Source of the DNA: Selenomonadales bacterium
Lineage (GTDB): Bacteria > Bacillota > Negativicutes > Selenomonadales > Selenomonadaceae
Reading direction: 5' to 3'
Length of the DNA: 64,000 nt
Assembly (NCBI GenBank): GCA_900769615.1
Contig: CAAGHH010000001.1
Span: 6,061 to 70,060 of the forward strand
The position numbers and the translations under genes are program-made. How positions within the stretch are numbered: position 1 is the stretch's first letter; each line of letters opens with the position of its first letter. This document shows, one piece after another, positions 1 to 64,000 of the stretch. Under the pieces are notes generated by a model. That model did not search any database. It was not told where the DNA came from and worked only from the letters and a program-made list of their open reading frames with translations.

Positions 1-777
1 GTAGCAACGAGATTGGTAAAAGAAGGGGAATGTGATGCGGTATTGTCAGCGGGCAGCACTGGCGCAGCGGTGACAGCAGCGCAGCTGATTCTAAAAAGAA
101 TTCGCGGTATAGGAAGACCAACGATTGCTACCCCGATTCCAACGCCGAAAGGTGTTACATTGATGCTTGATTCTGGTGCAAATGTTGATTCAAAACCGAT
201 TCATTTAGTCCAAAGCGGTATGATGGGGTCATTATATGCTGAGTATGTTTTGGGGATTAAAAAGCCTAAAGTAGGGCTTTTAAATATTGGTGAGGAAGAA
301 ACTAAGGGAAATGAACAGGTAAAAGAAACCTATCCGCTGTTAAAGGCGATGCATACAATAAACTTTTGTGGCAATGCTGAAGGCAGGGATATTCCTAAAG
401 GAAACTTTGATGTTGTAATATGTGATGGATTTATTGGCAATGTTGTGCTAAAATTTGCAGAGGGACTTGCGAAGACCATCATGAAGCTGATAAAAGAGGC
501 TATAAAAGATGGCGGGATTATGGCGAAATTAGGAGCATTTTTGCTTATGCCAACCCTTAAGAAACTGGGGAAACGTTTGGATGCCAGTGAATATGGCGGA
601 GCACCGCTATTAGGTGTGAATGGCGTTTGTATAATAAGCCATGGTTCATCAAATGCTAAGTCTATCTGCAGTGCGATCGGAGTCGCTAATGACTATGTCA
701 ATGGCCGCGTCCTTGAGCATATTAAGGATTCATTGGCAAAGGAGGAGATACTGACGAATGATGGAGAGAAAAAATAG
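1..777 (+). CDS. plsX: Phosphate acyltransferase PlsX, 3' portion; the 5' end lies upstream of the window
   Basis: The reading frame is open from base 1. PlsX-like blocks are present (LVKEGECDAV, MLDSGANVD, CDGFIGNV). It is followed directly by fabH, as in plsX-fab clusters. Confidence 0.8.
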   Translation, partial: VATRLVKEGECDAVLSAGSTGAAVTAAQLILKRIRGIGRPTIATPIPTPKGVTLMLDSGANVDSKPIHLVQSGMMGSLYAEYVLGIKKPKVGLLNIGEEETKGNEQVKETYPLLKAMHTINFCGNAEGRDIPKGNFDVVICDGFIGNVVLKFAEGLAKTIMKLIKEAIKDGGIMAKLGAFLLMPTLKKLGKRLDASEYGGAPLLGVNGVCIISHGSSNAKSICSAIGVANDYVNGRVLEHIKDSLAKEEILTNDGEKK

Positions 778-1762
778 TGCTGGAATTTTAGGCACTGGCT
801 GGGCTGTGCCAGATAAGGTAATTACTAACTTTGATTTAGAAAAGATGGTTGATACCAATGATGCTTGGATTGTTGAGCGGACTGGCATAAAGGAGCGCCA
901 TGTGGCGCCAAAGGACATGCCAATGTCGGAACTGGCTTACCAGGCGGCTAAGATGGCCTTGGCTGATGCCCATACTGACGCAGCGGAACTTGACCTCATC
1001 ATAGTAGCAACGTTGACTTCAGACAGGGTGATACCATCTACTGCCTGTGTTTTGCAGGACAGGTTAGGAGCTAAACATGCGGCTGCGTTTGATTTATCAG
1101 CAGCCTGCTCAGGTTTTGTCTATGGTTCAATGGTAGCTAGTCAGTTTATTGAAAATGGTATTTACCGCAAGGTGCTCGTAATTGGTGCTGAAACATTGTC
1201 TAAAGTAGTTGACTGGACGGATCGCAATACTTGCATACTCTTTGGTGATGGTGCTGGGGCTGCTGTTTATGGCGCAGTTGATGATGGTTATGGTGTGCAA
1301 AGCTTTGATTTAGGCAGTGATGGCTCGGGAGCAGAAGCACTTGATATACCATCTAGTGGCAGCTTGCATCCGGTTAGTCCCGAAACTTTAGCTGCCAAGA
1401 TGAATTACATTCATATGGATGGTAAGGCGGTATTTCGTTTTGCGGTAAAAGTTATGGGAAAGACAGTTGAGACTTCCCTAGCTAAAGCTGGAATGGATAA
1501 AAGTTCTATTGATTGGCTGGTGCCGCATCAGGCAAACATCCGTATTATCGAGGCGGCAGCTAAGCGCTTGCGGATGCCAATGGATAAAGTTATTGTAAAT
1601 ATTGCCAAATATGGCAATACATCGGCTGCATCTATTCCAGTAGCACTGGCAGAGGCAGCCCACGCTGGACACTTCAAAAAGGGTGATGTCCTGGCATTAG
1701 CCGGCTTTGGTGCGGGCTTGACATGGGCGTCTTGCATCATGAAATGGGCTAAGGAGGACTAA
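758..1762 (+). CDS. fabH: 3-oxoacyl-ACP synthase III
   Basis: 334 aa with the AACSGF active-site Cys motif and a GILGTGWAVPDKV N-terminus typical of FabH. Confidence 0.9.
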   Translation: MMERKNSAGILGTGWAVPDKVITNFDLEKMVDTNDAWIVERTGIKERHVAPKDMPMSELAYQAAKMALADAHTDAAELDLIIVATLTSDRVIPSTACVLQDRLGAKHAAAFDLSAACSGFVYGSMVASQFIENGIYRKVLVIGAETLSKVVDWTDRNTCILFGDGAGAAVYGAVDDGYGVQSFDLGSDGSGAEALDIPSSGSLHPVSPETLAAKMNYIHMDGKAVFRFAVKVMGKTVETSLAKAGMDKSSIDWLVPHQANIRIIEAAAKRLRMPMDKVIVNIAKYGNTSAASIPVALAEAAHAGHFKKGDVLALAGFGAGLTWASCIMKWAKED

Positions 1763-1767
1763 TTTCT

Positions 1768-2715
1768 ATGTTTGAAAACAATGCTATTTGTAAATTATTA
1801 AATATAAAATATCCGATATTTCAAGGCGGTATGGCTTGGATTGGCACAGCGGAATTAGCTTCAGCTGTATCTAATGCCGGTGGTCTTGGTATTATCGGTG
1901 CTGGTCATATGCCCCCGGAAATTTTGCGCGCTGAGATTCAAAAATGCAAGGGCTGGACGGATAAACCATTTGGTGTAAATATCATGCTTATGAGCCCGTA
2001 TGTAAAAGAAGTTATGCAGGTTGTGCTCGATGAGAAAGTTCCAGTTGTTACTACTGGTGCTGGCAATCCGGGTGAATATGTGCCTGAATTAAAGGCAATT
2101 GGTTCCAAAGTTATACCAGTGGTAGCTTCAGTGGCACTAGCAAAAAGATTAGTAAGATGCGGTGCTGATGCAGTTATCGCTGAAGGTACTGAGTCCGGCG
2201 GTCACATTGGTGAGATTACGACGATGGCACTTTTGCCGCAGGTAGTTGATGCGGTTGACGTTCCGGTTATTGGTGCCGGCGGTATCGCTGATTCACGTGG
2301 TATGGCAGCAGCCTTTGCTTTGGGGGCTCAGGCAGTACAGATGGGATCCCGTTTTGTTGTAAGTGAGGAGTGCATTGCGCATCCAGATTATAAAAAAATG
2401 GTTCTCAGAGCAAAAGACCGTTCAACTGTTGTTACTGGACGCACGCTAGGTCATCCGGCGCGTGTTCTTGCGAATAAACTTACGCGTAAATATCAGGAAA
2501 TGGAAGCTGAAGGGGCTCCAGCTGAAGAACTTGAAAAGCTCGGTATAGGCAGTCTGCATAAGGCAACTCATGAAGGCGATGTGCAGAATGGCTCAGTAAT
2601 GATCGGTGAAATTTCTGGTATGCTGAAAGATATCAAGCCAGTAAAACAGATTATTGAGGATATTATTGCTGGCTTGCCGAAAGTAATTGATACGATTAAG
2701 CAGGATTGTAAATAA
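1768..2715 (+). CDS. fabK: Enoyl-ACP reductase II (FabK, NMO/TIM-barrel flavoprotein)
   Basis: N-terminus PIFQGGMAWI..GGLGIIGAG is typical of FabK/nitronate monooxygenase. The position between fabH and fabD matches FabK-type clusters. Confidence 0.85.
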   Translation: MFENNAICKLLNIKYPIFQGGMAWIGTAELASAVSNAGGLGIIGAGHMPPEILRAEIQKCKGWTDKPFGVNIMLMSPYVKEVMQVVLDEKVPVVTTGAGNPGEYVPELKAIGSKVIPVVASVALAKRLVRCGADAVIAEGTESGGHIGEITTMALLPQVVDAVDVPVIGAGGIADSRGMAAAFALGAQAVQMGSRFVVSEECIAHPDYKKMVLRAKDRSTVVTGRTLGHPARVLANKLTRKYQEMEAEGAPAEELEKLGIGSLHKATHEGDVQNGSVMIGEISGMLKDIKPVKQIIEDIIAGLPKVIDTIKQDCK

Positions 2716-2741
2716 AAACACCATAAAGGGGAGGAAGAACG

Positions 2742-3686
2742 TTGAATAAGCTTGCATTTGTATTTCCAGGTCAAGGTGCTCAGACGGTAGGTATGGGCAA
2801 GGATTTCTGCGAACAGTATGATGTTGCGAAAAAACTGTTTGCTCAGGCTGATGAAGCATTGGGCTACTCCATCAAAGATATGTGCTTTGAAGGTCCGGCT
2901 GAGGATCTTAAATTGACTGCTAACACGCAGCCAGCTATCTTGACGATGAGCGTTATCGCTAATGAAATCTTAAAAGAGCATGATATTTTGCCAGATGTTA
3001 CTGGTGGTCATAGCTTAGGTGAGTATTCAGCATTAGTGGCTGCTGATGTACTTGATTTTCAGGATGCTGTGCTTTTAGTACACAAACGTGGTCAGTATAT
3101 GCAGGAGGCTGTTCCAGTTGGTCAGGGCGGTATGGCTGCCATTATTGGGTTAGCTGATGAAGTTATCATAGATGCTTGTGTCAAGGCATCTAAAGAGGCT
3201 GGCGAGGTGCAGGCAGTAAACTTTAACTGCCCAGGTCAGACGGTTATCGCTGGTACGACTAAAGGCGTTGAAGCGGCCGTTGAGACTTTAAAAGCTGCTG
3301 GTGCTAAGAAAGCAGTAATTCTGCCAGTTTCGGCACCATTCCATTCAACTTTGATGAAGCCGGCAGCAGAAAAATTAGCAGCTGAACTTGATAGAGTTGA
3401 AATCCGTGATGCGAAAATACCAGTAGTTTCGAACTTTACGGGAAAATTAGAAACTAAAGCTGATGAAATCAAAGCTAATTTGGTAGCTCAGGCTGATAAT
3501 CCGGTTAAATGGATTGATTGCGTTAATACGATGAAAGAGTTCGGCGCAGATACTTTTGTTGAAGCTGGACCGGGCAAAACTCTTTGCGGTTTTAACCGTC
3601 GGATCGATCGTTCCTTAAAGAGCGTAAATGTAGAAAACCTTGAAACTTTGCAAAAAACGCTTGACTATTTCAAGGAGGTTCGTTAA
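2742..3686 (+). CDS. fabD: Malonyl-CoA:ACP transacylase
   Basis: Carries the [10 protein letters not shown] active-site serine motif and starts with TTG. It sits within the fab operon. Confidence 0.9.
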
Positions 3687-3687
3687 T

Positions 3688-4431
3688 ATGCTTTTAGGTG
3701 GAAAAGTCGCATTGGTTACAGGTGCTTCGCGTGGCATAGGTCGTGCTATTGCTTTGCGCTTGGCAGGTGAGGGCGCAAAAGTTGCTATCAACTATGCTGG
3801 CAATACGGCTAAAGCTGAAGCAGTTAAAGCTGAGATTGAGCAAAATGGCGGCGAGGCAATTCTGGTTCAGGCTGATGTGGCTGACAGCAGTGCTGTAGAA
3901 GCTATGGTAGCAAAAGTTACTGAGGCTTTTGGACAGATAGATATTTTGGTTAATAATGCTGGTATCACGCGCGATGGTTTGCTTATGCGCATGAAAGAAG
4001 AAGACTTTGATGCGGTAGTAAATACCAATCTCAAAGGTGTATTTCATTGCACTAAGACGGTTTCCAAGCTAATGATGAAAAAGCGCAGTGGTCGTATTAT
4101 TAACATGGCATCAGTCGTTGGCATAATGGGGAATGCTGGTCAGACCAATTATGCAGCAGCTAAAGCAGGCGTTATTGGTTTTTCAAAATCCGCAGCTAAA
4201 GAGCTGGCAGCCCGTGGTATTACTGTAAATGTGGTTGCGCCAGGATTCATTGATACGGATATGACAGCCGCTATGACTGATAAAGCCAAAGAACTTACGC
4301 TTACGGGGATTCCTATGAAAAAAATGGGAACACCTGAAGATGTAGCTAATGCGGTGCTGTTTTTAGCATCAGATTGTGCATCCTATATCACTGGCCAGAC
4401 CGTCAATGTAGACGGCGGCATGGTTATGTGA
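3688..4431 (+). CDS. fabG: 3-oxoacyl-ACP reductase
   Basis: SDR Rossmann motif [18 protein letters not shown] plus the NNAG block. The start is taken at the internal ATG 3688 rather than the ORF-track start 3640, which would overlap fabD. Confidence 0.9.
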
Positions 4432-4472
4432 TATAACTATATAGGACTACCAATTTAAGGAGGTGAAACTTC

Positions 4473-4703
4473 ATGTCGACTTTTGAAAAAGTAAGAGATA
4501 TCGTTGTTGAGCAGTTAGGTGTTGAAGCAGACGAGGTTGCACTCGATTCTACTTTCATCGATGATTTAGGAGCTGACTCCCTGGATATCGTTGAGCTTAT
4601 CATGGCTTTCGAAGAGGAATTCAATATTGAAATTCCGGATGAGGCTGCTGAAAAGATCAAGAGTGTTCAGGATGTAGTTACCTACATAGACCAGAACAAA
4701 TAA
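4473..4703 (+). CDS. acpP: Acyl carrier protein
   Basis: 76 aa with the LGADSLD phosphopantetheine attachment motif. An RBS AAGGAGG lies upstream. Confidence 0.95.
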
Positions 4704-4786
4704 GTTTGAGCGTCTTACCTATTTGAAAATCCCGTGAACTTGTTTCGCGGGATTTTCTCAAGGTAGGATTGATTGGAGGAGTAGCA

Positions 4787-5731
4787 TTGAAACTTCCAGA
4801 GCTGAAAATTGGCAACAAAGTCGCAAAGGTACCTATCCAGCAGGGAGGTATGGCGATTCGCTTGTCAACGGCCCGTCTGGCAGCAGCTGTTGCGAATGAG
4901 GGCGGTATCGGCCTCATAGCCGCATCAGGTATGAGCCACGACGAACTGCGTTATGAAATAAGGCTCGCACGTTCGCTTACGTCTGGTATCATTGGCATCA
5001 ACATCATGGTAGCAGCAGCAGACTTTGCTGGCGTTGTAAAAACGGCCATCGATGAGGGAATTGACCTCGTAGTCGCAGGTGCTGGTTTCTCCCGTGATAT
5101 GTTTGGACTTGGCAAGGAATCAGGGACGCCAATCGTTCCGATTGTTTCGTCCGTTAAATTAGCTAAAATTTCAGAGCGTCTTGGCGCAACAGCTATTGTG
5201 CTTGAAGGTAAGGAAGCTGGTGGACATTTAGGAACCGACATATCAGTACGGGATTTAATTTCTGATGTCAGTGCGGCTGTAAAAATACCAGTAATTGCAG
5301 CTGGTGGTATCCTTCATGGCCAGGACATCGTTGATTTGATAAAAATGGGCGCAGCTGGCGTCCAAATGGGGTCGCGTTTTGCTGCTTGTGAAGAATCTAA
5401 TGCAGCACCGGCACTTAAGGAATATTATCTGAAATCCAAACCGGAGGATATTGTGGTCATTCATAGTCCAGTTGGACTGCCTGGCCGGGCGGTGAGGACA
5501 CCGTTTTCGGCTAAGGTTATGGAAGGACCCGTTCCACCTAAGCAGTGTGATGCCTGCCTGAAGGCGTGCAAGCACAATTTCTGCATTATTCGGTCACTGA
5601 CTAGAGCGCAGCAGGGTGATGTAGAAACAGGTCTTGTGTTTACTGGTGAGTATATGCCACAGATTGACAAGATTCTAACCGTTCATGAAATTTTTGAGCA
5701 GCTTAAGGCTGAAGCTGAAGCTGCCGATTAA
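4787..5731 (+). CDS. Second FabK/nitronate-monooxygenase family flavoprotein; a paralog carrying a Cys-rich C-terminal insert
   Basis: The IQQGGMAIRL..GGIGLIAASG N-terminus parallels FabK. The start is probably TTG 4787 after GGAGGA, where the ORF track gives 4769. The CDACLKACKHNFC block has no counterpart in the first fabK. Confidence 0.7.
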   Translation: MKLPELKIGNKVAKVPIQQGGMAIRLSTARLAAAVANEGGIGLIAASGMSHDELRYEIRLARSLTSGIIGINIMVAAADFAGVVKTAIDEGIDLVVAGAGFSRDMFGLGKESGTPIVPIVSSVKLAKISERLGATAIVLEGKEAGGHLGTDISVRDLISDVSAAVKIPVIAAGGILHGQDIVDLIKMGAAGVQMGSRFAACEESNAAPALKEYYLKSKPEDIVVIHSPVGLPGRAVRTPFSAKVMEGPVPPKQCDACLKACKHNFCIIRSLTRAQQGDVETGLVFTGEYMPQIDKILTVHEIFEQLKAEAEAAD

Positions 5732-5783
5732 GCTGATTCGCAAGGATCGCTTTTAGACTAGAGTATGAGAGGAGTCATTCGTT

Positions 5784-7028
5784 TTGAGTAATCGCGTAGT
5801 AATTACCGGCGTTGGAGCCATTACTCCAATTGGTATCGGCAAAGATGAGTTTTGGAAAGGTTTGCTGGAAGGCCGTAATGGTATTGACAAAATAAGCCGC
5901 TTCGATGCTTCGGAATTCCATGCTCAGATTGCCGGCGAAGTCAAAGACTTTGACCCGACGGAGTACATAGATAAAAAAGAATCCAAGCGTATGGATCGTT
6001 ATACCCAGTTTGCAGTAGCTGCTGCTGGTATGGCCATAAAAGATGCAGGCTTGGATCTGGAAAAAGAAAACCTTGATCGCATTGGTACTTTTGTAGGTAC
6101 TGGTATTGGCGGTATTGAAACTATGCATGGGCAGTATGAAAAATACTTTGCTAAGGGACCGGGTCGTATCAGCCCGTTCTTTGTACCGATGATGATTGCG
6201 AATATGGCAGCAGGTCAGGTATCTATTGCTTATAAACTGCACGGTCCATCAAGCTGCGTAGTAACGGCTTGTGCTACTGGTTCTAACTGTATCGGTGACG
6301 CATTCCGGGTAATTCAGCGTGGTGAAGCTGATGTTATGGTTGCAGGTGGCACTGAGGCAGCTATTTCGCAAGCAGCTGTTGCTGGTTTTGGCGCAATGAA
6401 GGCATTGTGTATGGATCATAATGACGATCCGAAGCATGCTTCCCGTCCATTTGATAAGAATCGCAGTGGTTTTGTTATGGGTGAAGGTGCTGGTCTGGTA
6501 ATTCTGGAGAGCCTCGAACACGCTAAGGCTCGTGGTGCGCATATCTATGCTGAAATTGCAGGTTATGGCACGAATTCAGATGCTTACCATATCACTAGCC
6601 CAGCACCACATGGTACTTATCAGGCTAAATGCATGCAGATGGCAATAGATGATGCTGGTCTTAAAGCTACTGATATTGATTATGTAAATGCACATGGCAC
6701 GTCTACCCACATGAATGACCAGGGTGAAACCGAAGCCATTAAAGCTGTATGGGGTGAGGCTGCTAAAGAGGTTTCCGTATCGTCAATTAAGTCAATGACA
6801 GGTCATCTGTTAGGTGCAGCTGGCGGTGTTGAATGTATTGCTACTGCTTTGGCTGTTGAAAATGATATGCTGCCACCGACGATTAATTACGAGACTCAGG
6901 ACGAAGGTCTTGATCTTGATTATGTACCAAATAAAGCAAAAGCTAAGGTGGTTAGAGCGGCTATATCTAATTCCTTTGGCTTTGGTGGTCATAATGCCTG
7001 CCTGCTGCTTAAAAAATACGCAGAATAA
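5784..7028 (+). CDS. fabF: 3-oxoacyl-ACP synthase II
   Basis: 414 aa with the VVTACATGSNCIG KAS active-site Cys and HAHGTSTHMND and GHLLGAAG motifs. It starts with TTG. Confidence 0.9.
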   Translation: MSNRVVITGVGAITPIGIGKDEFWKGLLEGRNGIDKISRFDASEFHAQIAGEVKDFDPTEYIDKKESKRMDRYTQFAVAAAGMAIKDAGLDLEKENLDRIGTFVGTGIGGIETMHGQYEKYFAKGPGRISPFFVPMMIANMAAGQVSIAYKLHGPSSCVVTACATGSNCIGDAFRVIQRGEADVMVAGGTEAAISQAAVAGFGAMKALCMDHNDDPKHASRPFDKNRSGFVMGEGAGLVILESLEHAKARGAHIYAEIAGYGTNSDAYHITSPAPHGTYQAKCMQMAIDDAGLKATDIDYVNAHGTSTHMNDQGETEAIKAVWGEAAKEVSVSSIKSMTGHLLGAAGGVECIATALAVENDMLPPTINYETQDEGLDLDYVPNKAKAKVVRAAISNSFGFGGHNACLLLKKYAE

Positions 7029-7042
7029 TAGGGAGGCAGACG

Positions 7043-7765
7043 ATGGAGAAAATCCGATCGGAAGCGTGGCGTAGGGAGCTTATCCAGCTAGCTGAAAAAT
7101 TAGGTGTTAAGTTTAATGACTTATCATTATTGCAGCAGGCACTTACTCATACGTCTTATGCTAATGAATCAAAAGGAAACATCGTCCATAATGAACGTCT
7201 CGAATTTTTAGGAGATGCGGTGCTGGAGTTAGCCTCCAGCACTTATCTTTATCAGCACTTTCCTAATATGCCTGAAGGACAGCTGACTAAAATCAGAGCC
7301 AGTATAGTCTGTTCACAAACTTTAGCTAAATTGGCACGAGGGCTTCATTTGGGTGATTACCTGCTTTTGGGTCATGGCGAAGAAATGAGTGGTGGCAGAG
7401 ACCGTCAGACAAATCTTGAAGATACTTTTGAATCCATAATAGGTGCAATCTATTTGGATAAAGGTTGGGAAACAGCGTGTGAATATGTGATGCGTCAGCT
7501 TAAACCTGAATTTAAGCAGGTCGCTAAAGGGTTAATCCTAAAGGACTATAAGTCTATCTTGCAAGAAAAAGTTTATCAGCATGAAGGTCAGGATGTTGCT
7601 TATGAATTGCTGGAAACAACTGGTCCTGATCACAATAAAATGTTTACTTTTCAAGTAAGGATAACTGGTAAAGTGATGGGACAAGGCACTGGTCATAGCA
7701 AAAAAGAAGCTGAGCAGAAAGCAGCTTGTGAAGCACTTATGAGGCTTGGCCGTAGTTCAAAATAA
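7043..7765 (+). CDS. rnc: Ribonuclease III
   Basis: Carries the ERLEFLGDAVLEL RNase III signature and a C-terminal dsRBD-like region. Confidence 0.9.
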   Translation: MEKIRSEAWRRELIQLAEKLGVKFNDLSLLQQALTHTSYANESKGNIVHNERLEFLGDAVLELASSTYLYQHFPNMPEGQLTKIRASIVCSQTLAKLARGLHLGDYLLLGHGEEMSGGRDRQTNLEDTFESIIGAIYLDKGWETACEYVMRQLKPEFKQVAKGLILKDYKSILQEKVYQHEGQDVAYELLETTGPDHNKMFTFQVRITGKVMGQGTGHSKKEAEQKAACEALMRLGRSSK

Positions 7766-7780
7766 AAGGGGAGAGGCTTT

Positions 7781-8590
7781 ATGCGTAAGATGACAATTTT
7801 GGGGACAGGTTTTGCCATGGCAACAAAATGTTTTAATACCTGTTTTTATTTGGAATTGTCGGATGGCAGTCTTTTTTTGACTGATGCTGGTGGTGGTAAT
7901 GGCATTTTAAGGCAACTAGAGCTTACGGGCTTTGATTATCAAAAGTGTCATAATATGTTTGTAACCCATGGGCATACTGATCATGTTTTAGGTGTAATCT
8001 GGATTATGCGCAAGGTAGCCGATCTTATGAACAAAGGGAAATATCAAGGCAAATTCAATATCTATTGTCATGATATAGTAAAAGATATGCTGCTAAAAAT
8101 GACCAAGATGACGCTTAAAAAGAAAGACTTTGCTAGAGTTGGCAGTGATATATTGATTCATGAACTAAAAGATGGTGAGTCAGTTGAGCTGGAGCAGTTC
8201 AAATTAACAGCTTTTGATATCCTTTCGACTAAAGCTAAACAGTTTGGTTACAGTTTAAGCTTTGCTGATGGGATGAAATTTACCTGCTTAGGTGATGAAC
8301 CATATAATGAACATGATAAAGTTTATGCTGAAAATGCTGATTGGCTGCTAGCGGAGGCTTTTTGTCAATATAAAGACCGCGATGTCTTTAAACCTTATGA
8401 AAAGAATCATAGTACGGTCAAGGAAGCTAGTGAGCTTGCTGAAGCTTTAGCAGCAAAAAACTTAGTTTTATATCATACTGAGGATAAGCACTTAGCTACG
8501 CGTAAAAAAGAATATTCAGCTGAGGCCGCTAAATATTATCATGGCAACATTTATGTGCCGGATGATTTAGATGTAATTGAGCTTGGCTAA
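7781..8590 (+). CDS. MBL-fold metallo-hydrolase
   Basis: Contains the THGHTDH metal-binding motif and a beta-lactamase-fold N-terminus. Confidence 0.7.
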   Translation: MRKMTILGTGFAMATKCFNTCFYLELSDGSLFLTDAGGGNGILRQLELTGFDYQKCHNMFVTHGHTDHVLGVIWIMRKVADLMNKGKYQGKFNIYCHDIVKDMLLKMTKMTLKKKDFARVGSDILIHELKDGESVELEQFKLTAFDILSTKAKQFGYSLSFADGMKFTCLGDEPYNEHDKVYAENADWLLAEAFCQYKDRDVFKPYEKNHSTVKEASELAEALAAKNLVLYHTEDKHLATRKKEYSAEAAKYYHGNIYVPDDLDVIELG

Positions 8591-8591
8591 A

Positions 8592-8640
8592 AAAATACCA
8601 TTCAATAATTGCGGAAACACGCATTATTGAATGGTATTTT
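8592..8640. terminator. Bidirectional rho-independent terminator hairpin
   Basis: A perfect 15-bp stem (ataccattcaataat / attattgaatggtat) flanked by A and T runs, located between convergent genes. Confidence 0.7.
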
Positions 8641-9081
8641 TTATATAAACATTTTTTCAAGCAAATGATTAAAATTAGTTATAATGTGCGACAATTGCTG
8701 GCGTTCACTTGCCGTCAGGTATTCACTTTGCTGTCGGAATTTTTCTTTGACAACATCGTCCTGCTTAGCTAAAACAGCTTGACCTTTAACTGTCAGCGAT
8801 ACTAAAAAACGACGACGGTCATTATAATCAATAGTTTTTTGTACTAAATCGTTTTTTACTAATTTATCAATTACAATCGTCATTTGCTGTTTAGATATAT
8901 TAAGCGTATGACTTATATCACTTATTGATGCAATCTTTTCAGCTCGCAATGCGCAAAGAACACCAAATTGATTCAAAGGAACAGGAATCTGAGTCTGACG
9001 ATAAAAATTGTTGTGAATCATCATTAATGTTTCGAGGAAACCTGCTGAAGCATCAGCAGTGATACTTTTTTCCATGGACAA
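8641..9081 (-). CDS. MarR-family transcriptional regulator, divergent from the RND pump
   Basis: 146 aa with a winged-HTH region (ISDISHTLNISKQQMTIVIDKLVKNDLV..DRRR). Confidence 0.75.
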   Translation of the reverse strand: MSMEKSITADASAGFLETLMMIHNNFYRQTQIPVPLNQFGVLCALRAEKIASISDISHTLNISKQQMTIVIDKLVKNDLVQKTIDYNDRRRFLVSLTVKGQAVLAKQDDVVKEKFRQQSEYLTASERQQLSHIITNFNHLLEKMFI

Positions 9082-9259
9082 ACTCCTTTGTTGTTTATTA
9101 AAACATCATTAAATAAGCTGCAAAGTCAGCAGCTTATGTTCCGAGTTCTTGACTTTTATTTAAATATAATATACTATAGATTTCACGGATAGTAAACATT
9201 TATTTACTAATCTGTTAAACGAGAAATATCAATTGCTATGGCATAAAGGAGGTAATAAA

Positions 9260-10474
9260 TTGTTTTTTTCAAAAAACAAGAAGACAAAAGCACTAATGAT
9301 AGGTGTCAGCTTAGCTCTGTCATCTAGTCTTTTTGTCGCTGGCTGTGGCTCGAAGCAGCAGGCTGCGCAGCAGCAGGGAACACAGGTAAAGGCCATGCAA
9401 GTAATACAGCAGGATACACCACTTACTAGTGAATTTGCTGGACAGATTGTTGGCAAAGATGAAGTTAAAGTACAGTCAAAGGTTTCTGGTCGTATTGTGG
9501 AAAAATATGTTCAGGGCGGACAGTATGTGGAAGCTGGACAACCGCTTTATAAGATTGATTCTCGTCAATATGAATCAGCTGTATTGCAGGCTAATGCTAC
9601 GCTAGCGCAGTCGGAAGCTAATCTTAGCAATGCGCAGGAGGATTTAGCTCGTTATCAGCAGCTTTTAGGTTCAGATGCTATTGCTCAGCAAAAGGTAGCA
9701 AATCAGCAGGCAAGCGTTAATGCTTATAATGCAGCTGCTGCGGCTAATGCAGCACTTTTAAGAAAAGCACAGCAGGATTTGGATGATACGGTAGTTTATG
9801 CACCAATAAGTGGGCAGCTAGCGGTTGATGATGTAGCCATTGGTACGTTTGCTTCAGCTGGTAATACTAAACTGGTTACTATTGGTACGTCTGACCCGGT
9901 GTACGCCCAGTTCAGTATTTCGGAAACTGATTACTTAAAATTTGCTAATATAGCGGCTGCTAATGGCAATGGTGTATCACCAGATGTTTCGATTACGCTT
10001 TCAGATGGCACGGTTTACCCCTTAGATGGTAAAATTGTTGAATCAGACAGAGCACTTTCGCAGAATACTGGCACGCTCACTTTAAAAGCATTATTTGGTA
10101 ATCCTGATGGACTCTTGCTGCCAGGCATGTTTGCTCGGGTAAGACTTACTGGTGAGGTTGTACCTAATGCTATACTGGTTCCCCAGCGGGCTGTTCAGCA
10201 GCTTTTGGGAAAATCATTTGTTATGGTTGTTGATGAAAATGGCAAATCCGAAGCTCGTACGGTTACGCTAGGTGATAAAGTTGGCAGCTATTATATTGTA
10301 AAAGATGGTCTTACAGCAGCTGATTTAGTGGTCGTTGAAGGACTTTCGAATTTGCGTGAGGGTGTTGACCTGAATGTAACGACGGTCACGGCTGATGACA
10401 TGGGCTTCTCGCTGACGACGGATATGAGCCAGTTTGACTCCAATCAGATAGCTGCCAGTGGTTCCAATAATTAA
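9260..10474 (+). CDS. RND efflux periplasmic adaptor (AcrA/HlyD-like lipoprotein)
   Basis: Lipoprotein signal with the LFVAGC lipobox, coiled-coil and beta-barrel adaptor regions. The start is probably TTG 9260 after AAGGAGG, where the ORF track gives 9233. Confidence 0.8.
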   Translation: MFFSKNKKTKALMIGVSLALSSSLFVAGCGSKQQAAQQQGTQVKAMQVIQQDTPLTSEFAGQIVGKDEVKVQSKVSGRIVEKYVQGGQYVEAGQPLYKIDSRQYESAVLQANATLAQSEANLSNAQEDLARYQQLLGSDAIAQQKVANQQASVNAYNAAAAANAALLRKAQQDLDDTVVYAPISGQLAVDDVAIGTFASAGNTKLVTIGTSDPVYAQFSISETDYLKFANIAAANGNGVSPDVSITLSDGTVYPLDGKIVESDRALSQNTGTLTLKALFGNPDGLLLPGMFARVRLTGEVVPNAILVPQRAVQQLLGKSFVMVVDENGKSEARTVTLGDKVGSYYIVKDGLTAADLVVVEGLSNLREGVDLNVTTVTADDMGFSLTTDMSQFDSNQIAASGSNN

Positions 10475-10486
10475 GGGGGCGGCGAC

Positions 10487-13400
10487 TTGTCAAAATTCTT
10501 TATTCATCGTCCGATATTTGCCATAGTTATATCTATTATCATAGTAATAGCTGGTGTTATTTCGGCGACGCAGCTGCCAATTGCGCAGTATCCGCAGATT
10601 TCACCGCCAACGATATCGGTAAGCACGTCTTATACCGGTGCGAATGCATCAGTTGTCAATGAGACGGTGGCGCAGATAATTGAACAGCAAGTTAACGGTA
10701 CGCAGGGCATGGATTATATGAGTTCCAACTCTGATGATACTGGTCGTTATAGCTTGTCGGTGGTTTTTGAGACTGGAACCGATGGCGATATGGACTCGGT
10801 TAAAGTTCAAAATAATGTAGCTACCGCTAATGCCAGCTTGCCAGGTGATGTTCAGACAGTAGGTGTAACCACTAGAAAATCATCTAATGACATGGCTTAC
10901 ATGCTTTCACTTTATTCGCCGGATGGCACGTATGAGCGTGAGTTTATGAAAAATTACGCTGATATCTATCTGTTGGATGAATTGAAGCGTGTATCAGGCG
11001 TTGGTGATGTACAGGTATTCGGTTCAGATTATGCTATGCGTATTTGGCTGAATCCAGATAAATTAGCGGAGCTGCACCTGACGGTAGCTGATGTAACTAA
11101 TGCCTTAAAAGAACAAAATGTTCAGGCACCAGCTGGTACAGTCGGTGCTATGCCGGTGGCCAATGGTCAGGAAAAACAATATACCGGTAAAATTTCCGGT
11201 CGTTTAACTACGCCAGAGGAGTTTGGCAATGTAATTTTACGCTCGGATAATGGTGAATTCGTTCACTTAAAGGATGTTGCTCGTATTGAAACAGGTGAAA
11301 AATCGAGCAATATTGTTTCCAAATTCAACGGTTATCCGTCAGTTGGTTTCGGTATCAACCTTACTAGTGATGCCAATGCTATGCAAACAGTAGCTGGTGT
11401 ACGCAAAGTATTAGAAAAAGCTGAGCCTAATCTGCCACCTAACCTTAAGATGTCGCAGATTTTTGACTCAACTAACTATATTAAAGCTTCCATCAAAGAG
11501 GTTTTGGAAACATTCGCTGAAGCCTTGTTACTAGTTGTATTGGTTATCTTTGTATTTTTGCAGAATTGGCGGGCTACGCTTATTCCGCTCCTGGCAGTAC
11601 CAGTATCTTTGATTGGTACGCTGGCTGCCTTCATTTTGCTTAATTTCTCTATTAATACGTTGACTCTCTTTGCTATGGTTTTGGCTATTGGTCTAGTCGT
11701 CGATGATGCTATCGTTGTTATCGAGAACGTTGAAAAGCATATGGAAGAGGGGCTGGAGCCAGTAGATGCTACTGAGCGAGCTATGGATGAGGTACAGGGA
11801 CCAGTTGTAGCTATTGCTTTTACGCTGGCAGCTGTGTTTGTACCGGTTGCTTTCCTCGGTGGTATGACCGGCGTTCTTTATAAACAGTTTGCTTTAACGA
11901 TAGCTGTTTCAATGGCATTGTCAGCTTTCGTGGCGTTGACCCTTACGCCAGCGCTTTGTGCTATGATCTTAAAGAAGCATGAGGCTAAAGACGATGAAGG
12001 CGTTCTTGGGCGCTTCTTTATGAAGTTTAACAATTGGTTTGAGCGGACCAAACGTGGTTATATGGGTGTAGTAGCTAAATTTATCCGCCGTACTAGATTA
12101 GCGATCCTGTTTATGATTATTGTCTGCATTGGTGCTTTGGCAGTGTTTAAGGTTTTGCCGTCTACGTTTGTACCTGATGAAGACCAGGGGTATCTATTTG
12201 CGGCTGTACAGCTTCCAGAAGGTACTTCGATGAACCGGACGCAGGAGACGATTGATAAGCTGGCTAAAGCCGCTAAAGAAAATGTCAAAGGCGTTGACAG
12301 TGTCATGGCTATTACTGGTTTTGATATATTATCAAGCGGTGCTAAGCCTAGTGCTGGTATGGTTGTTTTGGGTATGAAGGACTGGTCACAGCGCGAAGAT
12401 GCTGCGTCTTCTGTTAATACAGCTGTTCGCACTATGTTTGGTCTAGGGGCTAAAATGGCACCAGAGGCCACGGTTATTGCCATGAATCCGCCAGCCTTGC
12501 CTGGTTTGGGTTCGGTCGGTGGCTGGGCAATGCAGCTTCAGGATATGTCGGGGCATACTGATGAAGAACTAAATGAGATTACTTCCAAGATTTTGGCGGA
12601 GGCTAATCAGCGGCCAGAACTTCAGGGTGTACGTACGACTTTTAAAATGACGTCGCCAACCTATCAGTTTGAAATCGATCGTGAAAAGGTTAAGCAGCTC
12701 GGGGTTAAGCTTTCCGATGTATTTACCGCTATGCAGGTAAATTTCGGTGGTTCGCAGGTTAATGACTTTAACCAGTTCGGACGTACTTATAAAGTAGTAT
12801 TGCAATCTGATTTGCAATACCGCAGTGAAGCTGATGCCGCTAAGTTCGTCTTTGTTAAGAGCAGCAGCGGTACAATGGTACCACTTGATACGCTTTTGAA
12901 GCCAAAACTAAGCTCAGGACCGACCTCGATTTCGCGCTTTAATGGTGCAAGATCAATTACCATCCAGGGTAATGCTGGCAACGGTTATTCATCTGGTCAG
13001 GCAATGGCTGCTATTCGTGAGGTTGTTGAACATAACACTGACAGTGGCTTTAATATTGAATGGTCTGGTCAGAGCCGCGAAGAAGCAAAAGCTTCAAGCT
13101 CAACCTTGCAGGTATTGGCTTTGGCCTTGGTGTTCGTATTCCTTTGCTTAGCTGCCCTCTATGAGAGCTGGAGCGTGCCGTTTGCGGTACTGCTGACAGT
13201 ACCAACTGGTATTTTTGGTGCATTGGTTTCAGAGTATGGACTTTCCATACTGGAGGCTATGTTTGGTCATCAAAATGCTGGTTTGCAAAATAGTGTATAT
13301 ATGCAGATCGGTATAATAATGATAATCGGCTTAGCAGCTAAAAACGCTATTCTTATAGTAGAATTTGCTAAGGTTCGTGTTGACCGTGGCATGGAACCAG

Positions 13401-13675
13401 TAAAAGCTGCCATTGAAGCAGCAGGCTTACGCTTGCGTCCTATTCTGATGACGTCATTTGCGTTTATCATCGGCTGTCTGCCATTAGCAGTTGCTAGCGG
13501 TGCTGGTGCTGCAGCTCGTAACGGCATGGGCGTTGCAGTAGTAGGCGGTATGCTTTTTGCAACAGCTTTAGGAATATTCCTGATACCAGTATTCTTTGTT
13601 GCTACGGAATGGATTGCAGCAAAACTGGGTATCATGAAGCAAGCAAAGAAAAAGACTTCAAAAGATTATATGTAA
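10487..13675 (+). CDS. RND multidrug efflux permease (AcrB/HAE1 family)
   Basis: 1062 aa and about 12 TM segments with large periplasmic loops. Typical AcrB N-terminus FFIHRPIFA and GLVVDDAIVVIENV motif. Confidence 0.9.
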   Translation: MSKFFIHRPIFAIVISIIIVIAGVISATQLPIAQYPQISPPTISVSTSYTGANASVVNETVAQIIEQQVNGTQGMDYMSSNSDDTGRYSLSVVFETGTDGDMDSVKVQNNVATANASLPGDVQTVGVTTRKSSNDMAYMLSLYSPDGTYEREFMKNYADIYLLDELKRVSGVGDVQVFGSDYAMRIWLNPDKLAELHLTVADVTNALKEQNVQAPAGTVGAMPVANGQEKQYTGKISGRLTTPEEFGNVILRSDNGEFVHLKDVARIETGEKSSNIVSKFNGYPSVGFGINLTSDANAMQTVAGVRKVLEKAEPNLPPNLKMSQIFDSTNYIKASIKEVLETFAEALLLVVLVIFVFLQNWRATLIPLLAVPVSLIGTLAAFILLNFSINTLTLFAMVLAIGLVVDDAIVVIENVEKHMEEGLEPVDATERAMDEVQGPVVAIAFTLAAVFVPVAFLGGMTGVLYKQFALTIAVSMALSAFVALTLTPALCAMILKKHEAKDDEGVLGRFFMKFNNWFERTKRGYMGVVAKFIRRTRLAILFMIIVCIGALAVFKVLPSTFVPDEDQGYLFAAVQLPEGTSMNRTQETIDKLAKAAKENVKGVDSVMAITGFDILSSGAKPSAGMVVLGMKDWSQREDAASSVNTAVRTMFGLGAKMAPEATVIAMNPPALPGLGSVGGWAMQLQDMSGHTDEELNEITSKILAEANQRPELQGVRTTFKMTSPTYQFEIDREKVKQLGVKLSDVFTAMQVNFGGSQVNDFNQFGRTYKVVLQSDLQYRSEADAAKFVFVKSSSGTMVPLDTLLKPKLSSGPTSISRFNGARSITIQGNAGNGYSSGQAMAAIREVVEHNTDSGFNIEWSGQSREEAKASSSTLQVLALALVFVFLCLAALYESWSVPFAVLLTVPTGIFGALVSEYGLSILEAMFGHQNAGLQNSVYMQIGIIMIIGLAAKNAILIVEFAKVRVDRGMEPVKAAIEAAGLRLRPILMTSFAFIIGCLPLAVASGAGAAARNGMGVAVVGGMLFATALGIFLIPVFFVATEWIAAKLGIMKQAKKKTSKDYM

Positions 13676-13688
13676 TTGGAAGTTTACA

Positions 13689-13728
13689 GATAAGCCTTTC
13701 CTTTTTAGGGAGGGCTTATCTTTTAGTT
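13689..13728 (+). terminator. Rho-independent terminator after the RND pump
   Basis: Hairpin agataagcc...ggcttatct followed by a T-run. Confidence 0.6.
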
Positions 13729-13819
13729 ATAAGCTGATAAAATAACTTGTAGAAAGAACAATAGCTTTATATAATAATAGTTAGACAAATTGCCAATTAC
13801 GAAAGGGGCGGATTTTATA

Positions 13820-14863
13820 ATGGCAACGGATAAAAAAGAAGCCTTGGCTAATGCCTTGAAACAGATTGAAAAAGATTTCGGCAAAGGTTCAATCATGCGT
13901 TTAGGCGATGCTAAGGCTAATATGAATGTTGAGGTAATACCAACTGGTATTTTGCCACTGGATATTGCCTTGGGGGTAGGCGGTGTACCGCGTGGCCGTA
14001 TCATTGAAGTTTATGGACCAGAGTCATCAGGTAAAACCACCGTTGCTCTGCATATGATTGCTGAAGCGCAAAAGGCTGGCGGCATTGCTGCATTTATTGA
14101 TGCTGAACATGCCTTAGATCCAGTTTATGCGGAGAAACTTGGTGTTGATGTTGATGCACTGCTTATTTCGCAGCCAGATACGGGTGAACAGGCCTTAGAT
14201 ATAGTTGATGCTTTGGTACGCAGTGGAGCGATAGATATTATTGTTGTTGACTCGGTAGCAGCTTTGGTACCAAAACAGGAAATAGAAGGCGATATGGGCG
14301 ATTCCCATGTTGGTCTGCATGCAAGACTTATGAGTCAGGCAATGCGCAAGCTCACGGGCGTTATCAGCAAGTCACAGACAGTTGCGGTATTTATCAATCA
14401 GATTCGTGAAAAAGTTGGTGTGATGTTCGGCAATCCGGAGACAACTACCGGTGGCCGGGCTTTAAAATTCTATTCTTCAGTTCGCTTAGATGTCCGCAAA
14501 ATTGACAAAATAACACAGGGGCAGGAAATCATCGGCAGCCGTACGCGGATAAAAGTGGTAAAAAATAAAGTAGCACCGCCATTTAAAGTGGCTGAATTTG
14601 ATATTATGTACGGTGAAGGCGTATCAAAACTTTCAAGCCTTATTGATATGGGGGTTGAAATGGATATCGTTGATAAGAGCGGCGCCTGGTTTGCCTATGA
14701 GGGGAACCGCTTAGGACAGGGCAAGGAAAATGCTAAGCAGTCACTTCGTGAGCAGCCAGAACTTTGTCAGGAAATAGAAGCTAAGATAAGAGCTAAATTG
14801 TTAGGTGAGCCTGAAGGCGAACAAAAAGCTGAAAACACGGAACAAGCAACTGAGCAGGAGTAA
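13820..14863 (+). CDS. recA: Recombinase A
   Basis: Walker [10 protein letters not shown] and the typical N-terminus [30 protein letters not shown]. The start is taken at ATG 13820, where the track gives 13790. Confidence 0.95.
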
Positions 14864-14868
14864 ATTAA

Positions 14869-15366
14869 ATGTGGTATCAGCAAACAAATTTTGATGAAGC
14901 AAATCAAAAAAAAGCAGCTAAGCCTGCTAAAACAGCCCTGGTAGCAGCGGTAGATATTTTAGCTCGGCAAGAGCATAGCGAAAATAAGTTGCGGGAAAAA
15001 TTAATCCGCAAAGGTTATGCCGAAGCAGAAATAAATCAGGCTATAGACCGTTTGCAGGAAAAGCATTATTTGTGTGATGAAGATGCTTGCGCACGTCAGT
15101 TTGAGTATCTTTATCAGGAAAGCAGTAAATCAGTCCGGCAAATTTGTGTAAAGCTGATGCAGCGAGGATTTTCCTCAGCGCTGGTAAAATCGTGTGTGCC
15201 AGCTGATACGTTTGAACGGGAAAAGAAGGCTGCTTTAAGAGTATTGCAATTAAAATATAAACCCGCAGCTGATAAGCAGAAATTAATGGCTAGTCTCTAT
15301 CGCAAGGGATATGATTCATCAGCTATCAGGGCAGCTGTTACTGAATTTATTAATGCTGAACAATAA
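14869..15366 (+). CDS. recX: RecA regulator RecX
   Basis: 165-aa helical protein immediately downstream of recA, with the usual synteny and repeat-like helical segments. Confidence 0.65.
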   Translation: MWYQQTNFDEANQKKAAKPAKTALVAAVDILARQEHSENKLREKLIRKGYAEAEINQAIDRLQEKHYLCDEDACARQFEYLYQESSKSVRQICVKLMQRGFSSALVKSCVPADTFEREKKAALRVLQLKYKPAADKQKLMASLYRKGYDSSAIRAAVTEFINAEQ

Positions 15367-15368
15367 AA

Positions 15369-15403
15369 ATTGCTAGCCTCTCTTAAATAGGGGGGCTAGC
15401 TTT
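15369..15403 (+). terminator. Rho-independent terminator after recX
   Basis: Hairpin gctagcctctc...ggggggctagc followed by tttt. Confidence 0.65.
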
Positions 15404-15474
15404 TGGTTAGCTTTTAAATTGATATGTGGTATGGTATAATCGGTTAAAAGCTAAGTGAATTTTATGGATTGTAG

Positions 15475-17052
15475 ATGAGTTTTGAGGAGGAAAATAATTT
15501 GAACAAGCCTGCCAATGAAATGATTCTGGTATTGGATTTTGGTGGTCAGTATAACCAGCTGATTGCTCGCCGTGTTCGTGAAAACCATGTTTACTGTGAG
15601 GTTCATCCGCATACGCTGAGTCTCGAGAAAATAAAGGCAATGGCGCCTAAGGGAATTATCCTTACTGGCGGTCCTAATAGTGTTTATAAGGCTGATTCGG
15701 CTAGTTGCAGTGCCGATTTATTTAAATTGGGTATTCCTGTGATGGGAATATGTTATGGCTCGCAGCTGATGGCGCATCTCTTAGGGGGGAAAGTCGAAAC
15801 TGCTCCAACCAGTGAATATGGCAAGACTGAGGTAACAGTAACAGCTAGTGATTCGAAATTGTTTCAGGATGTTGATACGAAAACAATTTGCTGGATGAGT
15901 CATACGGATTATATTGCGGCTGCGCCAGCAGGGTTTACAGTAACTGCTGCAACACCAGTATGTCCGGTAGCAGCTATGGAAAATGAAGCTGAAAATTTAT
16001 ATGCAACACAGTTTCATCCGGAAGTCATGCACACTGCTCAAGGCAAGACAATGCTGAAAAATTTCGTCTATAATGTTTGCGGCTGTGCTGGCGATTGGAA
16101 AATGGATTCCTTTGTCAAGACAACTATTGCTGAGCTCAAAGCAAAAATTGGCGATGGCAAGGCACTTTGTGCCCTTTCAGGCGGAGTTGATTCCTCAGTA
16201 GCCGCTGTTTTATTGTCCAAGGCCATTGGCAAGCAGCTTACCTGCGTATTTGTTGATCATGGTCTTTTGCGTAAAAATGAAGGCGATGAGGTTGAAGCTG
16301 TTTTTGGTCCGGATGGTCCCTATAATGTTAATTTCATTCGGGTGAATGCTAAAGATCGTTTTTATGCTAAACTGAAAGGGGTAACGGAACCAGAACAAAA
16401 GCGTAAAATCATCGGCGAAGAATTTATTCGTGTATTTGAAGAAGAAGCCAAGAAAATCGGCGCGGTTGATTATCTGGTACAGGGGACGATTTATCCTGAC
16501 GTTATTGAAAGTGGTCTGGGTAAATCCGCAGTTATCAAGAGTCATCATAATGTTGGCGGTCTTCCTGATTACGTTGACTTTAAAGAAATCGTTGAGCCGT
16601 TGCGTCTGCTATTTAAAGACGAAGTTAGAGCTGCTGGGCGTGAGCTGGGCATACCAGAATATCTCGTATCAAGGCAGCCGTTCCCAGGTCCAGGTCTTGG
16701 TATCAGGATCATTGGTGAAGTAACTGAAGAAAAAGTAAAAATTGTGCAGGACGCTGATGCAATTTATCGGGAAGAAGTAGCTAAAGCCGGTGCTGACAAA
16801 AACCTTGGCCAGTATTTTGCTGCTCTTACCAATATGCGCTCAGTTGGAGTTATGGGCGATGGTCGTACTTATGATTATGCTATTGCTTTAAGAGCAGTAA
16901 TGACCAGCGACTTTATGACAGCTGAAAGCGCACAGCTTCCTTGGGAAGTATTGCAAAAAACTACCAGTCGTATTGTAAATGAAGTAAAAGGCGTCAATCG
17001 AGTAATGTATGATTGCACCGGAAAACCGCCAGCAACTATTGAGTTTGAATAA
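15475..17052 (+). CDS. guaA: GMP synthase (glutamine-hydrolysing)
   Basis: Has a GATase N-terminus ([20 protein letters not shown]) and the PP-loop SGGVDSS. The C-terminus is ...ATIEFE. Confidence 0.95.
17041..17052 (+). repeat. Left copy of an imperfect direct repeat (GAGTTTGAATAA), formed by the last 12 nt of guaA; candidate attL core
   Basis: It matches 24475-24486 (GAGTTTGAGTAG) at 10 of 12 positions. Confidence 0.45.
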
Positions 17053-17195
17053 TCCACACAATCATAAGATACCAGTATTTATGCTGGTTACAAGCAAATT
17101 TGCTTAGTGATTGGCAACAAAATGGCAACATTTTACGATTATTCAAGAGATAAAAATTTTATTTCATAACGTATATAAAGAAACCTTACTGATTT

Positions 17196-17747
17196 TCAGA
17201 AGTAAAAAACTGAATATCGGTAAGGTTTTTCTTTTTTAGTCAATTCTTTTACGAGGTAATCACTCAGTTCCTGAGATGGTACCTTGGCACGTTTCTGGTA
17301 AGTATCCAGTTCCGGATACTTATATCTCCATTCATCATATTCTTCCTTGCTGATTTCACCGTTTTCCAGTTTGTCAGCTTGTTCCATCCATGCACGAAAC
17401 ATTTCATCGACAGATGAGCCGGGAGTAGATATGGAAGAGTCAAGGCAGAGATGAGGTTGTCCATCTACATTTTTTACCTTCAGACCATACATATCTTCCA
17501 GTGCAAATAGTGTATGCATCAGACCTATGTGAGTATCAATATCTGGAACTGTTAAGGCATGAGTATTGATATCAAAGATCTGAGACATTTGTTTTACAAG
17601 ATCAATCTTAGGAACTCTGGCTTCAGATTCATACTGAGCCATGTGGACATCTGATGTTTTTCCTTTGAATCACAGTTGTTCTCCCAGTTGCTTTTGTGTC
17701 ATGCCTTTGCGGTTGCGAAAAAATTTGATACGTTGTCCGATTGCCAT
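17196..17747 (-). pseudogene. XRE-family HTH regulator interrupted by an in-frame TGA
   Basis: An HTH segment (MAIGQRIKFFRNRKGMTQKQLGEQL) runs from 17747 and continues in the same frame, through the TGA at 17670-17672, into the 148-aa track ORF (..FKGKTSDVHMAQYESEARVPKIDL..). Confidence 0.6.
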
Positions 17748-17843
17748 TCTTGTCGAAATCACTTGACTTAAATAAATATGTTTAGTGTTATGCAAATGTA
17801 GCAACCTAAACAAATTGCGTTAAGAAGAAAGGGGAGATGCGAT

Positions 17844-19050
17844 GTGACGAACAAGACCAATTATCACATTCATTTGATATTTGCAGAACGTAAGCTATTG
17901 GATGAACCAATCATTAAGATTGCCAGCAGAAATATGTTTTACAATAAAAATGGAAAACATGTCTGAACCAAGAAAGAGATATTGGGAGAAGATGGCGAGA
18001 TACGATAAGGTTGCCAAATTTTGAAAAAAGTCGAAGTCTATGAAAAGAAGCTGTTTACTGCGAAAGATGAATGTTTCAAGAATAATTCATTTCTGGATGA
18101 GGTAAAGCATTCTTATACAGATTTAATCAATATTTATGTGCAGGACGAGAAATAGAAACTACAGGTATTTGAACGTGGCAGTGTTTATCTTCCAACAAAA
18201 AAAATCGGAAAAAATAATCCGAAGGCACAAGAAATAGAAGCGGATAACCAAAAACGCCGGGAATGGAACAGAGCTGTTGATATGGCATTGATTAGTGGAG
18301 TGCCAGAACCGAAGATAATGGAAGTGAAGCGGAAAGAAATCATGGAGCCGATCAGGGAATCAATTGCCCGGCGTGGAAACAGACCACGATTATTTTCCAG
18401 AGTTGTAACAGTGGCGGTTGAGGCATTGGAGTTTTTGATAGCAAGTGTGCTGTTTAAAAAAACCAGGAAAGTGCCAAAACAGACAGAGCGAACGGAAACT
18501 GAACACCCAGAGCATGTTGCTGAAAATAGTATGGCATGTATGGCAACAGTCAAAGCAAAAAAAGAAGAAAAGTCAGAACAGGAACAACCTAAAATGACGA
18601 GGCTTGCATCAAAGTATCCGAAACTATTTAAAGTGAATAAAGAACTGGAAGATCAAAACGGTGCAATTCAACAGAAACAAAAACAGCTTTCAGCAAAGAA
18701 GAAAGAATTGTCATAGGTCAAGGGATGGTTTAAAGGAAGAAAGAAAAAAGAATTGCAGAAAGAAATTGATGAACTGAAAAGCCAGATTAGATATATGAAA
18801 GATTACCTTCCAAGGATTGTATAGAAAATCGGCTATAGAAGTGTACAGGATTTTTTAAAGGATTTTAAGGCTTCCCAAACTGAGTATAGCCAGTATCGAA
18901 CTGCAATAGAAAAATGGAAGAAAGAAACAGGTAAAGAGCCAGTAGCACATGGTATTAGGGCAAAACTGGCAGAAAAGAAACAAGAAATACAGAATGAACA
19001 GAAAAATAAACAGCATACCCGTCAGAATAAAGACCGGGTAGCAAGATAGG
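17844..19050 (+). pseudogene. Fragmented conjugative-element gene(s), possibly relaxase or Mob-like
   Basis: The first piece starts at GTG 17844 (TNKTNYHIHLIFAERKLLDEP.., with a His-hydrophobic-His motif) and stops after 40 codons. Its continuation lies in other frames (..KKEILGEDGEIR / DKVAKF / KVEVYEKKLFTAKDECFKNNSFLDEVKH..). A K/E-rich coiled-coil tail is split over at least three frames. Confidence 0.35.
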
Positions 19051-19059
19051 AGGACAATC

Positions 19060-19437
19060 ATGGAGAAACACATTATGGGAGTAAATGGAATTAGCTATAC
19101 TTTAGGAGAGGACGGTCTGTATTACCCAGACCTGTACCTCCCGGAAGAGATAGAGTATCCGATTGGAAAGTATGGAATGTTGAGAAAAACTTACTTGAAA
19201 GAACATCGGAAAGGATTATATCTGGAACTGGTACTTGCCGGGAAGTTAAATGAGCATTTGCATCAAATTGATGAGGAGTGTAATCAGATGATGGACAGAT
19301 TGGTGGAACAGATGAAAGAAAGGCAAGGAGTGACAGAAGAACTGAAGATGCAGGATCAGATGTCATGGATTGGGGAAATGAATAATATCCGGGCTTGTGC
19401 GGAGGAGATTGTATTGAAGAAAATCGTATATAGATAA
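19060..19437 (+). CDS. tnpV: TnpV-like transposon-encoded protein
   Basis: 125 aa with an N-terminus (ISYTLGEDGLYYPDLYLPEE) typical of the TnpV family from Clostridial transposons. An RBS AGGAGG lies upstream. Confidence 0.6.
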   Translation: MEKHIMGVNGISYTLGEDGLYYPDLYLPEEIEYPIGKYGMLRKTYLKEHRKGLYLELVLAGKLNEHLHQIDEECNQMMDRLVEQMKERQGVTEELKMQDQMSWIGEMNNIRACAEEIVLKKIVYR

Positions 19438-19440
19438 ATG

Positions 19441-19475
19441 GAAAAGGTGGTTATAGTTGCCACCTTTTTTAACTG
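19441..19475 (+). terminator. Rho-independent terminator after tnpV
   Basis: Hairpin aaggtgg..ccacctt followed by tttttt. Confidence 0.6.
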
Positions 19476-19532
19476 TAGGTGGAGCATGTTTGTGAAAATA
19501 GGATGGAGCAATTCTCTCAATTATGATAAAAT

Positions 19533-20345
19533 TTGAATAGAACTATGTCTGCGTTGGATATGATTCTTGAGCTTATAAAGAATGTGAAGATTGGAATTAT
19601 GAGAAATATGGAAAAGAAAAAAATGACGCAAGAAGATATTATGAAATTATTAGACTCTTGCTATGAAAAATGTTTAAATGGAATACCGATGGTCAGTCCC
19701 GGTGTTGAAGATATGGCAAATGATTATTTGTCAAAGCACGAGACAAAGGAAAAAGCTTGTAGGGATATGCTGAAAAATCAAATTGCCAAATGTACAACAT
19801 CAGGAGTTGTAACAGGACTTGGTGGCTTTATAACAATGCCAGTTGCGATACCTGCGAATATCGAAAGTGTAATTTATGTGCAAATGAGGATGATAGCCTG
19901 CACAGCATACATGGCAGATTATGATTTGAATAGTGATCAGACGTAAACTTTTGTATATGCTTGTCTTGCAGGAGTGTCAGTGAATAGTTTGTTGAAACAG
20001 GCAGGAATCAAATTTGGCGTAAAATTTGCAAATGGTGTTATAAAAAAGATACCAGGGAAGGTCCTGACAAAGATTAATCAGAAGGTTGGCTTCAGATTTA
20101 TTACGAAATTTGGTTCAAAAGGAATCGTAAATCTTGGAAAGATGTTACCAGGAGTAGGTACTATTGTAGGTGGCGGATTGGATTTGGTGGAAACAAAGGT
20201 TATCGCAGATCGCGCATATAAATGGTTTATGACAGGAGATTTTTCTGTAAAAGGTGAGAGTAACGACGATGTTATAGATATAGATGATAATGATTATAAT
20301 ACAACGGGAATAAAAAAACAGAACGTATGTTTGAAAGAACGTTGA
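19533..20345 (+). pseudogene. EcsC-family protein split by an in-frame TAA at 19944-19946
   Basis: Track ORFs 19533-19946 and 19974-20345 are in the same frame. The first ends in a Gly-rich block (GLGGFITMPVAIPANIES..QMRMIACTAYM). The second carries an EcsC C-terminal-like region (GVGTIVGGGLDLVETKVIADRAYKWF). Together they total about 260 aa, the usual EcsC length. Confidence 0.55.
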
Positions 20346-20403
20346 AAAAGGGTCTGTGCTATAGCATAATAACAGAAATAGAAGGCTTGTAGGTAGGTGG
20401 AAT

Positions 20404-21891
20404 ATGCTAGAAAAAATTATAGAACTTACAAACGAATATATAGAGAATATGCCAAAAAAAGAACGTAAAAAATACGGACAGTTTTTTACCAGTATGGAAA
20501 CTGCCCGTTTTATGGCGGGATTATATAAGTTAGATGAGAAAACAGGCAGAGTAAGTGTGCTTGATGCAGGGGCTGGTTCAGGTATATTATCATGTGCTTT
20601 TATTGAGCGAATGGAAACAACAGATTCTATTCAGGAGATTGAGCTTACCTGCTATGAGAACGATGAAAATGTATTGCCATTGTTGAAACGTAATCTGGAA
20701 TATTGTAAAGAAGAGACAAAGAAAAAACTTACAGTTAATATCGTTGAAGATAATTATATTTTGAGCCAGTATCTGGATTTTAATCATATGTTGGGAGGAA
20801 ATGCAGAGCCTAAGAAATATGATTTTGTGATTGGAAATCCGCCGTATATGAAAATTCCGAAAGATGCGCCAGAAGCAACAGCGATGCCAGAGGTATGTTA
20901 TGGTGCACCAAATTTATATTTCATTTTTGCGTCTATGGGATTATTTAATTTATGTGAAAGTGGAGAGCTGGTTTACATCATTCCGAGGTCATGGACATCA
21001 GGGGCGTATTTTAAACGTTTCCGGGAATATTTTCTGACAGAAGGGAAATTGGAACATATTCACCTTTTTGTCAGCAGAAATAAGGTTTTCGACAAAGAAA
21101 GTGTGTTACAGGAAACAATTATTATTAAAGTAAGGAAGACGAGCGAAAAGCCAGAAACCGTTACGATTACATCATCGAAATCAAATAGTGATTTTGGAGA
21201 GCTGACATCATTGACAGTTCCGTATGATCTGGTTGTTGCGGGATCAGACTACTATGTTTATCTTGTAACAGATAAAAATGAAGTGGAAGTATTAAAGAAA
21301 TTGCATAAATTTGATAAGACACTTCCAGCAATTGGTGTAAAAATGAAAACGGGATTGACCGTAGACTTCCGTAATCGTGAGATTTTGAGGGATGAAGCGG
21401 AAGAAGGGGCGATACCTTTATTTTATTCGCAACATATAAAGCAAGGAAAGGTAGAATTTCCAATCCAGAAAGAACATGAATATGTGGTGACAGAACAAAA
21501 GGGATTAATGCAAGAGAACAAAAATTATCTATTTGTAAAGCGATTTACGGCAAAGGAAGAACCTCGAAGATTACAGTGTGGCGTGTACCTAGCAAAAAGA
21601 TTTACACAATATAAAAAGATAAGTACGCAGAACAAAATTAATTTTGTAGATGGTGTATTAACGGAAATGTCGGAATGTCTGGTGTATGGGTTGTATGTAT
21701 TGTTTAATTCAACACTTTATGACGAATATTATCGCATTTTGAATGGATCTACGCAGGTTAATTCAACAGAGATCAATGCAATGCCGGTGCCAGATTTAGA
21801 GGATATTCAGGAAATGGGAAGAAAAGTGCTTAAAAGTAAGGATTATTCAGAGGAAAATTGCAATTTGATATTGGAGGGATACTGTGGATAA
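20404..21891 (+). CDS. Type II N6-adenine DNA methyltransferase (gamma class, Eco57I/PstI-like)
   Basis: Carries GQFFTS (motif X), VLDAGAGSGILS (motif I, AdoMet) and FVIGNPPYMK (motif IV) in gamma order. At 495 aa it matches M.PstI/M.BsuBI in size. Confidence 0.85.
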   Translation: MLEKIIELTNEYIENMPKKERKKYGQFFTSMETARFMAGLYKLDEKTGRVSVLDAGAGSGILSCAFIERMETTDSIQEIELTCYENDENVLPLLKRNLEYCKEETKKKLTVNIVEDNYILSQYLDFNHMLGGNAEPKKYDFVIGNPPYMKIPKDAPEATAMPEVCYGAPNLYFIFASMGLFNLCESGELVYIIPRSWTSGAYFKRFREYFLTEGKLEHIHLFVSRNKVFDKESVLQETIIIKVRKTSEKPETVTITSSKSNSDFGELTSLTVPYDLVVAGSDYYVYLVTDKNEVEVLKKLHKFDKTLPAIGVKMKTGLTVDFRNREILRDEAEEGAIPLFYSQHIKQGKVEFPIQKEHEYVVTEQKGLMQENKNYLFVKRFTAKEEPRRLQCGVYLAKRFTQYKKISTQNKINFVDGVLTEMSECLVYGLYVLFNSTLYDEYYRILNGSTQVNSTEINAMPVPDLEDIQEMGRKVLKSKDYSEENCNLILEGYCG

Positions 21892-22804
21892 GAAAATAGA
21901 AGAAACAAGAGAATTTCTGCAAACAATAGGCATGCCCAAAGCACAGCAAGCGGATATATGCTGCTATGTGATACTGGCTATGGCAGGAATAAAGCCGGAT
22001 ATGTCATGGAGTGAAGCAACAAATGAATGGATTCGTATTCATGATATTATTCAGTTTGTTAATACATTCTATGGCATGAGTTATGCGGAAAATAGTAGAG
22101 AAACATTTAGAAAGCAGGCTTTGCATAGATTTCGCACCGCAGCTTTGGTAGAGGATAATGGAAAAGCAACAAACAGCCCGAACTATAGATACCGCCTTAC
22201 GGAAGAAACGCTGAAAATATTGAAAACATTGCAATCTGTAGATTGGCAGAAATCGTTGAATCGTTTCCTTATGTATCATGATAAGTTGATTGATATTTAT
22301 GCTTCTAAAAAGAAGATGACGATGATGCCAGTGAAGATTAATGGGGCGGATTTTAAATTTTCAGCAGGGAAACACAATGAACTGCAAAAAGCAATTATTG
22401 AGGAATTTGCACCGAGATTTGCACCCAATTCGGAATGTCTGTATGTAGGCGATACCACAGAGAAAGATTTGGTAAAGAATGTTGATAAGCTAATGGAGTT
22501 GGGGTTTGAAATTACTCTACATGATAAGATGCCGGATGTTGTTTTGTATAGAGCAGACAAGAACTGGATTTATTTTGTGGAATCGGTCACTTCTGTAGGA
22601 CCGATGGACCCGAAACGGATTTTTGAGATTACAGAAATGACAAAGGGTGTTACGGCAGGTAAAATTTTTGTTACTGCTTTTCTGGATTTCAAGACGTATA
22701 AGAAATTTTCGGAAACATTGGCATGGGAAACGGAAGTATGGATTGCTGAAATGCCGGAGCATATGATACACTTAAATGGAAATAAATTTATGGGACCGAG
22801 ATAG
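21884..22804 (+). CDS. Putative cognate restriction endonuclease (BsuBI/PstI-like size and context)
   Basis: 306 aa with a GTG start that overlaps the MTase 3' end by 8 nt. The assignment rests on position and size, with no motif-level match. Confidence 0.5.
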   Translation: MDKKIEETREFLQTIGMPKAQQADICCYVILAMAGIKPDMSWSEATNEWIRIHDIIQFVNTFYGMSYAENSRETFRKQALHRFRTAALVEDNGKATNSPNYRYRLTEETLKILKTLQSVDWQKSLNRFLMYHDKLIDIYASKKKMTMMPVKINGADFKFSAGKHNELQKAIIEEFAPRFAPNSECLYVGDTTEKDLVKNVDKLMELGFEITLHDKMPDVVLYRADKNWIYFVESVTSVGPMDPKRIFEITEMTKGVTAGKIFVTAFLDFKTYKKFSETLAWETEVWIAEMPEHMIHLNGNKFMGPR

Positions 22805-22818
22805 AAAGGGGAATTGAA

Positions 22819-23244
22819 ATGGCAAAACCTAAGATTTTTGTATCTTTTGATTTTGAAAATGACAGAAATTATAAGTACACTTTGAATATATGGAACGCAA
22901 ATTCGAGTTTTGAATTTACATGCAATGATAAGTCGCCGAGTGAAATTCAAAGTTGGAATATACCAACGGTTAAGAGCGTTCTGTCAAGAAAAATCAATGA
23001 AGCAACACATGTTGTCGTAATTGTGGGAAAGGAAGCGAACAAAGTACATAAAGACAGGGCGCTTATTGGTTATCGGAACTGGCAGAATTTCGAGATTGCC
23101 AAGGCCAAAGAATTAAGGAAACATATAATTGCAGTACAATTAAACTCTTCATATGAGTACCCAGAGGAACTTAAAAATTGTGGTGCAACACGAGTTTACA
23201 GTTTCAACCATTATGATATTGTGAGGGCAGTAAGAGGGTGGTAA
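22819..23244 (+). CDS. TIR-like (DUF1863/ThsB-like) small protein, paralog 1
   Basis: 141 aa with N-terminal KIFVSFDFENDR, the beta-strand VVVIVGK and the conserved block IGYRNWQNFEIAKA (Glu92). The flavodoxin-like pattern is typical of bacterial TIR-like domains. Confidence 0.55.
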   Translation: MAKPKIFVSFDFENDRNYKYTLNIWNANSSFEFTCNDKSPSEIQSWNIPTVKSVLSRKINEATHVVVIVGKEANKVHKDRALIGYRNWQNFEIAKAKELRKHIIAVQLNSSYEYPEELKNCGATRVYSFNHYDIVRAVRGW

Positions 23245-23245
23245 T

Positions 23246-23905
23246 ATGGATGCGCTTGAAATGCTGTATGACCATTATAAAGAAACTTTTAGCTTGAGCA
23301 AAGAAGCGCAAGTAAGAAGAAATAAAAGTTTTATTGTCCTTTGTATATTAGAAGCATTTTCATTTCTGCTTTTAATTAGACCGGAAAAAGCATTTGAACT
23401 TATTCTCGAAGGAATACATAAAGAGTTGGACATGACTTTACAGTTGAGCAATACGATTATTCAAACATTGCTTTGGTTATTGATTGTATACGTTATGATA
23501 CGGTATATTCAAGATATGTTATATGTTGAACGTCAATACGCATATTTGGATAGTCTTGAAAAAGAAATATCTAATTTAGGTTCGGTAAATATATTTGCAC
23601 GTGAAGGAGCGAATTATCAAAAAGATTATCCTATGGTGTTAAATTTTATTGATTTGTTTTATAAAATGTTGATGCCGATATTTTTTGCATTGATTAATAT
23701 GGTGCGAATTTATGAGGAATGGATTTTATCGGATAAAATTACTATAGCAATTATTTGTGATACGATCCTATTTTTGTCGATATTTATTATTGATTGGTTT
23801 TATTTTTTTGAGATACATGCTAAGATTACAAAATTTTGCAAAAGACATATACCATTTATAGACACGATTGCAAAAAGATTAAGAAAAATACTCAAGGAGG
23901 TTTAA
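23246..23905 (+). CDS. Four-TM membrane protein with no recognizable soluble domain; candidate effector
   Basis: Hydrophobic helices at about aa 29-45, 71-88, 140-156 and 168-190. The start lies 1 nt after the TIR1 stop, and the stop lies 2 nt before the TIR2 start. Confidence 0.6.
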   Translation: MDALEMLYDHYKETFSLSKEAQVRRNKSFIVLCILEAFSFLLLIRPEKAFELILEGIHKELDMTLQLSNTIIQTLLWLLIVYVMIRYIQDMLYVERQYAYLDSLEKEISNLGSVNIFAREGANYQKDYPMVLNFIDLFYKMLMPIFFALINMVRIYEEWILSDKITIAIICDTILFLSIFIIDWFYFFEIHAKITKFCKRHIPFIDTIAKRLRKILKEV

Positions 23906-23907
23906 CA

Positions 23908-24339
23908 ATGGCAAAGAAAAAGGTTTGTTGTTCGTTTGACTACGAACATGATCGACATTATTATAATTTGTTGGAGGCATGGAATAAAAACAAAGACATA
24001 GATTTTTCAATCAAGGATTGTACGCCGAGTGAAATACAAAGCGAGTCGGTTGCGACCATTAAACAAGTTTTAAGCACAAAGATAGGGGATGCTAATTATA
24101 TGATTGCCATAATTGGAAAACATTCTGATGATACGCATCCAGATAGTGCGGAAATTGGATATAAGAATTGGCAAGCATATGAGATAGCTAAAAATCATGA
24201 AAAAGGAAATGGGTTAGTAGTAGTCAAATTGGATAATTCATATAGTGCGCCAGTTGAAGCATACGGTATTGGTGCAAAATGGGTGTATTCATTTAATCTG
24301 GAAGATATTTTATCGGCTTTAAATGAATTAGCAAAGTAA
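23908..24339 (+). CDS. TIR-like (DUF1863/ThsB-like) small protein, paralog 2
   Basis: Starts at ATG 23908 after AAGGAGG. It carries KVCCSFDYEHDR, MIAIIGK and IGYKNWQAYEIAKN, paralogous to 22819-23244. Confidence 0.55.
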   Translation: MAKKKVCCSFDYEHDRHYYNLLEAWNKNKDIDFSIKDCTPSEIQSESVATIKQVLSTKIGDANYMIAIIGKHSDDTHPDSAEIGYKNWQAYEIAKNHEKGNGLVVVKLDNSYSAPVEAYGIGAKWVYSFNLEDILSALNELAK

Positions 24340-24474
24340 ATTTTTTATTGGCGTGGCAACATTTCGGCAACAGAAAATCAGTAAGCCAGAATAATTGATG
24401 TAATTGAAGTAAAAAGCGGCGTGTATTTGCATATAAATTAAACAAATATAGTTAATAACAACAAAGGACACGTC

Positions 24475-24486
24475 GAGTTTGAGTAG
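24475..24486 (+). repeat. Right copy of the direct repeat (GAGTTTGAGTAG); displaced guaA 3' remnant and candidate attR core
   Basis: Read in frame it gives ..HVEFE*, which mimics the guaA C-terminus IEFE*. It is followed at once by a terminator. Confidence 0.45.
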
Positions 24487-24496
24487 AAGCTAAAAG

Positions 24497-24538
24497 TCTC
24501 TGAATCAGCTAAACAAGCTGATTCAGAGGCTTTTTTTG
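24497..24538 (+). terminator. Rho-independent terminator, probably the original guaA terminator
   Basis: A 12-bp stem (tctctgaatcagc / gctgattcagagg) with a T7 run. Confidence 0.7.
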
Positions 24539-24648
24539 CTTTGTTACTAATTGCAGTTATTTAGTTTCATATTATGATATCCAGATAAAATTTTTTGAAT
24601 ATATTGATTTGATATGAGGTAGTAACCAAAGCTGTCAGAAGAGCTTTC

Positions 24649-24676
24649 TTGACAAATCGAAAAATCACCTTATAAT
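24649..24676 (+). promoter_or_regulatory. Sigma-A-like promoter TTGACA-16-TATAAT for the marR-hlyD-ABC2 operon
   Basis: TTGACA lies at 24649-24654 and TATAAT at 24671-24676. The -10 element lies inside the left arm of the palindrome. Confidence 0.55.
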
Positions 24677-24716
24677 AGATAGTTAGAAAACTAACTATCT
24701 ATTATAAGGTGATTTT
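24661..24716. promoter_or_regulatory. Perfect 56-bp palindrome of two 26-bp arms and a 4-bp spacer; putative MarR operator and/or RBS-sequestering hairpin
   Basis: The sequence aaaatcaccttataatagatagttag aaaa ctaactatctattataaggtgatttt ends 1 nt before the marR ATG 24718 and contains the RBS aaggtg. Confidence 0.6.
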
Positions 24717-24717
24717 T

Positions 24718-25203
24718 ATGAAAAAAGAAATGATTCCAACTAGAGAAGAATTAGAACGGCATAAAGAGATCATTCCGGAAATTAATCCATCGGCAGTTAT
24801 TGCTATGCTGGGTATTAAAGCTGTAGAAGAAGAAATACAGCATTCGATTCTTGATGTTTTGTTGAAACAATATCATTTATCAGAAGGAAAATTCTGCGCG
24901 TTGATTGTGCTGCATCAGCATCGTCATGATGGAGTAGCACCTTCAATATTAGCAGAAAAAGTAGGTGTCAGTCGTGCTACGATTAGTAATATGCTGCAAC
25001 GAATGGAACGAGAAGAATTGATCGTCATAAAGCCTAATGAAAAGGATGAGCGTGGTAAGATTGCCATACTTTCACCAAAAGGAAGGTCATTTATGGAAAA
25101 AATTTTGCCACCGCATTATCTTCGCGTTACCAAGCTTATGGCGAAGCTGACCGAAGAAGAACAGAAGGAATTGATTCGTATTCTAAATAAAATGGCCATA
25201 TAA
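24718..25203 (+). CDS. MarR-family transcriptional regulator
   Basis: Winged-HTH region (LAEKVGVSRATISNMLQRMEREELI..DERGK). The start is taken at ATG 24718, where the track gives 24709. Confidence 0.75.
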   Translation: MKKEMIPTREELERHKEIIPEINPSAVIAMLGIKAVEEEIQHSILDVLLKQYHLSEGKFCALIVLHQHRHDGVAPSILAEKVGVSRATISNMLQRMEREELIVIKPNEKDERGKIAILSPKGRSFMEKILPPHYLRVTKLMAKLTEEEQKELIRILNKMAI

Positions 25204-25226
25204 ATAGAGAAAGAGAGGATTTAGAA

Positions 25227-26321
25227 ATGAATGTAAGACAAAAAGCAACACGGGCTGGAATCGTTTTTATAACCTTGTTGTTGCTTGGTGGATTAATTCT
25301 TATGTATAAGGGAAACGATGCTTTGGTATTGGCTACAGAGAAAAAAGAGGGCATATTGACGGCAGAGCAGATCAAGATGTCGTTTGATTCGGTCAGTGGA
25401 CGCTTAATAAAGGAGCATGTCAAGGATGGTGATTTTGTTAAAAAAGGTGATATCATTATGGAACTTGATGCTACTGATACCGATCTTTCCATTAAGAAAC
25501 TGAAAGCACAAATTGCGCAGTTAGATGCACAGATACGCTCTGCTAGTGGAACTCAAGGTATTAGCTATCAGAAGGCTGATAATGATGCAGCCCAGAGCAG
25601 TCGCCAGCTGTCTCAACAGCAGGCAGCTGTTTCAGCCGCCAATGCAACCCTAAAGAACGCAAGGATTGACTACAACCGTAAAGTAGATCTTTTCAATGTT
25701 GGTGCTATTGCCCAGAGTCAGCTAGATGATGCAGAAATGACACTTAATGTAGCAGAATCTAATTTAGATCAGCAAAATCAGCTTTTGCAGAAATTACAGA
25801 CTGCATATAATGGCAGTGCTAGTGATACCATCGGTCAGGCTCGTCAGGCAGCAGCTAATATGAGTAATGATATTGATTCGCTTACTAATCAGAGACAGGC
25901 TTTGGAGATTCAGCTAAATGAGCTGCAGGTTACCAAGGAACGTCTTACACTTCGTGCACCGGAGGATGGCAAAGTTTTGAAAGTTTTGGCTAAAGAGGGT
26001 GAAATGATTTCGTCATCGACGCCGGTAGTTCTTTTAGAAAGCAGTCACAGTTATTTCGATATTTATATTAGTGAAGAGCAGGCTGCAAATCTTAGTGAAG
26101 GACAGGTAATTGCTGGGCATACTGTAGCTGGTGATCACAAGGTAACTGGAACCATACGCTTGCTGACACAGGCACCTGGTTTTGCTGATCTCAAGCAGAC
26201 TCGCGAGAAAGGGCAGTCTGACCTTTCAGCATTTCAGGTTCGCATATATGTTGACCCGCAGGATGGTATAATCCCGGGCATGACCATTGGGGTGAAAGAT
26301 AGTGAATTCCTTAAAAGATGA
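25227..26321 (+). CDS. HlyD-family membrane-fusion/periplasmic adaptor protein
   Basis: N-terminal TM segment, a biotinyl/lipoyl-like hairpin (GDFVKKGDIIMELD), a long Q/A-rich coiled coil and a C-terminal beta domain. Confidence 0.7.
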   Translation: MNVRQKATRAGIVFITLLLLGGLILMYKGNDALVLATEKKEGILTAEQIKMSFDSVSGRLIKEHVKDGDFVKKGDIIMELDATDTDLSIKKLKAQIAQLDAQIRSASGTQGISYQKADNDAAQSSRQLSQQQAAVSAANATLKNARIDYNRKVDLFNVGAIAQSQLDDAEMTLNVAESNLDQQNQLLQKLQTAYNGSASDTIGQARQAAANMSNDIDSLTNQRQALEIQLNELQVTKERLTLRAPEDGKVLKVLAKEGEMISSSTPVVLLESSHSYFDIYISEEQAANLSEGQVIAGHTVAGDHKVTGTIRLLTQAPGFADLKQTREKGQSDLSAFQVRIYVDPQDGIIPGMTIGVKDSEFLKR

Positions 26322-26349
26322 AGTAAAATTCCTGTTTTCAGGAGTTGGT

Positions 26350-27486
26350 ATGCCCTATGAAAAGGTAAGCATAATGGTTGCCATGGTTATAACCATGTTT
26401 CTTTCGATATTATTGAATGGTAATTTTGCTAAAGAGGCTAAGGTAGTTATTATTGATCTTGATAACTCTGCTTATACGAGAGAACTTACCAATCGTATCG
26501 AGGCATCAGAATATATGAAAGTTACGGCAGTAGTTAATACAGCTATTGATCCTAAAGCTTTGTTTTATCAGGACCAGGCTGTGGCAGTAGTATATTTTCC
26601 TCAGGGATTAGAGAAGGATCGCTACACTAATGTGGCGACTAATATCGGTGTATTCTATGACAATACAAACACGGCTCAACACAGCAATATTAAAGAGGCA
26701 CTCAATGAAATCGTAAGTCTCGATAATGCGGCGGCGCAGGGAGATATCGGCAGCGGTAATGACAGGCTTTCAGGGCAAGTATCGTTGGCATCACGCAATC
26801 TGTTTAATCCGCATGATTCCAAGGATAATGGTGAGACTTTAGGTTTCCTATTCTTTTTTGGTTCTATGTTCTTTACTTTTGCTACTATTGGCATGATTCC
26901 ACGGTTGAGGTTGACTAACCAGCTTGATGAAATTCTGCTCAACGGAACGCCTTGGCATTTGGTCATACGATTGTTTCCGTATGGTGCTTGCCTGCTGGTA
27001 TCATGGGTGCTTGGACTAGCGGTATTGCGTGTTTGGGGAGATTTGATTATATCGGGAAGTCTATTGTCATTTTTGTTTATCCAATTGTTTTATGTCATTA
27101 CAACCGGTACATTAAGCCTTTTATTTGGCTGGACCGCGGCTAATCCTGGCATAGCTTCGAGTCGTATGATTTTATTTATACCAGGAGGTTTTATCTTGGG
27201 AGGGATGACGGGACCAACTACTTTTTTTGCACCGTGGGTAGTTGGTTTCAGTCATGTTTTTCCTCTTACTTGGGAATTTCATTTTCAGCGTGATATTCTA
27301 GCGCGTGGCGCAGGATTAGTGGATATTCCTCAGCTGCTAGGAGGGTTTATGGTATATATGGGGATTGTAGCTATTTTGTTATGCATTCGTTTTTATACGG
27401 CACGCAAAGCTATGCTTAAAAATGTAGCGCAGGAAAAACAGGCGAAAAAACAACTGAAGCAGCTTGCTGTTAAGACAGTGGAATAA
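26350..27486 (+). CDS. ABC-2 family transporter permease (YhhJ/YbhR-like)
   Basis: N-terminal TM segment, a large extracytoplasmic domain and then five TM segments. The start is probably ATG 26350 after GGAG, where the track gives 26302. No ATPase gene is adjacent. Confidence 0.65.
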   Translation: MPYEKVSIMVAMVITMFLSILLNGNFAKEAKVVIIDLDNSAYTRELTNRIEASEYMKVTAVVNTAIDPKALFYQDQAVAVVYFPQGLEKDRYTNVATNIGVFYDNTNTAQHSNIKEALNEIVSLDNAAAQGDIGSGNDRLSGQVSLASRNLFNPHDSKDNGETLGFLFFFGSMFFTFATIGMIPRLRLTNQLDEILLNGTPWHLVIRLFPYGACLLVSWVLGLAVLRVWGDLIISGSLLSFLFIQLFYVITTGTLSLLFGWTAANPGIASSRMILFIPGGFILGGMTGPTTFFAPWVVGFSHVFPLTWEFHFQRDILARGAGLVDIPQLLGGFMVYMGIVAILLCIRFYTARKAMLKNVAQEKQAKKQLKQLAVKTVE

Positions 27487-27497
27487 GGAGAATTCAT

Positions 27498-28010
27498 ATG
27501 ATTAGAAATGATTTGATCCGCGAGATTCAATCCCGTCCTAAAAATGAGATTAGTTGTAATCGTATATTGGTGGCAATTGATGGCTCACAACAAGCATTCA
27601 AGGCAGTTAATGAGGCAATTCAGTTGTCAGTTATAACCAATGCGGAACTTACAATTCTAATGGTAGTAGATTATGATAAGAACGTTTCTGCTTTTGAACA
27701 GGTGACGCTCAGTGGCTATGTGCCTGCTGAATTAAAGGTTGCTGCATATAAGTTTTTGGCCGAGCTTATGCATGTGATCCCATCGGAAATCAAAGCGCAT
27801 ACACGTGTTGAAACAGGCCATCCAGGCGAGATAATCCTTGCTGTGGCTGAAGAGGAAGCAAGTGATTTGATTATTATGGGAACCAGAGGCTTGGGGGCGG
27901 TTCACAGTCTGCTGGCAGGAAGTGTATCAAATCATGTTGTGCAGTATGCTAAATGTCCGGTGCTGCTTTGTAAGGGGATTACCAATGATTTTGAGAACGT
28001 GGAAATTTAG
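27498..28010 (+). CDS. Universal stress protein (UspA family)
   Basis: ILVAIDGSQQA ... IIMGTRGLGAVHSLLAGSVSNHVVQYAKCPVLL matches the USP fold. Confidence 0.8.
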   Translation: MIRNDLIREIQSRPKNEISCNRILVAIDGSQQAFKAVNEAIQLSVITNAELTILMVVDYDKNVSAFEQVTLSGYVPAELKVAAYKFLAELMHVIPSEIKAHTRVETGHPGEIILAVAEEEASDLIIMGTRGLGAVHSLLAGSVSNHVVQYAKCPVLLCKGITNDFENVEI

Positions 28011-28180
28011 TAAAATTGTATTGGATTTAGTATGCAGTTGCATAAAATAATAATTGTCGAAAACTTGATTTAGGCGAGCTTTCGACTTTTTATTTTGTTT
28101 TTCAGAATAATGTGGTATTCTATAACTGTTGCCTAATTTTAGGTTTTTGTTGGATTGATATAGAACAGAGGATGGCATTT

Positions 28181-28873
28181 ATGGGACAGTATACTTTTAC
28201 CGTAGAAAAAAAATGTCCAGTTTGTGGGGAAACAACGCGAGTAGTAAAAGTAAAATCAAAACTTTTGGCTGAACGTACGGATGAGGATTTTTGCGTTCAT
28301 TATAAAGATTTTAATCCTTATTTTTACAAGATATGGTTTTGTGAGCATTGTGGCTTTGCAGCTGATGAAAAAACCTTTTTGGGTTCCATTCCGCTAACGC
28401 ACAAAAGAAAAATTCAGGAATTTTTAAATTCCCGCAAGTTAGGTTTGAAATTCGTTGAAGAACGGCAGGTTCCGGATGCGGTAGCATCATTCAAGCTGGC
28501 TATTTTTTATGCTGAGCTTACGGGACAGTCACTAGCTAAAAGAGCAGGACTTTATCTTGAACTTGGCTGGATATATCGGGCATCAGAAGAAAAAGAACGT
28601 GAGGACGAAATGCTAGAGCGAGCAATTTCGCTTTATGATCGTTCGCTAATGACGGAGCGCTATCCGATTAATGGTTTATCCGATAATACAGTAATCTATC
28701 TTATAGGAGCAATTTATTATCGTTTGCATGATTTTGAAAAGTCTACGCAGTATTTGTCACGAATTATTGGTGATCAAAGAATACGTGACGAAGATATTGT
28801 ATTATATAAGCGGGCGCGTGATTTATGGCAGCGAGTTCGTGAGGAAAATAAAGAGGAGGCGCCGCAAAAATGA
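28181..28873 (+). CDS. DUF2225-like zinc-ribbon/TPR protein
   Basis: Has CPVCGE..(x)..CEHCGF Cys pairs followed by a TPR-like helical region. The start is ATG 28181 after GAGGA, where the track gives 28112. Confidence 0.55.
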   Translation: MGQYTFTVEKKCPVCGETTRVVKVKSKLLAERTDEDFCVHYKDFNPYFYKIWFCEHCGFAADEKTFLGSIPLTHKRKIQEFLNSRKLGLKFVEERQVPDAVASFKLAIFYAELTGQSLAKRAGLYLELGWIYRASEEKEREDEMLERAISLYDRSLMTERYPINGLSDNTVIYLIGAIYYRLHDFEKSTQYLSRIIGDQRIRDEDIVLYKRARDLWQRVREENKEEAPQK

Positions 28874-29559
28874 TTGATTTGCCAGCTGGCTGGCAAGAAA
28901 CTGTGCAAAATATTGATTGGTCGAAAGTAAATGAAGCAGTAGCAGATTATGGACCAGCCTTGAAAGTGATTCAAAATACTTGGGATAAGGAATCACTGCT
29001 TGAAATAAGTCAGGGCAAACTTTTTGTACCGGATGAGGTTATAAATGATGCGATAGCTAAATCTATTCCGGCAGACAGCAATGTTACGGGGCTTACGATA
29101 GCCTCTAAGGAAAATGGACGTTTGGCGATAACGGCTGATACTAAATCAGTAGGACCAGTGGAGCTTTCAGGAGAAATAAAAGAATTTGTGCATGATGGTG
29201 ATACATCATATATGGTATATCAGGTTCGTGAGCGAAATCTGCCTAATCATGGTCTTATGAGTTGGATTTTTTCACGCATATCGCTGTCTATGGCTGAAAA
29301 ATTAGTCGGTCATATTGATGTTGCTGATGATTTGCCTATCAGCATAAAGCATAATACGGTGCGTATAGATTATAGCAAGGTGTTAGCAGCGTCAGCTTTT
29401 GGACAAACTGAGTTTCAGGGAGAGCGCCTGCTCGATATGATTGAAATAGATAGTGCTAAACCTAAAGCTGGCGGGATAGAATTTCAAACCCAGCTCAAGG
29501 TGTCCGACGATGTCAAGGCAGCATTAAAGAGATTGCTAACGGCTAAAAATGCTGAGTAA
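28870..29559 (+). CDS. Hypothetical protein, translationally coupled on both sides
   Basis: 229 aa. An ATGA overlap joins it to the upstream gene, and an 11-nt overlap joins it to the downstream gene. Confidence 0.5.
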   Translation: MIDLPAGWQETVQNIDWSKVNEAVADYGPALKVIQNTWDKESLLEISQGKLFVPDEVINDAIAKSIPADSNVTGLTIASKENGRLAITADTKSVGPVELSGEIKEFVHDGDTSYMVYQVRERNLPNHGLMSWIFSRISLSMAEKLVGHIDVADDLPISIKHNTVRIDYSKVLAASAFGQTEFQGERLLDMIEIDSAKPKAGGIEFQTQLKVSDDVKAALKRLLTAKNAE

Positions 29560-31219
29560 GCAAGGAAATAAATTATTCAGGAGTGATTTTTTGGCTAAAC
29601 GTATCTTAGCATTTATGACCGTGTTAGCAGTATTTATGCTATTAGTGCCAATAGCGTCAGCACGACATAAAAATGATAAAAATGAACCAGTAAAAATATT
29701 GTATGTTCCGCATGATAATAGACCAATCTCCGATAAACAGACGGCAGCCGTAGTCGCAAAATTAGGTTATGAGGTTATAGTTCCGCCTGATGAAATATTA
29801 GGTGACAGGCAGAATCTAGGGCAGCCGGAAAAAATATGGTCATGGTTAGAGCAGAATGTATCGCAGGCACAGGCGGCGGTTATATCCGCGGATTCGATGC
29901 TGTATGGCAGTCTGGTTGGTTCGCGTAAGCATGAATACAGTGAGCAGGCAGTAGCAGCAAGAATTGCTAAATTCAGTACGCTGCATAAAGATAATCCTAA
30001 ATTGCCACTTTATGTATTTGGTTCAATCATGCGTACACCGAAAAATAGCGAAGCTTCCGGTCATGAAGAACCAGCGTATTATCGCAGTTATGGGGCAGAT
30101 ATTTTTCGTTATACGGTTTTAGAGGACAAAGCTGAGGTTGAAGGTTTATCAATGCGTGAGCAAAAAGAAATGGATTTTTTGCAGGAGCTGATACCTGAAA
30201 ATGACCTTGGCGATTGGTTAGGGCGGCGGGAGAAGAATTTTCGCGCCAATGAAAAACTGATAAAACTTACGCAGGATAATGTTTTTTCGTATTTAGTGCT
30301 GGGGCGTGACGACAATGCGCCGTATTCAAGGACGCATTTAGAAAGCCGGCATTTAGCGAGTTCAGGCAGCAGCATGGATAAAAATAAGTTTCAGGCGATG
30401 GCCGGAATTGATGAGACGGGGCTTTTGCTTTTGACGCGGGCAGTAAATACTTTGCAAAATGTTACGCCAACGGTTTTTATTCGCTATAACTGGGGGCGGG
30501 GGGAATATACGGTACCGTCCTATTCGGATGAAAAAATCAGTGCTTCTTTGACATCAGCTATAATTGCGGCTAAAGCCGAGCCGGTGAAAAGACCAGCTGG
30601 GGCAGATTTGGTATTGACGGTAAACACTAATCCTAATGGCAAAACCTATGAAGCCAGTGCCCGGAGTAATAATACCAAAGCCAGAGAAGGTACTAAATAT
30701 TTTGCTGATATAGTAAGTGAATATCTAGCTAATGGTTATCCAGTAGGTATTGCTGATATTGCTTATGCTAATGGGGCTGACAATGCGCTTTTGGAAGAAT
30801 TAAGAAAACGGCAGCTATTGTTTAAATTAAAATGCTATGCTGGCTGGAATACAGCGACTAACAGCACGGGCTTTGCCTTGGCGGAAGGTCTGCTCGCTAG
30901 CCGGATGTCAGCTGAGTCCGTAGATGATTTGCTTTTGACTAGATATTTAGACGACTGGTGTTATCAGGCTAATGTGCGCAATACTATCGCTAGACAGCTT
31001 ACGTGGCTTAGAGGTGACGGGGTCTATGGCAGTCTTGATTCTAAAAAAGATGCGGTAGCCCAGCGTTCAATTAAAATGATAAGACAATTTGTTCAGGACA
31101 ATTTACCGCCTTTAAAGACATTAGAAGAGCTAGATATAACTTTTCCTTGGAATAGATTATTTGAAGCTGATATTTTGCATCAGGAATATCAAGAAATAAA
31201 TTATTTCAAACGTAAATAA
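29549..31219 (+). CDS. DUF4127-like protein with an N-terminal signal/TM segment
   Basis: 556 aa. The N-terminal hydrophobic segment is ILAFMTVLAVFMLLVPIASA. The assignment to this conserved family of unknown function is made from memory. Confidence 0.5.
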   Translation: MLSKQGNKLFRSDFLAKRILAFMTVLAVFMLLVPIASARHKNDKNEPVKILYVPHDNRPISDKQTAAVVAKLGYEVIVPPDEILGDRQNLGQPEKIWSWLEQNVSQAQAAVISADSMLYGSLVGSRKHEYSEQAVAARIAKFSTLHKDNPKLPLYVFGSIMRTPKNSEASGHEEPAYYRSYGADIFRYTVLEDKAEVEGLSMREQKEMDFLQELIPENDLGDWLGRREKNFRANEKLIKLTQDNVFSYLVLGRDDNAPYSRTHLESRHLASSGSSMDKNKFQAMAGIDETGLLLLTRAVNTLQNVTPTVFIRYNWGRGEYTVPSYSDEKISASLTSAIIAAKAEPVKRPAGADLVLTVNTNPNGKTYEASARSNNTKAREGTKYFADIVSEYLANGYPVGIADIAYANGADNALLEELRKRQLLFKLKCYAGWNTATNSTGFALAEGLLASRMSAESVDDLLLTRYLDDWCYQANVRNTIARQLTWLRGDGVYGSLDSKKDAVAQRSIKMIRQFVQDNLPPLKTLEELDITFPWNRLFEADILHQEYQEINYFKRK

Positions 31220-31262
31220 ATATACTAAAAGGTTCCAAGCCATCTTGACTTGGAACCTTTTA
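31219..31262. terminator. Bidirectional terminator hairpin
   Basis: aaaaggttccaagc..gcttggaacctttt, located between convergent genes. Confidence 0.65.
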
Positions 31263-31281
31263 GTACGTTATCTAAAAAATA

Positions 31282-31422
31282 TTAATTTTTCTTGTCAGCA
31301 CTGTGATTAGCAACTTTTGCACATACAGTAGCAATACGTTCGATGAAATCATATTCCATAGAGCTTTCATTCCAAGCCTGCTGGAATTGTTTAGAATCAA
31401 TGATATTCTTTAATTCGCGCAT
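31282..31422 (-). CDS. Small 46-aa ORF absent from the track (MRELKNIIDSKQFQQAWNESSMEYDFIERIATVCAKVANHSADKKN)
   Basis: A strong RBS (gggaggtg, 7 nt upstream of the ATG) precedes it on the minus strand, and a terminator follows immediately. Confidence 0.45.
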   Translation of the reverse strand: MRELKNIIDSKQFQQAWNESSMEYDFIERIATVCAKVANHSADKKN

Positions 31423-31649
31423 AATTGCACCTCCCACTAGACCATTCTATTTAATAATGAACAGGTATTAGTACCTGATGACAAAATATATTATAGCAGG
31501 TACTAAAAAAAATGCAAGTTGTTTTTATAAAATTTTTTCTAGTCAAATAGTCCTTGTTGATTTTATAAGTTCGTGCTAAAATTAATAAAGTGTTGGTGTG
31601 ATTATATTAATAGTTTTCAAATAATTTCTGCAATGAGGACTGTTGCTTT

Positions 31650-32642
31650 ATGTTTAGTAATGTGATTCAAAACGTAAGTACCGAAACCTTGTGGGGGATT
31701 ATTGTTGTTATGGGAGTTATATTAGTATTTCTTCTATGGGAACATTTTTATATCAGAGCGCAGCTGCAATTTAAGCAAGAGCGTTACTGGTGGGTCCTGG
31801 GTGCGTCGGATATGTATATATTTGAGTATGATATTTTAGCAGATGAGCTGAGGCTATCAGACCATTTTGCAGCATTGCTGGGGGTTCCTAGTCATGTTTT
31901 TCAATTTACTAAAGTAGTGCAAAATGCTAATGAAGCTAAATTGGAGCACGGGTTAGGGGTAGTTGATTGTGTGCTGCAGCACGACGATTATAAGAGTCTC
32001 GATACAGTTTCGTTAAAGCGGGCGGATGGCAGCATTGGTATGTTTCGAGTACGCTGCAATTCGTTTCGTGATTCACAAGGTGAGATTGCCTTTAAGACAG
32101 GTATACTAGTTGATGTAACTCGGGAAGTACGGGAAGAAGAAACGTTGCGGGCTAAGGCTGAAATTGATGGTTTGACTGGAATTTATAATAGCAGTACGAT
32201 AAAATATTTGATAGAAAAATCTTTGGATGCTGGTATGAATGGCAAAAGTGGTGCCTTTGTGATGTTCGATATCGATCATTTCAAGACCATCAATGATACC
32301 TATGGTCATCAGGCGGGAGATAAAGTATTACAGACTATTGCTAAAAGTGTACAGTCGATAATTCGTGACAGCGACATTTTTGGGCGCTTAGGCGGCGATG
32401 AGTTTTGTGTATTCTTGACTGGTGTGCCAGGGTATGAATTTTTGTGTGATTTTTGTAAACGGTTAAATGATATAGCAGTTGATTGCATGGCAGGCACTGA
32501 TTTAGATATTATGGTAACTATCAGTGTTGGTGGTATTATCGTACGTGAAGGTGATGTATTTGTGCATCTTTATGAGCGGGGTGATAAAGCACTGTATGAA
32601 GCTAAGCATCGTGGCCGGAACACGAATTGTGTTACAGCTTAA
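31650..32642 (+). CDS. GGDEF-domain diguanylate cyclase with an N-terminal TM and sensor region
   Basis: Carries the GGDEF active site in RLGGDEF, together with DIDHFKTINDTYGHQAGD and the C-terminal KALYEAKHRGRN typical of diguanylate cyclases. Confidence 0.85.
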   Translation: MFSNVIQNVSTETLWGIIVVMGVILVFLLWEHFYIRAQLQFKQERYWWVLGASDMYIFEYDILADELRLSDHFAALLGVPSHVFQFTKVVQNANEAKLEHGLGVVDCVLQHDDYKSLDTVSLKRADGSIGMFRVRCNSFRDSQGEIAFKTGILVDVTREVREEETLRAKAEIDGLTGIYNSSTIKYLIEKSLDAGMNGKSGAFVMFDIDHFKTINDTYGHQAGDKVLQTIAKSVQSIIRDSDIFGRLGGDEFCVFLTGVPGYEFLCDFCKRLNDIAVDCMAGTDLDIMVTISVGGIIVREGDVFVHLYERGDKALYEAKHRGRNTNCVTA

Positions 32643-32644
32643 AT

Positions 32645-32695
32645 AAAAAACAGGTTATCTAGGACTAATTACCTAGACAACCTGTTTTTATTGCT
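32645..32695. terminator. Bidirectional terminator between the GGDEF gene and serC
   Basis: aaaaacaggttatctagg ... cctagacaacctgttttt. Confidence 0.7.
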
Positions 32696-32697
32696 TA

Positions 32698-33789
32698 TTA
32701 AGCGTTAGCCTGACGGAATTTATCCATGAATTCAGCTAATTTTAGCGCACCTTCGTAAGGCATAGCGTTGTAGATAGAAGCACGCATACCACCGACGCTG
32801 CGATGACCTTTGACGCCGCTTAAACCATTGGCTAGTGCTTCAGCTACAAATTTAGCCTCAAGTTCTTCATTGGGCAGTCGGAACGTTACATTCATGAAGG
32901 ACCGGCTGTCTTTATCGGCATGACCGCGATAGAAGCCATTAGAGTTGTCGATAGCATCATAGAGGAGTGCAGCTTTCTTTTTATTGCGTTTTTCCATTTC
33001 AGCAAGTCCGCCCTGAGCTTTTATCCAGGCAGCAACTTTGCCAACCATGTAAATGCAGAAGGCTGGCGGTGTGTTATAAAGGGAATCTTTTTTGAGGAAG
33101 GTGCTGTATCTGAACATAGTTGGCAAGGTTTCAGGGCTTTTTGCCAGCAATTCTTTCTTAGCGACCACTAGCACTACGCCAGCAGGACCTAAGTTTTTCT
33201 GAACACCAGCGTAGATTAAATCAAATTTTTTGAAGTCTACAGGTCTGGACAGCATATCAGATGACATATCCGCAAACAAAGGCACACCTTTGGTATCGGG
33301 CACGTAGTGATATTCGGTACCGTAGATAGTGTTGTTATAGCAAAGATGAACATAAGCAGCTTCAGGATTTATTTTCAGTTCGTCCTGAGTCGGAATATGA
33401 CGGAATTCACGATCCTTACTGGAAGCTGCGATTTCACCAACGCCTAAAAGCTCAGCCTCTTTATAAGCTTTTGTGGCAAAGCTTCCTGATAAAACATAGT
33501 TTCCTGGATGTTCTTTGCTAGCAAAATTCAGTGGCACCATAGCAAATTGAGTGCTGGCACCGCCCTGACAGAACAGTACTTCATAATCATCACCTAAGCC
33601 CATAAGTTCCTTGATGTCAGCTTTGGCTTTAGCATGAACCTCGGCATATTGTTTTGCGCGATGACTGATTTCAAGAATAGACATGCCGCTATTGTTGAAA
33701 TTCAAAAATTCAGCCTGAGCCTCTTTCAGAACTTCAAGTGGCAGGGTAGCTGGACCTGGGTTGAAGTTGTAAACGCGATTTGCTTCCAT
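32698..33789 (-). CDS. serC: Phosphoserine aminotransferase
   Basis: YNFNPGPATLP N-terminus and a PLP-dependent class V fold. The start is ATG 33789 after GGAGG, where the track gives 33822. Confidence 0.85.
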   Translation of the reverse strand: MEANRVYNFNPGPATLPLEVLKEAQAEFLNFNNSGMSILEISHRAKQYAEVHAKAKADIKELMGLGDDYEVLFCQGGASTQFAMVPLNFASKEHPGNYVLSGSFATKAYKEAELLGVGEIAASSKDREFRHIPTQDELKINPEAAYVHLCYNNTIYGTEYHYVPDTKGVPLFADMSSDMLSRPVDFKKFDLIYAGVQKNLGPAGVVLVVAKKELLAKSPETLPTMFRYSTFLKKDSLYNTPPAFCIYMVGKVAAWIKAQGGLAEMEKRNKKKAALLYDAIDNSNGFYRGHADKDSRSFMNVTFRLPNEELEAKFVAEALANGLSGVKGHRSVGGMRASIYNAMPYEGALKLAEFMDKFRQANA

Positions 33790-33943
33790 GAAGTAAAAAC
33801 CTCCTAAATGCGGTAAAATCATATTTTATTAGCCAATTACGGTCGCCCACTCAAAACGGACATCAACCGTTTTTTTATATTTTAACGCGGTTATTTATGA
33901 AAAGCAAGCAGAAAAATAAATATTGTTTTTGTGAAAAACACAC

Positions 33944-33972
33944 TTGACACTATAATGTGGATACACTATAAT
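33944..33972 (+). promoter_or_regulatory. Consensus sigma-A promoter TTGACA-17-TATAAT upstream of the serA leader
   Basis: TTGACA lies at 33944-33949 and TATAAT at 33967-33972. Confidence 0.6.
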
Positions 33973-33984
33973 ACAATCATGCAC

Positions 33985-34205
33985 ACAAGTGAACGCAGTG
34001 ATGAGAATACAGTTGATGATTCCTTTTTAGGGAGCTGGTGTTTAGTGAAAGCCAGCAGGAGTTGCAGCCTTCCACCTCGGAGCGGCCGGCGATGAGTCGG
34101 ACGGGAAAGCCCGATACAGCAGCAAGAGAGATGCTTTGGCATCACTTGGGTGGCACCACGGACATTATGCTCCGTCCCAAATTTGGGACGGAGCTTTTTA
34201 GGTTA
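33985..34205 (+). promoter_or_regulatory. T-box riboswitch leader upstream of serA, probably responsive to tRNA-Ser
   Basis: Has a GA/K-turn-like AGUGAUGAG near the 5' end, the T-box motif UUGGGUGGCACCACGG at 34146-34161 and a terminator hairpin cuccguccc..gggacggag plus U-run at 34170-34200 that overlaps the antiterminator. Confidence 0.65.
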
Positions 34206-34272
34206 TGTGATAAGCTTGCGTGCTGGTTTAATTGGTCAGTATGATGTTTTGATTTAGAGGAGCGAAAAAGAC

Positions 34273-35856
34273 ATGAAGGTTTTAGCAGCAGATGGTATTT
34301 CACCAAAAGGTATTGAATTATTGCGCAAGGAATTTGAGGTTGATGTCAAGGATAAACTGCCAGCAGAAGAACTGCTGGAAATAATTCCTGAGTATGATGC
34401 TTTGATGGTTCGGTCGGCTTCTAAAGTAACAGCAGAAGTTATAGCTAGGGCTAAAAAACTTAAAATAATCGGTCGGGCTGGTGTTGGTGTTGATAATATT
34501 GATATTCCAGCAGCTACGGCTAAAGGCATCATTGTAATAAATTCACCGGGTGGTAATACTATTGCCGCTACTGAACATACGATGGCTATGATGCTGGCGA
34601 TGTCACGTAATATTCCGGTAGCCAATGAAACGATGCAGCAGGGCTTGTGGAACCGCAAACAATATGTTGGTGTTGAGCTTAGAGGCAAGACACTTGGCGT
34701 AATCGGAATGGGTCGTATTGGTTCAGGCGTAGCTAAGCGGGCTATGGCATTCGATATGAATGTAATTGCTTATGATCCATATATAAATGAAGAAAGAGCT
34801 AAAGCATTAGGTGTTACTATTGGCACGCTGGATGATGTAATCACCAAATCAGATTTTATCACGGTTCATATGCCGCTCACGCCCGATACCAAGGGTATGA
34901 TTGGTATGGAACAGATGAAAAAGATGAAGAAAGGCGTTCGTCTGGTTAACTGTGCCCGCGGCGGTATCATTGTCGAAGAAGATTTAGCTGAAGCAGTAAA
35001 ACAGGGAATTGTTGCGGGAGCAGCTATTGATGTTTATACTAGCGAACCAGTAGGTAAAGATCATCCGTTAGTTGGCGTACCGGGAATTGTCTTGACACCG
35101 CATCTTGGAGCCTCAACAGTTGAAGCGCAAATAGGAGTTTCGCTTGATGTTTCCAAAGGTATTTTGGCTGCGCTTAAGGGTGAGCCGGTAGCAACGGCGG
35201 TCAACATGGCGCCGGTTTCACCGCAGGTTATGCAGGTTATAGCACCGTATCTTACTTTGGCTGAACGTTTGGGCGGCACGGTAGTTTCTTTGGCTGAGGG
35301 CCCGCTGGAAAAGGTTGAAGTAACATATAATGGTGAGATAACTGAGGTAAATACTGGTTTATTGACGACGGCTGTGGTTAAGGGAATGCTCAATCCAGTT
35401 ATGGAGAATGAAGTTAATTATGTCAATGCACCGGGACTGGCTAAGGAGCGTGGTATCAAGGTAAGTGAAGTAAAAGAAAAAGAAGTAGAAGATTTTACTA
35501 ATCTCATTACCGTTAAAGCTGTAGCTGGCGGCAAGACCCTTTCGGTACAGGGAACGCTCTTTGGCAGTGAAGGTCGTATCGTCAGAATCAATAAATTCCG
35601 TGTCGATGTTGATCCGCATGCACGTATTCTGGTTTGTCCGCACATCAATCGTCCAGGCGTTATTGGTACAGTTGGTACGCTGCTGGGGGCTAAGGGAATC
35701 AATATTTCTGCTATGCAGGTAGGCAAAACTGATGTCGAAGGGACTAATCTGATGGTGCTGACAGTTGATAATGATATTCCGGCTGCGGTACTAGATGAAG
35801 TTAAAGCCGTAGAAGGCATTTTTGATGCTAAGCTGGTAAACTTCTATGCTATCTAA
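34273..35856 (+). CDS. serA: D-3-phosphoglycerate dehydrogenase with a C-terminal ACT domain
   Basis: 527 aa with GIIGRAGVGVDNID, GxGxIG NAD-binding (GVIGMGRIGSGV), a catalytic-region His and a C-terminal ACT-like region. Confidence 0.9.
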   Translation: MKVLAADGISPKGIELLRKEFEVDVKDKLPAEELLEIIPEYDALMVRSASKVTAEVIARAKKLKIIGRAGVGVDNIDIPAATAKGIIVINSPGGNTIAATEHTMAMMLAMSRNIPVANETMQQGLWNRKQYVGVELRGKTLGVIGMGRIGSGVAKRAMAFDMNVIAYDPYINEERAKALGVTIGTLDDVITKSDFITVHMPLTPDTKGMIGMEQMKKMKKGVRLVNCARGGIIVEEDLAEAVKQGIVAGAAIDVYTSEPVGKDHPLVGVPGIVLTPHLGASTVEAQIGVSLDVSKGILAALKGEPVATAVNMAPVSPQVMQVIAPYLTLAERLGGTVVSLAEGPLEKVEVTYNGEITEVNTGLLTTAVVKGMLNPVMENEVNYVNAPGLAKERGIKVSEVKEKEVEDFTNLITVKAVAGGKTLSVQGTLFGSEGRIVRINKFRVDVDPHARILVCPHINRPGVIGTVGTLLGAKGINISAMQVGKTDVEGTNLMVLTVDNDIPAAVLDEVKAVEGIFDAKLVNFYAI

Positions 35857-36061
35857 TTAAATAGAAGGATTTTTATTAAGGGTTCTTGCTGGTTAGCTGC
35901 TGGCAAGAATCTTTTTTTGTACAATTGTACATGTTTTGTGTTATGTATACAAAATATGCTTAAAAATTACACTTTAATAACGAAATTAAAGTATACATGC
36001 ATACAATTTGCATTACGTCCAATAGTATGATAGAATTTATCCACGGTTGGAGGAATGATGT

Positions 36062-36415
36062 ATGTATACAAAAGAAATGTATGTAACAAGAATAAAAATA
36101 ATTGCCCTTAGTCAGATTCGTAATATTTTGGATGCGGTGAAGCAAACACCAGCTGGATTCCGCAAAGATACTGTAGAGTATCTGGAGGCTATGTATTACA
36201 TAGTTGATAATATGACGTCGGAGCGTTTAGCTGAGATAGTTAATACAGTTCATGATAGTTATGTTGAGCAAGGCATGGACGATGATGGCTATGTTGCTGA
36301 TTCATTGATGATGATTGCTTTAGCTGAATATCAAAATGAATTAGGTGAGCGTAATATTTACGATATGGGCTGGGATCGTATGGTTGAAGATTTCTTCCGT
36401 ACCGCTATAGCTTAA
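36062..36415 (+). CDS. Hypothetical small acidic protein
   Basis: A 117-aa ORF with coding-like composition and no recognizable motif. Confidence 0.4.
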   Translation: MYTKEMYVTRIKIIALSQIRNILDAVKQTPAGFRKDTVEYLEAMYYIVDNMTSERLAEIVNTVHDSYVEQGMDDDGYVADSLMMIALAEYQNELGERNIYDMGWDRMVEDFFRTAIA

Positions 36416-36556
36416 TAAAATAGCTTTTCTTTCATCAAATTTAAAATAAATTGTCATCTGGAAAAAACTTCTGCTTATTAGCAGGAGTTTTTTTGTGTCT
36501 CAACGAAAGTAGTGGTAAATAGTAGCGTGATAGCAAACAAAAGGAGGTATTGTTTT

Positions 36557-37141
36557 ATGCCAATGTACAGAAAGTCGATGCTGGTTTTAATATTATTGCT
36601 GCTGGCGGGGATTGGCGGAACGCTGTATGGTTTATATGGTCAGGAAAAAATGGATACCTTGGATTGTGCCGAAGAATTGCCAGAAAATAAAGCTGCCGTG
36701 AGTATTACCGTATATGTTACTGGTGCGGTAAATAATCCTGGCCTGGTTACAGTTGCCGAAAATTCACGATTGGCAGATGCCGTTAATAAGGCTGGTGGTC
36801 TTTTGCCTACTGCGGATAGTGAAAAAGTAAATATGGCACAGGTCGTTAAGGATGGTCAGCAGCTGAAAATACCAGAAAAAAATACTGATGAAAGTAAAGA
36901 TAGTTCAAGAGGTGCAAGTAAAAAAAATAATAGTCAGCAAGATAAAAATTCATTAGTAAATATCAATACGGCTAGTGAAAAGGAATTAGACTCACTGCCT
37001 GGCATTGGTCCGGCTATGGCTAAGCGTATTGTTGAGTATCGGGAAAGTAATGGCAGTTTTCAATCAGTAGCGGATTTAAAAAAAATAAAAGGAATTGGCG
37101 AAGCCAAATTTAATAAGTTGCAGGATAAGATTTGTATTTGA
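36557..37141 (+). CDS. comEA: Competence protein ComEA (HhH DNA-binding)
   Basis: N-terminal TM segment, a SLBB-like region (AVSITVYVTGAVNNPG) and tandem helix-hairpin-helix INTASEKELDSLPGIGPAMAKRIVEYR. The start is ATG 36557. Confidence 0.85.
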   Translation: MPMYRKSMLVLILLLLAGIGGTLYGLYGQEKMDTLDCAEELPENKAAVSITVYVTGAVNNPGLVTVAENSRLADAVNKAGGLLPTADSEKVNMAQVVKDGQQLKIPEKNTDESKDSSRGASKKNNSQQDKNSLVNINTASEKELDSLPGIGPAMAKRIVEYRESNGSFQSVADLKKIKGIGEAKFNKLQDKICI

Positions 37142-37157
37142 GGCAAAGGGGCAGAGC

Positions 37158-39566
37158 ATGGGACAGCATCCAGAAGCTTTTTTAGCAGGTATCTTAACTT
37201 GTTTTGGGTTTGGTATTGTTATAGCAAAATACAGCAGTCTAAATGACACTTTCTTATGGACATTATTGCTTATAGTCGTTGTTATATCGTTATACGGGGG
37301 ATATAAGCGTCAGGCGTGGACATTTATTGCGGTATTAGCTGCTTTTTTTGTTTTAGGTATGCTTAGATGGTTTGGCGCTAATATTCTGCCAGCCAATGAT
37401 ATTTCCGGTTTTGCTAAAGAAAATGTTATATTGCAAGGAATTTTGCGGGAAGAACCACAAATAAGTGGTGATGAAACGGATGGCTACCGGGTGCGTTATT
37501 TAGTAAAAGCTGTGCAGGTGAAAAAGCAAGCTAAAGGCGAGGTGACAAAAGTCAGTGGTAATGCGTATATAAACACTTATGTTAAAACTGAGGCAGATAT
37601 TCCTAAGGTTTACATTGGTGATAAAATTACGGCTAGTGGCAAGATAAGACTGCCGAAAAGCTATCATAATCCTGGTCAGCTTGATATTAAAAACCTGCTT
37701 TATACGCAGGGGATAACAGCGATGCTTACAGCTGGCAAGGGAGGGATAAAGGTTGAAGCCGTGGATACGGCGGCTTTTTTGCGCTGGATAGTAAAAGTTC
37801 GTGAGCATTATCGGCAAAGCATGGAATCTGTGATGCCTAGAGAGGATGCTTCGGCTATTTTTGCGATGCTTTTTGGCGGTTATGGTGGAATAAAGTCGGA
37901 ATTATTAGAAGCTTTTACGGTGACTGGAATAGTACATATATTGTCAGTATCTGGCTCGCATATAAGTTTAATTGCCGCGGTTATGGCGGCTTTGGCGGGA
38001 GCCTTCAGGCTGCCACGGCTGGCAGCTGCGATTTTGGTAATAACGACCATCGTTATTTATAGTATATTAGCTGGTTGTGTGCCGCCAGTAATAAGATCGG
38101 CCATTATGGGCGGGCTGACCTTTTTGGCACTAGCTATGGATAGGGAGCGCGATGCCAGGTATATTTTGCTTTTAACAGGTCTGGTGATGCTCATTATTTC
38201 ACCACTCCTGTTATTTAATATCAGCTTTGAGCTTTCGTTTTTGGCAACGGCTGGGCTTTTGTATTTAGCACCAGTGTTAAGAAGATTTTTTAGCCAGCAT
38301 GGCTGTAATGACTTTATAGCGGCTGGTTTGGCGATAACAATAGCGGCGCAATTGGCAACGCTGCCGATTTTAGCTTGGTATTTTAATCAATTATCGCTGG
38401 TGGCGTTACTAGCTAATCTGGTGGTAGTACCGATTGTAGAAATAATTATAATTATTGGGCTTTTGGCGGGAGTGCTGGCTTTAATTATGCCATTTTTAGG
38501 AAAAATAGTTTTTGGTGTCGACAGCTTGTTATTAGGTTTGGTTTATGAACTAACCAGACGCTTAGCGAGTATACCGTTTAGTCAGATTTGGCTGCCAGCA
38601 TTAAATGTTTTTTATGCATCGCTCTACTATCTGTTGTTAGGAAGTTTGCTGTTAACTAAAAATTGGCGCGATAAGCTTGTTTATTGGCTTAAAGCTAAAC
38701 GAAATATATTGCTTATTGGTTTTGCCGTATTTTTTATATTTAATTTAGCAAATTATTTAGTTCGTCCGCTGGAAATGGCAGTGCATTTTGTAGATGTTGG
38801 TCAAGGGGACTGCGTTTTGGTAATAACTCCACATGGCAAAGCGATGCTGTTTGATACGGGCGGAAGCAGGGATAGTAATTTTGATGTTGGTCAAAGAGTA
38901 TGTGTGCCATATCTGCGTCATTATGGTATTCTTGAATTGCCAGCGGTATTTTTAACCCATGCGCATGAGGATCATGCTGCTGGCTGCAAAGCTGTTTTGC
39001 ACCAATTAAATGTCGGGCATGTCTATACCGCAGCAGAAGGGCTGGAGGCTTATGCTAGCAGTATGAAGCTTGGCTTAGGTGATGAAGTTATAAATAAAAT
39101 CACAGCGGTTAAGGAAGGCAAGGTTTTTTATTTGGATGGCGTGAAAGTAGAAGTTATATTTGCGCCCCAATTAACTGCTGCCAATAATGTAACTGGTAAT
39201 GAAATTTCTAATGTTTATCGCATAAGTTATGGCAAGGCCAGCTTTTTAATAACTGGCGATATGACTAAGGAAAAGGAAAAAGAAATGCTTGAGGCAGGGA
39301 TAAATCCAGCTAGTACGGTATTAAAAGCCGGGCATCATGGCAGCGATACCTCAAGTTCAGCCGAGTTTTTAGAAGCAGTAAAGCCAGCTTATGCGGTATT
39401 TTGTGTAGGTGCTGATAACAGCTTTGGTCATCCTAAACCCAAAGTGCTAGCCAGATATGCGGCTAGCAGTATAAAAATTTTTCGTACTGATGAAGATGGT
39501 GCAGTGGTGTTTCATACTGATGGTGATAAAATGCGGGTAGAAACGTATAACGGGAGGATGGGATAA
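37158..39566 (+). CDS. comEC: DNA internalization competence protein ComEC/Rec2
   Basis: Polytopic membrane core plus a C-terminal MBL domain (HAHEDHAAG). It sits after comEA. The start is probably ATG 37158. Confidence 0.85.
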   Translation: MGQHPEAFLAGILTCFGFGIVIAKYSSLNDTFLWTLLLIVVVISLYGGYKRQAWTFIAVLAAFFVLGMLRWFGANILPANDISGFAKENVILQGILREEPQISGDETDGYRVRYLVKAVQVKKQAKGEVTKVSGNAYINTYVKTEADIPKVYIGDKITASGKIRLPKSYHNPGQLDIKNLLYTQGITAMLTAGKGGIKVEAVDTAAFLRWIVKVREHYRQSMESVMPREDASAIFAMLFGGYGGIKSELLEAFTVTGIVHILSVSGSHISLIAAVMAALAGAFRLPRLAAAILVITTIVIYSILAGCVPPVIRSAIMGGLTFLALAMDRERDARYILLLTGLVMLIISPLLLFNISFELSFLATAGLLYLAPVLRRFFSQHGCNDFIAAGLAITIAAQLATLPILAWYFNQLSLVALLANLVVVPIVEIIIIIGLLAGVLALIMPFLGKIVFGVDSLLLGLVYELTRRLASIPFSQIWLPALNVFYASLYYLLLGSLLLTKNWRDKLVYWLKAKRNILLIGFAVFFIFNLANYLVRPLEMAVHFVDVGQGDCVLVITPHGKAMLFDTGGSRDSNFDVGQRVCVPYLRHYGILELPAVFLTHAHEDHAAGCKAVLHQLNVGHVYTAAEGLEAYASSMKLGLGDEVINKITAVKEGKVFYLDGVKVEVIFAPQLTAANNVTGNEISNVYRISYGKASFLITGDMTKEKEKEMLEAGINPASTVLKAGHHGSDTSSSAEFLEAVKPAYAVFCVGADNSFGHPKPKVLARYAASSIKIFRTDEDGAVVFHTDGDKMRVETYNGRMG

Positions 39567-42151
39567 TGGAAGAAGTATTGACGCAGAAACCAAATGACAG
39601 ACAAAAAGAAGCTATTGGAACGCTGGATAAAAATATTTTATTACTAGCACCAGCTGGTACTGGCAAGACCAATACTTTAGCGGGGCGGGTAGCCAATATA
39701 TTATTACAGAAACAGGCATTACCGGAGGAAATACTTTGTCTGACATTTACCAATAAGGCTTGTCGGGAGATGCAGGCTAGAATAATAGAAAAAATTGGTC
39801 TGGCAGGCAAAAAAGTGGTAGTTAAGACATTTCATGGCTTTTGTTATGATGTAATAAAAAACGAAACAAAAAGAAAATTGGATGTATTTGCCGATTTTAC
39901 CATTTTTGATGAAACTGACTGCCAAGGCTTGATCGAAGAAGTAACTGATAAATTTCAGTCTAAAGCTTTGCAGAATTTAATAGTGCAGCTAAAAGAAAAA
40001 CGCGCCGAATATGCGCTGTTTTCGGATGACAGCGAAGCTGATTATACTAAAGCTTTAGAAAAATTAATTGCTGAAGATAGTGAGAGTCTGTGCAAAGAAT
40101 GTAATAGCTATTTTAAATTTGACAAGCAATTATTTAATTATTGGCAACAGCATGGCGCTAAAATAACTGCCAATTATGATAAACGCCTTCATGAGCTGCA
40201 TGGGCTGGATTTTACGGATCTTATAACCAATGTCTATCAGCTGTTTCAGCAACCGGCTGTGGCTAAGCGGTGGACTGAACGGTTTGCTTTTATAAATATT
40301 GATGAGGTGCAGGATACCAGCCGCTTGGAATATGACATTATATCGCAGATATTTGGCAATTCATATTTGTTATTATGCGGTGATTATTTTCAGACTATAT
40401 ATGAATGGCGCGGTTCGGATCCAGTATATATATTAAAAAAGTATGAGCGTGAATATAGTCCTTTGCGGATAGTGCTTTATGAAAATTACCGTTCGACGCA
40501 GGTCTTGCTTAATGCCTCCTTTGCTTGTTTGAAACATTTGTTTCCAGATTTGGTAGCAACATTGTATCCTGATGGTATGCAGGCAGCAAGTAAAGAAATT
40601 GGACAGCCGATAACCCTGAAAGGTGCCATGTATGTTAGCGAGGAGGCGCAGTGGATTTATAATACGATTCAGAAATTGCCGGAAAAAAATTATTCGCGAA
40701 TCTGCATACTAACCCGTAACAATAGATATAATAGGGTTTTATCGGATAATTTTGCTTCGCTCAGCTATTTATTGCCAGCGGCGCAAAGAATCCCTTTTAT
40801 GATAATTGAAGAAGCTAAGTTTTATCGTCGTCAGGAGATAAAGGATGCGCTAGCCTTTTTAAAGCTCATAGTCAATAAACATGATGAAGCCAGTCTTATC
40901 AGGATTTTAAACCGCTTTGGCAAAGGCATAGGACCAATGAAGATAAAACAAATTACTGCCAATGAGTACCGTGATGCGGGGATAAGGCTAACGGATTTTA
41001 TTGATGGTAATGCTATCAGTCATGGTGACCCGTTTACGCTTTTGACTTGCGAATTAGCTAAGGACAATGTGGTAGTATTTGATGTTGAAGCTACTGGTGT
41101 CGACACAACTAGTGATGAAATTATTCAAATAGCTGGTGTCAGGCTTAATAAAGATGGTCAAGTAAAGGCTGAATTTAATCGGCTGCTAAAGCCAACGAAA
41201 AGTGTAGGCGATTCAGAGGCAGTTCATGGTTTTAGTGATGAATATTTGCAGGAAAATGGTGAAGATCCAGCTAAGGTACTCAGTGACTTTTGTGCTTTTG
41301 CTAAGGGGGCGGTGATAGTCGGGCACAATGTGAGTTATGATTTAAGCATTTTAGCTAGTCAGCTGGGCAGGTTAAAGCTGCCAGAACTTTTTTATTTAGA
41401 ATATTATGATACGCTTGATATTTTTCGGCGGTTTTATCCTAATTTGCCTAATCATAAACTGGAATACTTGGGAAAATTTTGTCAGGTTAAGCATGAATCA
41501 TCACATGATGCCTTTGATGATATTTTAGCTACAGCTGAGATTTTATTATATGCGCTAAAGCAAAAGATTGAACCGCAGGCAGCTAAGCGACGGATGCTTA
41601 TGCAGAAATGGTGGGATGTTTTTGCACCGTTAGCAGCTAAAATAAAGGAATTTCGTCAAGTTGCTTATAAAATAAGGTTAGCTGATCTGTTAGTTGAGAT
41701 TGTATTAAAGGGAGGACTGCAAGCATATTACCAAAAAGAAACTAAGCGCATGGAAAATTTGCGCAATTTATTCCGAAATACGAAAGCAATGGATGATATA
41801 AATATGTCGCCTAAGGATATGATTACGCATTTTTTACGTTATACGACGCTGTCTAATACTGAACTTGATCTTTTACTGCAAAAACAGCAAATTCCAATCA
41901 TAACAGTTCATCAAGCTAAAGGCTCAGAATTTGATTATGTTTTTTTAGCTGGTTTGCAAGAAAATGATTTTCCTATATTCAATGCGGAGGAAAATGGCTG
42001 CTTGGCAGAAGAAGCCCGGCTGTTTTATGTCGCTATTACTAGAGCTAAAAAAAAGCTGTTTTTATCTTGGTGTCAAAATAATAATGGTCGTTATCGGCGT
42101 ATGAGCCGTTTTTTAAAGAGTATTCCGCGAGAGTACATAGATAATGTTTAA
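39566..42151 (+). CDS. UvrD/PcrA-family helicase with a DnaQ-like DEDDh 3'-5' exonuclease inserted between helicase motifs IV and V
   Basis: Helicase motifs run in order: APAGTGKT, TFTNKACREM, DEVQD, GDYFQTIYEWRGS and NYRST. The Exo I, II and III blocks (FDVEATG, HNVSYDLSIL, HDAFDD) follow, and then motifs V and VI (ITVHQAKGSEFD, YVAITRAKKKL). Confidence 0.75.
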   Translation: MEEVLTQKPNDRQKEAIGTLDKNILLLAPAGTGKTNTLAGRVANILLQKQALPEEILCLTFTNKACREMQARIIEKIGLAGKKVVVKTFHGFCYDVIKNETKRKLDVFADFTIFDETDCQGLIEEVTDKFQSKALQNLIVQLKEKRAEYALFSDDSEADYTKALEKLIAEDSESLCKECNSYFKFDKQLFNYWQQHGAKITANYDKRLHELHGLDFTDLITNVYQLFQQPAVAKRWTERFAFINIDEVQDTSRLEYDIISQIFGNSYLLLCGDYFQTIYEWRGSDPVYILKKYEREYSPLRIVLYENYRSTQVLLNASFACLKHLFPDLVATLYPDGMQAASKEIGQPITLKGAMYVSEEAQWIYNTIQKLPEKNYSRICILTRNNRYNRVLSDNFASLSYLLPAAQRIPFMIIEEAKFYRRQEIKDALAFLKLIVNKHDEASLIRILNRFGKGIGPMKIKQITANEYRDAGIRLTDFIDGNAISHGDPFTLLTCELAKDNVVVFDVEATGVDTTSDEIIQIAGVRLNKDGQVKAEFNRLLKPTKSVGDSEAVHGFSDEYLQENGEDPAKVLSDFCAFAKGAVIVGHNVSYDLSILASQLGRLKLPELFYLEYYDTLDIFRRFYPNLPNHKLEYLGKFCQVKHESSHDAFDDILATAEILLYALKQKIEPQAAKRRMLMQKWWDVFAPLAAKIKEFRQVAYKIRLADLLVEIVLKGGLQAYYQKETKRMENLRNLFRNTKAMDDINMSPKDMITHFLRYTTLSNTELDLLLQKQQIPIITVHQAKGSEFDYVFLAGLQENDFPIFNAEENGCLAEEARLFYVAITRAKKKLFLSWCQNNNGRYRRMSRFLKSIPREYIDNV

Positions 42152-42302
42152 ACGTGTATACAGTATTAATTGTCACAATAGTACATCTTGGGTAAACTAG
42201 TGTACATTTTAAAATACTTATAGTATAATGATACCTGACAGTTGACACAGTTAGTGTTAAATTATACCTAAACATGATACAACTAAAGAAGGGGCGATTA
42301 TT

Positions 42303-43652
42303 TTGGCAGACATGAAACAGTACGTTCAGGATTCCTTGGCGCTTATAGCTAAGCGTGATCCAGATCAAAAGCATTTTCTTAATACCGCAACTGAAGTGCT
42401 GGAATCCATTGTACCTATATTAGAGGCTCACCCTGATTTCAAGGAGCAGAAAATACTCGAACGCATGATTGAACCGGAGCGGGTTATTTCGTTTAAAGTT
42501 CCTTGGCAGGATGATAAAGGTGAAATTCATATTAACCGTGGTTTCAGGGTACAGATGAACAGTGCTATTGGACCGTACAAAGGCGGTTTGCGTTTCCATC
42601 CTAGCGTAAATTTGGATATTCTTAAATTCCTGGCTTTTGAGCAGGTATTTAAGAATGCGCTTACGGGGCTGCCTATCGGCGGTGCTAAGGGCGGTTCGGA
42701 TTTTGATCCGCATGGCAAATCTGATAACGAGGTTATGCATTTCTGCCAAAGCTTTATGACGGAGCTTTATCGCCATATCGGTCCTAATGTCGATGTTCCG
42801 GCTGGTGATATTGGTGTCGGCGGTCGTGAAATCGGTTATCTTTATGGTCAATATAAACGCATTCGTGACAGCTATGACGCTGGCGTTCTCACGGGCAAGA
42901 GAGTTGATTATTGGGGCAGCCTGGCTCGTACGGAAGCAACGGGGTATGGTCTCTTGTATTTTGTTAAAAATATGCTTGATGCCAAGAATATCAGCTTGCA
43001 GGATAAGGTACTGGTAGTATCTGGTTCAGGTAATGTAGCAACCTATGCTATTGAAAAAGCGCAGGAATTTGGGGCTAAGGTCGTGACTTGCTCTGATTCT
43101 AATGGTTATGTTTATGATCCAAACGGCATTGATTTAGCTGCGGTTAAGGAAATTAAACAGGTTCGCCGTGGTCGGATTAAGGAATATGTTGCCGATCATC
43201 CGCAGGCTGAATATCATGAAGGCTGCGCTGGTGTATGGACTGTTAAATGCGATGTAGCTTTGCCATGTGCTACGCAGGGAGAAATCGATCTTGCTAGTGC
43301 TAAGGCTTTAGTAGCTAACGGCGTAATTGCTGTCGGTGAAGGTGCTAATATGCCATCAAGCCTTGAGGCAATTGATTATTTTAAACAGCATAAGGTGCTC
43401 TTTGCTCCGGCTAAAGCTGCTAATGCTGGCGGTGTTGCTGTATCAGCGTTGGAAATGGCACAGAATTCAGAGCGGTTGCAGTGGTCATTTGAAGAAGTTG
43501 ATAACAAGCTCAAGGACATTATGAAAAACATTTATCAAAATGCTAAAGCTAATGCCGAAAAATATGCTGATCCTGATGATTTGGTAGCTGGTGCTAATAT
43601 AACGGCATTTATCAAAGTTGCTAATGTCATGATAGCGCAAGGGCTGGTTTGA
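42303..43652 (+). CDS. gdhA: NADP-specific glutamate dehydrogenase
   Basis: Carries the Glu/Leu/Phe/Val dehydrogenase signature GLPIGGAKGGSDFDP and a Rossmann motif (VVSGSGNVA). Confidence 0.85.
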   Translation: MADMKQYVQDSLALIAKRDPDQKHFLNTATEVLESIVPILEAHPDFKEQKILERMIEPERVISFKVPWQDDKGEIHINRGFRVQMNSAIGPYKGGLRFHPSVNLDILKFLAFEQVFKNALTGLPIGGAKGGSDFDPHGKSDNEVMHFCQSFMTELYRHIGPNVDVPAGDIGVGGREIGYLYGQYKRIRDSYDAGVLTGKRVDYWGSLARTEATGYGLLYFVKNMLDAKNISLQDKVLVVSGSGNVATYAIEKAQEFGAKVVTCSDSNGYVYDPNGIDLAAVKEIKQVRRGRIKEYVADHPQAEYHEGCAGVWTVKCDVALPCATQGEIDLASAKALVANGVIAVGEGANMPSSLEAIDYFKQHKVLFAPAKAANAGGVAVSALEMAQNSERLQWSFEEVDNKLKDIMKNIYQNAKANAEKYADPDDLVAGANITAFIKVANVMIAQGLV

Positions 43653-43665
43653 TTAGCAGTAAAGT

Positions 43666-43697
43666 AGAAATTAAAACGTCGATGCAGTAGTGTCGGC
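43666..43697 (+). terminator. Probable rho-independent terminator after gdhA
   Basis: An imperfect stem with G-U pairs (aacgucgau/gucggcguu) followed by a U6 run. Confidence 0.45.
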
Positions 43698-43795
43698 GTT
43701 TTTTATTATTTATCGTTTGGTTATGCATGTTATAATAATTAGTGTTCTTATGATTGGTTTAAAATATTGCTTAAATTAGTTAATGGAGTATAAAA

Positions 43796-44839
43796 ATGAA
43801 ATTTGGTCCTTTTATGGCAGATTTAGCCAAAGGAAAATTGAAACATATTTATTTACTAGCTGGTGAGGAGCATTATTATATCGAACGGGCGCAGAAAAAA
43901 TTATTCTCCTGTTTATTTGCTAACCAGCAGGAAATGAATGATGCTTTACAAAAAATAAATGGTGATATAAATATTGATGATTTTATAGGATTAATTGAAA
44001 CGACACCATTTTTTAGTTCGAAAAATGTTTTATTATTGCGCAATGCCCAGTTTTTAAAGGAAGAAAAAAATAAATCAGCTAATAGCAAGGATGAAAAACA
44101 AGCTCGTTTAATTGCACTTTTTGAGAATATGCCTGAATTTAGTTATGTAATAATTATAAATTCAGGTAAAATCGATAAACGCAGAAAAATTTATAAAGTT
44201 ATTGAGCAGCAGGGAGCTGTGCTTGAAGCTGAGGCTGTCAGGGCTTGGAATATTAATGAGTGGCTGCAAGGAAAGCTGCAGGCGCTGAATCGTGATATGG
44301 ATAGAGAAGCCTATGCTTATTTTAATGGCGCTGTCAGTATGATGCAGCAGATTTCTCTTTCCTATTTGGATAAGGAATTTGATAAGCTGGCGCTTTATAC
44401 TGATGAAAGGCTGATTAGGCGTCAGGATTTGCAAAAAGTTTTTGCTGGGTTGCCCGAGGTATCAGTTTTTTCGCTGCTTGATGCTATAAGTGAGCAAAAA
44501 AGCCGTAAAGCCTTGATGTTATTGCGGCGGCAATTGGCAGATGGGGTTTACTTTACGGTTATTTTAGCTTTGCTTACCCGTCATGTGCGGCAATTATGGC
44601 AGGCTAAAGTTTTGCAAGCTAAGGGAATAAGGGGGAAAGCTTTAGCTAAACCGCTTGAGCTTAATCCATTTATTGCTGAGCGTTTGGGAAGATTTGCTAA
44701 TAATTTTACCGAAGCAACTTTAAAACAGGTCATGTTAGAATTGATTGATGCTGATTATTGGCTAAAAACAGGTCAGGCGGGGGACGAAGTGCTCGAACAT
44801 GCCGTGATAACTTTATGTCATAAAAATTATGCTGAGTAA
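43796..44839 (+). CDS. holA: DNA polymerase III delta subunit
   Basis: Has the HIYLLAGEE N-terminal motif and is 347 aa long. Confidence 0.7.
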   Translation: MKFGPFMADLAKGKLKHIYLLAGEEHYYIERAQKKLFSCLFANQQEMNDALQKINGDINIDDFIGLIETTPFFSSKNVLLLRNAQFLKEEKNKSANSKDEKQARLIALFENMPEFSYVIIINSGKIDKRRKIYKVIEQQGAVLEAEAVRAWNINEWLQGKLQALNRDMDREAYAYFNGAVSMMQQISLSYLDKEFDKLALYTDERLIRRQDLQKVFAGLPEVSVFSLLDAISEQKSRKALMLLRRQLADGVYFTVILALLTRHVRQLWQAKVLQAKGIRGKALAKPLELNPFIAERLGRFANNFTEATLKQVMLELIDADYWLKTGQAGDEVLEHAVITLCHKNYAE

Positions 44840-44842
44840 TGA

Positions 44843-46945
44843 ATGGGGATAACAGGTAGCATGAGAGAAAATAACAAGGAAAGTTTAACGCAAAAAGTTG
44901 TTTTAGCTGGCAAGTATGGCTTTTGGTATAAAGATTTAAAGAATTTATTTGAAAAAGAGAATTGGGATTTTTTTTTGCTGGATAAAAGCTATCCGGAACC
45001 GCGGGAATTGTTTCGGATTCAAAATATAAATGTATTGCTTTATGCTGTGGATTTCCGGCAAGATTTAATTAATGGAACTGATTCTAATAAAAAGCTGCTG
45101 GATTTTTTGCGACTGGCTCAGGAAAATCATGTTGAGCGAGTATATTTATTATCGACGGTAGAAGCTATTCCCGTTGGTGATAAAATTATCAATCAAATGG
45201 CACATATAGCGGAAAATATTTTGCAGGATTGGTCAAGTTCAGCTGGTATCGCAGTCACGGTTATAAGATTGCCGGAAATTTATGGACTAGGAGCTGATAG
45301 CTGTGATGGCTGGGTTGCTAGATGGATGAATGCGCTTTATGATGGTGCGATGACTTACGATATTCCTGCCGGTGAAGGCAAACGTTGTTTTTTGTATGTT
45401 GATGATGCAGTTTATGGTATATATAAAGCTGTAGCTAAAGGTGCGACCAGTAAAGAAATAAATTTAGTAGCAGATAATGGTGTTAATGGCAATGCCTTTA
45501 AATTATATTTCCGCGAGGCGTTGCAGGAATTGCCACAGCTATTGCAAGATAGTACAAAAGCTCCTGGGTATGATTATCCCGTGCTGGATGCAGCAGCCGC
45601 TAAAAAAGAACTTGATTGGCAGGAAAAATATCCCCTTGAAATTGGGCTGAAATTATATTGGAGCAAGCTGAAGCTGAAAAAAAGTGAAGTTACAGCTGAT
45701 AGCGATGATGATAATAAGTGGCAGCGGCTAAAGGAGACGATAGTTCCTTATTTGGAAAATAGTGCGGGCTTTCTGTTAATGACCGCCATAATGTATTTTC
45801 AAGGCAATTCGCCGGTAAATTCGTTATTTTACTTTGATATGAATTTTATTTATATTGGCGCTATGGGATTATTGTATGGCAAAACCCAGTCGATTTTGGC
45901 GATGGTGTTATCATCATTGCTGCTTATTTACAGTCTGCTTATAAATGGCAGTGAACTAATTGCTATTTTTTATGTGCCAGTCAATTTACTGCATTTGACG
46001 GCCTATCTTTTTACCGCCATCATTACAGGTTATTTTGCTGACAGTCGTGCCCATGAACGTGAGGCTGCTAATTGGCATTTAGAGCAGGCCCAAAATCGCT
46101 ATAATTTTTTGCGAAAATTATACGATACCAATATTGAAATAAAGGAACGGCTTTATAAGCAGATAGTAAATTCTGATGACAGTATCGGGCGTATTTACCG
46201 GATAGTCCGCCAGTTAGATAGCGTTGAAATAGAAAATGTGTTTACGCAGGCTGCGAAGGTTACGGCTCAGATATTGGATGCAGCTAATATTGCCGTCTAC
46301 GTTACCAGTAAGGATGGCTGGTATTTAAGACAGAAGGTAAGAATTGGCAAGCTGACTTTAAATCAACCGCGTTCATTGCGAGTAGCTGATAATACGTGGC
46401 TTAAAATTTTGTTAACTGATAAGATGATTTTCGTCAATCGTGATTTTATCAGTAACGTGCCGGATATGGCGGTGCCGATTGTTTATGAGGACAAGGTAAT
46501 TGCTGTAATTGCGGTCATGGGATTAAAATTTGAACAATGGAGTGTTTATCAGCAAAATTTGTTGTCAGTAACGGCTAGGCTGATAGCATCCTCAATGGGA
46601 CGAGCTTACCAGTATGAAGCAGAAATTCAAGCGCGTCGTTACCTTGATGAAACCAGAATTTTAAATGAAAATGAATTTCGTAAGGTAATAGCTGAGATAA
46701 GAAAGCGGCACAATCTGGATAGTAATTATTCGTCAGCGTTATTGAGACTGGTACCAGGCAAGCTGTCATTAGCGGAGATTGATGCTGGTTTGGCAAGTGT
46801 TATTCGCAATGAAGACTTTATTGGTATAATTAATGGTGATGTTTATATTATCTTGACTGATAGCGATGAAAATATAACTTATATGGTACAACAGCGGCTA
46901 AAACAGGCAGGCTTTGCAACTGAGGTCAGTGAGGAGCACTTATGA
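44843..46945 (+). CDS. PelD-like protein of the Gram-positive type: degenerate SDR domain, four TM segments, GAF domain and degenerate GGDEF domain
   Basis: 700 aa. The N-terminal Rossmann-like region has no GxxGxxG. It has a central TM block, a C-terminal cytoplasmic region with an RxxD-like RRYLD, and a pel-cluster context (E-A-F-G follow). Confidence 0.55.
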   Translation: MGITGSMRENNKESLTQKVVLAGKYGFWYKDLKNLFEKENWDFFLLDKSYPEPRELFRIQNINVLLYAVDFRQDLINGTDSNKKLLDFLRLAQENHVERVYLLSTVEAIPVGDKIINQMAHIAENILQDWSSSAGIAVTVIRLPEIYGLGADSCDGWVARWMNALYDGAMTYDIPAGEGKRCFLYVDDAVYGIYKAVAKGATSKEINLVADNGVNGNAFKLYFREALQELPQLLQDSTKAPGYDYPVLDAAAAKKELDWQEKYPLEIGLKLYWSKLKLKKSEVTADSDDDNKWQRLKETIVPYLENSAGFLLMTAIMYFQGNSPVNSLFYFDMNFIYIGAMGLLYGKTQSILAMVLSSLLLIYSLLINGSELIAIFYVPVNLLHLTAYLFTAIITGYFADSRAHEREAANWHLEQAQNRYNFLRKLYDTNIEIKERLYKQIVNSDDSIGRIYRIVRQLDSVEIENVFTQAAKVTAQILDAANIAVYVTSKDGWYLRQKVRIGKLTLNQPRSLRVADNTWLKILLTDKMIFVNRDFISNVPDMAVPIVYEDKVIAVIAVMGLKFEQWSVYQQNLLSVTARLIASSMGRAYQYEAEIQARRYLDETRILNENEFRKVIAEIRKRHNLDSNYSSALLRLVPGKLSLAEIDAGLASVIRNEDFIGIINGDVYIILTDSDENITYMVQQRLKQAGFATEVSEEHL

Positions 46946-47823
46946 GCATTTTGTTAATTTTAATACTGCACATTATGCTTACGTTGCTGTATTGGGGATT
47001 TAATAGCCGTTATAGCAGTGTTATTGAAAATTTAACGGAAACGATACTGGTGCTGTTAATTCCATTTTTTGGCATAATTATAATGGTATTATTTAAAATA
47101 ATCAGCAAAGCCTTTGGGCTAGCTAAAGGTGAAAATCATGAAGCTGAAAGGAAAAATATTGACATTATCAGTAAAGTTGAGCTTAATGATGATATAATTC
47201 CTTTAAATGATGCTTTTTTGCTTGATGATACTCAGCGTAAAAGACAGTATTTTACGGAATCCATTAAACAAGCTGTAATTGATAATCAAAGAATTTTGCA
47301 AATGGCAGTTAAAGAGCCGGATAGGGAAATTGCTTATTATGCAGTTTCTATGCTGACAACGCGCATGGAAAAATTGGAAAGTGAACTTTTGGCCGAGGAA
47401 AAAGCCTTAGCCAAGTCAGAGAAAAAAGATGACATTGAGCTTTTGACTGACTATGCCCGTTTGTTAAAGGAGTATCTAGCGCAAAAGCAATTTGTTGATC
47501 ATGTTACTTGGCGTAACAAACAGGTTGTTTATATTAAAGTATTAACCAAACTTTGCCAGCTGTTGCCTGATGAAGAAAAATATTATGCTGATTTAATTGA
47601 TCAGCTTTTGGATGTGGCTGAGTATAAAGAAGCTGAAGCAGTCTGTGAAGCTTATCAGCAAAAATTTCCCGCTAAGGAAGCAGCTTTTCTGTTTTTTATC
47701 AAACTTTATCAGGCTTGGCGCAAGCCACAAAAGCTGCAAGCTAAAATACGAGCTTTAAAGGAAAGTTCACTGCAGCTTTCCTGGCAGGGATTGCAAACAA
47801 TCCGCTTTTGGGACCGAGGATAA
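46942..47823 (+). CDS. PelE-like membrane/TPR-like protein
   Basis: Two N-terminal TM segments and then a helical repeat region. The position between the pelD-like and pelA-like genes supports the call. Confidence 0.45.
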   Translation: MSILLILILHIMLTLLYWGFNSRYSSVIENLTETILVLLIPFFGIIIMVLFKIISKAFGLAKGENHEAERKNIDIISKVELNDDIIPLNDAFLLDDTQRKRQYFTESIKQAVIDNQRILQMAVKEPDREIAYYAVSMLTTRMEKLESELLAEEKALAKSEKKDDIELLTDYARLLKEYLAQKQFVDHVTWRNKQVVYIKVLTKLCQLLPDEEKYYADLIDQLLDVAEYKEAEAVCEAYQQKFPAKEAAFLFFIKLYQAWRKPQKLQAKIRALKESSLQLSWQGLQTIRFWDRG

Positions 47824-49643
47824 TTATGAATAAGCGAAATATAATTTTTATATGTTTGCTGGTCGTTCTTTTAGGCTGTTTTTTTCAATTTAATCGTTTA
47901 GATGGTCTATTAAAGCTATCGCCAGTACTTAATAATGATTTTAGTAATGATAATGTAGTTACATCACCTGATACTAAGCTGGCACGGGATAAGTATTTAA
48001 TAATCTATGATAAGCTTGATGTTGCTAGCGTTTTAACCAGGCATAATGTTACCGATATGCTGCAACGGCAAAAAAAAGATGTAACTATCGCAACACTTAC
48101 TGAAAACTTGAGTTATGATGACCTGGAAAAGTATAAAGGAATATTTGTCATATCAGGCAAGCTGGCTGAATTATCATCATGGGAGCAATTGACTGCTTAT
48201 GTGGCAGCTGGTGGTACCGTAGCGTTATTGCAGCATCCAGACGAGGGTGCGTTAGAGGATGAATTAAGCACCATTGGGATCAGGTCATTAGATGGAATTG
48301 AGCATGTTTTTGGTTTGCAAATAAATAATGATTTTATCCTAGGCGCCAAAGATTTTAAAATGAATGATGATAGCAATTATAATACGGAAGCATGTCGGGT
48401 TGAGCTTATGCCGGAGGCTGAGGCTGTGGCAGAGTCTAATGATGGCGTACCACTGATATGGACGCTGACAGCAGGTGAGGGCAAATTTATTGTTTACAAT
48501 GGTATGGAACGGGATAGTAAATCCAATATGGGCTTATATGCAGCCATTGCTAGCAATATGGGGGAAGACAGTATTTATCCAGTGCTGGCGAGCAAGGTGA
48601 TGTTTATTGATGATTTTCCAGCCCCGACGCCCGAAGGTAATTTTTCCAAAATATATAATGAATATCATCTGTCAACGGCAGAGTTTTTTCGCAAAATCTG
48701 GTGGCCTTATATGCAGGATAATGCCAAAAAGTATGATTTAAAATATACTGGTCTTATAATTGAAAGCTATGGCAATCAAGTGAGTGGCGATTTTACTGAG
48801 CTTAGCGGCCGCTCGGCTAGAGATAATCTCATAGTTTATGGTCGTGAGCTGTTGGCTATGGGGGGCGAACTTGGTATTCATGGTTATAATCATCAGTCAC
48901 TGGTATTGTCAGCACAAACTCCTGGGGTCTTAGATTATGTTCCTTGGTCAAGTCAAAATGATATGGTAAAGGCGCTGACAGAGCTTAAGCGTTATGTAAC
49001 GGCGGTTTATCCTGATTATGATTTTCGGGTGTATGTGCCACCATCTAATATTATGAGCAAGGAAGGGCGGGACGCTGTAAAAAAAGCGTTCTCGAGTATA
49101 AAAATATTTGCTTCCTTGTATGATGGACAAAAAGAGCCATTTGTTTATTATCAAAATTTTGAACGCTGTGAAGATGGAACCTTTAATATTCCGCGAGTTA
49201 CTGCTGGTTATATTCCTTCAGACAGTATGAAATGGGATGCCATAAGTGCCATTAATGATATGGGAATTATGACGCATTTTGTGCATCCGGATGAGCTTTT
49301 TTATGAAGAAAGCGAAAATTATAATTGGCAGCAAATGGCAGATTCCATGCATAATTTTTTGGAATTTTTTACTAATCGTTATGGCTGGCTGCAAGCCGAA
49401 ACCGCTAGCGAAGCGATGGAAGCTTTGAATGATTATACCGAGATGGATTATCGGGTGGCTAGATTTAACGATCGGTTGGAAATTTATAGCTGGAATTATA
49501 GTGCTCCCTTGCATTTTATAATCCGCAGTCACAAGGTGCCAGCTAAAACTGCTGGTTGTGAGGTTAAAGTTATTGATGATAATGCTTATATGGTGACTGT
49601 TAGTGAGCAAAAGGCCGTCATCAAATGGGAGGAGGAAAAATAA
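47808..49643 (+). CDS. DUF2194-like protein; candidate polysaccharide deacetylase/hydrolase (PelA-like role)
   Basis: 611 aa with an N-terminal signal anchor and a pel-cluster position. Confidence 0.45.
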   Translation: MGPRIIMNKRNIIFICLLVVLLGCFFQFNRLDGLLKLSPVLNNDFSNDNVVTSPDTKLARDKYLIIYDKLDVASVLTRHNVTDMLQRQKKDVTIATLTENLSYDDLEKYKGIFVISGKLAELSSWEQLTAYVAAGGTVALLQHPDEGALEDELSTIGIRSLDGIEHVFGLQINNDFILGAKDFKMNDDSNYNTEACRVELMPEAEAVAESNDGVPLIWTLTAGEGKFIVYNGMERDSKSNMGLYAAIASNMGEDSIYPVLASKVMFIDDFPAPTPEGNFSKIYNEYHLSTAEFFRKIWWPYMQDNAKKYDLKYTGLIIESYGNQVSGDFTELSGRSARDNLIVYGRELLAMGGELGIHGYNHQSLVLSAQTPGVLDYVPWSSQNDMVKALTELKRYVTAVYPDYDFRVYVPPSNIMSKEGRDAVKKAFSSIKIFASLYDGQKEPFVYYQNFERCEDGTFNIPRVTAGYIPSDSMKWDAISAINDMGIMTHFVHPDELFYEESENYNWQQMADSMHNFLEFFTNRYGWLQAETASEAMEALNDYTEMDYRVARFNDRLEIYSWNYSAPLHFIIRSHKVPAKTAGCEVKVIDDNAYMVTVSEQKAVIKWEEEK

Positions 49644-51073
49644 TGCGGATCTGTTTACTCACCGAAGGTTCGTATCCTTATGTTGTTGGCGGTGTTTCCT
49701 CCTGGACGCAAATGCTTATAAAAGGTCTTCCCGAGTATGAATTTGTGGTTTATTCTATTGGTGCCGAGGAGAAAGACCGCGGTAAATATAAATACAAGCT
49801 GCCGGATAATCTGGTGAACATACAGGAAGAATTTCTTGATGATATACTAAATCTGAAATCCCAAGGGATGAAAGATAATATTCTGTCAGCCGAAGCTAAA
49901 GAAACGTTATATGATTTAGTAACTGGTGAAAAAGAATTAAACGTAAAGAAACTGGCTAAAATTTTTCATAAACCAAAGCAGGATCGATGGGCGGCGCTGG
50001 ATATTTTTATGAGCAGTGATTTTTTTGATATAATCCAGCAGGTATATGAGGAAAAATATAGTTATTTGCCCTTTACCGATTTTTTTTGGACGCTTCGTTC
50101 AATGCTATTGCCGTTATTTTATTTATTACAGCGTCCGCTGCCGCAGGCTGATGTTTATCATAGTGTAGCTACTGGTTATTGTGGTGTTATCGGTGCGATG
50201 GCGGCGGAGGTTTATCATAAACCGTTTTTAATAACGGAGCATGGTATTTATTCTAGGGAACGGGAAGTTGAAATAATAAAAAGTGATTGGGCTAAAGGCG
50301 ATTTTAAATCAGTATGGATTAAATATTTTTACAATCTAGCTAAATTGTCGTATGCAACAGCCAAAAATGTTTATACTTTATTTGAACATAATGCCGAAAT
50401 TGAGCAGGATTTAGGCTGCGATCCGAGCAAGATAAGTATTATTCCTAATGGTATCCACATGGAACGGTTCGCTGATATTGGTGAATTAAAGCCTGATCAT
50501 AATGGTTTTAACATCGGTGCGGTGGTAAGAGTAGTGCCAATAAAGGACATTATTACGCTATTGCGGGCATTTTTCCTTGTCAAGCAGGAGCTGCCGCAGG
50601 CTAAGCTCTATATAATGGGCGGGCTGGATGAAGATCCGGAATATTATCAGCTATGCCAGCAGACTATAGAAATGCTGACGATTAAGGATGTAACATTTAC
50701 TGGTTCCGTAAATGTTGTTGAATATATACCCAAGATGGATTTACTGATGTTATCAAGCATTAGTGAGGGTCAGCCATTGGCCGTGCTTGAAGGACAAGCT
50801 GCCAGGCGTCCCTTTATTACTACTAACGTTGGCTGTTGCCGGGAACTTATTTATGGTGACAGTAATGATGATTTGGGAGAAGCTGGTATCGTAGTAGCGC
50901 CAATGGATTTTGAAGGCATGGCGCAGGCGATGATAAAATTAGGTCAAAATTTTGAGCTGCGGCGCCAAATGGGGAATATCGGCTATGAGCGAGTTAAACG
51001 CAGTTATACCTATGAACAATTTATTGAAGCTTATCGCCGAATCTATAATGCAGCAAAGGAGGCATTAGGCTGA
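49643..51073 (+). CDS. PelF-like GT4 glycosyltransferase
   Basis: N-terminus MRICLLTEGSYPYVVGGVSSW (DUF3492/PelF-like) and a GT4 EX7E region (EGQPLAVLEGQAARRP). A TAATG overlap joins it to the upstream gene. Confidence 0.8.
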   Translation: MRICLLTEGSYPYVVGGVSSWTQMLIKGLPEYEFVVYSIGAEEKDRGKYKYKLPDNLVNIQEEFLDDILNLKSQGMKDNILSAEAKETLYDLVTGEKELNVKKLAKIFHKPKQDRWAALDIFMSSDFFDIIQQVYEEKYSYLPFTDFFWTLRSMLLPLFYLLQRPLPQADVYHSVATGYCGVIGAMAAEVYHKPFLITEHGIYSREREVEIIKSDWAKGDFKSVWIKYFYNLAKLSYATAKNVYTLFEHNAEIEQDLGCDPSKISIIPNGIHMERFADIGELKPDHNGFNIGAVVRVVPIKDIITLLRAFFLVKQELPQAKLYIMGGLDEDPEYYQLCQQTIEMLTIKDVTFTGSVNVVEYIPKMDLLMLSSISEGQPLAVLEGQAARRPFITTNVGCCRELIYGDSNDDLGEAGIVVAPMDFEGMAQAMIKLGQNFELRRQMGNIGYERVKRSYTYEQFIEAYRRIYNAAKEALG

Positions 51074-52551
51074 TGGCAGGGGTTGGCTTTGAACTAAAAA
51101 AACTGTTTACGGCTCGCACCGCAGCTGGTCATATCAAGGCTTATTCGTATTCAGCTATAATTACGGCCGGACCGTTTGCATTGATGACAAGTATGGTGCT
51201 AGGGATTCAGCTATGGTATAGTTATTTACAGCTGCCAAGTGCAATAACGCAAATATTTACGGCTACTGTGGTATATGCATTTGTATTTTCGCAAATCCTT
51301 ACTAGTGGTTTTACAATGGTAATTACCAGATATGTAGCTGATTCATTGGCCATCGGGCGTTATCAGGATATGATGGCCTCATTATTTGGTATAAGTGCTG
51401 TTTTTACGGTTATTGGCAGTATTACCGCTGGTATTTTTTTCTATGATAAACCACTTCCGTTAACTACTAAGATTTTAGCTTATTTGTTTTTAATACAATT
51501 AATGCTTACTTGGGCACAAAGCGTATATTTATCAGCTATTAAGCGTTATGAGCGGCTTCTGTTTAGTTATGCCGCAGGCGTTGTTACCAGTATCGGTTTA
51601 GCAGGATTTTTTTTAGCGTATACGGCTATTTCTCCCGAACAGGCGGGACTGCTGGCAATTGATATCGGTATGGCAATTATAGTATTGCTGTTTTTTCTCA
51701 ATATCGTGGCTTATTATGGTATGGGAAAAACGGGAATGAATTTTGCTTTTTTAGTTTATTTTGAAAGGCATTGGCGACTGTTTTTTATTTCAGCTAGTTA
51801 CACGCTAGGTCTGTTTTTGCCCAATATTTTGATTTGGCTTGGACCTTGGGGGGTAACTGTAGCTGATACTTTTCGTTATGCGCCAGTGTATGATGTTTTG
51901 ACATTTTATGCTTTTTTATCAATTTTGCCATTGATGATGTTATTTGTGGTATCGGTTGAAACTAATTTTTATGAGCGTTATGCAGTTTATTTTTCCTATA
52001 TAACCGGTAAAGGCAGCTTTCGTGCCATTGATGATGCCCGCAAGGATTTGTTGCATACGCTGTGGTTTGAGCTGAGGCATATAGTTGAATTTCAGCTGGT
52101 GTTTACTTTGATAGCTTTAGCTTTAGGCAATTACGCATTGTCCTGGTCAGGGATAACTTACGACCAGGTAAATATGTATAACATATTATTGCTGGCAGCC
52201 TTCTTTACGGGATTGTTGCAATTAATTTATATTTTGCTGATTTATTTTGATTGTCAAAAGGAAGTATTAAAAATTTCATTAATATATTTTGGTGGCAATC
52301 TGGTTTTGGGATTTATAGGGTTAAAGTATGTCGGTCCAGCTAGTTATGGCTTTACTTTTTTTATCGTAGCAGCGATAAGTTTTTTGACCGGTTTTGTTAA
52401 GTTAAGCAACTTTGGCAAACGGATAAACTATTATGTTTTTTGTTCACAGCCGGTATTTTATAATCCTGTCCAAGGTTTTTTGACGCGATTAGTAAAAAAA
52501 ATATATAAGGATCGTTATGTTGACCTGGAACAGGCAAGAGGTGATAAATAA
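51073..52551 (+). CDS. PelG-like polytopic membrane protein (MATE-like exopolysaccharide transporter)
   Basis: N-terminus MAGVGFELKKLF..AYSYSAIITAGPF is typical of PelG. It has about 12 TM segments. Confidence 0.75.
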   Translation: MAGVGFELKKLFTARTAAGHIKAYSYSAIITAGPFALMTSMVLGIQLWYSYLQLPSAITQIFTATVVYAFVFSQILTSGFTMVITRYVADSLAIGRYQDMMASLFGISAVFTVIGSITAGIFFYDKPLPLTTKILAYLFLIQLMLTWAQSVYLSAIKRYERLLFSYAAGVVTSIGLAGFFLAYTAISPEQAGLLAIDIGMAIIVLLFFLNIVAYYGMGKTGMNFAFLVYFERHWRLFFISASYTLGLFLPNILIWLGPWGVTVADTFRYAPVYDVLTFYAFLSILPLMMLFVVSVETNFYERYAVYFSYITGKGSFRAIDDARKDLLHTLWFELRHIVEFQLVFTLIALALGNYALSWSGITYDQVNMYNILLLAAFFTGLLQLIYILLIYFDCQKEVLKISLIYFGGNLVLGFIGLKYVGPASYGFTFFIVAAISFLTGFVKLSNFGKRINYYVFCSQPVFYNPVQGFLTRLVKKIYKDRYVDLEQARGDK

Positions 52552-54668
52552 TGAGGATGAGTCGCAGCCGGCGGCAAAAATTAATACAAAAAAAAGAGCG
52601 CTGGAAATCATTGGTGAAGCTCTCAATTGGCAGTGTGATTTTGCTAAGAGCAACGAATGTGGCGGCTTCATCGTTTAATACTTTTTACGAAGTAAGTGAT
52701 AGTATTGCTGTTATGGTAAATGAGCGGGATAAGATAAGTAATTATCAGGCGCTGCAAGCTGAGGTAAAAGCTGCTAAAAGTGAATTACAGCAAGCTGAGG
52801 CAAATCTTATAGCCGCCAGGCAGGATAAGAGCACCGCGGATAAATATTTAGCTGAGGCTAAGGTAAATATTATAGCTGCGCAAAAACATTTAGCTGAGGT
52901 AACTGGTCAATTAGAAACAGCGAAAATAGAAAGTGCTGAAAGAACGCAGGAAGCTATAGCAAGTCAGCAGGCGGTAGCTGATTTTTGGCCACAGATTTAT
53001 GCGAAAGAAAGTGAAATTGCAGAAGCCAGGCAGGAAGAAGCTGCGGTTAATGCTGATTATGCTAGCTTAGTATCAGCTAATAAAGCGCAGCAGGAAGATT
53101 TGGCAAGGCGGATTGAAGAAGCTTGGCAAAGTGTCGATTATAGGAATAACTGTTTGCACGATGTGCAAGCGATGATTGCGGATTTTAAAGCGCAGCAAGC
53201 AGCAAGTGAAGGGGATTTTTATGCTAATCAGGAAAGTTATAATGAACGTTTGCAGGCGATAGCAGACAATATTGATACGCAGGAAAGTGAATTAGACGAT
53301 TTAAATGAGCAGCTTAGTTACTTGGAAGAAGCTAGAGAAGAAGCAGAAAATGCAGAAGCTGATGCTAGGGAATTAGTGCGGGATTTGACTAATGAACTGA
53401 CGGAAGCGAAAAACGATACCAATGAAGCACAAGCTGATGTGGCGCAATCGCAAGCTGAAGCTGATGAAGCAGCAAACAATTTGCGGATAGCAGCTGATGA
53501 CGTAAATAGCAGCAGCGATTATCTAAATAGCTCGGAAAAGGCTTTGGCTGATTTTGGCAACGGTTACGGTTATGCAAGCGGGCTGGAATATTATAATTGG
53601 CGTGACAGCAGCGGCCGTCATGGTCATCAGCTATATAGACCGTTGCAGGCTTATATGAGTGAAAAAAAGTGGGAAGCCGCTATAGAAACTGGCTGGGTAC
53701 AGTCCGCTAGCGGCTATGCTGGGGGTAGTTTTAGTGGTCTTACTAATACGGCACTTAGCGTTACTTATAAAAATGATCATAAAAAAAATACCGTGCATTA
53801 TTCCTTGAGTTTCAATTTACCAACTGGTAAGGACAATGTACGGCAGAGTGCGATGCTGACTGATGAATTGGCACGCTTTACTAGCTTTAGTGAGGGCTTT
53901 AATTATGCACCAGCAGTAACTGTAACGCATTACTTTACCGAAAGGGACAGTCTAAGTGGAAAAATTTCGTATCAGATACGAGGAAATTATCATTATTTAG
54001 CTGATATGAATAATGATAAAGTGCAGATAGGCGAATATTCAAGGGCTGAGTTAAAAGAAGACATAAATCCAGGAGCTGTATTCAGGCAGGATTTGCGGTT
54101 AGCTCATATCGGTGACGAAAGGCAGACAGCGGTGGAACTTACCCATATAAACGCTAGTCATAGTATAGCTAGTTCGTATATCACTGGTATTTGGGATGAA
54201 ACAGGCAACAGGATGTCTAGCCTTTATCTTGGCGGAGCAGGTGTTGGTGAGCACTATGCTAGCTCACGCAATTATGATGCTGAGAGCTGGTGGCTAAAAA
54301 TATTTAATAGGCGGGAATTTTTCAAAGATAATGCTTATTTAACTTATAGTGCGCTTAATTATGACAGTGGTCAGGTAAATTCAGCGCATAGATACTATTT
54401 TGGTACAGGATTATCCAGAAATTTTGACAAAAAACAAGCAGCCTATTTTATTTATAATTATCGACGGACCTTTGGTGATAGTTATGATTGGCAAAGCGGA
54501 CAGCGGACGGGGGATAGTCATCGGCAATCCTTGCTATTAGGCTATAATTATTGTTTGTCAGATAACAATAGTTTAAATTTGAAATTAGAACGCTACATTA
54601 TAAATGAAAAAAACGCGCCTAAGCATAATGGTGTCAATGTAAGTTTGATGTTTAACCGCTCATTTTAA
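52551..54668 (+). CDS. Secreted coiled-coil protein with a C-terminal beta-barrel-like domain; candidate outer-membrane export component
   Basis: Signal-like N-terminus, a ~260-aa A/E/Q-rich coiled coil, then ~370 aa rich in alternating amphipathic strands ending ..VNVSLMFNRSF (C-terminal Phe). Confidence 0.5.
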   Translation: MRMSRSRRQKLIQKKERWKSLVKLSIGSVILLRATNVAASSFNTFYEVSDSIAVMVNERDKISNYQALQAEVKAAKSELQQAEANLIAARQDKSTADKYLAEAKVNIIAAQKHLAEVTGQLETAKIESAERTQEAIASQQAVADFWPQIYAKESEIAEARQEEAAVNADYASLVSANKAQQEDLARRIEEAWQSVDYRNNCLHDVQAMIADFKAQQAASEGDFYANQESYNERLQAIADNIDTQESELDDLNEQLSYLEEAREEAENAEADARELVRDLTNELTEAKNDTNEAQADVAQSQAEADEAANNLRIAADDVNSSSDYLNSSEKALADFGNGYGYASGLEYYNWRDSSGRHGHQLYRPLQAYMSEKKWEAAIETGWVQSASGYAGGSFSGLTNTALSVTYKNDHKKNTVHYSLSFNLPTGKDNVRQSAMLTDELARFTSFSEGFNYAPAVTVTHYFTERDSLSGKISYQIRGNYHYLADMNNDKVQIGEYSRAELKEDINPGAVFRQDLRLAHIGDERQTAVELTHINASHSIASSYITGIWDETGNRMSSLYLGGAGVGEHYASSRNYDAESWWLKIFNRREFFKDNAYLTYSALNYDSGQVNSAHRYYFGTGLSRNFDKKQAAYFIYNYRRTFGDSYDWQSGQRTGDSHRQSLLLGYNYCLSDNNSLNLKLERYIINEKNAPKHNGVNVSLMFNRSF

Positions 54669-54678
54669 GGGAGTTTCG

Positions 54679-55653
54679 ATGAAAAAAATTGCTTTATTAT
54701 TAGCTATATTAGTCTTAGCTGGTTCGCTTTGGAATCTAAGAATTGCCGGTATGAAGGAGGCACCAATAGATTATAAAAGCGAAATGGTGCAGCTTATTAG
54801 CAATCTTAGAGCGTATTCTAAGTCTAAAAAACAGGATTTTTTGTTATTGGGCAATGGTGGCGTGAATATATATTATGCTGCTGATGCAGCGGATAAGGAA
54901 AGTGTTGCTGCTATGCTAAGTAATGTTGATGGTATCATGACAGAATCACTGTTTTATGGCTGGGATATGGAAGAAAATAAGCCAACTCCCAAGGAGGAAA
55001 GTGCTTGGACTTTGCAAGCGCTTTCGGCACCTCGGGAAGCCTTGCTGCCTATTTTTAATATAGATTATTGTAATTCCAAGGCTGTTATTGCTAAGGCTGG
55101 CAAAAAAAATCAACAACAGGAAATAACAGCTTTTATGGCAGCTGATTATAGTTTGACGACTATCCCCGATACGGCTATAGTGCACGAAAATTTACAGCCG
55201 GTAAATGATTTAAAAGCGGTAAAAAATTTTTTGATATTGCTGAACCCGGAAAAATTTCCCGATAAGGAAAGTTACTTAAAAGCTTTGCAGCAAAATAATT
55301 ATGATTTGCTTATCATTGACAGTGAATATGATGGTAAGGTACTAGAGCCGGCTGATGTAGCTGGTTTGCAGCAAAAGGCTGATGGCAGCCGCCGCTTAGT
55401 AATAGCTTACCTGAGTATCGGCGAGGCAGAAATATATCGATCGTATTGGCAAGCGTCCTGGAATGAAAAAAAGCCGGCTTGGATAGCAGAAGCTAATAGT
55501 GATTGGTCCGATAACTATAAAGTAAAATACTGGACCCAAGAGTGGCAGGATATTTTATATGGCAAGCGTGATAGCTGCTTAGATAAAATTATCACCGCTG
55601 GCTTTGATGGAGCTTTTCTCGATGTAATTGATGCTTTTGAATATTATCAATAA
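54679..55653 (+). CDS. GH114-like glycoside hydrolase (endo-alpha-1,4-polygalactosaminidase-like), secreted
   Basis: Signal peptide MKKIALLLAILVLAGS, a TIM-barrel-like pattern and a GFDGAFLDVIDAFEYY block. Confidence 0.55.
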   Translation: MKKIALLLAILVLAGSLWNLRIAGMKEAPIDYKSEMVQLISNLRAYSKSKKQDFLLLGNGGVNIYYAADAADKESVAAMLSNVDGIMTESLFYGWDMEENKPTPKEESAWTLQALSAPREALLPIFNIDYCNSKAVIAKAGKKNQQQEITAFMAADYSLTTIPDTAIVHENLQPVNDLKAVKNFLILLNPEKFPDKESYLKALQQNNYDLLIIDSEYDGKVLEPADVAGLQQKADGSRRLVIAYLSIGEAEIYRSYWQASWNEKKPAWIAEANSDWSDNYKVKYWTQEWQDILYGKRDSCLDKIITAGFDGAFLDVIDAFEYYQ

Positions 55654-55660
55654 GCGTTGG

Positions 55661-56821
55661 TTATTTTTTTTGATATGGCGTCATAATGGCAAGTACAGCT
55701 GCTATTAGTAAAGGAATTGAAGTTAATAATAGCGAGAGCGATAGACCAATATGATCGGCAAAAGCTGCTGTCAGGGCGGTGCCAATACTGCCAAGACCAA
55801 AAGACAGACCCATCATCATGCCAGATGCCATAGCAACATTGCTGGGCATCATTTGCTGAGCCCATACCAGACTGCTGGGCTGTGGTGCTAAAATAAAAGC
55901 GCCGGAAAGGAACAAAGCAATGAGTGCAAGCGGTTCGGTACCAGCATGGGTAAAGAAATAATAGGTAGGGAAAAATGCTAAAAATAGTGATATGGTGATG
56001 ATTTTTTTGTGGGAATAGTTGTCACCTAGCCGGCCGCCGATGAGACCGCCGATAGTACAGCCAACTAAAAATATTGTCAGCAGCACACCTGAGGTGAATT
56101 TAGCGTAACCAGCATTGATTAATAGCAGTGGTAAAAAAGTTACTACTGACACATGAGTCCAGCAGCGAAGTCCCATCGAAATATTGATTTTTAAAACCGA
56201 GCTGTCAGTTAATAGTTTAGTTAATTTAGCAGGTTTAGCTGCTGTGGCAGATTGTTTTTTGATAGTAGAAATTTTATTAAGACCGCTTTTGGCAAAAAGG
56301 GCGGTTAAAATAAGGCTGGGAATTATCAGCCAAGGGAGAGCTGTTAGCGGAAAAGCGTCGGTAAAAGTAACTAACACCATTGGCGCTGCTGCGTAGCCAA
56401 AGTTTCCGCCCGCGATATAATAGGATATGGCACTGCCTTGATGCTGTTCATCAGTATTTTTGGCTACCAGGGTAGAGCCTAAGGGATGAAAAGCGGAAAC
56501 AGACAGACCAGTAAGGGCTATGACAATAAAAAGCATGAATTTGGTATCGACAAAGCCAATAGCACAAATACAGCAGGCACCAAAAGGAATGACCGGTAAA
56601 AGTATTTTGCTAAAATTATATTTATCCATAAAATAACCGAACACAGGTTGTAGCATATTGCTTGATATTGACATTACCATAACTAAAAGTCCGCTAAGGG
56701 TTAGTGAAAGACCTAAGCGAGGCATGATGATAGGCAGGAGTATTGGTAAAAAATTACAATAAAAATCATTAAGCAGATGACCGGAACTTAAAAGTCCAGC
56801 CGCAAAGCGAATCGGTTTCAT
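55661..56821 (-). CDS. MFS transporter
   Basis: Has 12 TM segments. The start is ATG 56821 after AGGAGG, where the track gives 56896. Confidence 0.75.
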   Translation of the reverse strand: MKPIRFAAGLLSSGHLLNDFYCNFLPILLPIIMPRLGLSLTLSGLLVMVMSISSNMLQPVFGYFMDKYNFSKILLPVIPFGACCICAIGFVDTKFMLFIVIALTGLSVSAFHPLGSTLVAKNTDEQHQGSAISYYIAGGNFGYAAAPMVLVTFTDAFPLTALPWLIIPSLILTALFAKSGLNKISTIKKQSATAAKPAKLTKLLTDSSVLKINISMGLRCWTHVSVVTFLPLLLINAGYAKFTSGVLLTIFLVGCTIGGLIGGRLGDNYSHKKIITISLFLAFFPTYYFFTHAGTEPLALIALFLSGAFILAPQPSSLVWAQQMMPSNVAMASGMMMGLSFGLGSIGTALTAAFADHIGLSLSLLLTSIPLLIAAVLAIMTPYQKK

Positions 56822-56914
56822 TAAATAATACCTCCTGAATAAATATGTATGATATAATTTTCTATTATATATGATAATGATGTATTTATAAACCACGGGA
56901 TTGAGGAATTTGGC

Positions 56915-57832
56915 TTGTTAAAAGAAATATTTAAACGTTTATTGCATTTAATGCCAATTTTTTTAGGTATTACGTTAGTAGTATTTTTATTAATGCATGT
57001 AGGAAATATGGATGCGGTTGATGCGCTATATGATAAAAATGGTGCTGTCAGCGCAAGTGTCAAAGCGGCTGGACGGGCGGAATTGGGATTAGATAAACCG
57101 CTTATTTACCAATATGGTGATTGGTTATTAAAAATAATGCAAGGCGATATGGGAACTTCATATATAAATGGCGGCGCCGTAATGTCGTTAATGCTAACTA
57201 AACTGCCAGCCACTATTGAACTTATGCTATTATCATTAGTGCTGACATTTATAGTGGCGATACCTGGTGGCGTAGTGGCAGCTTTATATAAAGACAGCTG
57301 GTTTGATTATACCTTGCGGCTGCTTAGCTTTATAGGTAATTCCTTGCCCAATTTTCTAGCAGGGCTGCTGTTACTATATATTTTTTCTTGGCAATTAAAA
57401 ATTTTTCCCATAATAGCTGGTGATCATTGGGATGGCATAGTATTGCCGGCACTTACGCTGACCATAGCTATGAGTTCGAGATATACAAGGCAGGTAAGAA
57501 CACTAGTATTAGAAGAACTATCGAAACCTTATGTGTTAGGGCTTAAATCGCGTGGCATAGGTGATTTTTATATCATAAAGAACAGTGTATGGCCAGGAGT
57601 GCTGCCACCATTAATAAATTTAGCTGCGATGTCAGCTGGTTCACTTTTAGGCGGCGCCGTGATTGTTGAAACGATTTTTGCTTGGGACGGCATTGGCAAA
57701 TTTGCCTTAGAAGCTATTATGAATCGGGATTTGCCAGTGGTGCAGGCTTATGTTTTGTGGCTGGCGTTTATTTATGTATGGCTTAATTTAGCTGCTGATA
57801 TATATTGTAATTATCGAGGGAAAAACAGATGA
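56915..57832 (+). CDS. ABC transporter permease (DppB/NikB-type)
   Basis: N-terminus KRLLHLMPIFLGITLVVF and an EAA-like region. It starts with TTG. Confidence 0.8.
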   Translation: MLKEIFKRLLHLMPIFLGITLVVFLLMHVGNMDAVDALYDKNGAVSASVKAAGRAELGLDKPLIYQYGDWLLKIMQGDMGTSYINGGAVMSLMLTKLPATIELMLLSLVLTFIVAIPGGVVAALYKDSWFDYTLRLLSFIGNSLPNFLAGLLLLYIFSWQLKIFPIIAGDHWDGIVLPALTLTIAMSSRYTRQVRTLVLEELSKPYVLGLKSRGIGDFYIIKNSVWPGVLPPLINLAAMSAGSLLGGAVIVETIFAWDGIGKFALEAIMNRDLPVVQAYVLWLAFIYVWLNLAADIYCNYRGKNR

Positions 57833-58626
57833 AGCCAAATTTAAAATATCAATTGCTGACAGCATTAGGGCTGCTGGCAATTTTGCTGATAAGTCCTGTT
57901 TATTTACCAGATCCTTATATGCAAGATCTTAATAACGCGTTAATAGCTCCCAATATGATGCATTTTGGTGGCACTGACCGTTATGGGCGTGACGTGCTGG
58001 CTAGAGTAATAGCCGGGACTAAGGTTACGGTGATTAGTGCGTTTTTTTTATTGCTGCTATTGACCATTGTGGGCACTTTTTTAGGCTTGTTAGCAGGATT
58101 TAAAGGTGGCAGGCTGGATACTGTAATTATGCGTTTAACGGATATTTTTTTGGCTTTTCCAGAGATGGTGCTGGCAATAGCAGTGGCTGGTGTATTGGGG
58201 GGAGGCATTTATGCAGCTATGCTGGCCGTAGGAATTATTGGCTGGACACGCTATGCAAGGCTGGCAAGGTCTTTAGTAATTGCTGTAAAAAATGAACCAT
58301 ATATAGCTGAGGCTAAAATGAGTGGCACGAATACTTTTAAAATAATACAAGAGCATATTTTGCCTAATATAGCGGGTCCTATATTGGTGACAGCAGCACT
58401 CCATAGCGGGACGCTGATAATGGAGCTTGCAGGCTTGTCATTTTTAGGACTAGGAGTTATGCCGCCAGCTGCTGAACTAGGGGCAATGCTAAATGATGGC
58501 CGCAGTGTGCTGCAACAGGCGCCGTGGCTTACCTTAGCACCGGGAATGGCTATATTTATAATCGTAGCTATGACTAATAGTACAGCTGATGCGATGCGGG
58601 ATTATTTTGATAAACGCAGCAGCTAA
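57829..58626 (+). CDS. ABC transporter permease (DppC/NikC-type)
   Basis: Permease fold. A 4-nt overlap joins it to the upstream permease gene. Confidence 0.8.
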   Translation: MKPNLKYQLLTALGLLAILLISPVYLPDPYMQDLNNALIAPNMMHFGGTDRYGRDVLARVIAGTKVTVISAFFLLLLLTIVGTFLGLLAGFKGGRLDTVIMRLTDIFLAFPEMVLAIAVAGVLGGGIYAAMLAVGIIGWTRYARLARSLVIAVKNEPYIAEAKMSGTNTFKIIQEHILPNIAGPILVTAALHSGTLIMELAGLSFLGLGVMPPAAELGAMLNDGRSVLQQAPWLTLAPGMAIFIIVAMTNSTADAMRDYFDKRSS

Positions 58627-58649
58627 GTATAAATAAGCAGGGAGAAATA

Positions 58650-60191
58650 TTGATGGTAAAAATAAAGAAGTTAACAATGTGGCTGTTACTAATAGTGACC
58701 TTATTTAGCACAGGCTGCGGGCGGCAGAGTGAAGATGCTAAAGATGTTTTTACCTATGGAACTATGGCGTATGGACCGGCTATGGGAAATGCCGGGACGA
58801 ATCCGCATACTGGTTATAGTGGCTGGAGCACTTTGCGTTATGGTATAGGTGAAACATTATTTAAATTTAATGATGCTATGCAAGCTGTACCGTGGCTGGC
58901 AAAAGCCTGCACTAATATTGATGATTACACGGTTAAGATAGATTTACGGGATGATGTTTATTTTTCTAATGGCAAAAAGGTTACGGGTGAAGCTGTCAAA
59001 GCGTGTTTAGAAGATTTAATAGCGAAAAATGCCCGAGCTAAGCAGGACTTAAAATTGGCAGGCATTGAAGCTGATGGTCAGAGCGTGGTTTTAAAGCTGG
59101 AGCAAAAAGTACCAGCCATAATTAACTATTTAGCAGATCCTTATGCTTGTATAATTGATATGGAGGCTGGTGAAAATAATCATATCGTAACAGGAACTGG
59201 ACCATATATACCAGTAACAGTAACTGATAAAGAGATTGTGCTCAAAAAAAATGATAATTATTGGGGTGAAAACAAACCCAAGCTGGCTAAAATTATTGTC
59301 AAAGGCATAAGCGATGGTAATACGCTGACGCTGGCGATGCAAAGTGGTGAACTTGATGCGGTGCAGGGACTGCCTTATGCCAGTTTGGATTTATTTCAGA
59401 ATAAAGCTGAGTATCAGCTAAGCACAGCCGATACGTCAAGAATTTATCAGATAGCGTTTAATTTTAAGAATCCAGTGCTGCAGGATTTACGGGTAAGAAG
59501 AGCTATTGCAATATCAATAGATAAAGCAGGTTTTGCTGGCGTGTTATTGCATGGACAGGGAACACCTGCTAAAGGACCATTTCCAAGTTCATTGCCTTTT
59601 GGTGACAGCAAAAGGCAAGCTGCAACTTATGATTTAGCTGCGGCGAAGAATTTATTAAAAGAAGCTGGTTATGTTGATAGTGATGGTGATGGCATAGTGG
59701 AAAAAGCTGGTAAACCACTAAAACTGCGTTACTTAACGTATACATCCAGGCAGGAACTTCCATTGCTGGCCGAAGCCGTGCAGGCTGATTTAAAGAAAAT
59801 TGGTATTGCGGTAGCAGTTAATGCTACGGATAATTTTAAAGATTTTCGGGATAATGGTGAATTTGATTTATATGCTAATGCTTTTGTTACGGCACCGACT
59901 GGCGATCCGGAATATTATTTTTTAACGCATTTTGGTAAAAATGCACCAGCAAATTATGGTCATTATCAAAATGAAGAATTAACGGCTAAGCTAAATGAGC
60001 TTGCAACAACTTACGATACTAAAAAACGGGCTGATTTAGCGGCCTTTATGGGACAAATGCTGGCAATTGATGTACCGTATGTCTATGTTGCCCGCTTGCG
60101 AATGACATTAGTAATGAAAAATAATATAAAAGGATTAAAGGCTCACCCTTCGGATTATTATGAAATAACACCGGAACTTAGCAAAGAGTGA
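58650..60191 (+). CDS. ABC transporter substrate-binding lipoprotein (family 5; peptide/nickel)
   Basis: Lipoprotein signal LFSTGCG. At 513 aa it has SBP family 5 size and context. Confidence 0.75.
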   Translation: MMVKIKKLTMWLLLIVTLFSTGCGRQSEDAKDVFTYGTMAYGPAMGNAGTNPHTGYSGWSTLRYGIGETLFKFNDAMQAVPWLAKACTNIDDYTVKIDLRDDVYFSNGKKVTGEAVKACLEDLIAKNARAKQDLKLAGIEADGQSVVLKLEQKVPAIINYLADPYACIIDMEAGENNHIVTGTGPYIPVTVTDKEIVLKKNDNYWGENKPKLAKIIVKGISDGNTLTLAMQSGELDAVQGLPYASLDLFQNKAEYQLSTADTSRIYQIAFNFKNPVLQDLRVRRAIAISIDKAGFAGVLLHGQGTPAKGPFPSSLPFGDSKRQAATYDLAAAKNLLKEAGYVDSDGDGIVEKAGKPLKLRYLTYTSRQELPLLAEAVQADLKKIGIAVAVNATDNFKDFRDNGEFDLYANAFVTAPTGDPEYYFLTHFGKNAPANYGHYQNEELTAKLNELATTYDTKKRADLAAFMGQMLAIDVPYVYVARLRMTLVMKNNIKGLKAHPSDYYEITPELSKE

Positions 60192-60195
60192 TGAG

Positions 60196-60906
60196 ATGAA
60201 TTTTAATGATGAGATTTTGACAATCGAACAGTTGCAGATAAAATATGGTACCAGGTCAATATTAAAGGATATATCACTTAGCATACATGCTGGCGAAATC
60301 GTTGCGGTTATGGGCAAGTCAGGCAGTGGCAAAAGCACTTTGCTGAGGGCAATAATGGGATTACTGCCACTAAATATGTCAATAGCTGGCACGATAAATT
60401 TTCAAGGGGAATCGCTATTAACCTTAAGTAAGGCGAAATATCGAAAATTGCGTGGCGAAGAAATAGCTTGTTTATGGCAAAATGCTATTGATACCTTTTG
60501 TCCTTGGCGGACATTAGGAGAGCAATTTAGCGAAATACTCAAGGCGCACGTTAATCCGTTAAAGCTGACAGCTGAAGAATTTGACAATTATATAGCAGAA
60601 TTAGCAGCCAGTTTTAAATTGCCGGCAAATATCAGCAGCTATTACCCAACGGCACTTTCAGGAGGTATGGGAGCGCGAGCTGGTTTTTTAGCGGCAATGC
60701 TTCTTAAACCGTCACTTATACTAGCTGATGAACCGGCGGCAGCCTTAGATACGGTAAGCAGTTTACAATTAGCTAATAATTTGCGTACAATGTCAAAAGA
60801 AAACAATGTTAGTGTGATTTTAGTAACCCATGATAAGGCTTTGGCAAGTTATACCGGTGCTCGTTTGCTGACGCTGGTTGATGGCAGGCTAATAGAAGCT
60901 GATTGA
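60196..60906 (+). CDS. ABC transporter ATP-binding protein
   Basis: Walker A GKSGSGKST, a signature-like LSGGMGAR and Walker B LILADEP. Confidence 0.8.
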   Translation: MNFNDEILTIEQLQIKYGTRSILKDISLSIHAGEIVAVMGKSGSGKSTLLRAIMGLLPLNMSIAGTINFQGESLLTLSKAKYRKLRGEEIACLWQNAIDTFCPWRTLGEQFSEILKAHVNPLKLTAEEFDNYIAELAASFKLPANISSYYPTALSGGMGARAGFLAAMLLKPSLILADEPAAALDTVSSLQLANNLRTMSKENNVSVILVTHDKALASYTGARLLTLVDGRLIEAD

Positions 60907-60916
60907 GGATAATAAT

Positions 60917-61681
60917 ATGGATAATTGCCTGGAGCTTAGACAAATATATAAAACGTATATGGCTGGTGAAAAAAAACAACTGGCATTGCAAGCGATAAAT
61001 TTAAGCTTGGAACCAGGAAAATGCTTAGGACTTATTGGCAAGAGCGGCTGTGGTAAAACTACGCTATTAAAGCTGATTGCACGTCTGATAAATGCTGATA
61101 GTGGTGAGATTTATTGGCAGGGAGAAAATATTACGACTTGGCGCAAAAAAAAATTGCGTCCGTTTTATAATGACTTGCGTTTTATTGGTCAGAATCCGTT
61201 AGCAGCGTTTAACCCGCGGCGGACCATTAGCTGGAGTATTGGCGAGCGTCTTAGAGCCAATAATTATTCTTCGCGGGATGTTATTAATCGTATACAGGAG
61301 GTTTTGGCTATGGTCAAGCTGCCGGCAGCCTATGCTGATTTTTATCCGCATGAACTAAGCGGCGGTGAATGTCAGCGGGCGGCTATCGCTAGAGCGTTAG
61401 TCATAAAACCCAAGCTGTTATTATGTGATGAGGTTACTAGTGCGCTTGATAAAACTAACAAGGTCAGCATAACAAAATTATTGCGAAAGCTGGTAACAGA
61501 GCAAAATGTCAGTTGTTTGTTTGTTACCCATAACGTAAACAGCTTACAGGATATGGCTGACATGATAGCGGTAATGGATAACGGACAAATAGTTGAATAT
61601 GGAACAGCAGCCAGGATAATGGAAAATCCTCAGTCAGCAGCTGCGAAAGCTTTAGTTACAGCAGCAAAAATCCTAAAATAA
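60917..61681 (+). CDS. ABC transporter ATP-binding protein
   Basis: Walker A GKSGCGKTT, signature LSGGECQR and Walker B LLLCDE. Confidence 0.85.
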   Translation: MDNCLELRQIYKTYMAGEKKQLALQAINLSLEPGKCLGLIGKSGCGKTTLLKLIARLINADSGEIYWQGENITTWRKKKLRPFYNDLRFIGQNPLAAFNPRRTISWSIGERLRANNYSSRDVINRIQEVLAMVKLPAAYADFYPHELSGGECQRAAIARALVIKPKLLLCDEVTSALDKTNKVSITKLLRKLVTEQNVSCLFVTHNVNSLQDMADMIAVMDNGQIVEYGTAARIMENPQSAAAKALVTAAKILK

Positions 61682-61689
61682 ACACAAAT

Positions 61690-61735
61690 AAAAACGGGAG
61701 TCAGCGAAAACTGATTCCCGTTTTTATTTGTTTAA
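61690..61735. terminator. Bidirectional terminator between the ABC operon and the MCP gene
   Basis: aaaaacgggagtcag..ctgattcccgttttt. Confidence 0.7.
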
Positions 61736-61740
61736 TTAGT

Positions 61741-62100
61741 CAGCTCAAACTTTAAAGCTGTTAACGTCTTCGTTGAGTTTTTGAGCGATTTCAGCGAGGT
61801 TTTGGCTAGCTGAAGCAATTTCTTCCATAGAAGCCGATTGTTCTTCAGTAGCTGCTGATACAGTTTGTGTTTGGTCAGCAACTTTTTTGGATGCTTGCTC
61901 AACATTTTGGATAGCATTCGTTACATTAGTCGAAGCTTTGGCAACTTCTTCAGTAGTCTGAGCAATGCCTTTTACTTGTTTAGCTACACCATTGTTAAGT
62001 TCGATAATGTGATTAAAGGCAATTCCGGATTTTTTGACAATAGCAGAACCCTTTTTGACCTCACTTGTGCCGGCATTCATTGACTGAACGGCATTTTCTG
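61741..62100. repeat. MCP 3'-end repeat, copy 1; copy 2 lies at 63643-64000
   Basis: A long near-identical stretch (tcaaactttaaagctgttaacgtcttcgttgagttttt..gcgatttcagcgag...) is shared by the two MCP genes. Confidence 0.8.
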
Positions 62101-63439
62101 TCTGTGACTGAATAGTGCCAATGAGATTGGCAATCTTTTCGGCAGCTTCCTGCGATTCAGCAGCAAGCTTACGGACTTCTTCGGCGACTACGGCAAAGCC
62201 ACGGCCCTGGTCGCCGGCTCTGGCAGCTTCAATAGCGGCATTGAGGGCGAGCAGGTTAGTCTGCTCAGCGATGCCGGTTATAGTTTCGACAATCATACCG
62301 ATTTCTTTGGAATGTTCACCTAATTCATTTACAACAGCAGCTGATTCACTGACAACTTTTTCAATGGACTCCATTTGTGAAATAGCGGTTCTTATGGAAT
62401 CTCCGCCGTCACCAGCTTCTTTTGAGGCGGCTTCAGCATTTGAGCTGGCGATGTTAGCGTTGCTGGCAATTTCTTCAATATTGGCTGATATTTGCTTAAC
62501 AGCAGAGACAGTTGTATTAACAGAATCACTTTGCTGTTCATTCATAGCGGCAACATCACTGATGGACTGTGCGATGTTATTAGTAACCTGTGCCGACTGA
62601 TCTGAGCTGGCGGTTAGCTCCTGAGAAGATGAAGCAACCGTTTCAGATGACTGGTGGATATCCTTTAATAAATTATTAACATTTTCCCGCATAGCAGCTA
62701 ATGAATCAGCTAAAGCGCCAAATTCGTCATTTTTGGTAAATGTACGTGGCGTGATTCTGAAATCGCCATCACGCAATTTATTTAAAGCTGTCTGAATGAT
62801 TTGCAAAGAATTATTGATGTAGTGGCTAAGCTTATAGGCAATTATCACGGAAGAAGTCAGCATGATTATCAAAATAATAATGCTGAGCATAATAGCACGC
62901 TCTTTGACAGTTTCGCTGACTTCAGCGTTGGTATTTGCCGCCTGATTATTTATCGTGCGTAATTCATCTAATGCGTCAAAAGCAAGATCATAACTTTCTT
63001 TTGTTTTATTGGTATATATAGCAGAATTATTAATATCATTCTGTTTACTGATAGCTATGAATTCTTTTGATTGTTGTTTATATGAATTCCAGTAATCTTG
63101 GAATTGTAAAACTTTATCTTTGTAGGACGTTATTTTCAAATATTGTTCAATATTATTATCAATATCTTTTTCAGTGGTATTGAGCTCTTTTTCTAAACTA
63201 GCCTGTTTTTGAGGATCCGTCGATATAACATGCTCTAATTGTATCCGCCGATATTCAGACAAATCGCGACTGGTAATTGCTATGAGCGACATAAGGGGGA
63301 CGGTTTTTGAATTTAACGTATCTAAATGTGAATTAATATTTCTTATGCTAAAAAGTCCAAAGATACCCATAATAATTGATAAAATAACAATTGCAGAAAA
63401 AGAAGCAAATAATTTTTTCTTTACATTCATAAATATCAT
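61745..63439 (-). CDS. Methyl-accepting chemotaxis protein
   Basis: N-terminal TM segment, a helical sensor, a second TM segment, a HAMP domain and an MA signalling domain with the conserved hairpin (..[30 protein letters not shown]..). Confidence 0.9.
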
Positions 63440-63648
63440 TCCTCCCAGCTATCCCTATCCTAACTATCCCGAATATATATATATCATGGGTCTTATTATG
63501 TCAATACTATATTAATGATAAATTTGCAGTATATTGATGAGAAAAATGCAAAAAAAAAACGACAGCTGCAAATAATTGCTGCTGCCGTCAGGTGGATTTT
63601 ATAGGGCGTATTAATGCTCGGGTTTATTTAGCATGAAGTTTAATCACC

Positions 63649-64000
63649 TCAAACTTTAAAGCTGTTAACGTCTTCGTTGAGTTTTTGGGCGATTTCAGCG
63701 AGATTTCGGCTAGCCGAAGCAATTTCTTCCATAGAAGCCGATTGTTCTTCGGTAGCTGCCGATACAGTCTGGGTCTGATCAGATACGTTTTTAGATGCCT
63801 GCTCGACATTTTGTACTGAGGAGATAACATCAGTCGAGGCTTTAGCAGCTTCTTCAGTTGTCTGCGCAATACCTTTTACCTGCTGGGCAACATTATTGTT
63901 AAGTTCAATGATACGCTTAAAGGCGGTACCGGATTCTTTTACGACTTCAGCACCTTTTTGAACTTCAATGGTGCCGGCATTCATTGACTGAACGGCATTT
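63649..64000 (-). CDS. Methyl-accepting chemotaxis protein, C-terminal part; the gene continues beyond the window
   Basis: The C-terminal MA domain is about 90% identical at nucleotide level to the 3' end of the neighbouring MCP gene. Confidence 0.85.
   Translation of the reverse strand, partial: NAVQSMNAGTIEVQKGAEVVKESGTAFKRIIELNNNVAQQVKGIAQTTEEAAKASTDVISSVQNVEQASKNVSDQTQTVSAATEEQSASMEEIASASRNLAEIAQKLNEDVNSFKV

Follow-up and report, generated by a model that had tools for sequence, protein, structure and literature searches.

Three co-directional genes, one for a predicted four-pass membrane protein (4TM) and one thsB-like gene on either side of it, follow a type II restriction-modification (RM) pair on a mobile island of a Selenomonadales bacterium. 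The window, i.e., the whole stretch of DNA that was analysed, comprises 64,000 nucleotides of contig CAAGHH010000001.1. The features at the locus are:

17053–24540, no strand assigned: decayed integrative mobilizable element (IME) between guaA and a MarR-family gene, with RM and Thoeris-like cargo
20404–22804, + strand: type II RM pair (MTase 20404–21891, REase 21884–22804)
22819–23244, + strand: thsB-like gene 1 (T1 clade), 141-aa TIR protein, PF08937, putative catalytic Glu92
23246–23905, + strand: 4TM gene, 219 aa, candidate Thoeris effector, predicted N-in/C-in four-pass protein
23908–24339, + strand: thsB-like gene 2 (T2 clade), 143-aa TIR protein, PF08937, putative catalytic Glu92
24492–24534, + strand: terminator-like hairpin at the operon end, a 19-bp stem followed by a T run

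The coordinates in the open reading frame listing reproduce the tight packing described in an earlier note on this DNA. Stop-to-start spacers are 1 nt between thsB1 and the 4TM gene and 2 nt between the 4TM gene and thsB2, and the trio begins 14 nt behind the REase (stop 22804, ATG 22819), in a gap that holds the ribosome-binding site GAAAGGGGAA. We counted thsB2 as 143 aa from the ATG at 23908, while the listing stretches this frame to a TTG at 23836; the ATG is preferred because an AAGGAGG Shine–Dalgarno sequence (23894–23900) lies 7 nt upstream of it. A search of the + strand from the REase stop through the end of thsB2 found no terminator-like site. Within the 3′ end of the REase gene (22637–22665) lies a promoter-like site with matches at 10 of 12 positions. 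Across the whole window, neither the Rfam scan nor the tRNA scan gave a match.

The domain families of the upstream pair fit the type II assignment made earlier: the MTase is of the Eco57I/N6_Mtase type, the REase carries BsuBI_PstI_RE and its N-terminal HTH domain (Pfam), and both are matched by PADLOC models (MTase_II and REase_II). The trio thus adjoins an RM system on an IME, in line with the defence-island context that had been proposed. The description of the island as decayed was also correct. A related element that is intact (L041) has the order integrase, NikA-like, AAA_25, DUF5348, MobA/L relaxase, TnpV, MTase, REase, ThsB, 4TM, ThsB. Relative to it, ~4.4 kb are deleted at 17753/17853 of the window; this loss comprises the genes for integrase, NikA-like, AAA_25 and DUF5348 as well as the 5′ portion of the relaxase gene. 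TnpV is present at 19060–19437, and GC content is low throughout the island (31–38%, against 41–44% in the flanks).

The TIR-like proteins and the 4TM protein

Judged from their sequences, the outer genes encode ThsB-type TIR proteins that keep a putative catalytic Glu. Their products, here ThsB1 and ThsB2, are paralogs of ~140 aa, as had been noticed (46% identity over 138 residues, E = 8e-45), and Pfam shows no separate sensor domain in either. The suggested TIR-like/DUF1863 assignment was confirmed by PF08937 ThsB_TIR (38.7 bits for ThsB1 and 40.9 bits for ThsB2; cut-off 21.2) and by PADLOC, whose ThsB1 model is matched by window ThsB1 at E = 4e-11 (PDLC00429) and by window ThsB2 at E = 3e-13. 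The Glu that the earlier note had placed at position 92 is found in both proteins and is invariant in 33/33 aligned sequences. In our alignment, it coincides with the RYEI Glu in ThsB of B. cereus MSX-D12 and, more widely, with the WxxxEI Glu that is conserved among ThsBs of types I, IV, VII and X. Directly before this catalytic helix, the 4TM-associated TIRs carry a 10-residue insertion that is absent from the aligned type I and type VII ThsBs.

A profile search of solved structures matched the ThsBs 8v6t, 8fz9, 9b7d and 6lhy. Of the solved structures, EcThsB2 (8v6t) is the closest by sequence profile; we take this entry to originate from a 2024 paper in Sci Adv about Thoeris systems with macro domains. 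Structure modelling pointed to the expected fold as well: in the AF2 model of ThsB1, strands and helices alternate as in a flavodoxin-like TIR fold (pLDDT 69, from a shallow 2-sequence alignment, a moderate confidence that restricts the detail that can be read). The best PDB matches of this model in Foldseek are bacterial TIR/ThsB proteins, namely B. cereus TIR 8fz9, EcThsB 8wcf, EcThsB2 8v6t and ThsB 9b7d. Nucleoside 2-deoxyribosyltransferases, which share the TIR fold, are also among its fold matches.

In close relatives, the upstream TIR is T1-like in 28 of 28 cases and the downstream TIR is T2-like in 28 of 28. A recent tandem duplication as the origin of the trio was rejected, given the low identity of the paralogs (46%) and the fixed side of the 4TM gene on which each clade lies.

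The middle gene encodes, as reported before, a protein of 219 aa with four predicted transmembrane helices, seen as Kyte–Doolittle peaks at residues 28–46, 67–88, 130–155 and 165–188. Across 45 diverse homologs, Lys and Arg are enriched in the N-terminus, the 89–129 loop and the C-tail, which amounts to a family-wide positive-inside pattern. The family is large, with 730 representatives at 50% identity. The window protein had no match in Pfam, NCBIfam, PADLOC or PDB sequences, and the 45 homologs had only scattered chance-level matches in Pfam and PADLOC, none of them to SLATT Pfam models or DUF2270. For SLATT Pfam models, we found no match to the window protein at E ≤ 1 or to the 45 homologs at E ≤ 0.1; one family member reached PADLOC RTasSLATT at E = 0.094, i.e., chance level. 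The DUF2270 (ThsF), DUF6650 (ThsG), Macro-TM (ThsC) and type X ion-channel models of Pfam and PADLOC, as well as the PADLOC ThsA models, were matched neither by the window protein nor by the 45 homologs.

The earlier statement that the protein has no ligand-binding domain therefore stands as far as known domains are concerned, but it has to be qualified, since conserved residues lie nearly all on predicted cytoplasmic segments. Seventeen of the 24 positions conserved at ≥80% fall there, with many Tyr, Arg, His and Glu residues among them. Conserved residues are H10, Y11, R25, Y87, Q89, E95, Y98, Y100, E105, R119, E120, Y124, Y128 and P129. The cytoplasmic segments are the most conserved parts of the protein and the extracytoplasmic loops the least. 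The structural comparison suggested for this protein was informative in part: the AF2 model is all-helical (pLDDT 73), but its fold matches are generic helical hairpins only.

Gene context and proposed mechanism

The 4TM family is found almost only beside, or fused to, TIR-superfamily genes. A TIR-superfamily gene abuts the 4TM gene or is fused to it in 26/26 informative species-level loci (29 in total, of which three end fragments were left out). Among 80 metagenome loci, retrieved with a narrow 4TM alignment, a ThsB gene abuts 4TM in 73, arranged as ThsB-4TM (42 loci), as trios (19) or as 4TM-ThsB (12). The trio thus recurs in many genomes, a point for which the earlier note had proposed a neighbourhood search; it is not the basic unit, since the two-gene forms are commoner. 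In Rummeliibacillus suwonensis, the two are joined in a 382-aa 4TM-ThsB fusion. Other partners of the family are TIR_2-Sel1/TPR proteins, DUF4062 with a STAND NTPase, and a CAP12-PCTIR TIR. Such a set of unrelated TIR architectures with one membrane partner fits coupling via a diffusible product. In one lineage (L005/L006), the 4TM gene has no recognisable TIR nearby, and a scan for hidden TIR domains found none. Hosts include Megasphaera, Bacteroides, Selenomonas, Blautia producta and Oscillospiraceae, among others, and the neighbours at other loci are an AAA_21 gene, integrases, ParAB elements, radical-SAM genes, STAND NTPases and a KAP NTPase.

It had been claimed that this arrangement is not a described Thoeris type. 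The claim does not hold: Table S1 and Figure 1C of a December 2025 preprint by Yirmiya et al. list TIR cluster 2727267812 with the putative effector “4TM” (10.64898/2025.12.03.692087), and Table S1 includes the TIR-4TM-TIR layout. ThsB1 and ThsB2 are 90% and 86% identical to the Table S1 entries ga0169192_10055220 and ga0169192_10055222 (10.64898/2025.12.03.692087), respectively, and 88% and 83% identical to ga0245165_10037629 and _10037627. Both pairs are two gene numbers apart, i.e., in the TIR-x-TIR layout of the window. In all, the window TIRs are 83–90% identical to five Table S1 TIRs annotated “4TM”, and one entry, IMG 2515955466, is 100% identical to the ThsB abutting a 4TM homolog in Blautia producta DSM 2950. 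On sequence identity, then, the window trio is another member of the predicted “TIR + 4TM” Thoeris configuration already catalogued.

The authors chose this TIR cluster for its enrichment beside known defence genes (defence score >0.4). No “4TM” row is marked in Table S1 as selected for verification, and the rows are absent from Table S2; in the preprint, the configuration is only a predicted catalogue entry, without a type number, a signal or an effector analysis (10.64898/2025.12.03.692087). A literature search for a named type (“type XII”) or a characterised TIR-4TM system found nothing beyond this catalogue.

We consider it probable (roughly 0.7) that the trio is a Thoeris-type anti-phage signalling operon of the configuration that Yirmiya et al. 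list as “TIR + 4TM”. The earlier note had favoured a Thoeris-like signal that acts on a membrane effector; this remains the best reading, and the gene context (26/26 and 73/80 loci) supports it well. Each ThsB would sense phage infection and turn NAD+ into a signal derived from ADP-ribose. Our first guess for this signal is canonical cADPR, since the authors cluster these TIRs with the cADPR-producing type VII TIR of Bacillus licheniformis; however, the signal is only weakly predicted by the cluster to which a TIR belongs, because one cluster holds both type I and type IV TIRs, types with different signals (10.64898/2025.12.03.692087). The signal would then bind the cytoplasmic face of the 4TM protein, which may be formed by the N-terminal helix (YDHYK motif, R25), the RYxQ...ERQYxY...LE helix after TM2 and the REG..Y...YP loop. 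The bound protein would oligomerise or open and so breach the membrane, and the breach would kill or arrest the cell ahead of phage progeny release. Ligand binding and oligomerisation are steps that we purely infer. The two ThsB paralogs, as old clades in fixed positions, would most likely widen the phage range and feed one shared effector, and the adjacent RM pair would be an independent first-line defence on the same mobilizable island.

A bolder set of ideas, which we regard as rather unlikely, is that the 4TM family is a distinct receptor-pore class whose ligand is a TIR product distinct from His-ADPR and from the known cADPR isomers, perhaps a new ADPR derivative related to the 10-residue insertion; that several TIR sensor architectures in gut Firmicutes may share this family as a universal membrane executioner; and that the ThsB clades could differ in phage specificities or signals. 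The idea of a universal executioner comes from the pairing of the family with TIR_2-TPR, DUF4062-STAND and CAP12-type TIR proteins as well.

It is also conceivable, though we hold it unlikely, that the roles are reversed: the TIRs would be toxic NADase effectors and the 4TM protein a sensor, anchor or regulator (e.g., one that detects membrane perturbation by phage and then frees or switches on the TIRs), with no diffusible signal. The catalogue authors explicitly caution that the TIR of an unverified type could act as an effector that depletes NAD+ and not as a signal maker (10.64898/2025.12.03.692087). The small size of the ThsBs and their lack of a sensor domain of their own would agree with such roles, and 4TM-ThsB fusions would suit direct protein–protein control. 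Furthermore, some 4TM homologs adjoin a CAP12-PCTIR TIR, and this domain family takes its name from NADase effectors in CBASS and Pycsar. However, the window TIRs are of the ThsB family and cluster with a verified signal-producing type VII TIR, and types II, V, VII and X have small transmembrane proteins whose effector role is verified. Conservation in the 4TM protein favours its cytoplasmic segments over its extracytoplasmic loops, and specific protein–protein contacts would hardly explain pairing with four TIR families.

A function outside defence, as a toxin–antitoxin-like addiction module of the mobile element or as a housekeeping pair in membrane or nucleotide metabolism, seems very improbable. 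Carriage on mobile elements would suit such a function, and nucleoside 2-deoxyribosyltransferases do occur among the fold matches; nevertheless, the sequences match ThsB models specifically, beyond the generic fold, and the authors picked the TIR cluster at a defence score >0.4 (10.64898/2025.12.03.692087). The neighbours point the same way, with an RM system here and an AAA_21 gene, STAND NTPases and a KAP NTPase elsewhere.

Least probable of all, and hardly credible, is that the trio is an accessory of the RM system in a five-gene composite defence, its TIR and membrane genes depending on or regulating restriction: the 14-nt gap, the lack of a terminator-like site before thsB1 and the presence of all five genes in every near-identical copy would suit this, but RM genes accompany the trio only in near-identical islands (L011, L012, L023, L040–L045) and are absent from all remaining loci checked within L001–L045, where the neighbours differ widely (e.g., an AAA_21 gene, ParAB or radical-SAM genes), and the REase gene itself contains the promoter-like site. 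Because of this distribution, a single system of RM pair and trio was rejected, and there is no support for a functional unit in the earlier phrase “fused onto an RM operon”. The RM pair is a defence module of its own that shares the island and may be co-transcribed with the trio.

If validated, the signalling operon proposed here would add a Thoeris type with a domain-less four-helix membrane effector. The 4TM family, with its 730 clusters, has no Pfam or PADLOC model and therefore went unannotated in our searches. It is seen mainly in gut anaerobes (Lachnospiraceae, Oscillospiraceae, Selenomonadaceae and Megasphaera), and also in one Bacteroides MAG; E. coli and B. subtilis test systems cover these gut taxa poorly. 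The conserved cytoplasmic motifs are concrete mutagenesis targets for the putative ligand site, and the pairing with four TIR-type families makes the 4TM family a natural system in which to ask whether signals from diverse TIR sensors can be read by a single effector.

Comparison with known Thoeris systems

Small membrane effectors are found in the verified types II, V, VI, VII and X (10.64898/2025.12.03.692087). Type VII pairs ThsB with the SLATT effector ThsH, a small membrane protein with cytoplasmic polar pockets, and its signal is canonical cADPR (10.64898/2025.12.03.692087). The window ThsBs fall in the same cluster of these authors, are 30–35% identical to Bacillus type VII TIRs, and have in common with them the FxSYDYxND N-terminal strand and the catalytic WxxxEIxKAKE helix. 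They differ in the 10-residue insertion before that helix, and the window effector has four TM segments and no match to SLATT Pfam models, whereas SLATT has two.

Types V and X are alike in combining a TIR with a minimal, multi-pass membrane protein devoid of enzymatic domains. In type V, ThsB acts with the DUF2270 three-TM effector ThsF through 3′cADPR, and type X has an ion-channel effector; the effectors of both are predicted to form rings or channels with positively charged inter-protomer pockets (10.64898/2025.12.03.692087). The window 4TM protein differs in helix number and motifs, and matches neither PF10028 nor an ion-channel Pfam model.

Type II combines ThsB with a Macro-TM effector that responds to His-ADPR (10.64898/2025.12.03.692087). 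Its effector is membrane-disrupting, as the membrane-protein candidate here may be, and it probably provides the nearest solved relative, EcThsB2 (8v6t); the trio, however, has no Macro domain and leaves the PADLOC ThsA models unmatched.

Loci with several ThsB genes are a further parallel, with multiple TIR paralogs for one effector. In the type IX system of Paenibacillus macerans, the TIRs 2639430606 and 2639430608 flank the effector 2639430607 (Table S2), i.e., the same TIR-effector-TIR order, and type III has four TIRs (10.64898/2025.12.03.692087). The effectors are TIR-SLOG and SLOG in those systems and 4TM here. Closest of all is the catalogued “TIR + 4TM” configuration itself, from which the window trio shows no structural difference: the TIR lineages and the layout are the same, and it is the RM linkage and the IME context that are specific to the window lineage.

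Gene order and products of the trio

Three co-directional genes encode two TIR proteins, ThsB1 and ThsB2, on either side of a four-pass membrane protein (4TM). The earlier note had taken them for a TIR-based system of the Thoeris kind, with a membrane effector and set in a defence island; homology and gene context uphold this reading in substance.

22819-23244, + strand: thsB1, 141 aa
23246-23905, + strand: 4TM gene, 219 aa
23908-24339, + strand: thsB2, 143 aa
24492-24534: terminator (strong hairpin and T run), 3′ of the trio

The three ORFs and their reported distances were all reproduced: spacers of 1 nt (thsB1/4TM) and 2 nt (4TM/thsB2), and 14 nt from the REase stop to the first trio ATG. 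A purine-rich Shine-Dalgarno precedes every start (3/3), and the terminator scan found none between the REase gene and the trio end. The 306-aa REase belongs to the BsuBI/PstI family, and its gene overlaps a methyltransferase gene of the Eco57I/N6_Mtase type (both by Pfam).

The outer proteins are indeed paralogs (46% identity, E = 8e-45). Both exceed the curated Pfam cut-off of 21.2 for PF08937 (ThsB_TIR), with 38.7 bits for ThsB1 and 40.9 for ThsB2, and several PADLOC ThsB models recognise each of them. Searching with a profile of 18 family members recovered the solved bacterial TIRs 8v6t and 8fz9 (EcThsB2 and B. cereus TIR in the fold-search table), 9b7d and 6lhy. The ThsB1 AF2 model, which has a pLDDT of 69 and used a two-sequence alignment only, alternates strands and helices; among PDB structures, Foldseek ranks B. 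cereus TIR, EcThsB, EcThsB2 and ThsB-Tad3 highest, followed lower down by SARM1, plant TIRs and nucleoside 2-deoxyribosyltransferases. The family and Foldseek matches thus agree with the TIR fold proposed earlier, as does the conservation of Glu92, identical in 33/33 aligned sequences and aligned with the Glu of the WxxxEI motif in type I, IV, VII and X ThsBs. Directly N-terminal to the catalytic helix, all 4TM-associated ThsBs aligned carry a 10-residue insertion, KxHKDxxxIGY (23038-23067, ThsB1 residues 74-83, with an equivalent stretch in ThsB2), which the reference TIRs of types I, IV, VII and X lack. This insertion is the least confident loop of the ThsB1 model and could influence product or trigger specificity.

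In the middle protein, Kyte-Doolittle hydropathy peaks four times (28-46, 67-88, 130-155 and 165-188), in line with the four TM helices predicted, and, as had been claimed, there is no recognizable domain: Pfam, NCBIfam, PADLOC (2023) and PDB sequences gave no match. Close homologs number 275 in a 90%-clustered collection, and a profile search of a 50%-clustered library returned 730 representatives at E ≤ 0.001, usually of 190-220 aa. Among 45 diverse members, none matched SLATT Pfam, DUF2270, DUF6650, Macro domain or ion-channel models; the sole SLATT-related match (PADLOC RTasSLATT, E = 0.094) is at chance level. Of 24 positions conserved in at least 80% of the family, 17 lie within predicted cytoplasmic segments.

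Residues 8-12 and R25, predicted cytoplasmic: YDHYK motif and R25
Helix leaving TM2: Q89, E95, R96, Y98, Y100, E105
Loop: R119-E120...Y124...Y128-P129

Judging from these residues, the charged and aromatic predicted cytoplasmic surface could hold a nucleotide.

Genomic neighbours of 4TM genes

In a set with one genome per species, 29 loci carry a 4TM relative, three of them end fragments; in each of the other 26 (26/26), the 4TM gene has a TIR-superfamily gene directly beside it in the same orientation, or the two are fused. ThsB may lie upstream, downstream or on both sides (locus L012), be fused, or be replaced by a large TIR_2-Sel1/TPR protein (L014, L015, L018, L037). The 382-aa 4TM-ThsB fusion of Rummeliibacillus suwonensis G20 (L035:5935-7083, NZ_VCBL01000001.1), with the 4TM module N-terminal and ThsB_TIR at residues 249-353, is a "Rosetta stone" tie between the two families. 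ThsB directly adjoins 4TM in 73 of 80 metagenome loci from more distant relatives (42 ThsB-4TM, 19 trios, 12 4TM-ThsB); these contigs are not independent samples and the counts are descriptive, not statistics. The trio therefore does recur, as claimed, although the basic unit is the ThsB-4TM pair and the trio a frequent elaboration of it. The remaining seven include two TIR_2-Sel1/TPR partners and one each of DUF4062 + STAND NTPase, CAP12-PCTIR TIR and KAP NTPase.

L014:3720-6014; L015:3530-5896; L100:1359-2528; L112:2292-4940: TIR_2 partners
L018:2432-3913, 3942-5912, 6842-8800: TIR_2 partners
L094:1190-4356: DUF4062 + STAND/AAA_16 NTPase
L110:3227-3979: CAP12-PCTIR TIR
L103:1-3212: KAP-family NTPase and adjoining fragment

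Sel1/TPR repeats occur in four of the TIR_2 partners. L018 has a single 4TM gene with three TIR_2 genes around it, and DUF6273 occurs in two of their products. The L103 fragment, without a family match, we read as nucleoside-deoxyribosyltransferase-like.

In close relatives, every upstream copy falls in the T1 clade (28/28) and every downstream copy in T2 (28/28). Two old ThsB lineages, each with its fixed position, thus meet in the trio, which rules out its origin by recent duplication.

The only context seen without a recognisable TIR is in L005:659-6660 and L006 (Logan ERR13998879 / ERR13998819), where the 4TM gene (65% identical) comes after genes for a 581-aa Peptidase_U32 protein and four proteins that gave no Pfam match, in an operon of proteins without assigned function. 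One of these four, of 154 aa, looks by eye as if it may be a nucleoside-deoxyribosyltransferase or TIR-like protein. Elsewhere, a 4TM-ThsB pair (L007:7207-11065, also L008-L010) sits on a ParA/ParB/Mob_Pre element, directly followed by genes for radical-SAM/B12-binding, prenyltransferase-like, HD-domain and 131-aa uncharacterised proteins, which perhaps form a further cassette for defence or a natural product. The 4TM gene is frameshifted in L016 and in L020 (Eubacterium plexicaudatum ASF492), and in L023 (Blautia fusiformis) ThsB1 and 4TM are truncated and the REase is nearly gone, with the MTase 97% identical. Such decayed copies suggest frequent loss of these genes.

The island carrying the trio

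In relatives the cargo is carried by an integrative mobilizable element, ordered integrase, NikA-like, AAA_25, DUF5348, MobA/L relaxase, TnpV and two small ORFs, then MTase, REase, ThsB, 4TM and ThsB, up to a chromosomal MarR gene. The window element lies between guaA, directly after it, and the MarR gene; in Firmicutes, elements of this kind are known to integrate at the 3′ end of guaA. The island is decayed, as the earlier note had seen: about 4.4 kb, reaching from the integrase into the relaxase gene and taking the 5′ portion of the latter, was lost between 17753 and 17853, and GC is 31-38% within the island against 41-44% in the flanking DNA, with its minimum over the trio.

17053-20345: mobilizable-element remnants
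17196-17642, − strand: candidate HTH-regulator gene, without Pfam match (L040 counterpart end: weak HTH_19/HTH_3)
18282-18716: 144-aa ORF, looks like a relaxase C-terminal remnant
19060-19437: TnpV
19533-19946 and 19974-20345: adjacent ORFs, perhaps a single gene that has split; EcsC match below threshold in the first
24649-24676: perfect sigma-70-type promoter (TTGACA, 16 nt, TATAAT), directly upstream of the MarR gene
24665-24712: 20-bp perfect palindrome overlapping this promoter
24709-25203: MarR-family gene, then HlyD-like and ABC-2 permease genes

Promoter and palindrome look like a predicted autoregulated MarR operator of an efflux operon. Among the loci compared (L001-L045), RM genes were found with the trio in near-identical islands only; the association is confined to this lineage and does not make them part of the unit, as had been thought.

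Proposed signalling and relation to catalogued Thoeris types

Phage infection would trigger ThsB to make an ADPR-derived signal, which would bind 4TM on its cytoplasmic side and lead to membrane breach and abortive infection. From homology and context, we give this whole chain a probability of about 0.7. The main rival, an unlikely one, reverses the roles and makes the TIR an NADase effector; it draws on the caution of Yirmiya et al. (December 2025; bioRxiv 10.64898/2025.12.03.692087) that TIRs of unverified types might act so. In their preprint, defence islands were scanned for TIR signalling systems, giving 29 putative Thoeris types, of which seven new ones (V to XI) were verified.

Table S1 of that preprint has about 34 rows with the putative effector "4TM", all in TIR cluster 2727267812 and none marked as selected for experiments. 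In three row pairs the gene numbers of the TIRs differ by two, a TIR-x-TIR layout; the two pairs compared with window ThsB1 / ThsB2 are 90% / 86% (ga0169192_10055220 / _10055222) and 88% / 83% identical (ga0245165_10037629 / _10037627). Since the ThsB directly beside the 4TM homolog of Blautia producta DSM 2950 (L026) is a 100% match to IMG 2515955466, the catalogue's "4TM" is, by sequence, the family of the window's middle protein. The configuration is thus already catalogued as a prediction and is not the undescribed type first supposed; our literature search found no characterisation beyond this preprint.

For the signal of the TIR-4TM system, canonical cADPR is the leading guess, because cluster 2727267812 also contains the Bacillus type VII TIRs of a SLATT-based system that signals with cADPR. 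The guess is weak, because type I and type IV TIRs share one cluster and, per the preprint's introduction, differ in signal, and because of the NADase-effector caution. The TIR-4TM system is real and widespread in gut anaerobes, with a putative effector that escapes the Pfam, NCBIfam and PADLOC (2023) models, and the window trio adds a member to a predicted, catalogued configuration, unsurprising to a specialist who knows the 2025 catalogue.

Follow-up and report, generated by a model that had tools for sequence, protein, structure and literature searches.

The gene downstream of comEC in the 64-kb window (the whole stretch of DNA analysed here) encodes a helicase of the UvrD/PcrA type that carries a complete DnaQ-like 3'-5' exonuclease inside its 2B domain. 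DNA repair and phage defence rely centrally on helicase-nuclease fusions such as RecB, AddA, WRN, Dna2 and ExoDinG, whose nuclease is located at one end of the polypeptide. We consider with moderate confidence that the Negativicutes protein is a stand-alone and chromosomally stable genome-maintenance enzyme, namely a superfamily 1A translocase/helicase of predicted 3'-to-5' polarity with a rigid, 2B-embedded DnaQ/PolC-type exonuclease, predicted to be competent, that would act on DNA rather than RNA. Its most likely activity in genome maintenance is DNA unwinding together with degradation of the 3'-ended strand.

Domain organization of a single polypeptide

The open reading frame (Table 1) agrees exactly with the preliminary description of this DNA in position, strand and length, and every motif string given there is present in the translation. 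That description had left room for two separate proteins apparently joined through an unnoticed frameshift. However, motifs V and VI follow the inserted domain, at least 120 of the listed homologs have the identical length and domain set, and an AlphaFold2 (AF2) model of the 861-aa protein has a mean pLDDT of 87.6, and thus a frameshift, a two-gene artefact and a tandem fusion are all excluded. The gene is confirmed as real and intact, and its product as a single polypeptide.

The protein belongs to the SF1A UvrD/PcrA/Rep helicase superfamily, possessing all of the motifs I, Ia, II, III, IV, V and VI and the 1A/1B/2A/2B fold. Pfam UvrD-helicase (PF00580) matches aa 10-294 (E 1.4e-58), and UvrD_C (PF13361) is matched in one stretch, aa 302-837, over profile positions 1-349 of 350 (E 8e-102). 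Motif I (Walker A; APAGTGKT, aa 28-35), motif Ia within domains 1A/1B (TFTNKACREM, aa 60-69), motif II (DEVQD, aa 246-250), motif III (GDYFQTIYEWRGS, aa 272-284) and motif IV (NYRST, aa 307-311) precede the exonuclease, while motif V (VHQAKGSEFD, aa 781-790) and motif VI (YVAITRAKKKL, aa 821-831) come after it. PcrA, UvrD and Rep are the best matches in both sequence and fold, being the top Foldseek hits with a TM(target) of 0.63-0.70, and residue G456 of the duplex-binding GIG motif in 2B is conserved in 124 of the 143 family representatives.

Inside the UvrD_C stretch lies a match to RNase_T (PF00929; aa 503-660, E 5.5e-24, 86 bits vs a cutoff of 24). The NCBIfam model TIGR00573 is also matched (72.8 bits vs a cutoff of 71.5), as is the PolC exonuclease structure 2p1j (E 2e-14), and the domain is nearest to the proofreading domains of PolC and epsilon. 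The predicted catalytic residues D506, E508, D592, H647 and D652 supply the DxE, D and H-x4-D pattern, which together with the predicted RNase T/DnaQ fold assigns the protein to the DnaQ-like DEDDh superfamily. In an alignment to PcrA (1pjr), residues 4-463 correspond to PcrA 7-430 and residues 686-858 to PcrA 461-646, so that about 220 residues take the place of about 30 residues of PcrA 2B. This nested arrangement of Pfam domains and PcrA blocks is far beyond chance and agrees with the preliminary description, which had put the exonuclease in the 2B region, past motif IV and ahead of motif V, and fused at neither end. The insert begins just past the GIG motif with a helical connector in which G472 and D477 are invariant. 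Since this connector is conserved and confidently modelled (pLDDT about 85-91), we regard the exonuclease as a rigid insertion and not a floppy tether; the pTM of the model is 0.66, and the orientation between domains is uncertain.

Table 1. Features of the helicase-exonuclease gene and its surroundings (window positions)
Feature	Position	Strand	Basis or remark
comEA	36512-37141	+	upstream of helicase
comEC	37095-39566	+	upstream of helicase
Ribosome-binding site GGGAGG	39552-39557	+	8 nt before ATG; sequence inspection
comEC stop TAA / helicase ATG	39564-39566 / 39566-39568	+	1-nt overlap; sequence inspection
Helicase-exonuclease ORF	39566..42151	+	complete, 861 aa plus stop
Domains 1A/1B, aa 10-294	39593..40447	+	Pfam PF00580; invariant residues
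N-terminal part of 2A (motif IV) and N-terminal half of 2B, aa 302-463	40469..40954	+	PcrA/UvrD alignment
Duplex-binding GIG motif in 2B, aa 455-457	40928-40936	+	PcrA/UvrD alignment
Conserved helical connector from 2B to exonuclease, aa 464-499	40955..41062	+	conservation; AF2 model
DnaQ/PolC-type DEDDh 3'-5' exonuclease domain, aa 500-668	41063..41569	+	PF00929; NCBIfam PolC/DnaQ models; PDB 2p1j/9qpc
Exo I FDVEATG, aa 505-511	41078-41098	+	within exonuclease domain
Exo II HNVSYDLSIL, aa 587-596	41324-41353	+	within exonuclease domain
Exo III HDAFDD, aa 647-652	41504-41521	+	within exonuclease domain
Return into 2B: long helix aa 672-700, C-terminal half of 2B aa 669-775	41570..41890	+	PcrA/UvrD alignment; AF2 model
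C-terminal part of 2A, motifs V and VI	41891..42148	+	Pfam; PcrA alignment; conserved residues
Promoter-like site	42201-42229		precedes gdh
First strong downstream terminator-like hairpin	43673..43702	+	after gdh

Distribution of the family and comparison with known enzymes

Clustered at 50% identity, proteins of this architecture form about 200 clusters, which come from Negativicutes, Clostridia, cyanobacteria and Bacteroidota; the design is thus kept in three bacterial phyla or more. The insertion point is identical across the family, including the Veillonella, Clostridia, cyanobacterial and Bacteroidota members, which are also DEDDh-intact there. No helicase motif and none of the five DEDDh residues varies among 26 orthologs, the most distant at 48% identity, which answers the earlier concern that the acidic Exo residues might be unconserved in orthologs. 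Across the wider family the DEDDh set is intact in 142 of the 143 representatives, with helicase motifs intact as well, and a degenerate pseudo-exonuclease is ruled out. Branching of the protein tree roughly parallels taxonomy, and the Negativicutes clade of the window protein looks vertically inherited. A search of 50,697 phage records gave no full-length match to the architecture, and a phage origin was rejected. Database names of the members are generic (e.g., "3'-5' exonuclease"), and our literature searches brought up neither a paper on a UvrD helicase with a DEDDh/DnaQ domain in its interior nor any biochemical or structural work on one. The statement that this is not a characterised enzyme therefore holds as far as the literature was searched, though one branch of the family is a listed component of the candidate UG35 defence systems treated below.

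Among known systems, PcrA, UvrD and Rep (PDB 1pjr, 3pjr, 2is1-2is6, 1uaa) share with the window protein the 1A/1B/2A/2B core, motifs I-VI and the GIG motif, whereas the connector and exonuclease within 2B and the missing C-terminal extension set the window protein apart. Could it nevertheless be the PcrA ortholog of these bacteria, an essential housekeeping helicase with an acquired exonuclease insert? Such an enzyme would serve in RecA removal, transcription-replication conflicts and R-loops, and its exonuclease might work on the 3' ends of RNA or DNA in hybrids. In favour of this, PcrA ranks first among the NCBIfam and PDB matches, homologs are named "PcrA" by some sources, the gene is present across Selenomonadales and Veillonellales, and the 64-kb window, a small part of the genome, contains no second UvrD-like gene. 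We nonetheless judge this reading to be quite improbable, because the protein reaches 345.6 bits on the PcrA equivalog model TIGR01073 vs a cutoff of 911.2 (and 300 vs 1144 for the UvrD equivalog), and because its last residues align with PcrA residue ~646-649 of 724, so that the C-terminal extension, which in PcrA binds RNA polymerase, is missing. In addition, the family occurs in Clostridia together with other UvrD-like genes, as in an Acetoanaerobium chromosome record with five matching places.

In RecB, AddA and AdnB too, a UvrD-like SF1A motor of 3'-5' polarity is joined to a nuclease cutting the 3'-ended strand, properties that are predicted for the window protein. They are weaker matches in fold and sequence, and the AddA/RecB models cover the helicase core only. 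They work as parts of heteromeric complexes and have a PD-(D/E)XK endonuclease domain at the C-terminus, whereas the window protein has its DEDDh exonuclease inside 2B, ends after motif VI with no C-terminal PD-(D/E)XK domain, and shows no conserved partner gene in Firmicutes loci. A further parallel comes from pairs of separate polypeptides that work in trans, in which a helicase and a DnaQ-superfamily 3'-5' exonuclease remove a damaged or nicked strand: E. coli UvrD and ExoI/ExoX do so during excision in mismatch repair, and B. subtilis pairs the SF2 helicase MrfA with the DEDDh exonuclease MrfB. The Firmicutes ExoDinG, a DinG with an N-terminal DEDDh exonuclease that is outside LexA control (reviewed in PMC11981726), resembles the window protein in joining a bacterial helicase-like ATPase and a DEDDh 3'-5' exonuclease in a single polypeptide, with no sign of LexA control, but differs in its SF2 core and in its terminal fusion, as opposed to nesting within a regulatory subdomain.

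Gene neighbourhoods, competence and UG35 reverse transcriptases

In the window, the stop codon of comEC and the start codon of the helicase share one base, indicating translational coupling, and comEA, comEC and the helicase are probably co-transcribed. The preliminary description took this adjacency as a hint that the enzyme may process incoming DNA. The adjacency itself is real, but the functional hint is weak, since the synteny is limited to Selenomonas/Mitsuokella. There the gene order is comEA-comEC-X-gdh-holA (X being the helicase-exonuclease), whereas in Veillonella it is dnaX-ybaB-recR-orf83-X, and in total comEA/comEC are found upstream in only 13-14 of 80 loci. The gap between comEC and the helicase in Selenomonas/Mitsuokella varies from -4 to 2738 nt, sometimes with other genes between, and the adjacency is absent at Veillonella, Megasphaera, Pectinatus, Schwartzia, Clostridia, cyanobacterial and Bacteroidota loci. 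A family-wide partnership with comEC is thus rejected. Because comEC and holA already adjoin each other in Bacillus subtilis, the helicase and gdh seem to have been inserted into a synteny block of greater age. Adjacency to comEC is a poor guide to function.

We hold it very unlikely that the protein is an accessory competence enzyme which processes incoming transforming DNA with ComEA and ComEC, even with the gene directly 3' of comEA-comEC, a good ribosome-binding site, no terminator between, and the same order at about 13 loci. Even within the one clade, comEC and the helicase can lie 290-2738 nt apart and be separated by inserted genes. Moreover, transforming DNA enters as a single strand, which a 3'-5' exonuclease in the cytoplasm would destroy, and ComEC has its own metallo-beta-lactamase nuclease domain.

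In general, the Negativicutes gene sits in neighbourhoods of core genes, with synteny that is stable at the family level. The neighbourhoods of three other tree representatives, which lie on short contigs, gave no clear pattern.

The cyanobacterial branch is different. In five of seven loci the family member is directly beside, in some cases overlapping, an RT_UG35 gene (RT scores of 1078-1398 bits), and this branch is the "UvrD-like helicase" partner of the UG35 defence-associated reverse transcriptases (RTasHel in PADLOC). Such a helicase was listed as the UG35 RT partner (cluster 22), and no exonuclease was mentioned in the description of the system (Mestre et al., 2022; PMC9226505). Our searches on UG35 characterisation and on PcrA in Negativicutes/Veillonella found nothing relevant beyond that study. 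The 675-position RTasHel profile treats the exonuclease as an insertion. This profile, of DRT type, is also the best PADLOC match of the window protein (494 bits, E 1.9e-148 over the full profile, without a PADLOC cutoff). The window protein and the UG35 partners belong to one family, with the same insertion point and intact DEDDh residues.

These resemblances raise the question of whether the window protein is a single-gene anti-phage or anti-plasmid helicase-nuclease, a stand-alone relative of the UG35 (DRT-type) helicase component that would unwind and degrade invading DNA; a distant Bacteroidota member whose neighbours on a plasmid include Fic, RhuM and recombinase genes would fit such a role. 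We consider it unlikely for the window gene. Helicases truly beside RT_UG35 score 976 bits on RTasHel, about twice the value of the window protein, and the two fall in different main divisions of the tree. In tblastn searches with five RT_UG35 proteins (methylase-RT fusions), nothing was found below E 0.049 in the 64-kb window, nor was any RT_UG35 found in a non-cyanobacterial locus, Negativicutes and Clostridia included, and an RT partner in the window was rejected. The stable core-gene synteny, the probable co-transcription with comEC and a GC content equal to that of the flanks, without compositional anomaly, also argue against a defence gene, and in the literature searched UG35 itself has no demonstrated defence activity.

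Proposed mode of action

Under the genome-maintenance reading, the motor would load at a nick, gap or 3' tail and strip away the 3'-ended strand, which the exonuclease within 2B would then degrade from its 3' end. A single polypeptide may thereby do the job of E. coli UvrD plus ExoI/ExoX in strand excision, or alternatively that of RecB/AddA with a different nuclease. In helicases of this class 2B swivels, is autoinhibitory and contacts the duplex, and its rotation therefore probably controls whether the exonuclease can reach the 3' end. The geometry of "degrade what you unwind" is not guaranteed, because the insert lies by the GIG motif at the front of the motor while the tracked strand has its 3' end to the rear. 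Two observations count against a role in genome maintenance: related branches are found in defence or mobile-element contexts, and neither the window nor any of 79 upstream regions contains a LexA/Cheo box, so that there is no sign of SOS control and SOS regulation was rejected.

As a more tentative extension, which we regard as possible but speculative, 2B may have turned into a catalytic module whose rotation switches between unwinding and 3'-end degradation, making the protein a self-contained nick-to-gap excision motor. If so, Negativicutes and other lineages would have gained such a motor for mismatch, lesion or replication-fork repair, and the UG35 reverse transcriptases would have recruited the same chassis into defence, as a processor of cDNA or of RNA:DNA hybrids. 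The opposite route is conceivable too, with the Negativicutes gene being a domesticated defence helicase. With an exonuclease placed inside the regulator of UvrD/Rep/PcrA activity, the family is a natural test case for the coupling of 2B conformation to catalysis. Its members occur widely among Negativicutes of the gut, rumen and mouth, Veillonella and Selenomonas among them, and seem to be entirely unstudied. In the branch that supplies UG35 reverse transcriptases with their helicase, the presence of an exonuclease changes what is to be expected of this candidate defence system.

Nested architecture of the helicase-exonuclease

The helicase and Exo motifs quoted in the preliminary description were all found in the translation of the helicase-exonuclease ORF, and its account of an exonuclease nested inside the helicase core, in the region of the 2B subdomain, proved real and correct. 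The exonuclease domain lies within a single UvrD_C stretch (Table), and the alignment to the PcrA crystal sequence is split around it, with residues 4-463 matching PcrA 7-430 and residues 686-858 matching PcrA 461-646; therefore about 220 residues stand in place of about 30 residues of PcrA 2B. This insert, whose nearest NCBIfam kin are the PolC and epsilon proofreading exonucleases, starts a few residues past the conserved GIG element (KGIGP, residues 454-458).

Table. Coordinates of the helicase-exonuclease, its parts, the RT-linked cyanobacterial loci (L-numbers, own coordinates) and the Pel-type cluster
Feature	Location	Strand	Source or remark
Helicase-exonuclease ORF, 861 aa, uninterrupted	window 39566-42151	+	translation
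UvrD N-terminal helicase domain	aa 10-294		Pfam
UvrD_C, single stretch	aa 302-837		Pfam, profile positions 1-349 of 350
RNase_T/DnaQ exonuclease (PF00929), within UvrD_C stretch	aa 503-660		Pfam, 86 bits vs gathering score 24
Helical connector	aa 464-498		AlphaFold2 model
Alpha/beta exonuclease fold	aa 500-668		AlphaFold2 model
Long return helix, back into 2B	aa 672-700		AlphaFold2 model
RT-linked locus	L071:4522-7989		cyanobacterial
RT-linked locus	L073:814-4287		cyanobacterial
RT-linked locus	L072:7614-10685		cyanobacterial
RT-linked locus	L074:10445-13504		cyanobacterial
RT-linked locus	L075:10427-13483		cyanobacterial
700-aa epimerase + GAF protein	window 44843-46945		Pel-type cluster
DUF2194	window 47808-49643		Pel-type cluster
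DUF3492 glycosyltransferase	window 49625-51073		Pel-type cluster
PelG	window 51073-52551		Pel-type cluster
705-aa protein, no Pfam match	window 52551-54668		Pel-type cluster

The catalytic residues of the exonuclease (D506, E508, D592, H647 and D652) are conserved: they are invariant in 26 orthologs down to 48% identity, as are those of Walker A, DExQ and motifs III, IV, V and VI, and of 143 sequences sampled across the family, 50%-identity cluster representatives among them, 142 retain the full DEDDh set. Motifs V and VI continue in frame past the insert and homologs are equally long (120 among the matches listed have 846-912 aa and an identical domain set), which confirms a single polypeptide and excludes a frameshift artefact. 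The AlphaFold2 model, computed from 26 homologs, has high confidence (mean pLDDT 87.6, pTM 0.66), and its best Foldseek matches among solved structures, PcrA, UvrD, Rep and UvrD1, have no comparable insert. The insert sits beside the duplex-binding face and not at the trailing 3' exit. A connector this conserved and well modelled suggests rigid movement of the exonuclease together with 2B, whose known swivel could then gate nuclease access.

Judged by its sequence, the protein belongs to both the UvrD/PcrA/Rep and the DEDDh superfamilies. An equivalog of PcrA, UvrD or Rep was rejected, as was a RecB/AddA-type enzyme because the C-terminal PD-(D/E)XK domain is absent. That it represents the PcrA of this lineage carrying an insert is quite improbable, given a score of 345.6 bits against the PcrA equivalog cutoff of 911 and a missing C-terminal extension. 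The nearest documented bacterial helicase-DEDDh fusion, ExoDinG, is an SF2 enzyme with a terminally fused exonuclease, whereas the exonuclease here is internal (PMC11981726). Our literature and structure searches returned no paper, solved structure or assay of a UvrD-type helicase with an internal DEDDh domain, and within them the earlier view that this is not a characterised enzyme holds; the family is present in databases, uncharacterised, under generic names such as "3'-5' exonuclease" and "UvrD-helicase domain-containing protein". The protein is a helicase-nuclease whose nuclease is nested, not terminal. Our preferred reading is a stand-alone enzyme for genome maintenance in Negativicutes, in which a predicted 3'-5' SF1A motor and a PolC/epsilon-type 3'-5' exonuclease would be combined. 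Starting from a nick, a gap or an end, it would most likely unwind and degrade the 3'-ended strand. In function it is likened to UvrD with ExoI/ExoX, to RecB/AddA or to MrfA/MrfB.

Distribution and the UG35 reverse-transcriptase branch

An exhaustive HMMER search with residues 380-790, covering both insert junctions, gave 204 clusters (50% identity, E <= 1e-30), and almost all of the best 150 match the query over its full length as a single stretch. Scanning one genome per GTDB species confirmed at least 594 stretches, the best 80 of which hold Negativicutes (Selenomonas, Mitsuokella, Schwartzia, Anaerovibrio, Pectinatus, Propionispira, Megasphaera, Veillonella), a few Clostridia (Clostridium frigidicarnis, Sarcina, Filifactoraceae) and filamentous cyanobacteria (Moorena, Coleofasciculus, ESFC-1, Dactylococcopsis). 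Bacteroidota members (Prevotella, Phocaeicola, Chryseobacterium) were found in plasmid records by tblastn at 24-27% identity, each as a one-piece match over 96-98% of the protein; the architecture was not found in any phage record searched. Because Phocaeicola, Acetoanaerobium, cyanobacterial and Veillonella proteins have an identical insertion point and intact catalytic residues, the sequences argue for one ancient insertion. The neighbour-joining tree has two main divisions, one with the RT-linked cyanobacterial proteins and the other with Clostridia and Negativicutes, where branching roughly tracks taxonomy and the window protein falls in a Selenomonas/Mitsuokella subclade. One distant Bacteroidota member of 912 aa (L082:7884-10622, Phocaeicola vulgatus plasmid NZ_CP103198.1), with an intact DEDDh set at about 25% identity, has genes for Fic, RhuM, HTH regulator and recombinase proteins around it; this setting is mobile or defence-like, unlike the Negativicutes context.

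The most useful new lead is the connection to UG35 reverse-transcriptase systems. The best PADLOC match of the window protein is RTasHel, a DRT component (E 1.9e-148), whose 675-position profile spans the exonuclease as an insertion. At five of seven cyanobacterial loci the immediate neighbour of the family member is a protein of 1018-1157 aa that carries a reverse-transcriptase domain and that PADLOC identifies as RT_UG35 (1078 and 1398 bits); against RTasHel, the helicase-exonuclease from cyanobacteria scores 976 bits. ESFC-1 and Dactylococcopsis have the RT gene upstream, and in Moorena it lies downstream and overlaps the helicase-exonuclease. The published description makes UG35 a Class 1 UG/Abi RT that has a methylase fused at its N-terminus and is associated with "a putative UvrD-like helicase"; the word exonuclease occurs nowhere in that paper, and the embedded DEDDh domain is unmentioned (Mestre et al., 2022, PMC9226505). 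No later papers on UG35 were found in the literature searched. RT_UG35 was undetected in the window and in every non-cyanobacterial locus examined, and the 64-kb window has no second UvrD-like gene. The window protein was rejected as a UG35 component because no RT accompanies it in the window. A stand-alone defence nuclease-helicase, kin of the UG35 partner, is unlikely, and it leads the rivals when ranked by confidence, followed by the lineage's PcrA and then a competence factor.

Gene neighbourhood

The gene order in the window is comEA (SLBB and HhH), comEC (DUF4131, Competence and metallo-beta-lactamase domains), helicase-exonuclease, glutamate dehydrogenase gene (gdh) and holA. The comEC stop TAA shares one base with the helicase ATG, with GGGAGG 8 nt upstream, and since strong terminator-like hairpins occur in this block only after serA and after gdh, co-transcription with comEC is likely in this genome. 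As comEC and holA are already adjacent in Bacillus subtilis, the helicase gene and gdh look like insertions into an older comEC-holA block. When the window neighbours were searched by tblastn in 80 loci, comEA-comEC was upstream only in Selenomonas/Mitsuokella loci, where the distance between comEC and the helicase gene varies from -4 to 2738 nt and other genes sometimes intervene. The Veillonella gene is placed after dnaX-ybaB-recR and an 83-aa ORF, with a pseudouridine synthase gene downstream of it, and the neighbours differ in each of Megasphaera, Pectinatus, Schwartzia, Propionispira and Clostridia; the comEA-comEC arrangement is not a family-wide property. Neither the window nor the regions preceding the gene in 79 loci contain a Cheo/LexA box. 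With adjacency so confined and spacing so variable, the proposed role beside comEA-comEC in handling incoming DNA is weakly linked, and a competence accessory factor is very unlikely.

Several minor features were also observed. A 117-aa ORF without Pfam match (window 36062-36415), just upstream of comEA, keeps its position in Selenomonas/Mitsuokella loci at 61-84% identity. A conserved 80-83-aa ORF, likewise without Pfam match, separates recR from the helicase-exonuclease in 19 Veillonella loci (L045:7728-7979 and 18 others), and may be no more than the small gene found after recR in other Firmicutes. A 727-aa ORF with a YxDD motif, inserted between comEC and the helicase-exonuclease in one Selenomonas ruminantium MAG (L006:5763-7946), has no match to RT_UG35 and may be a reverse transcriptase of mobile-element or group II intron type. 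Evolution in the block is considerably faster for DNA-handling genes than for metabolic genes: the helicase-exonuclease shares about 62% identity with Selenomonas orthologs, comparable to comEC (55%), comEA (58%) and holA (66-70%), and in the same loci serA (89-92%) and gdh (85-90%) are much more conserved.

Elsewhere, window 17050-26000 has low GC (0.34-0.38 versus about 0.40-0.45 in the flanks) and strong AT and GC skew. Its ORFs at 17.2-20.3 kb are all small, and an Eco57I-type N6-adenine methylase (20404-21891) and other ORFs follow them; the stretch gave no Rfam match or tandem repeats, and has the look of a restriction-modification or defence island that was acquired. Window 44843-54668 looks like a Pel-type exopolysaccharide cluster (Table).
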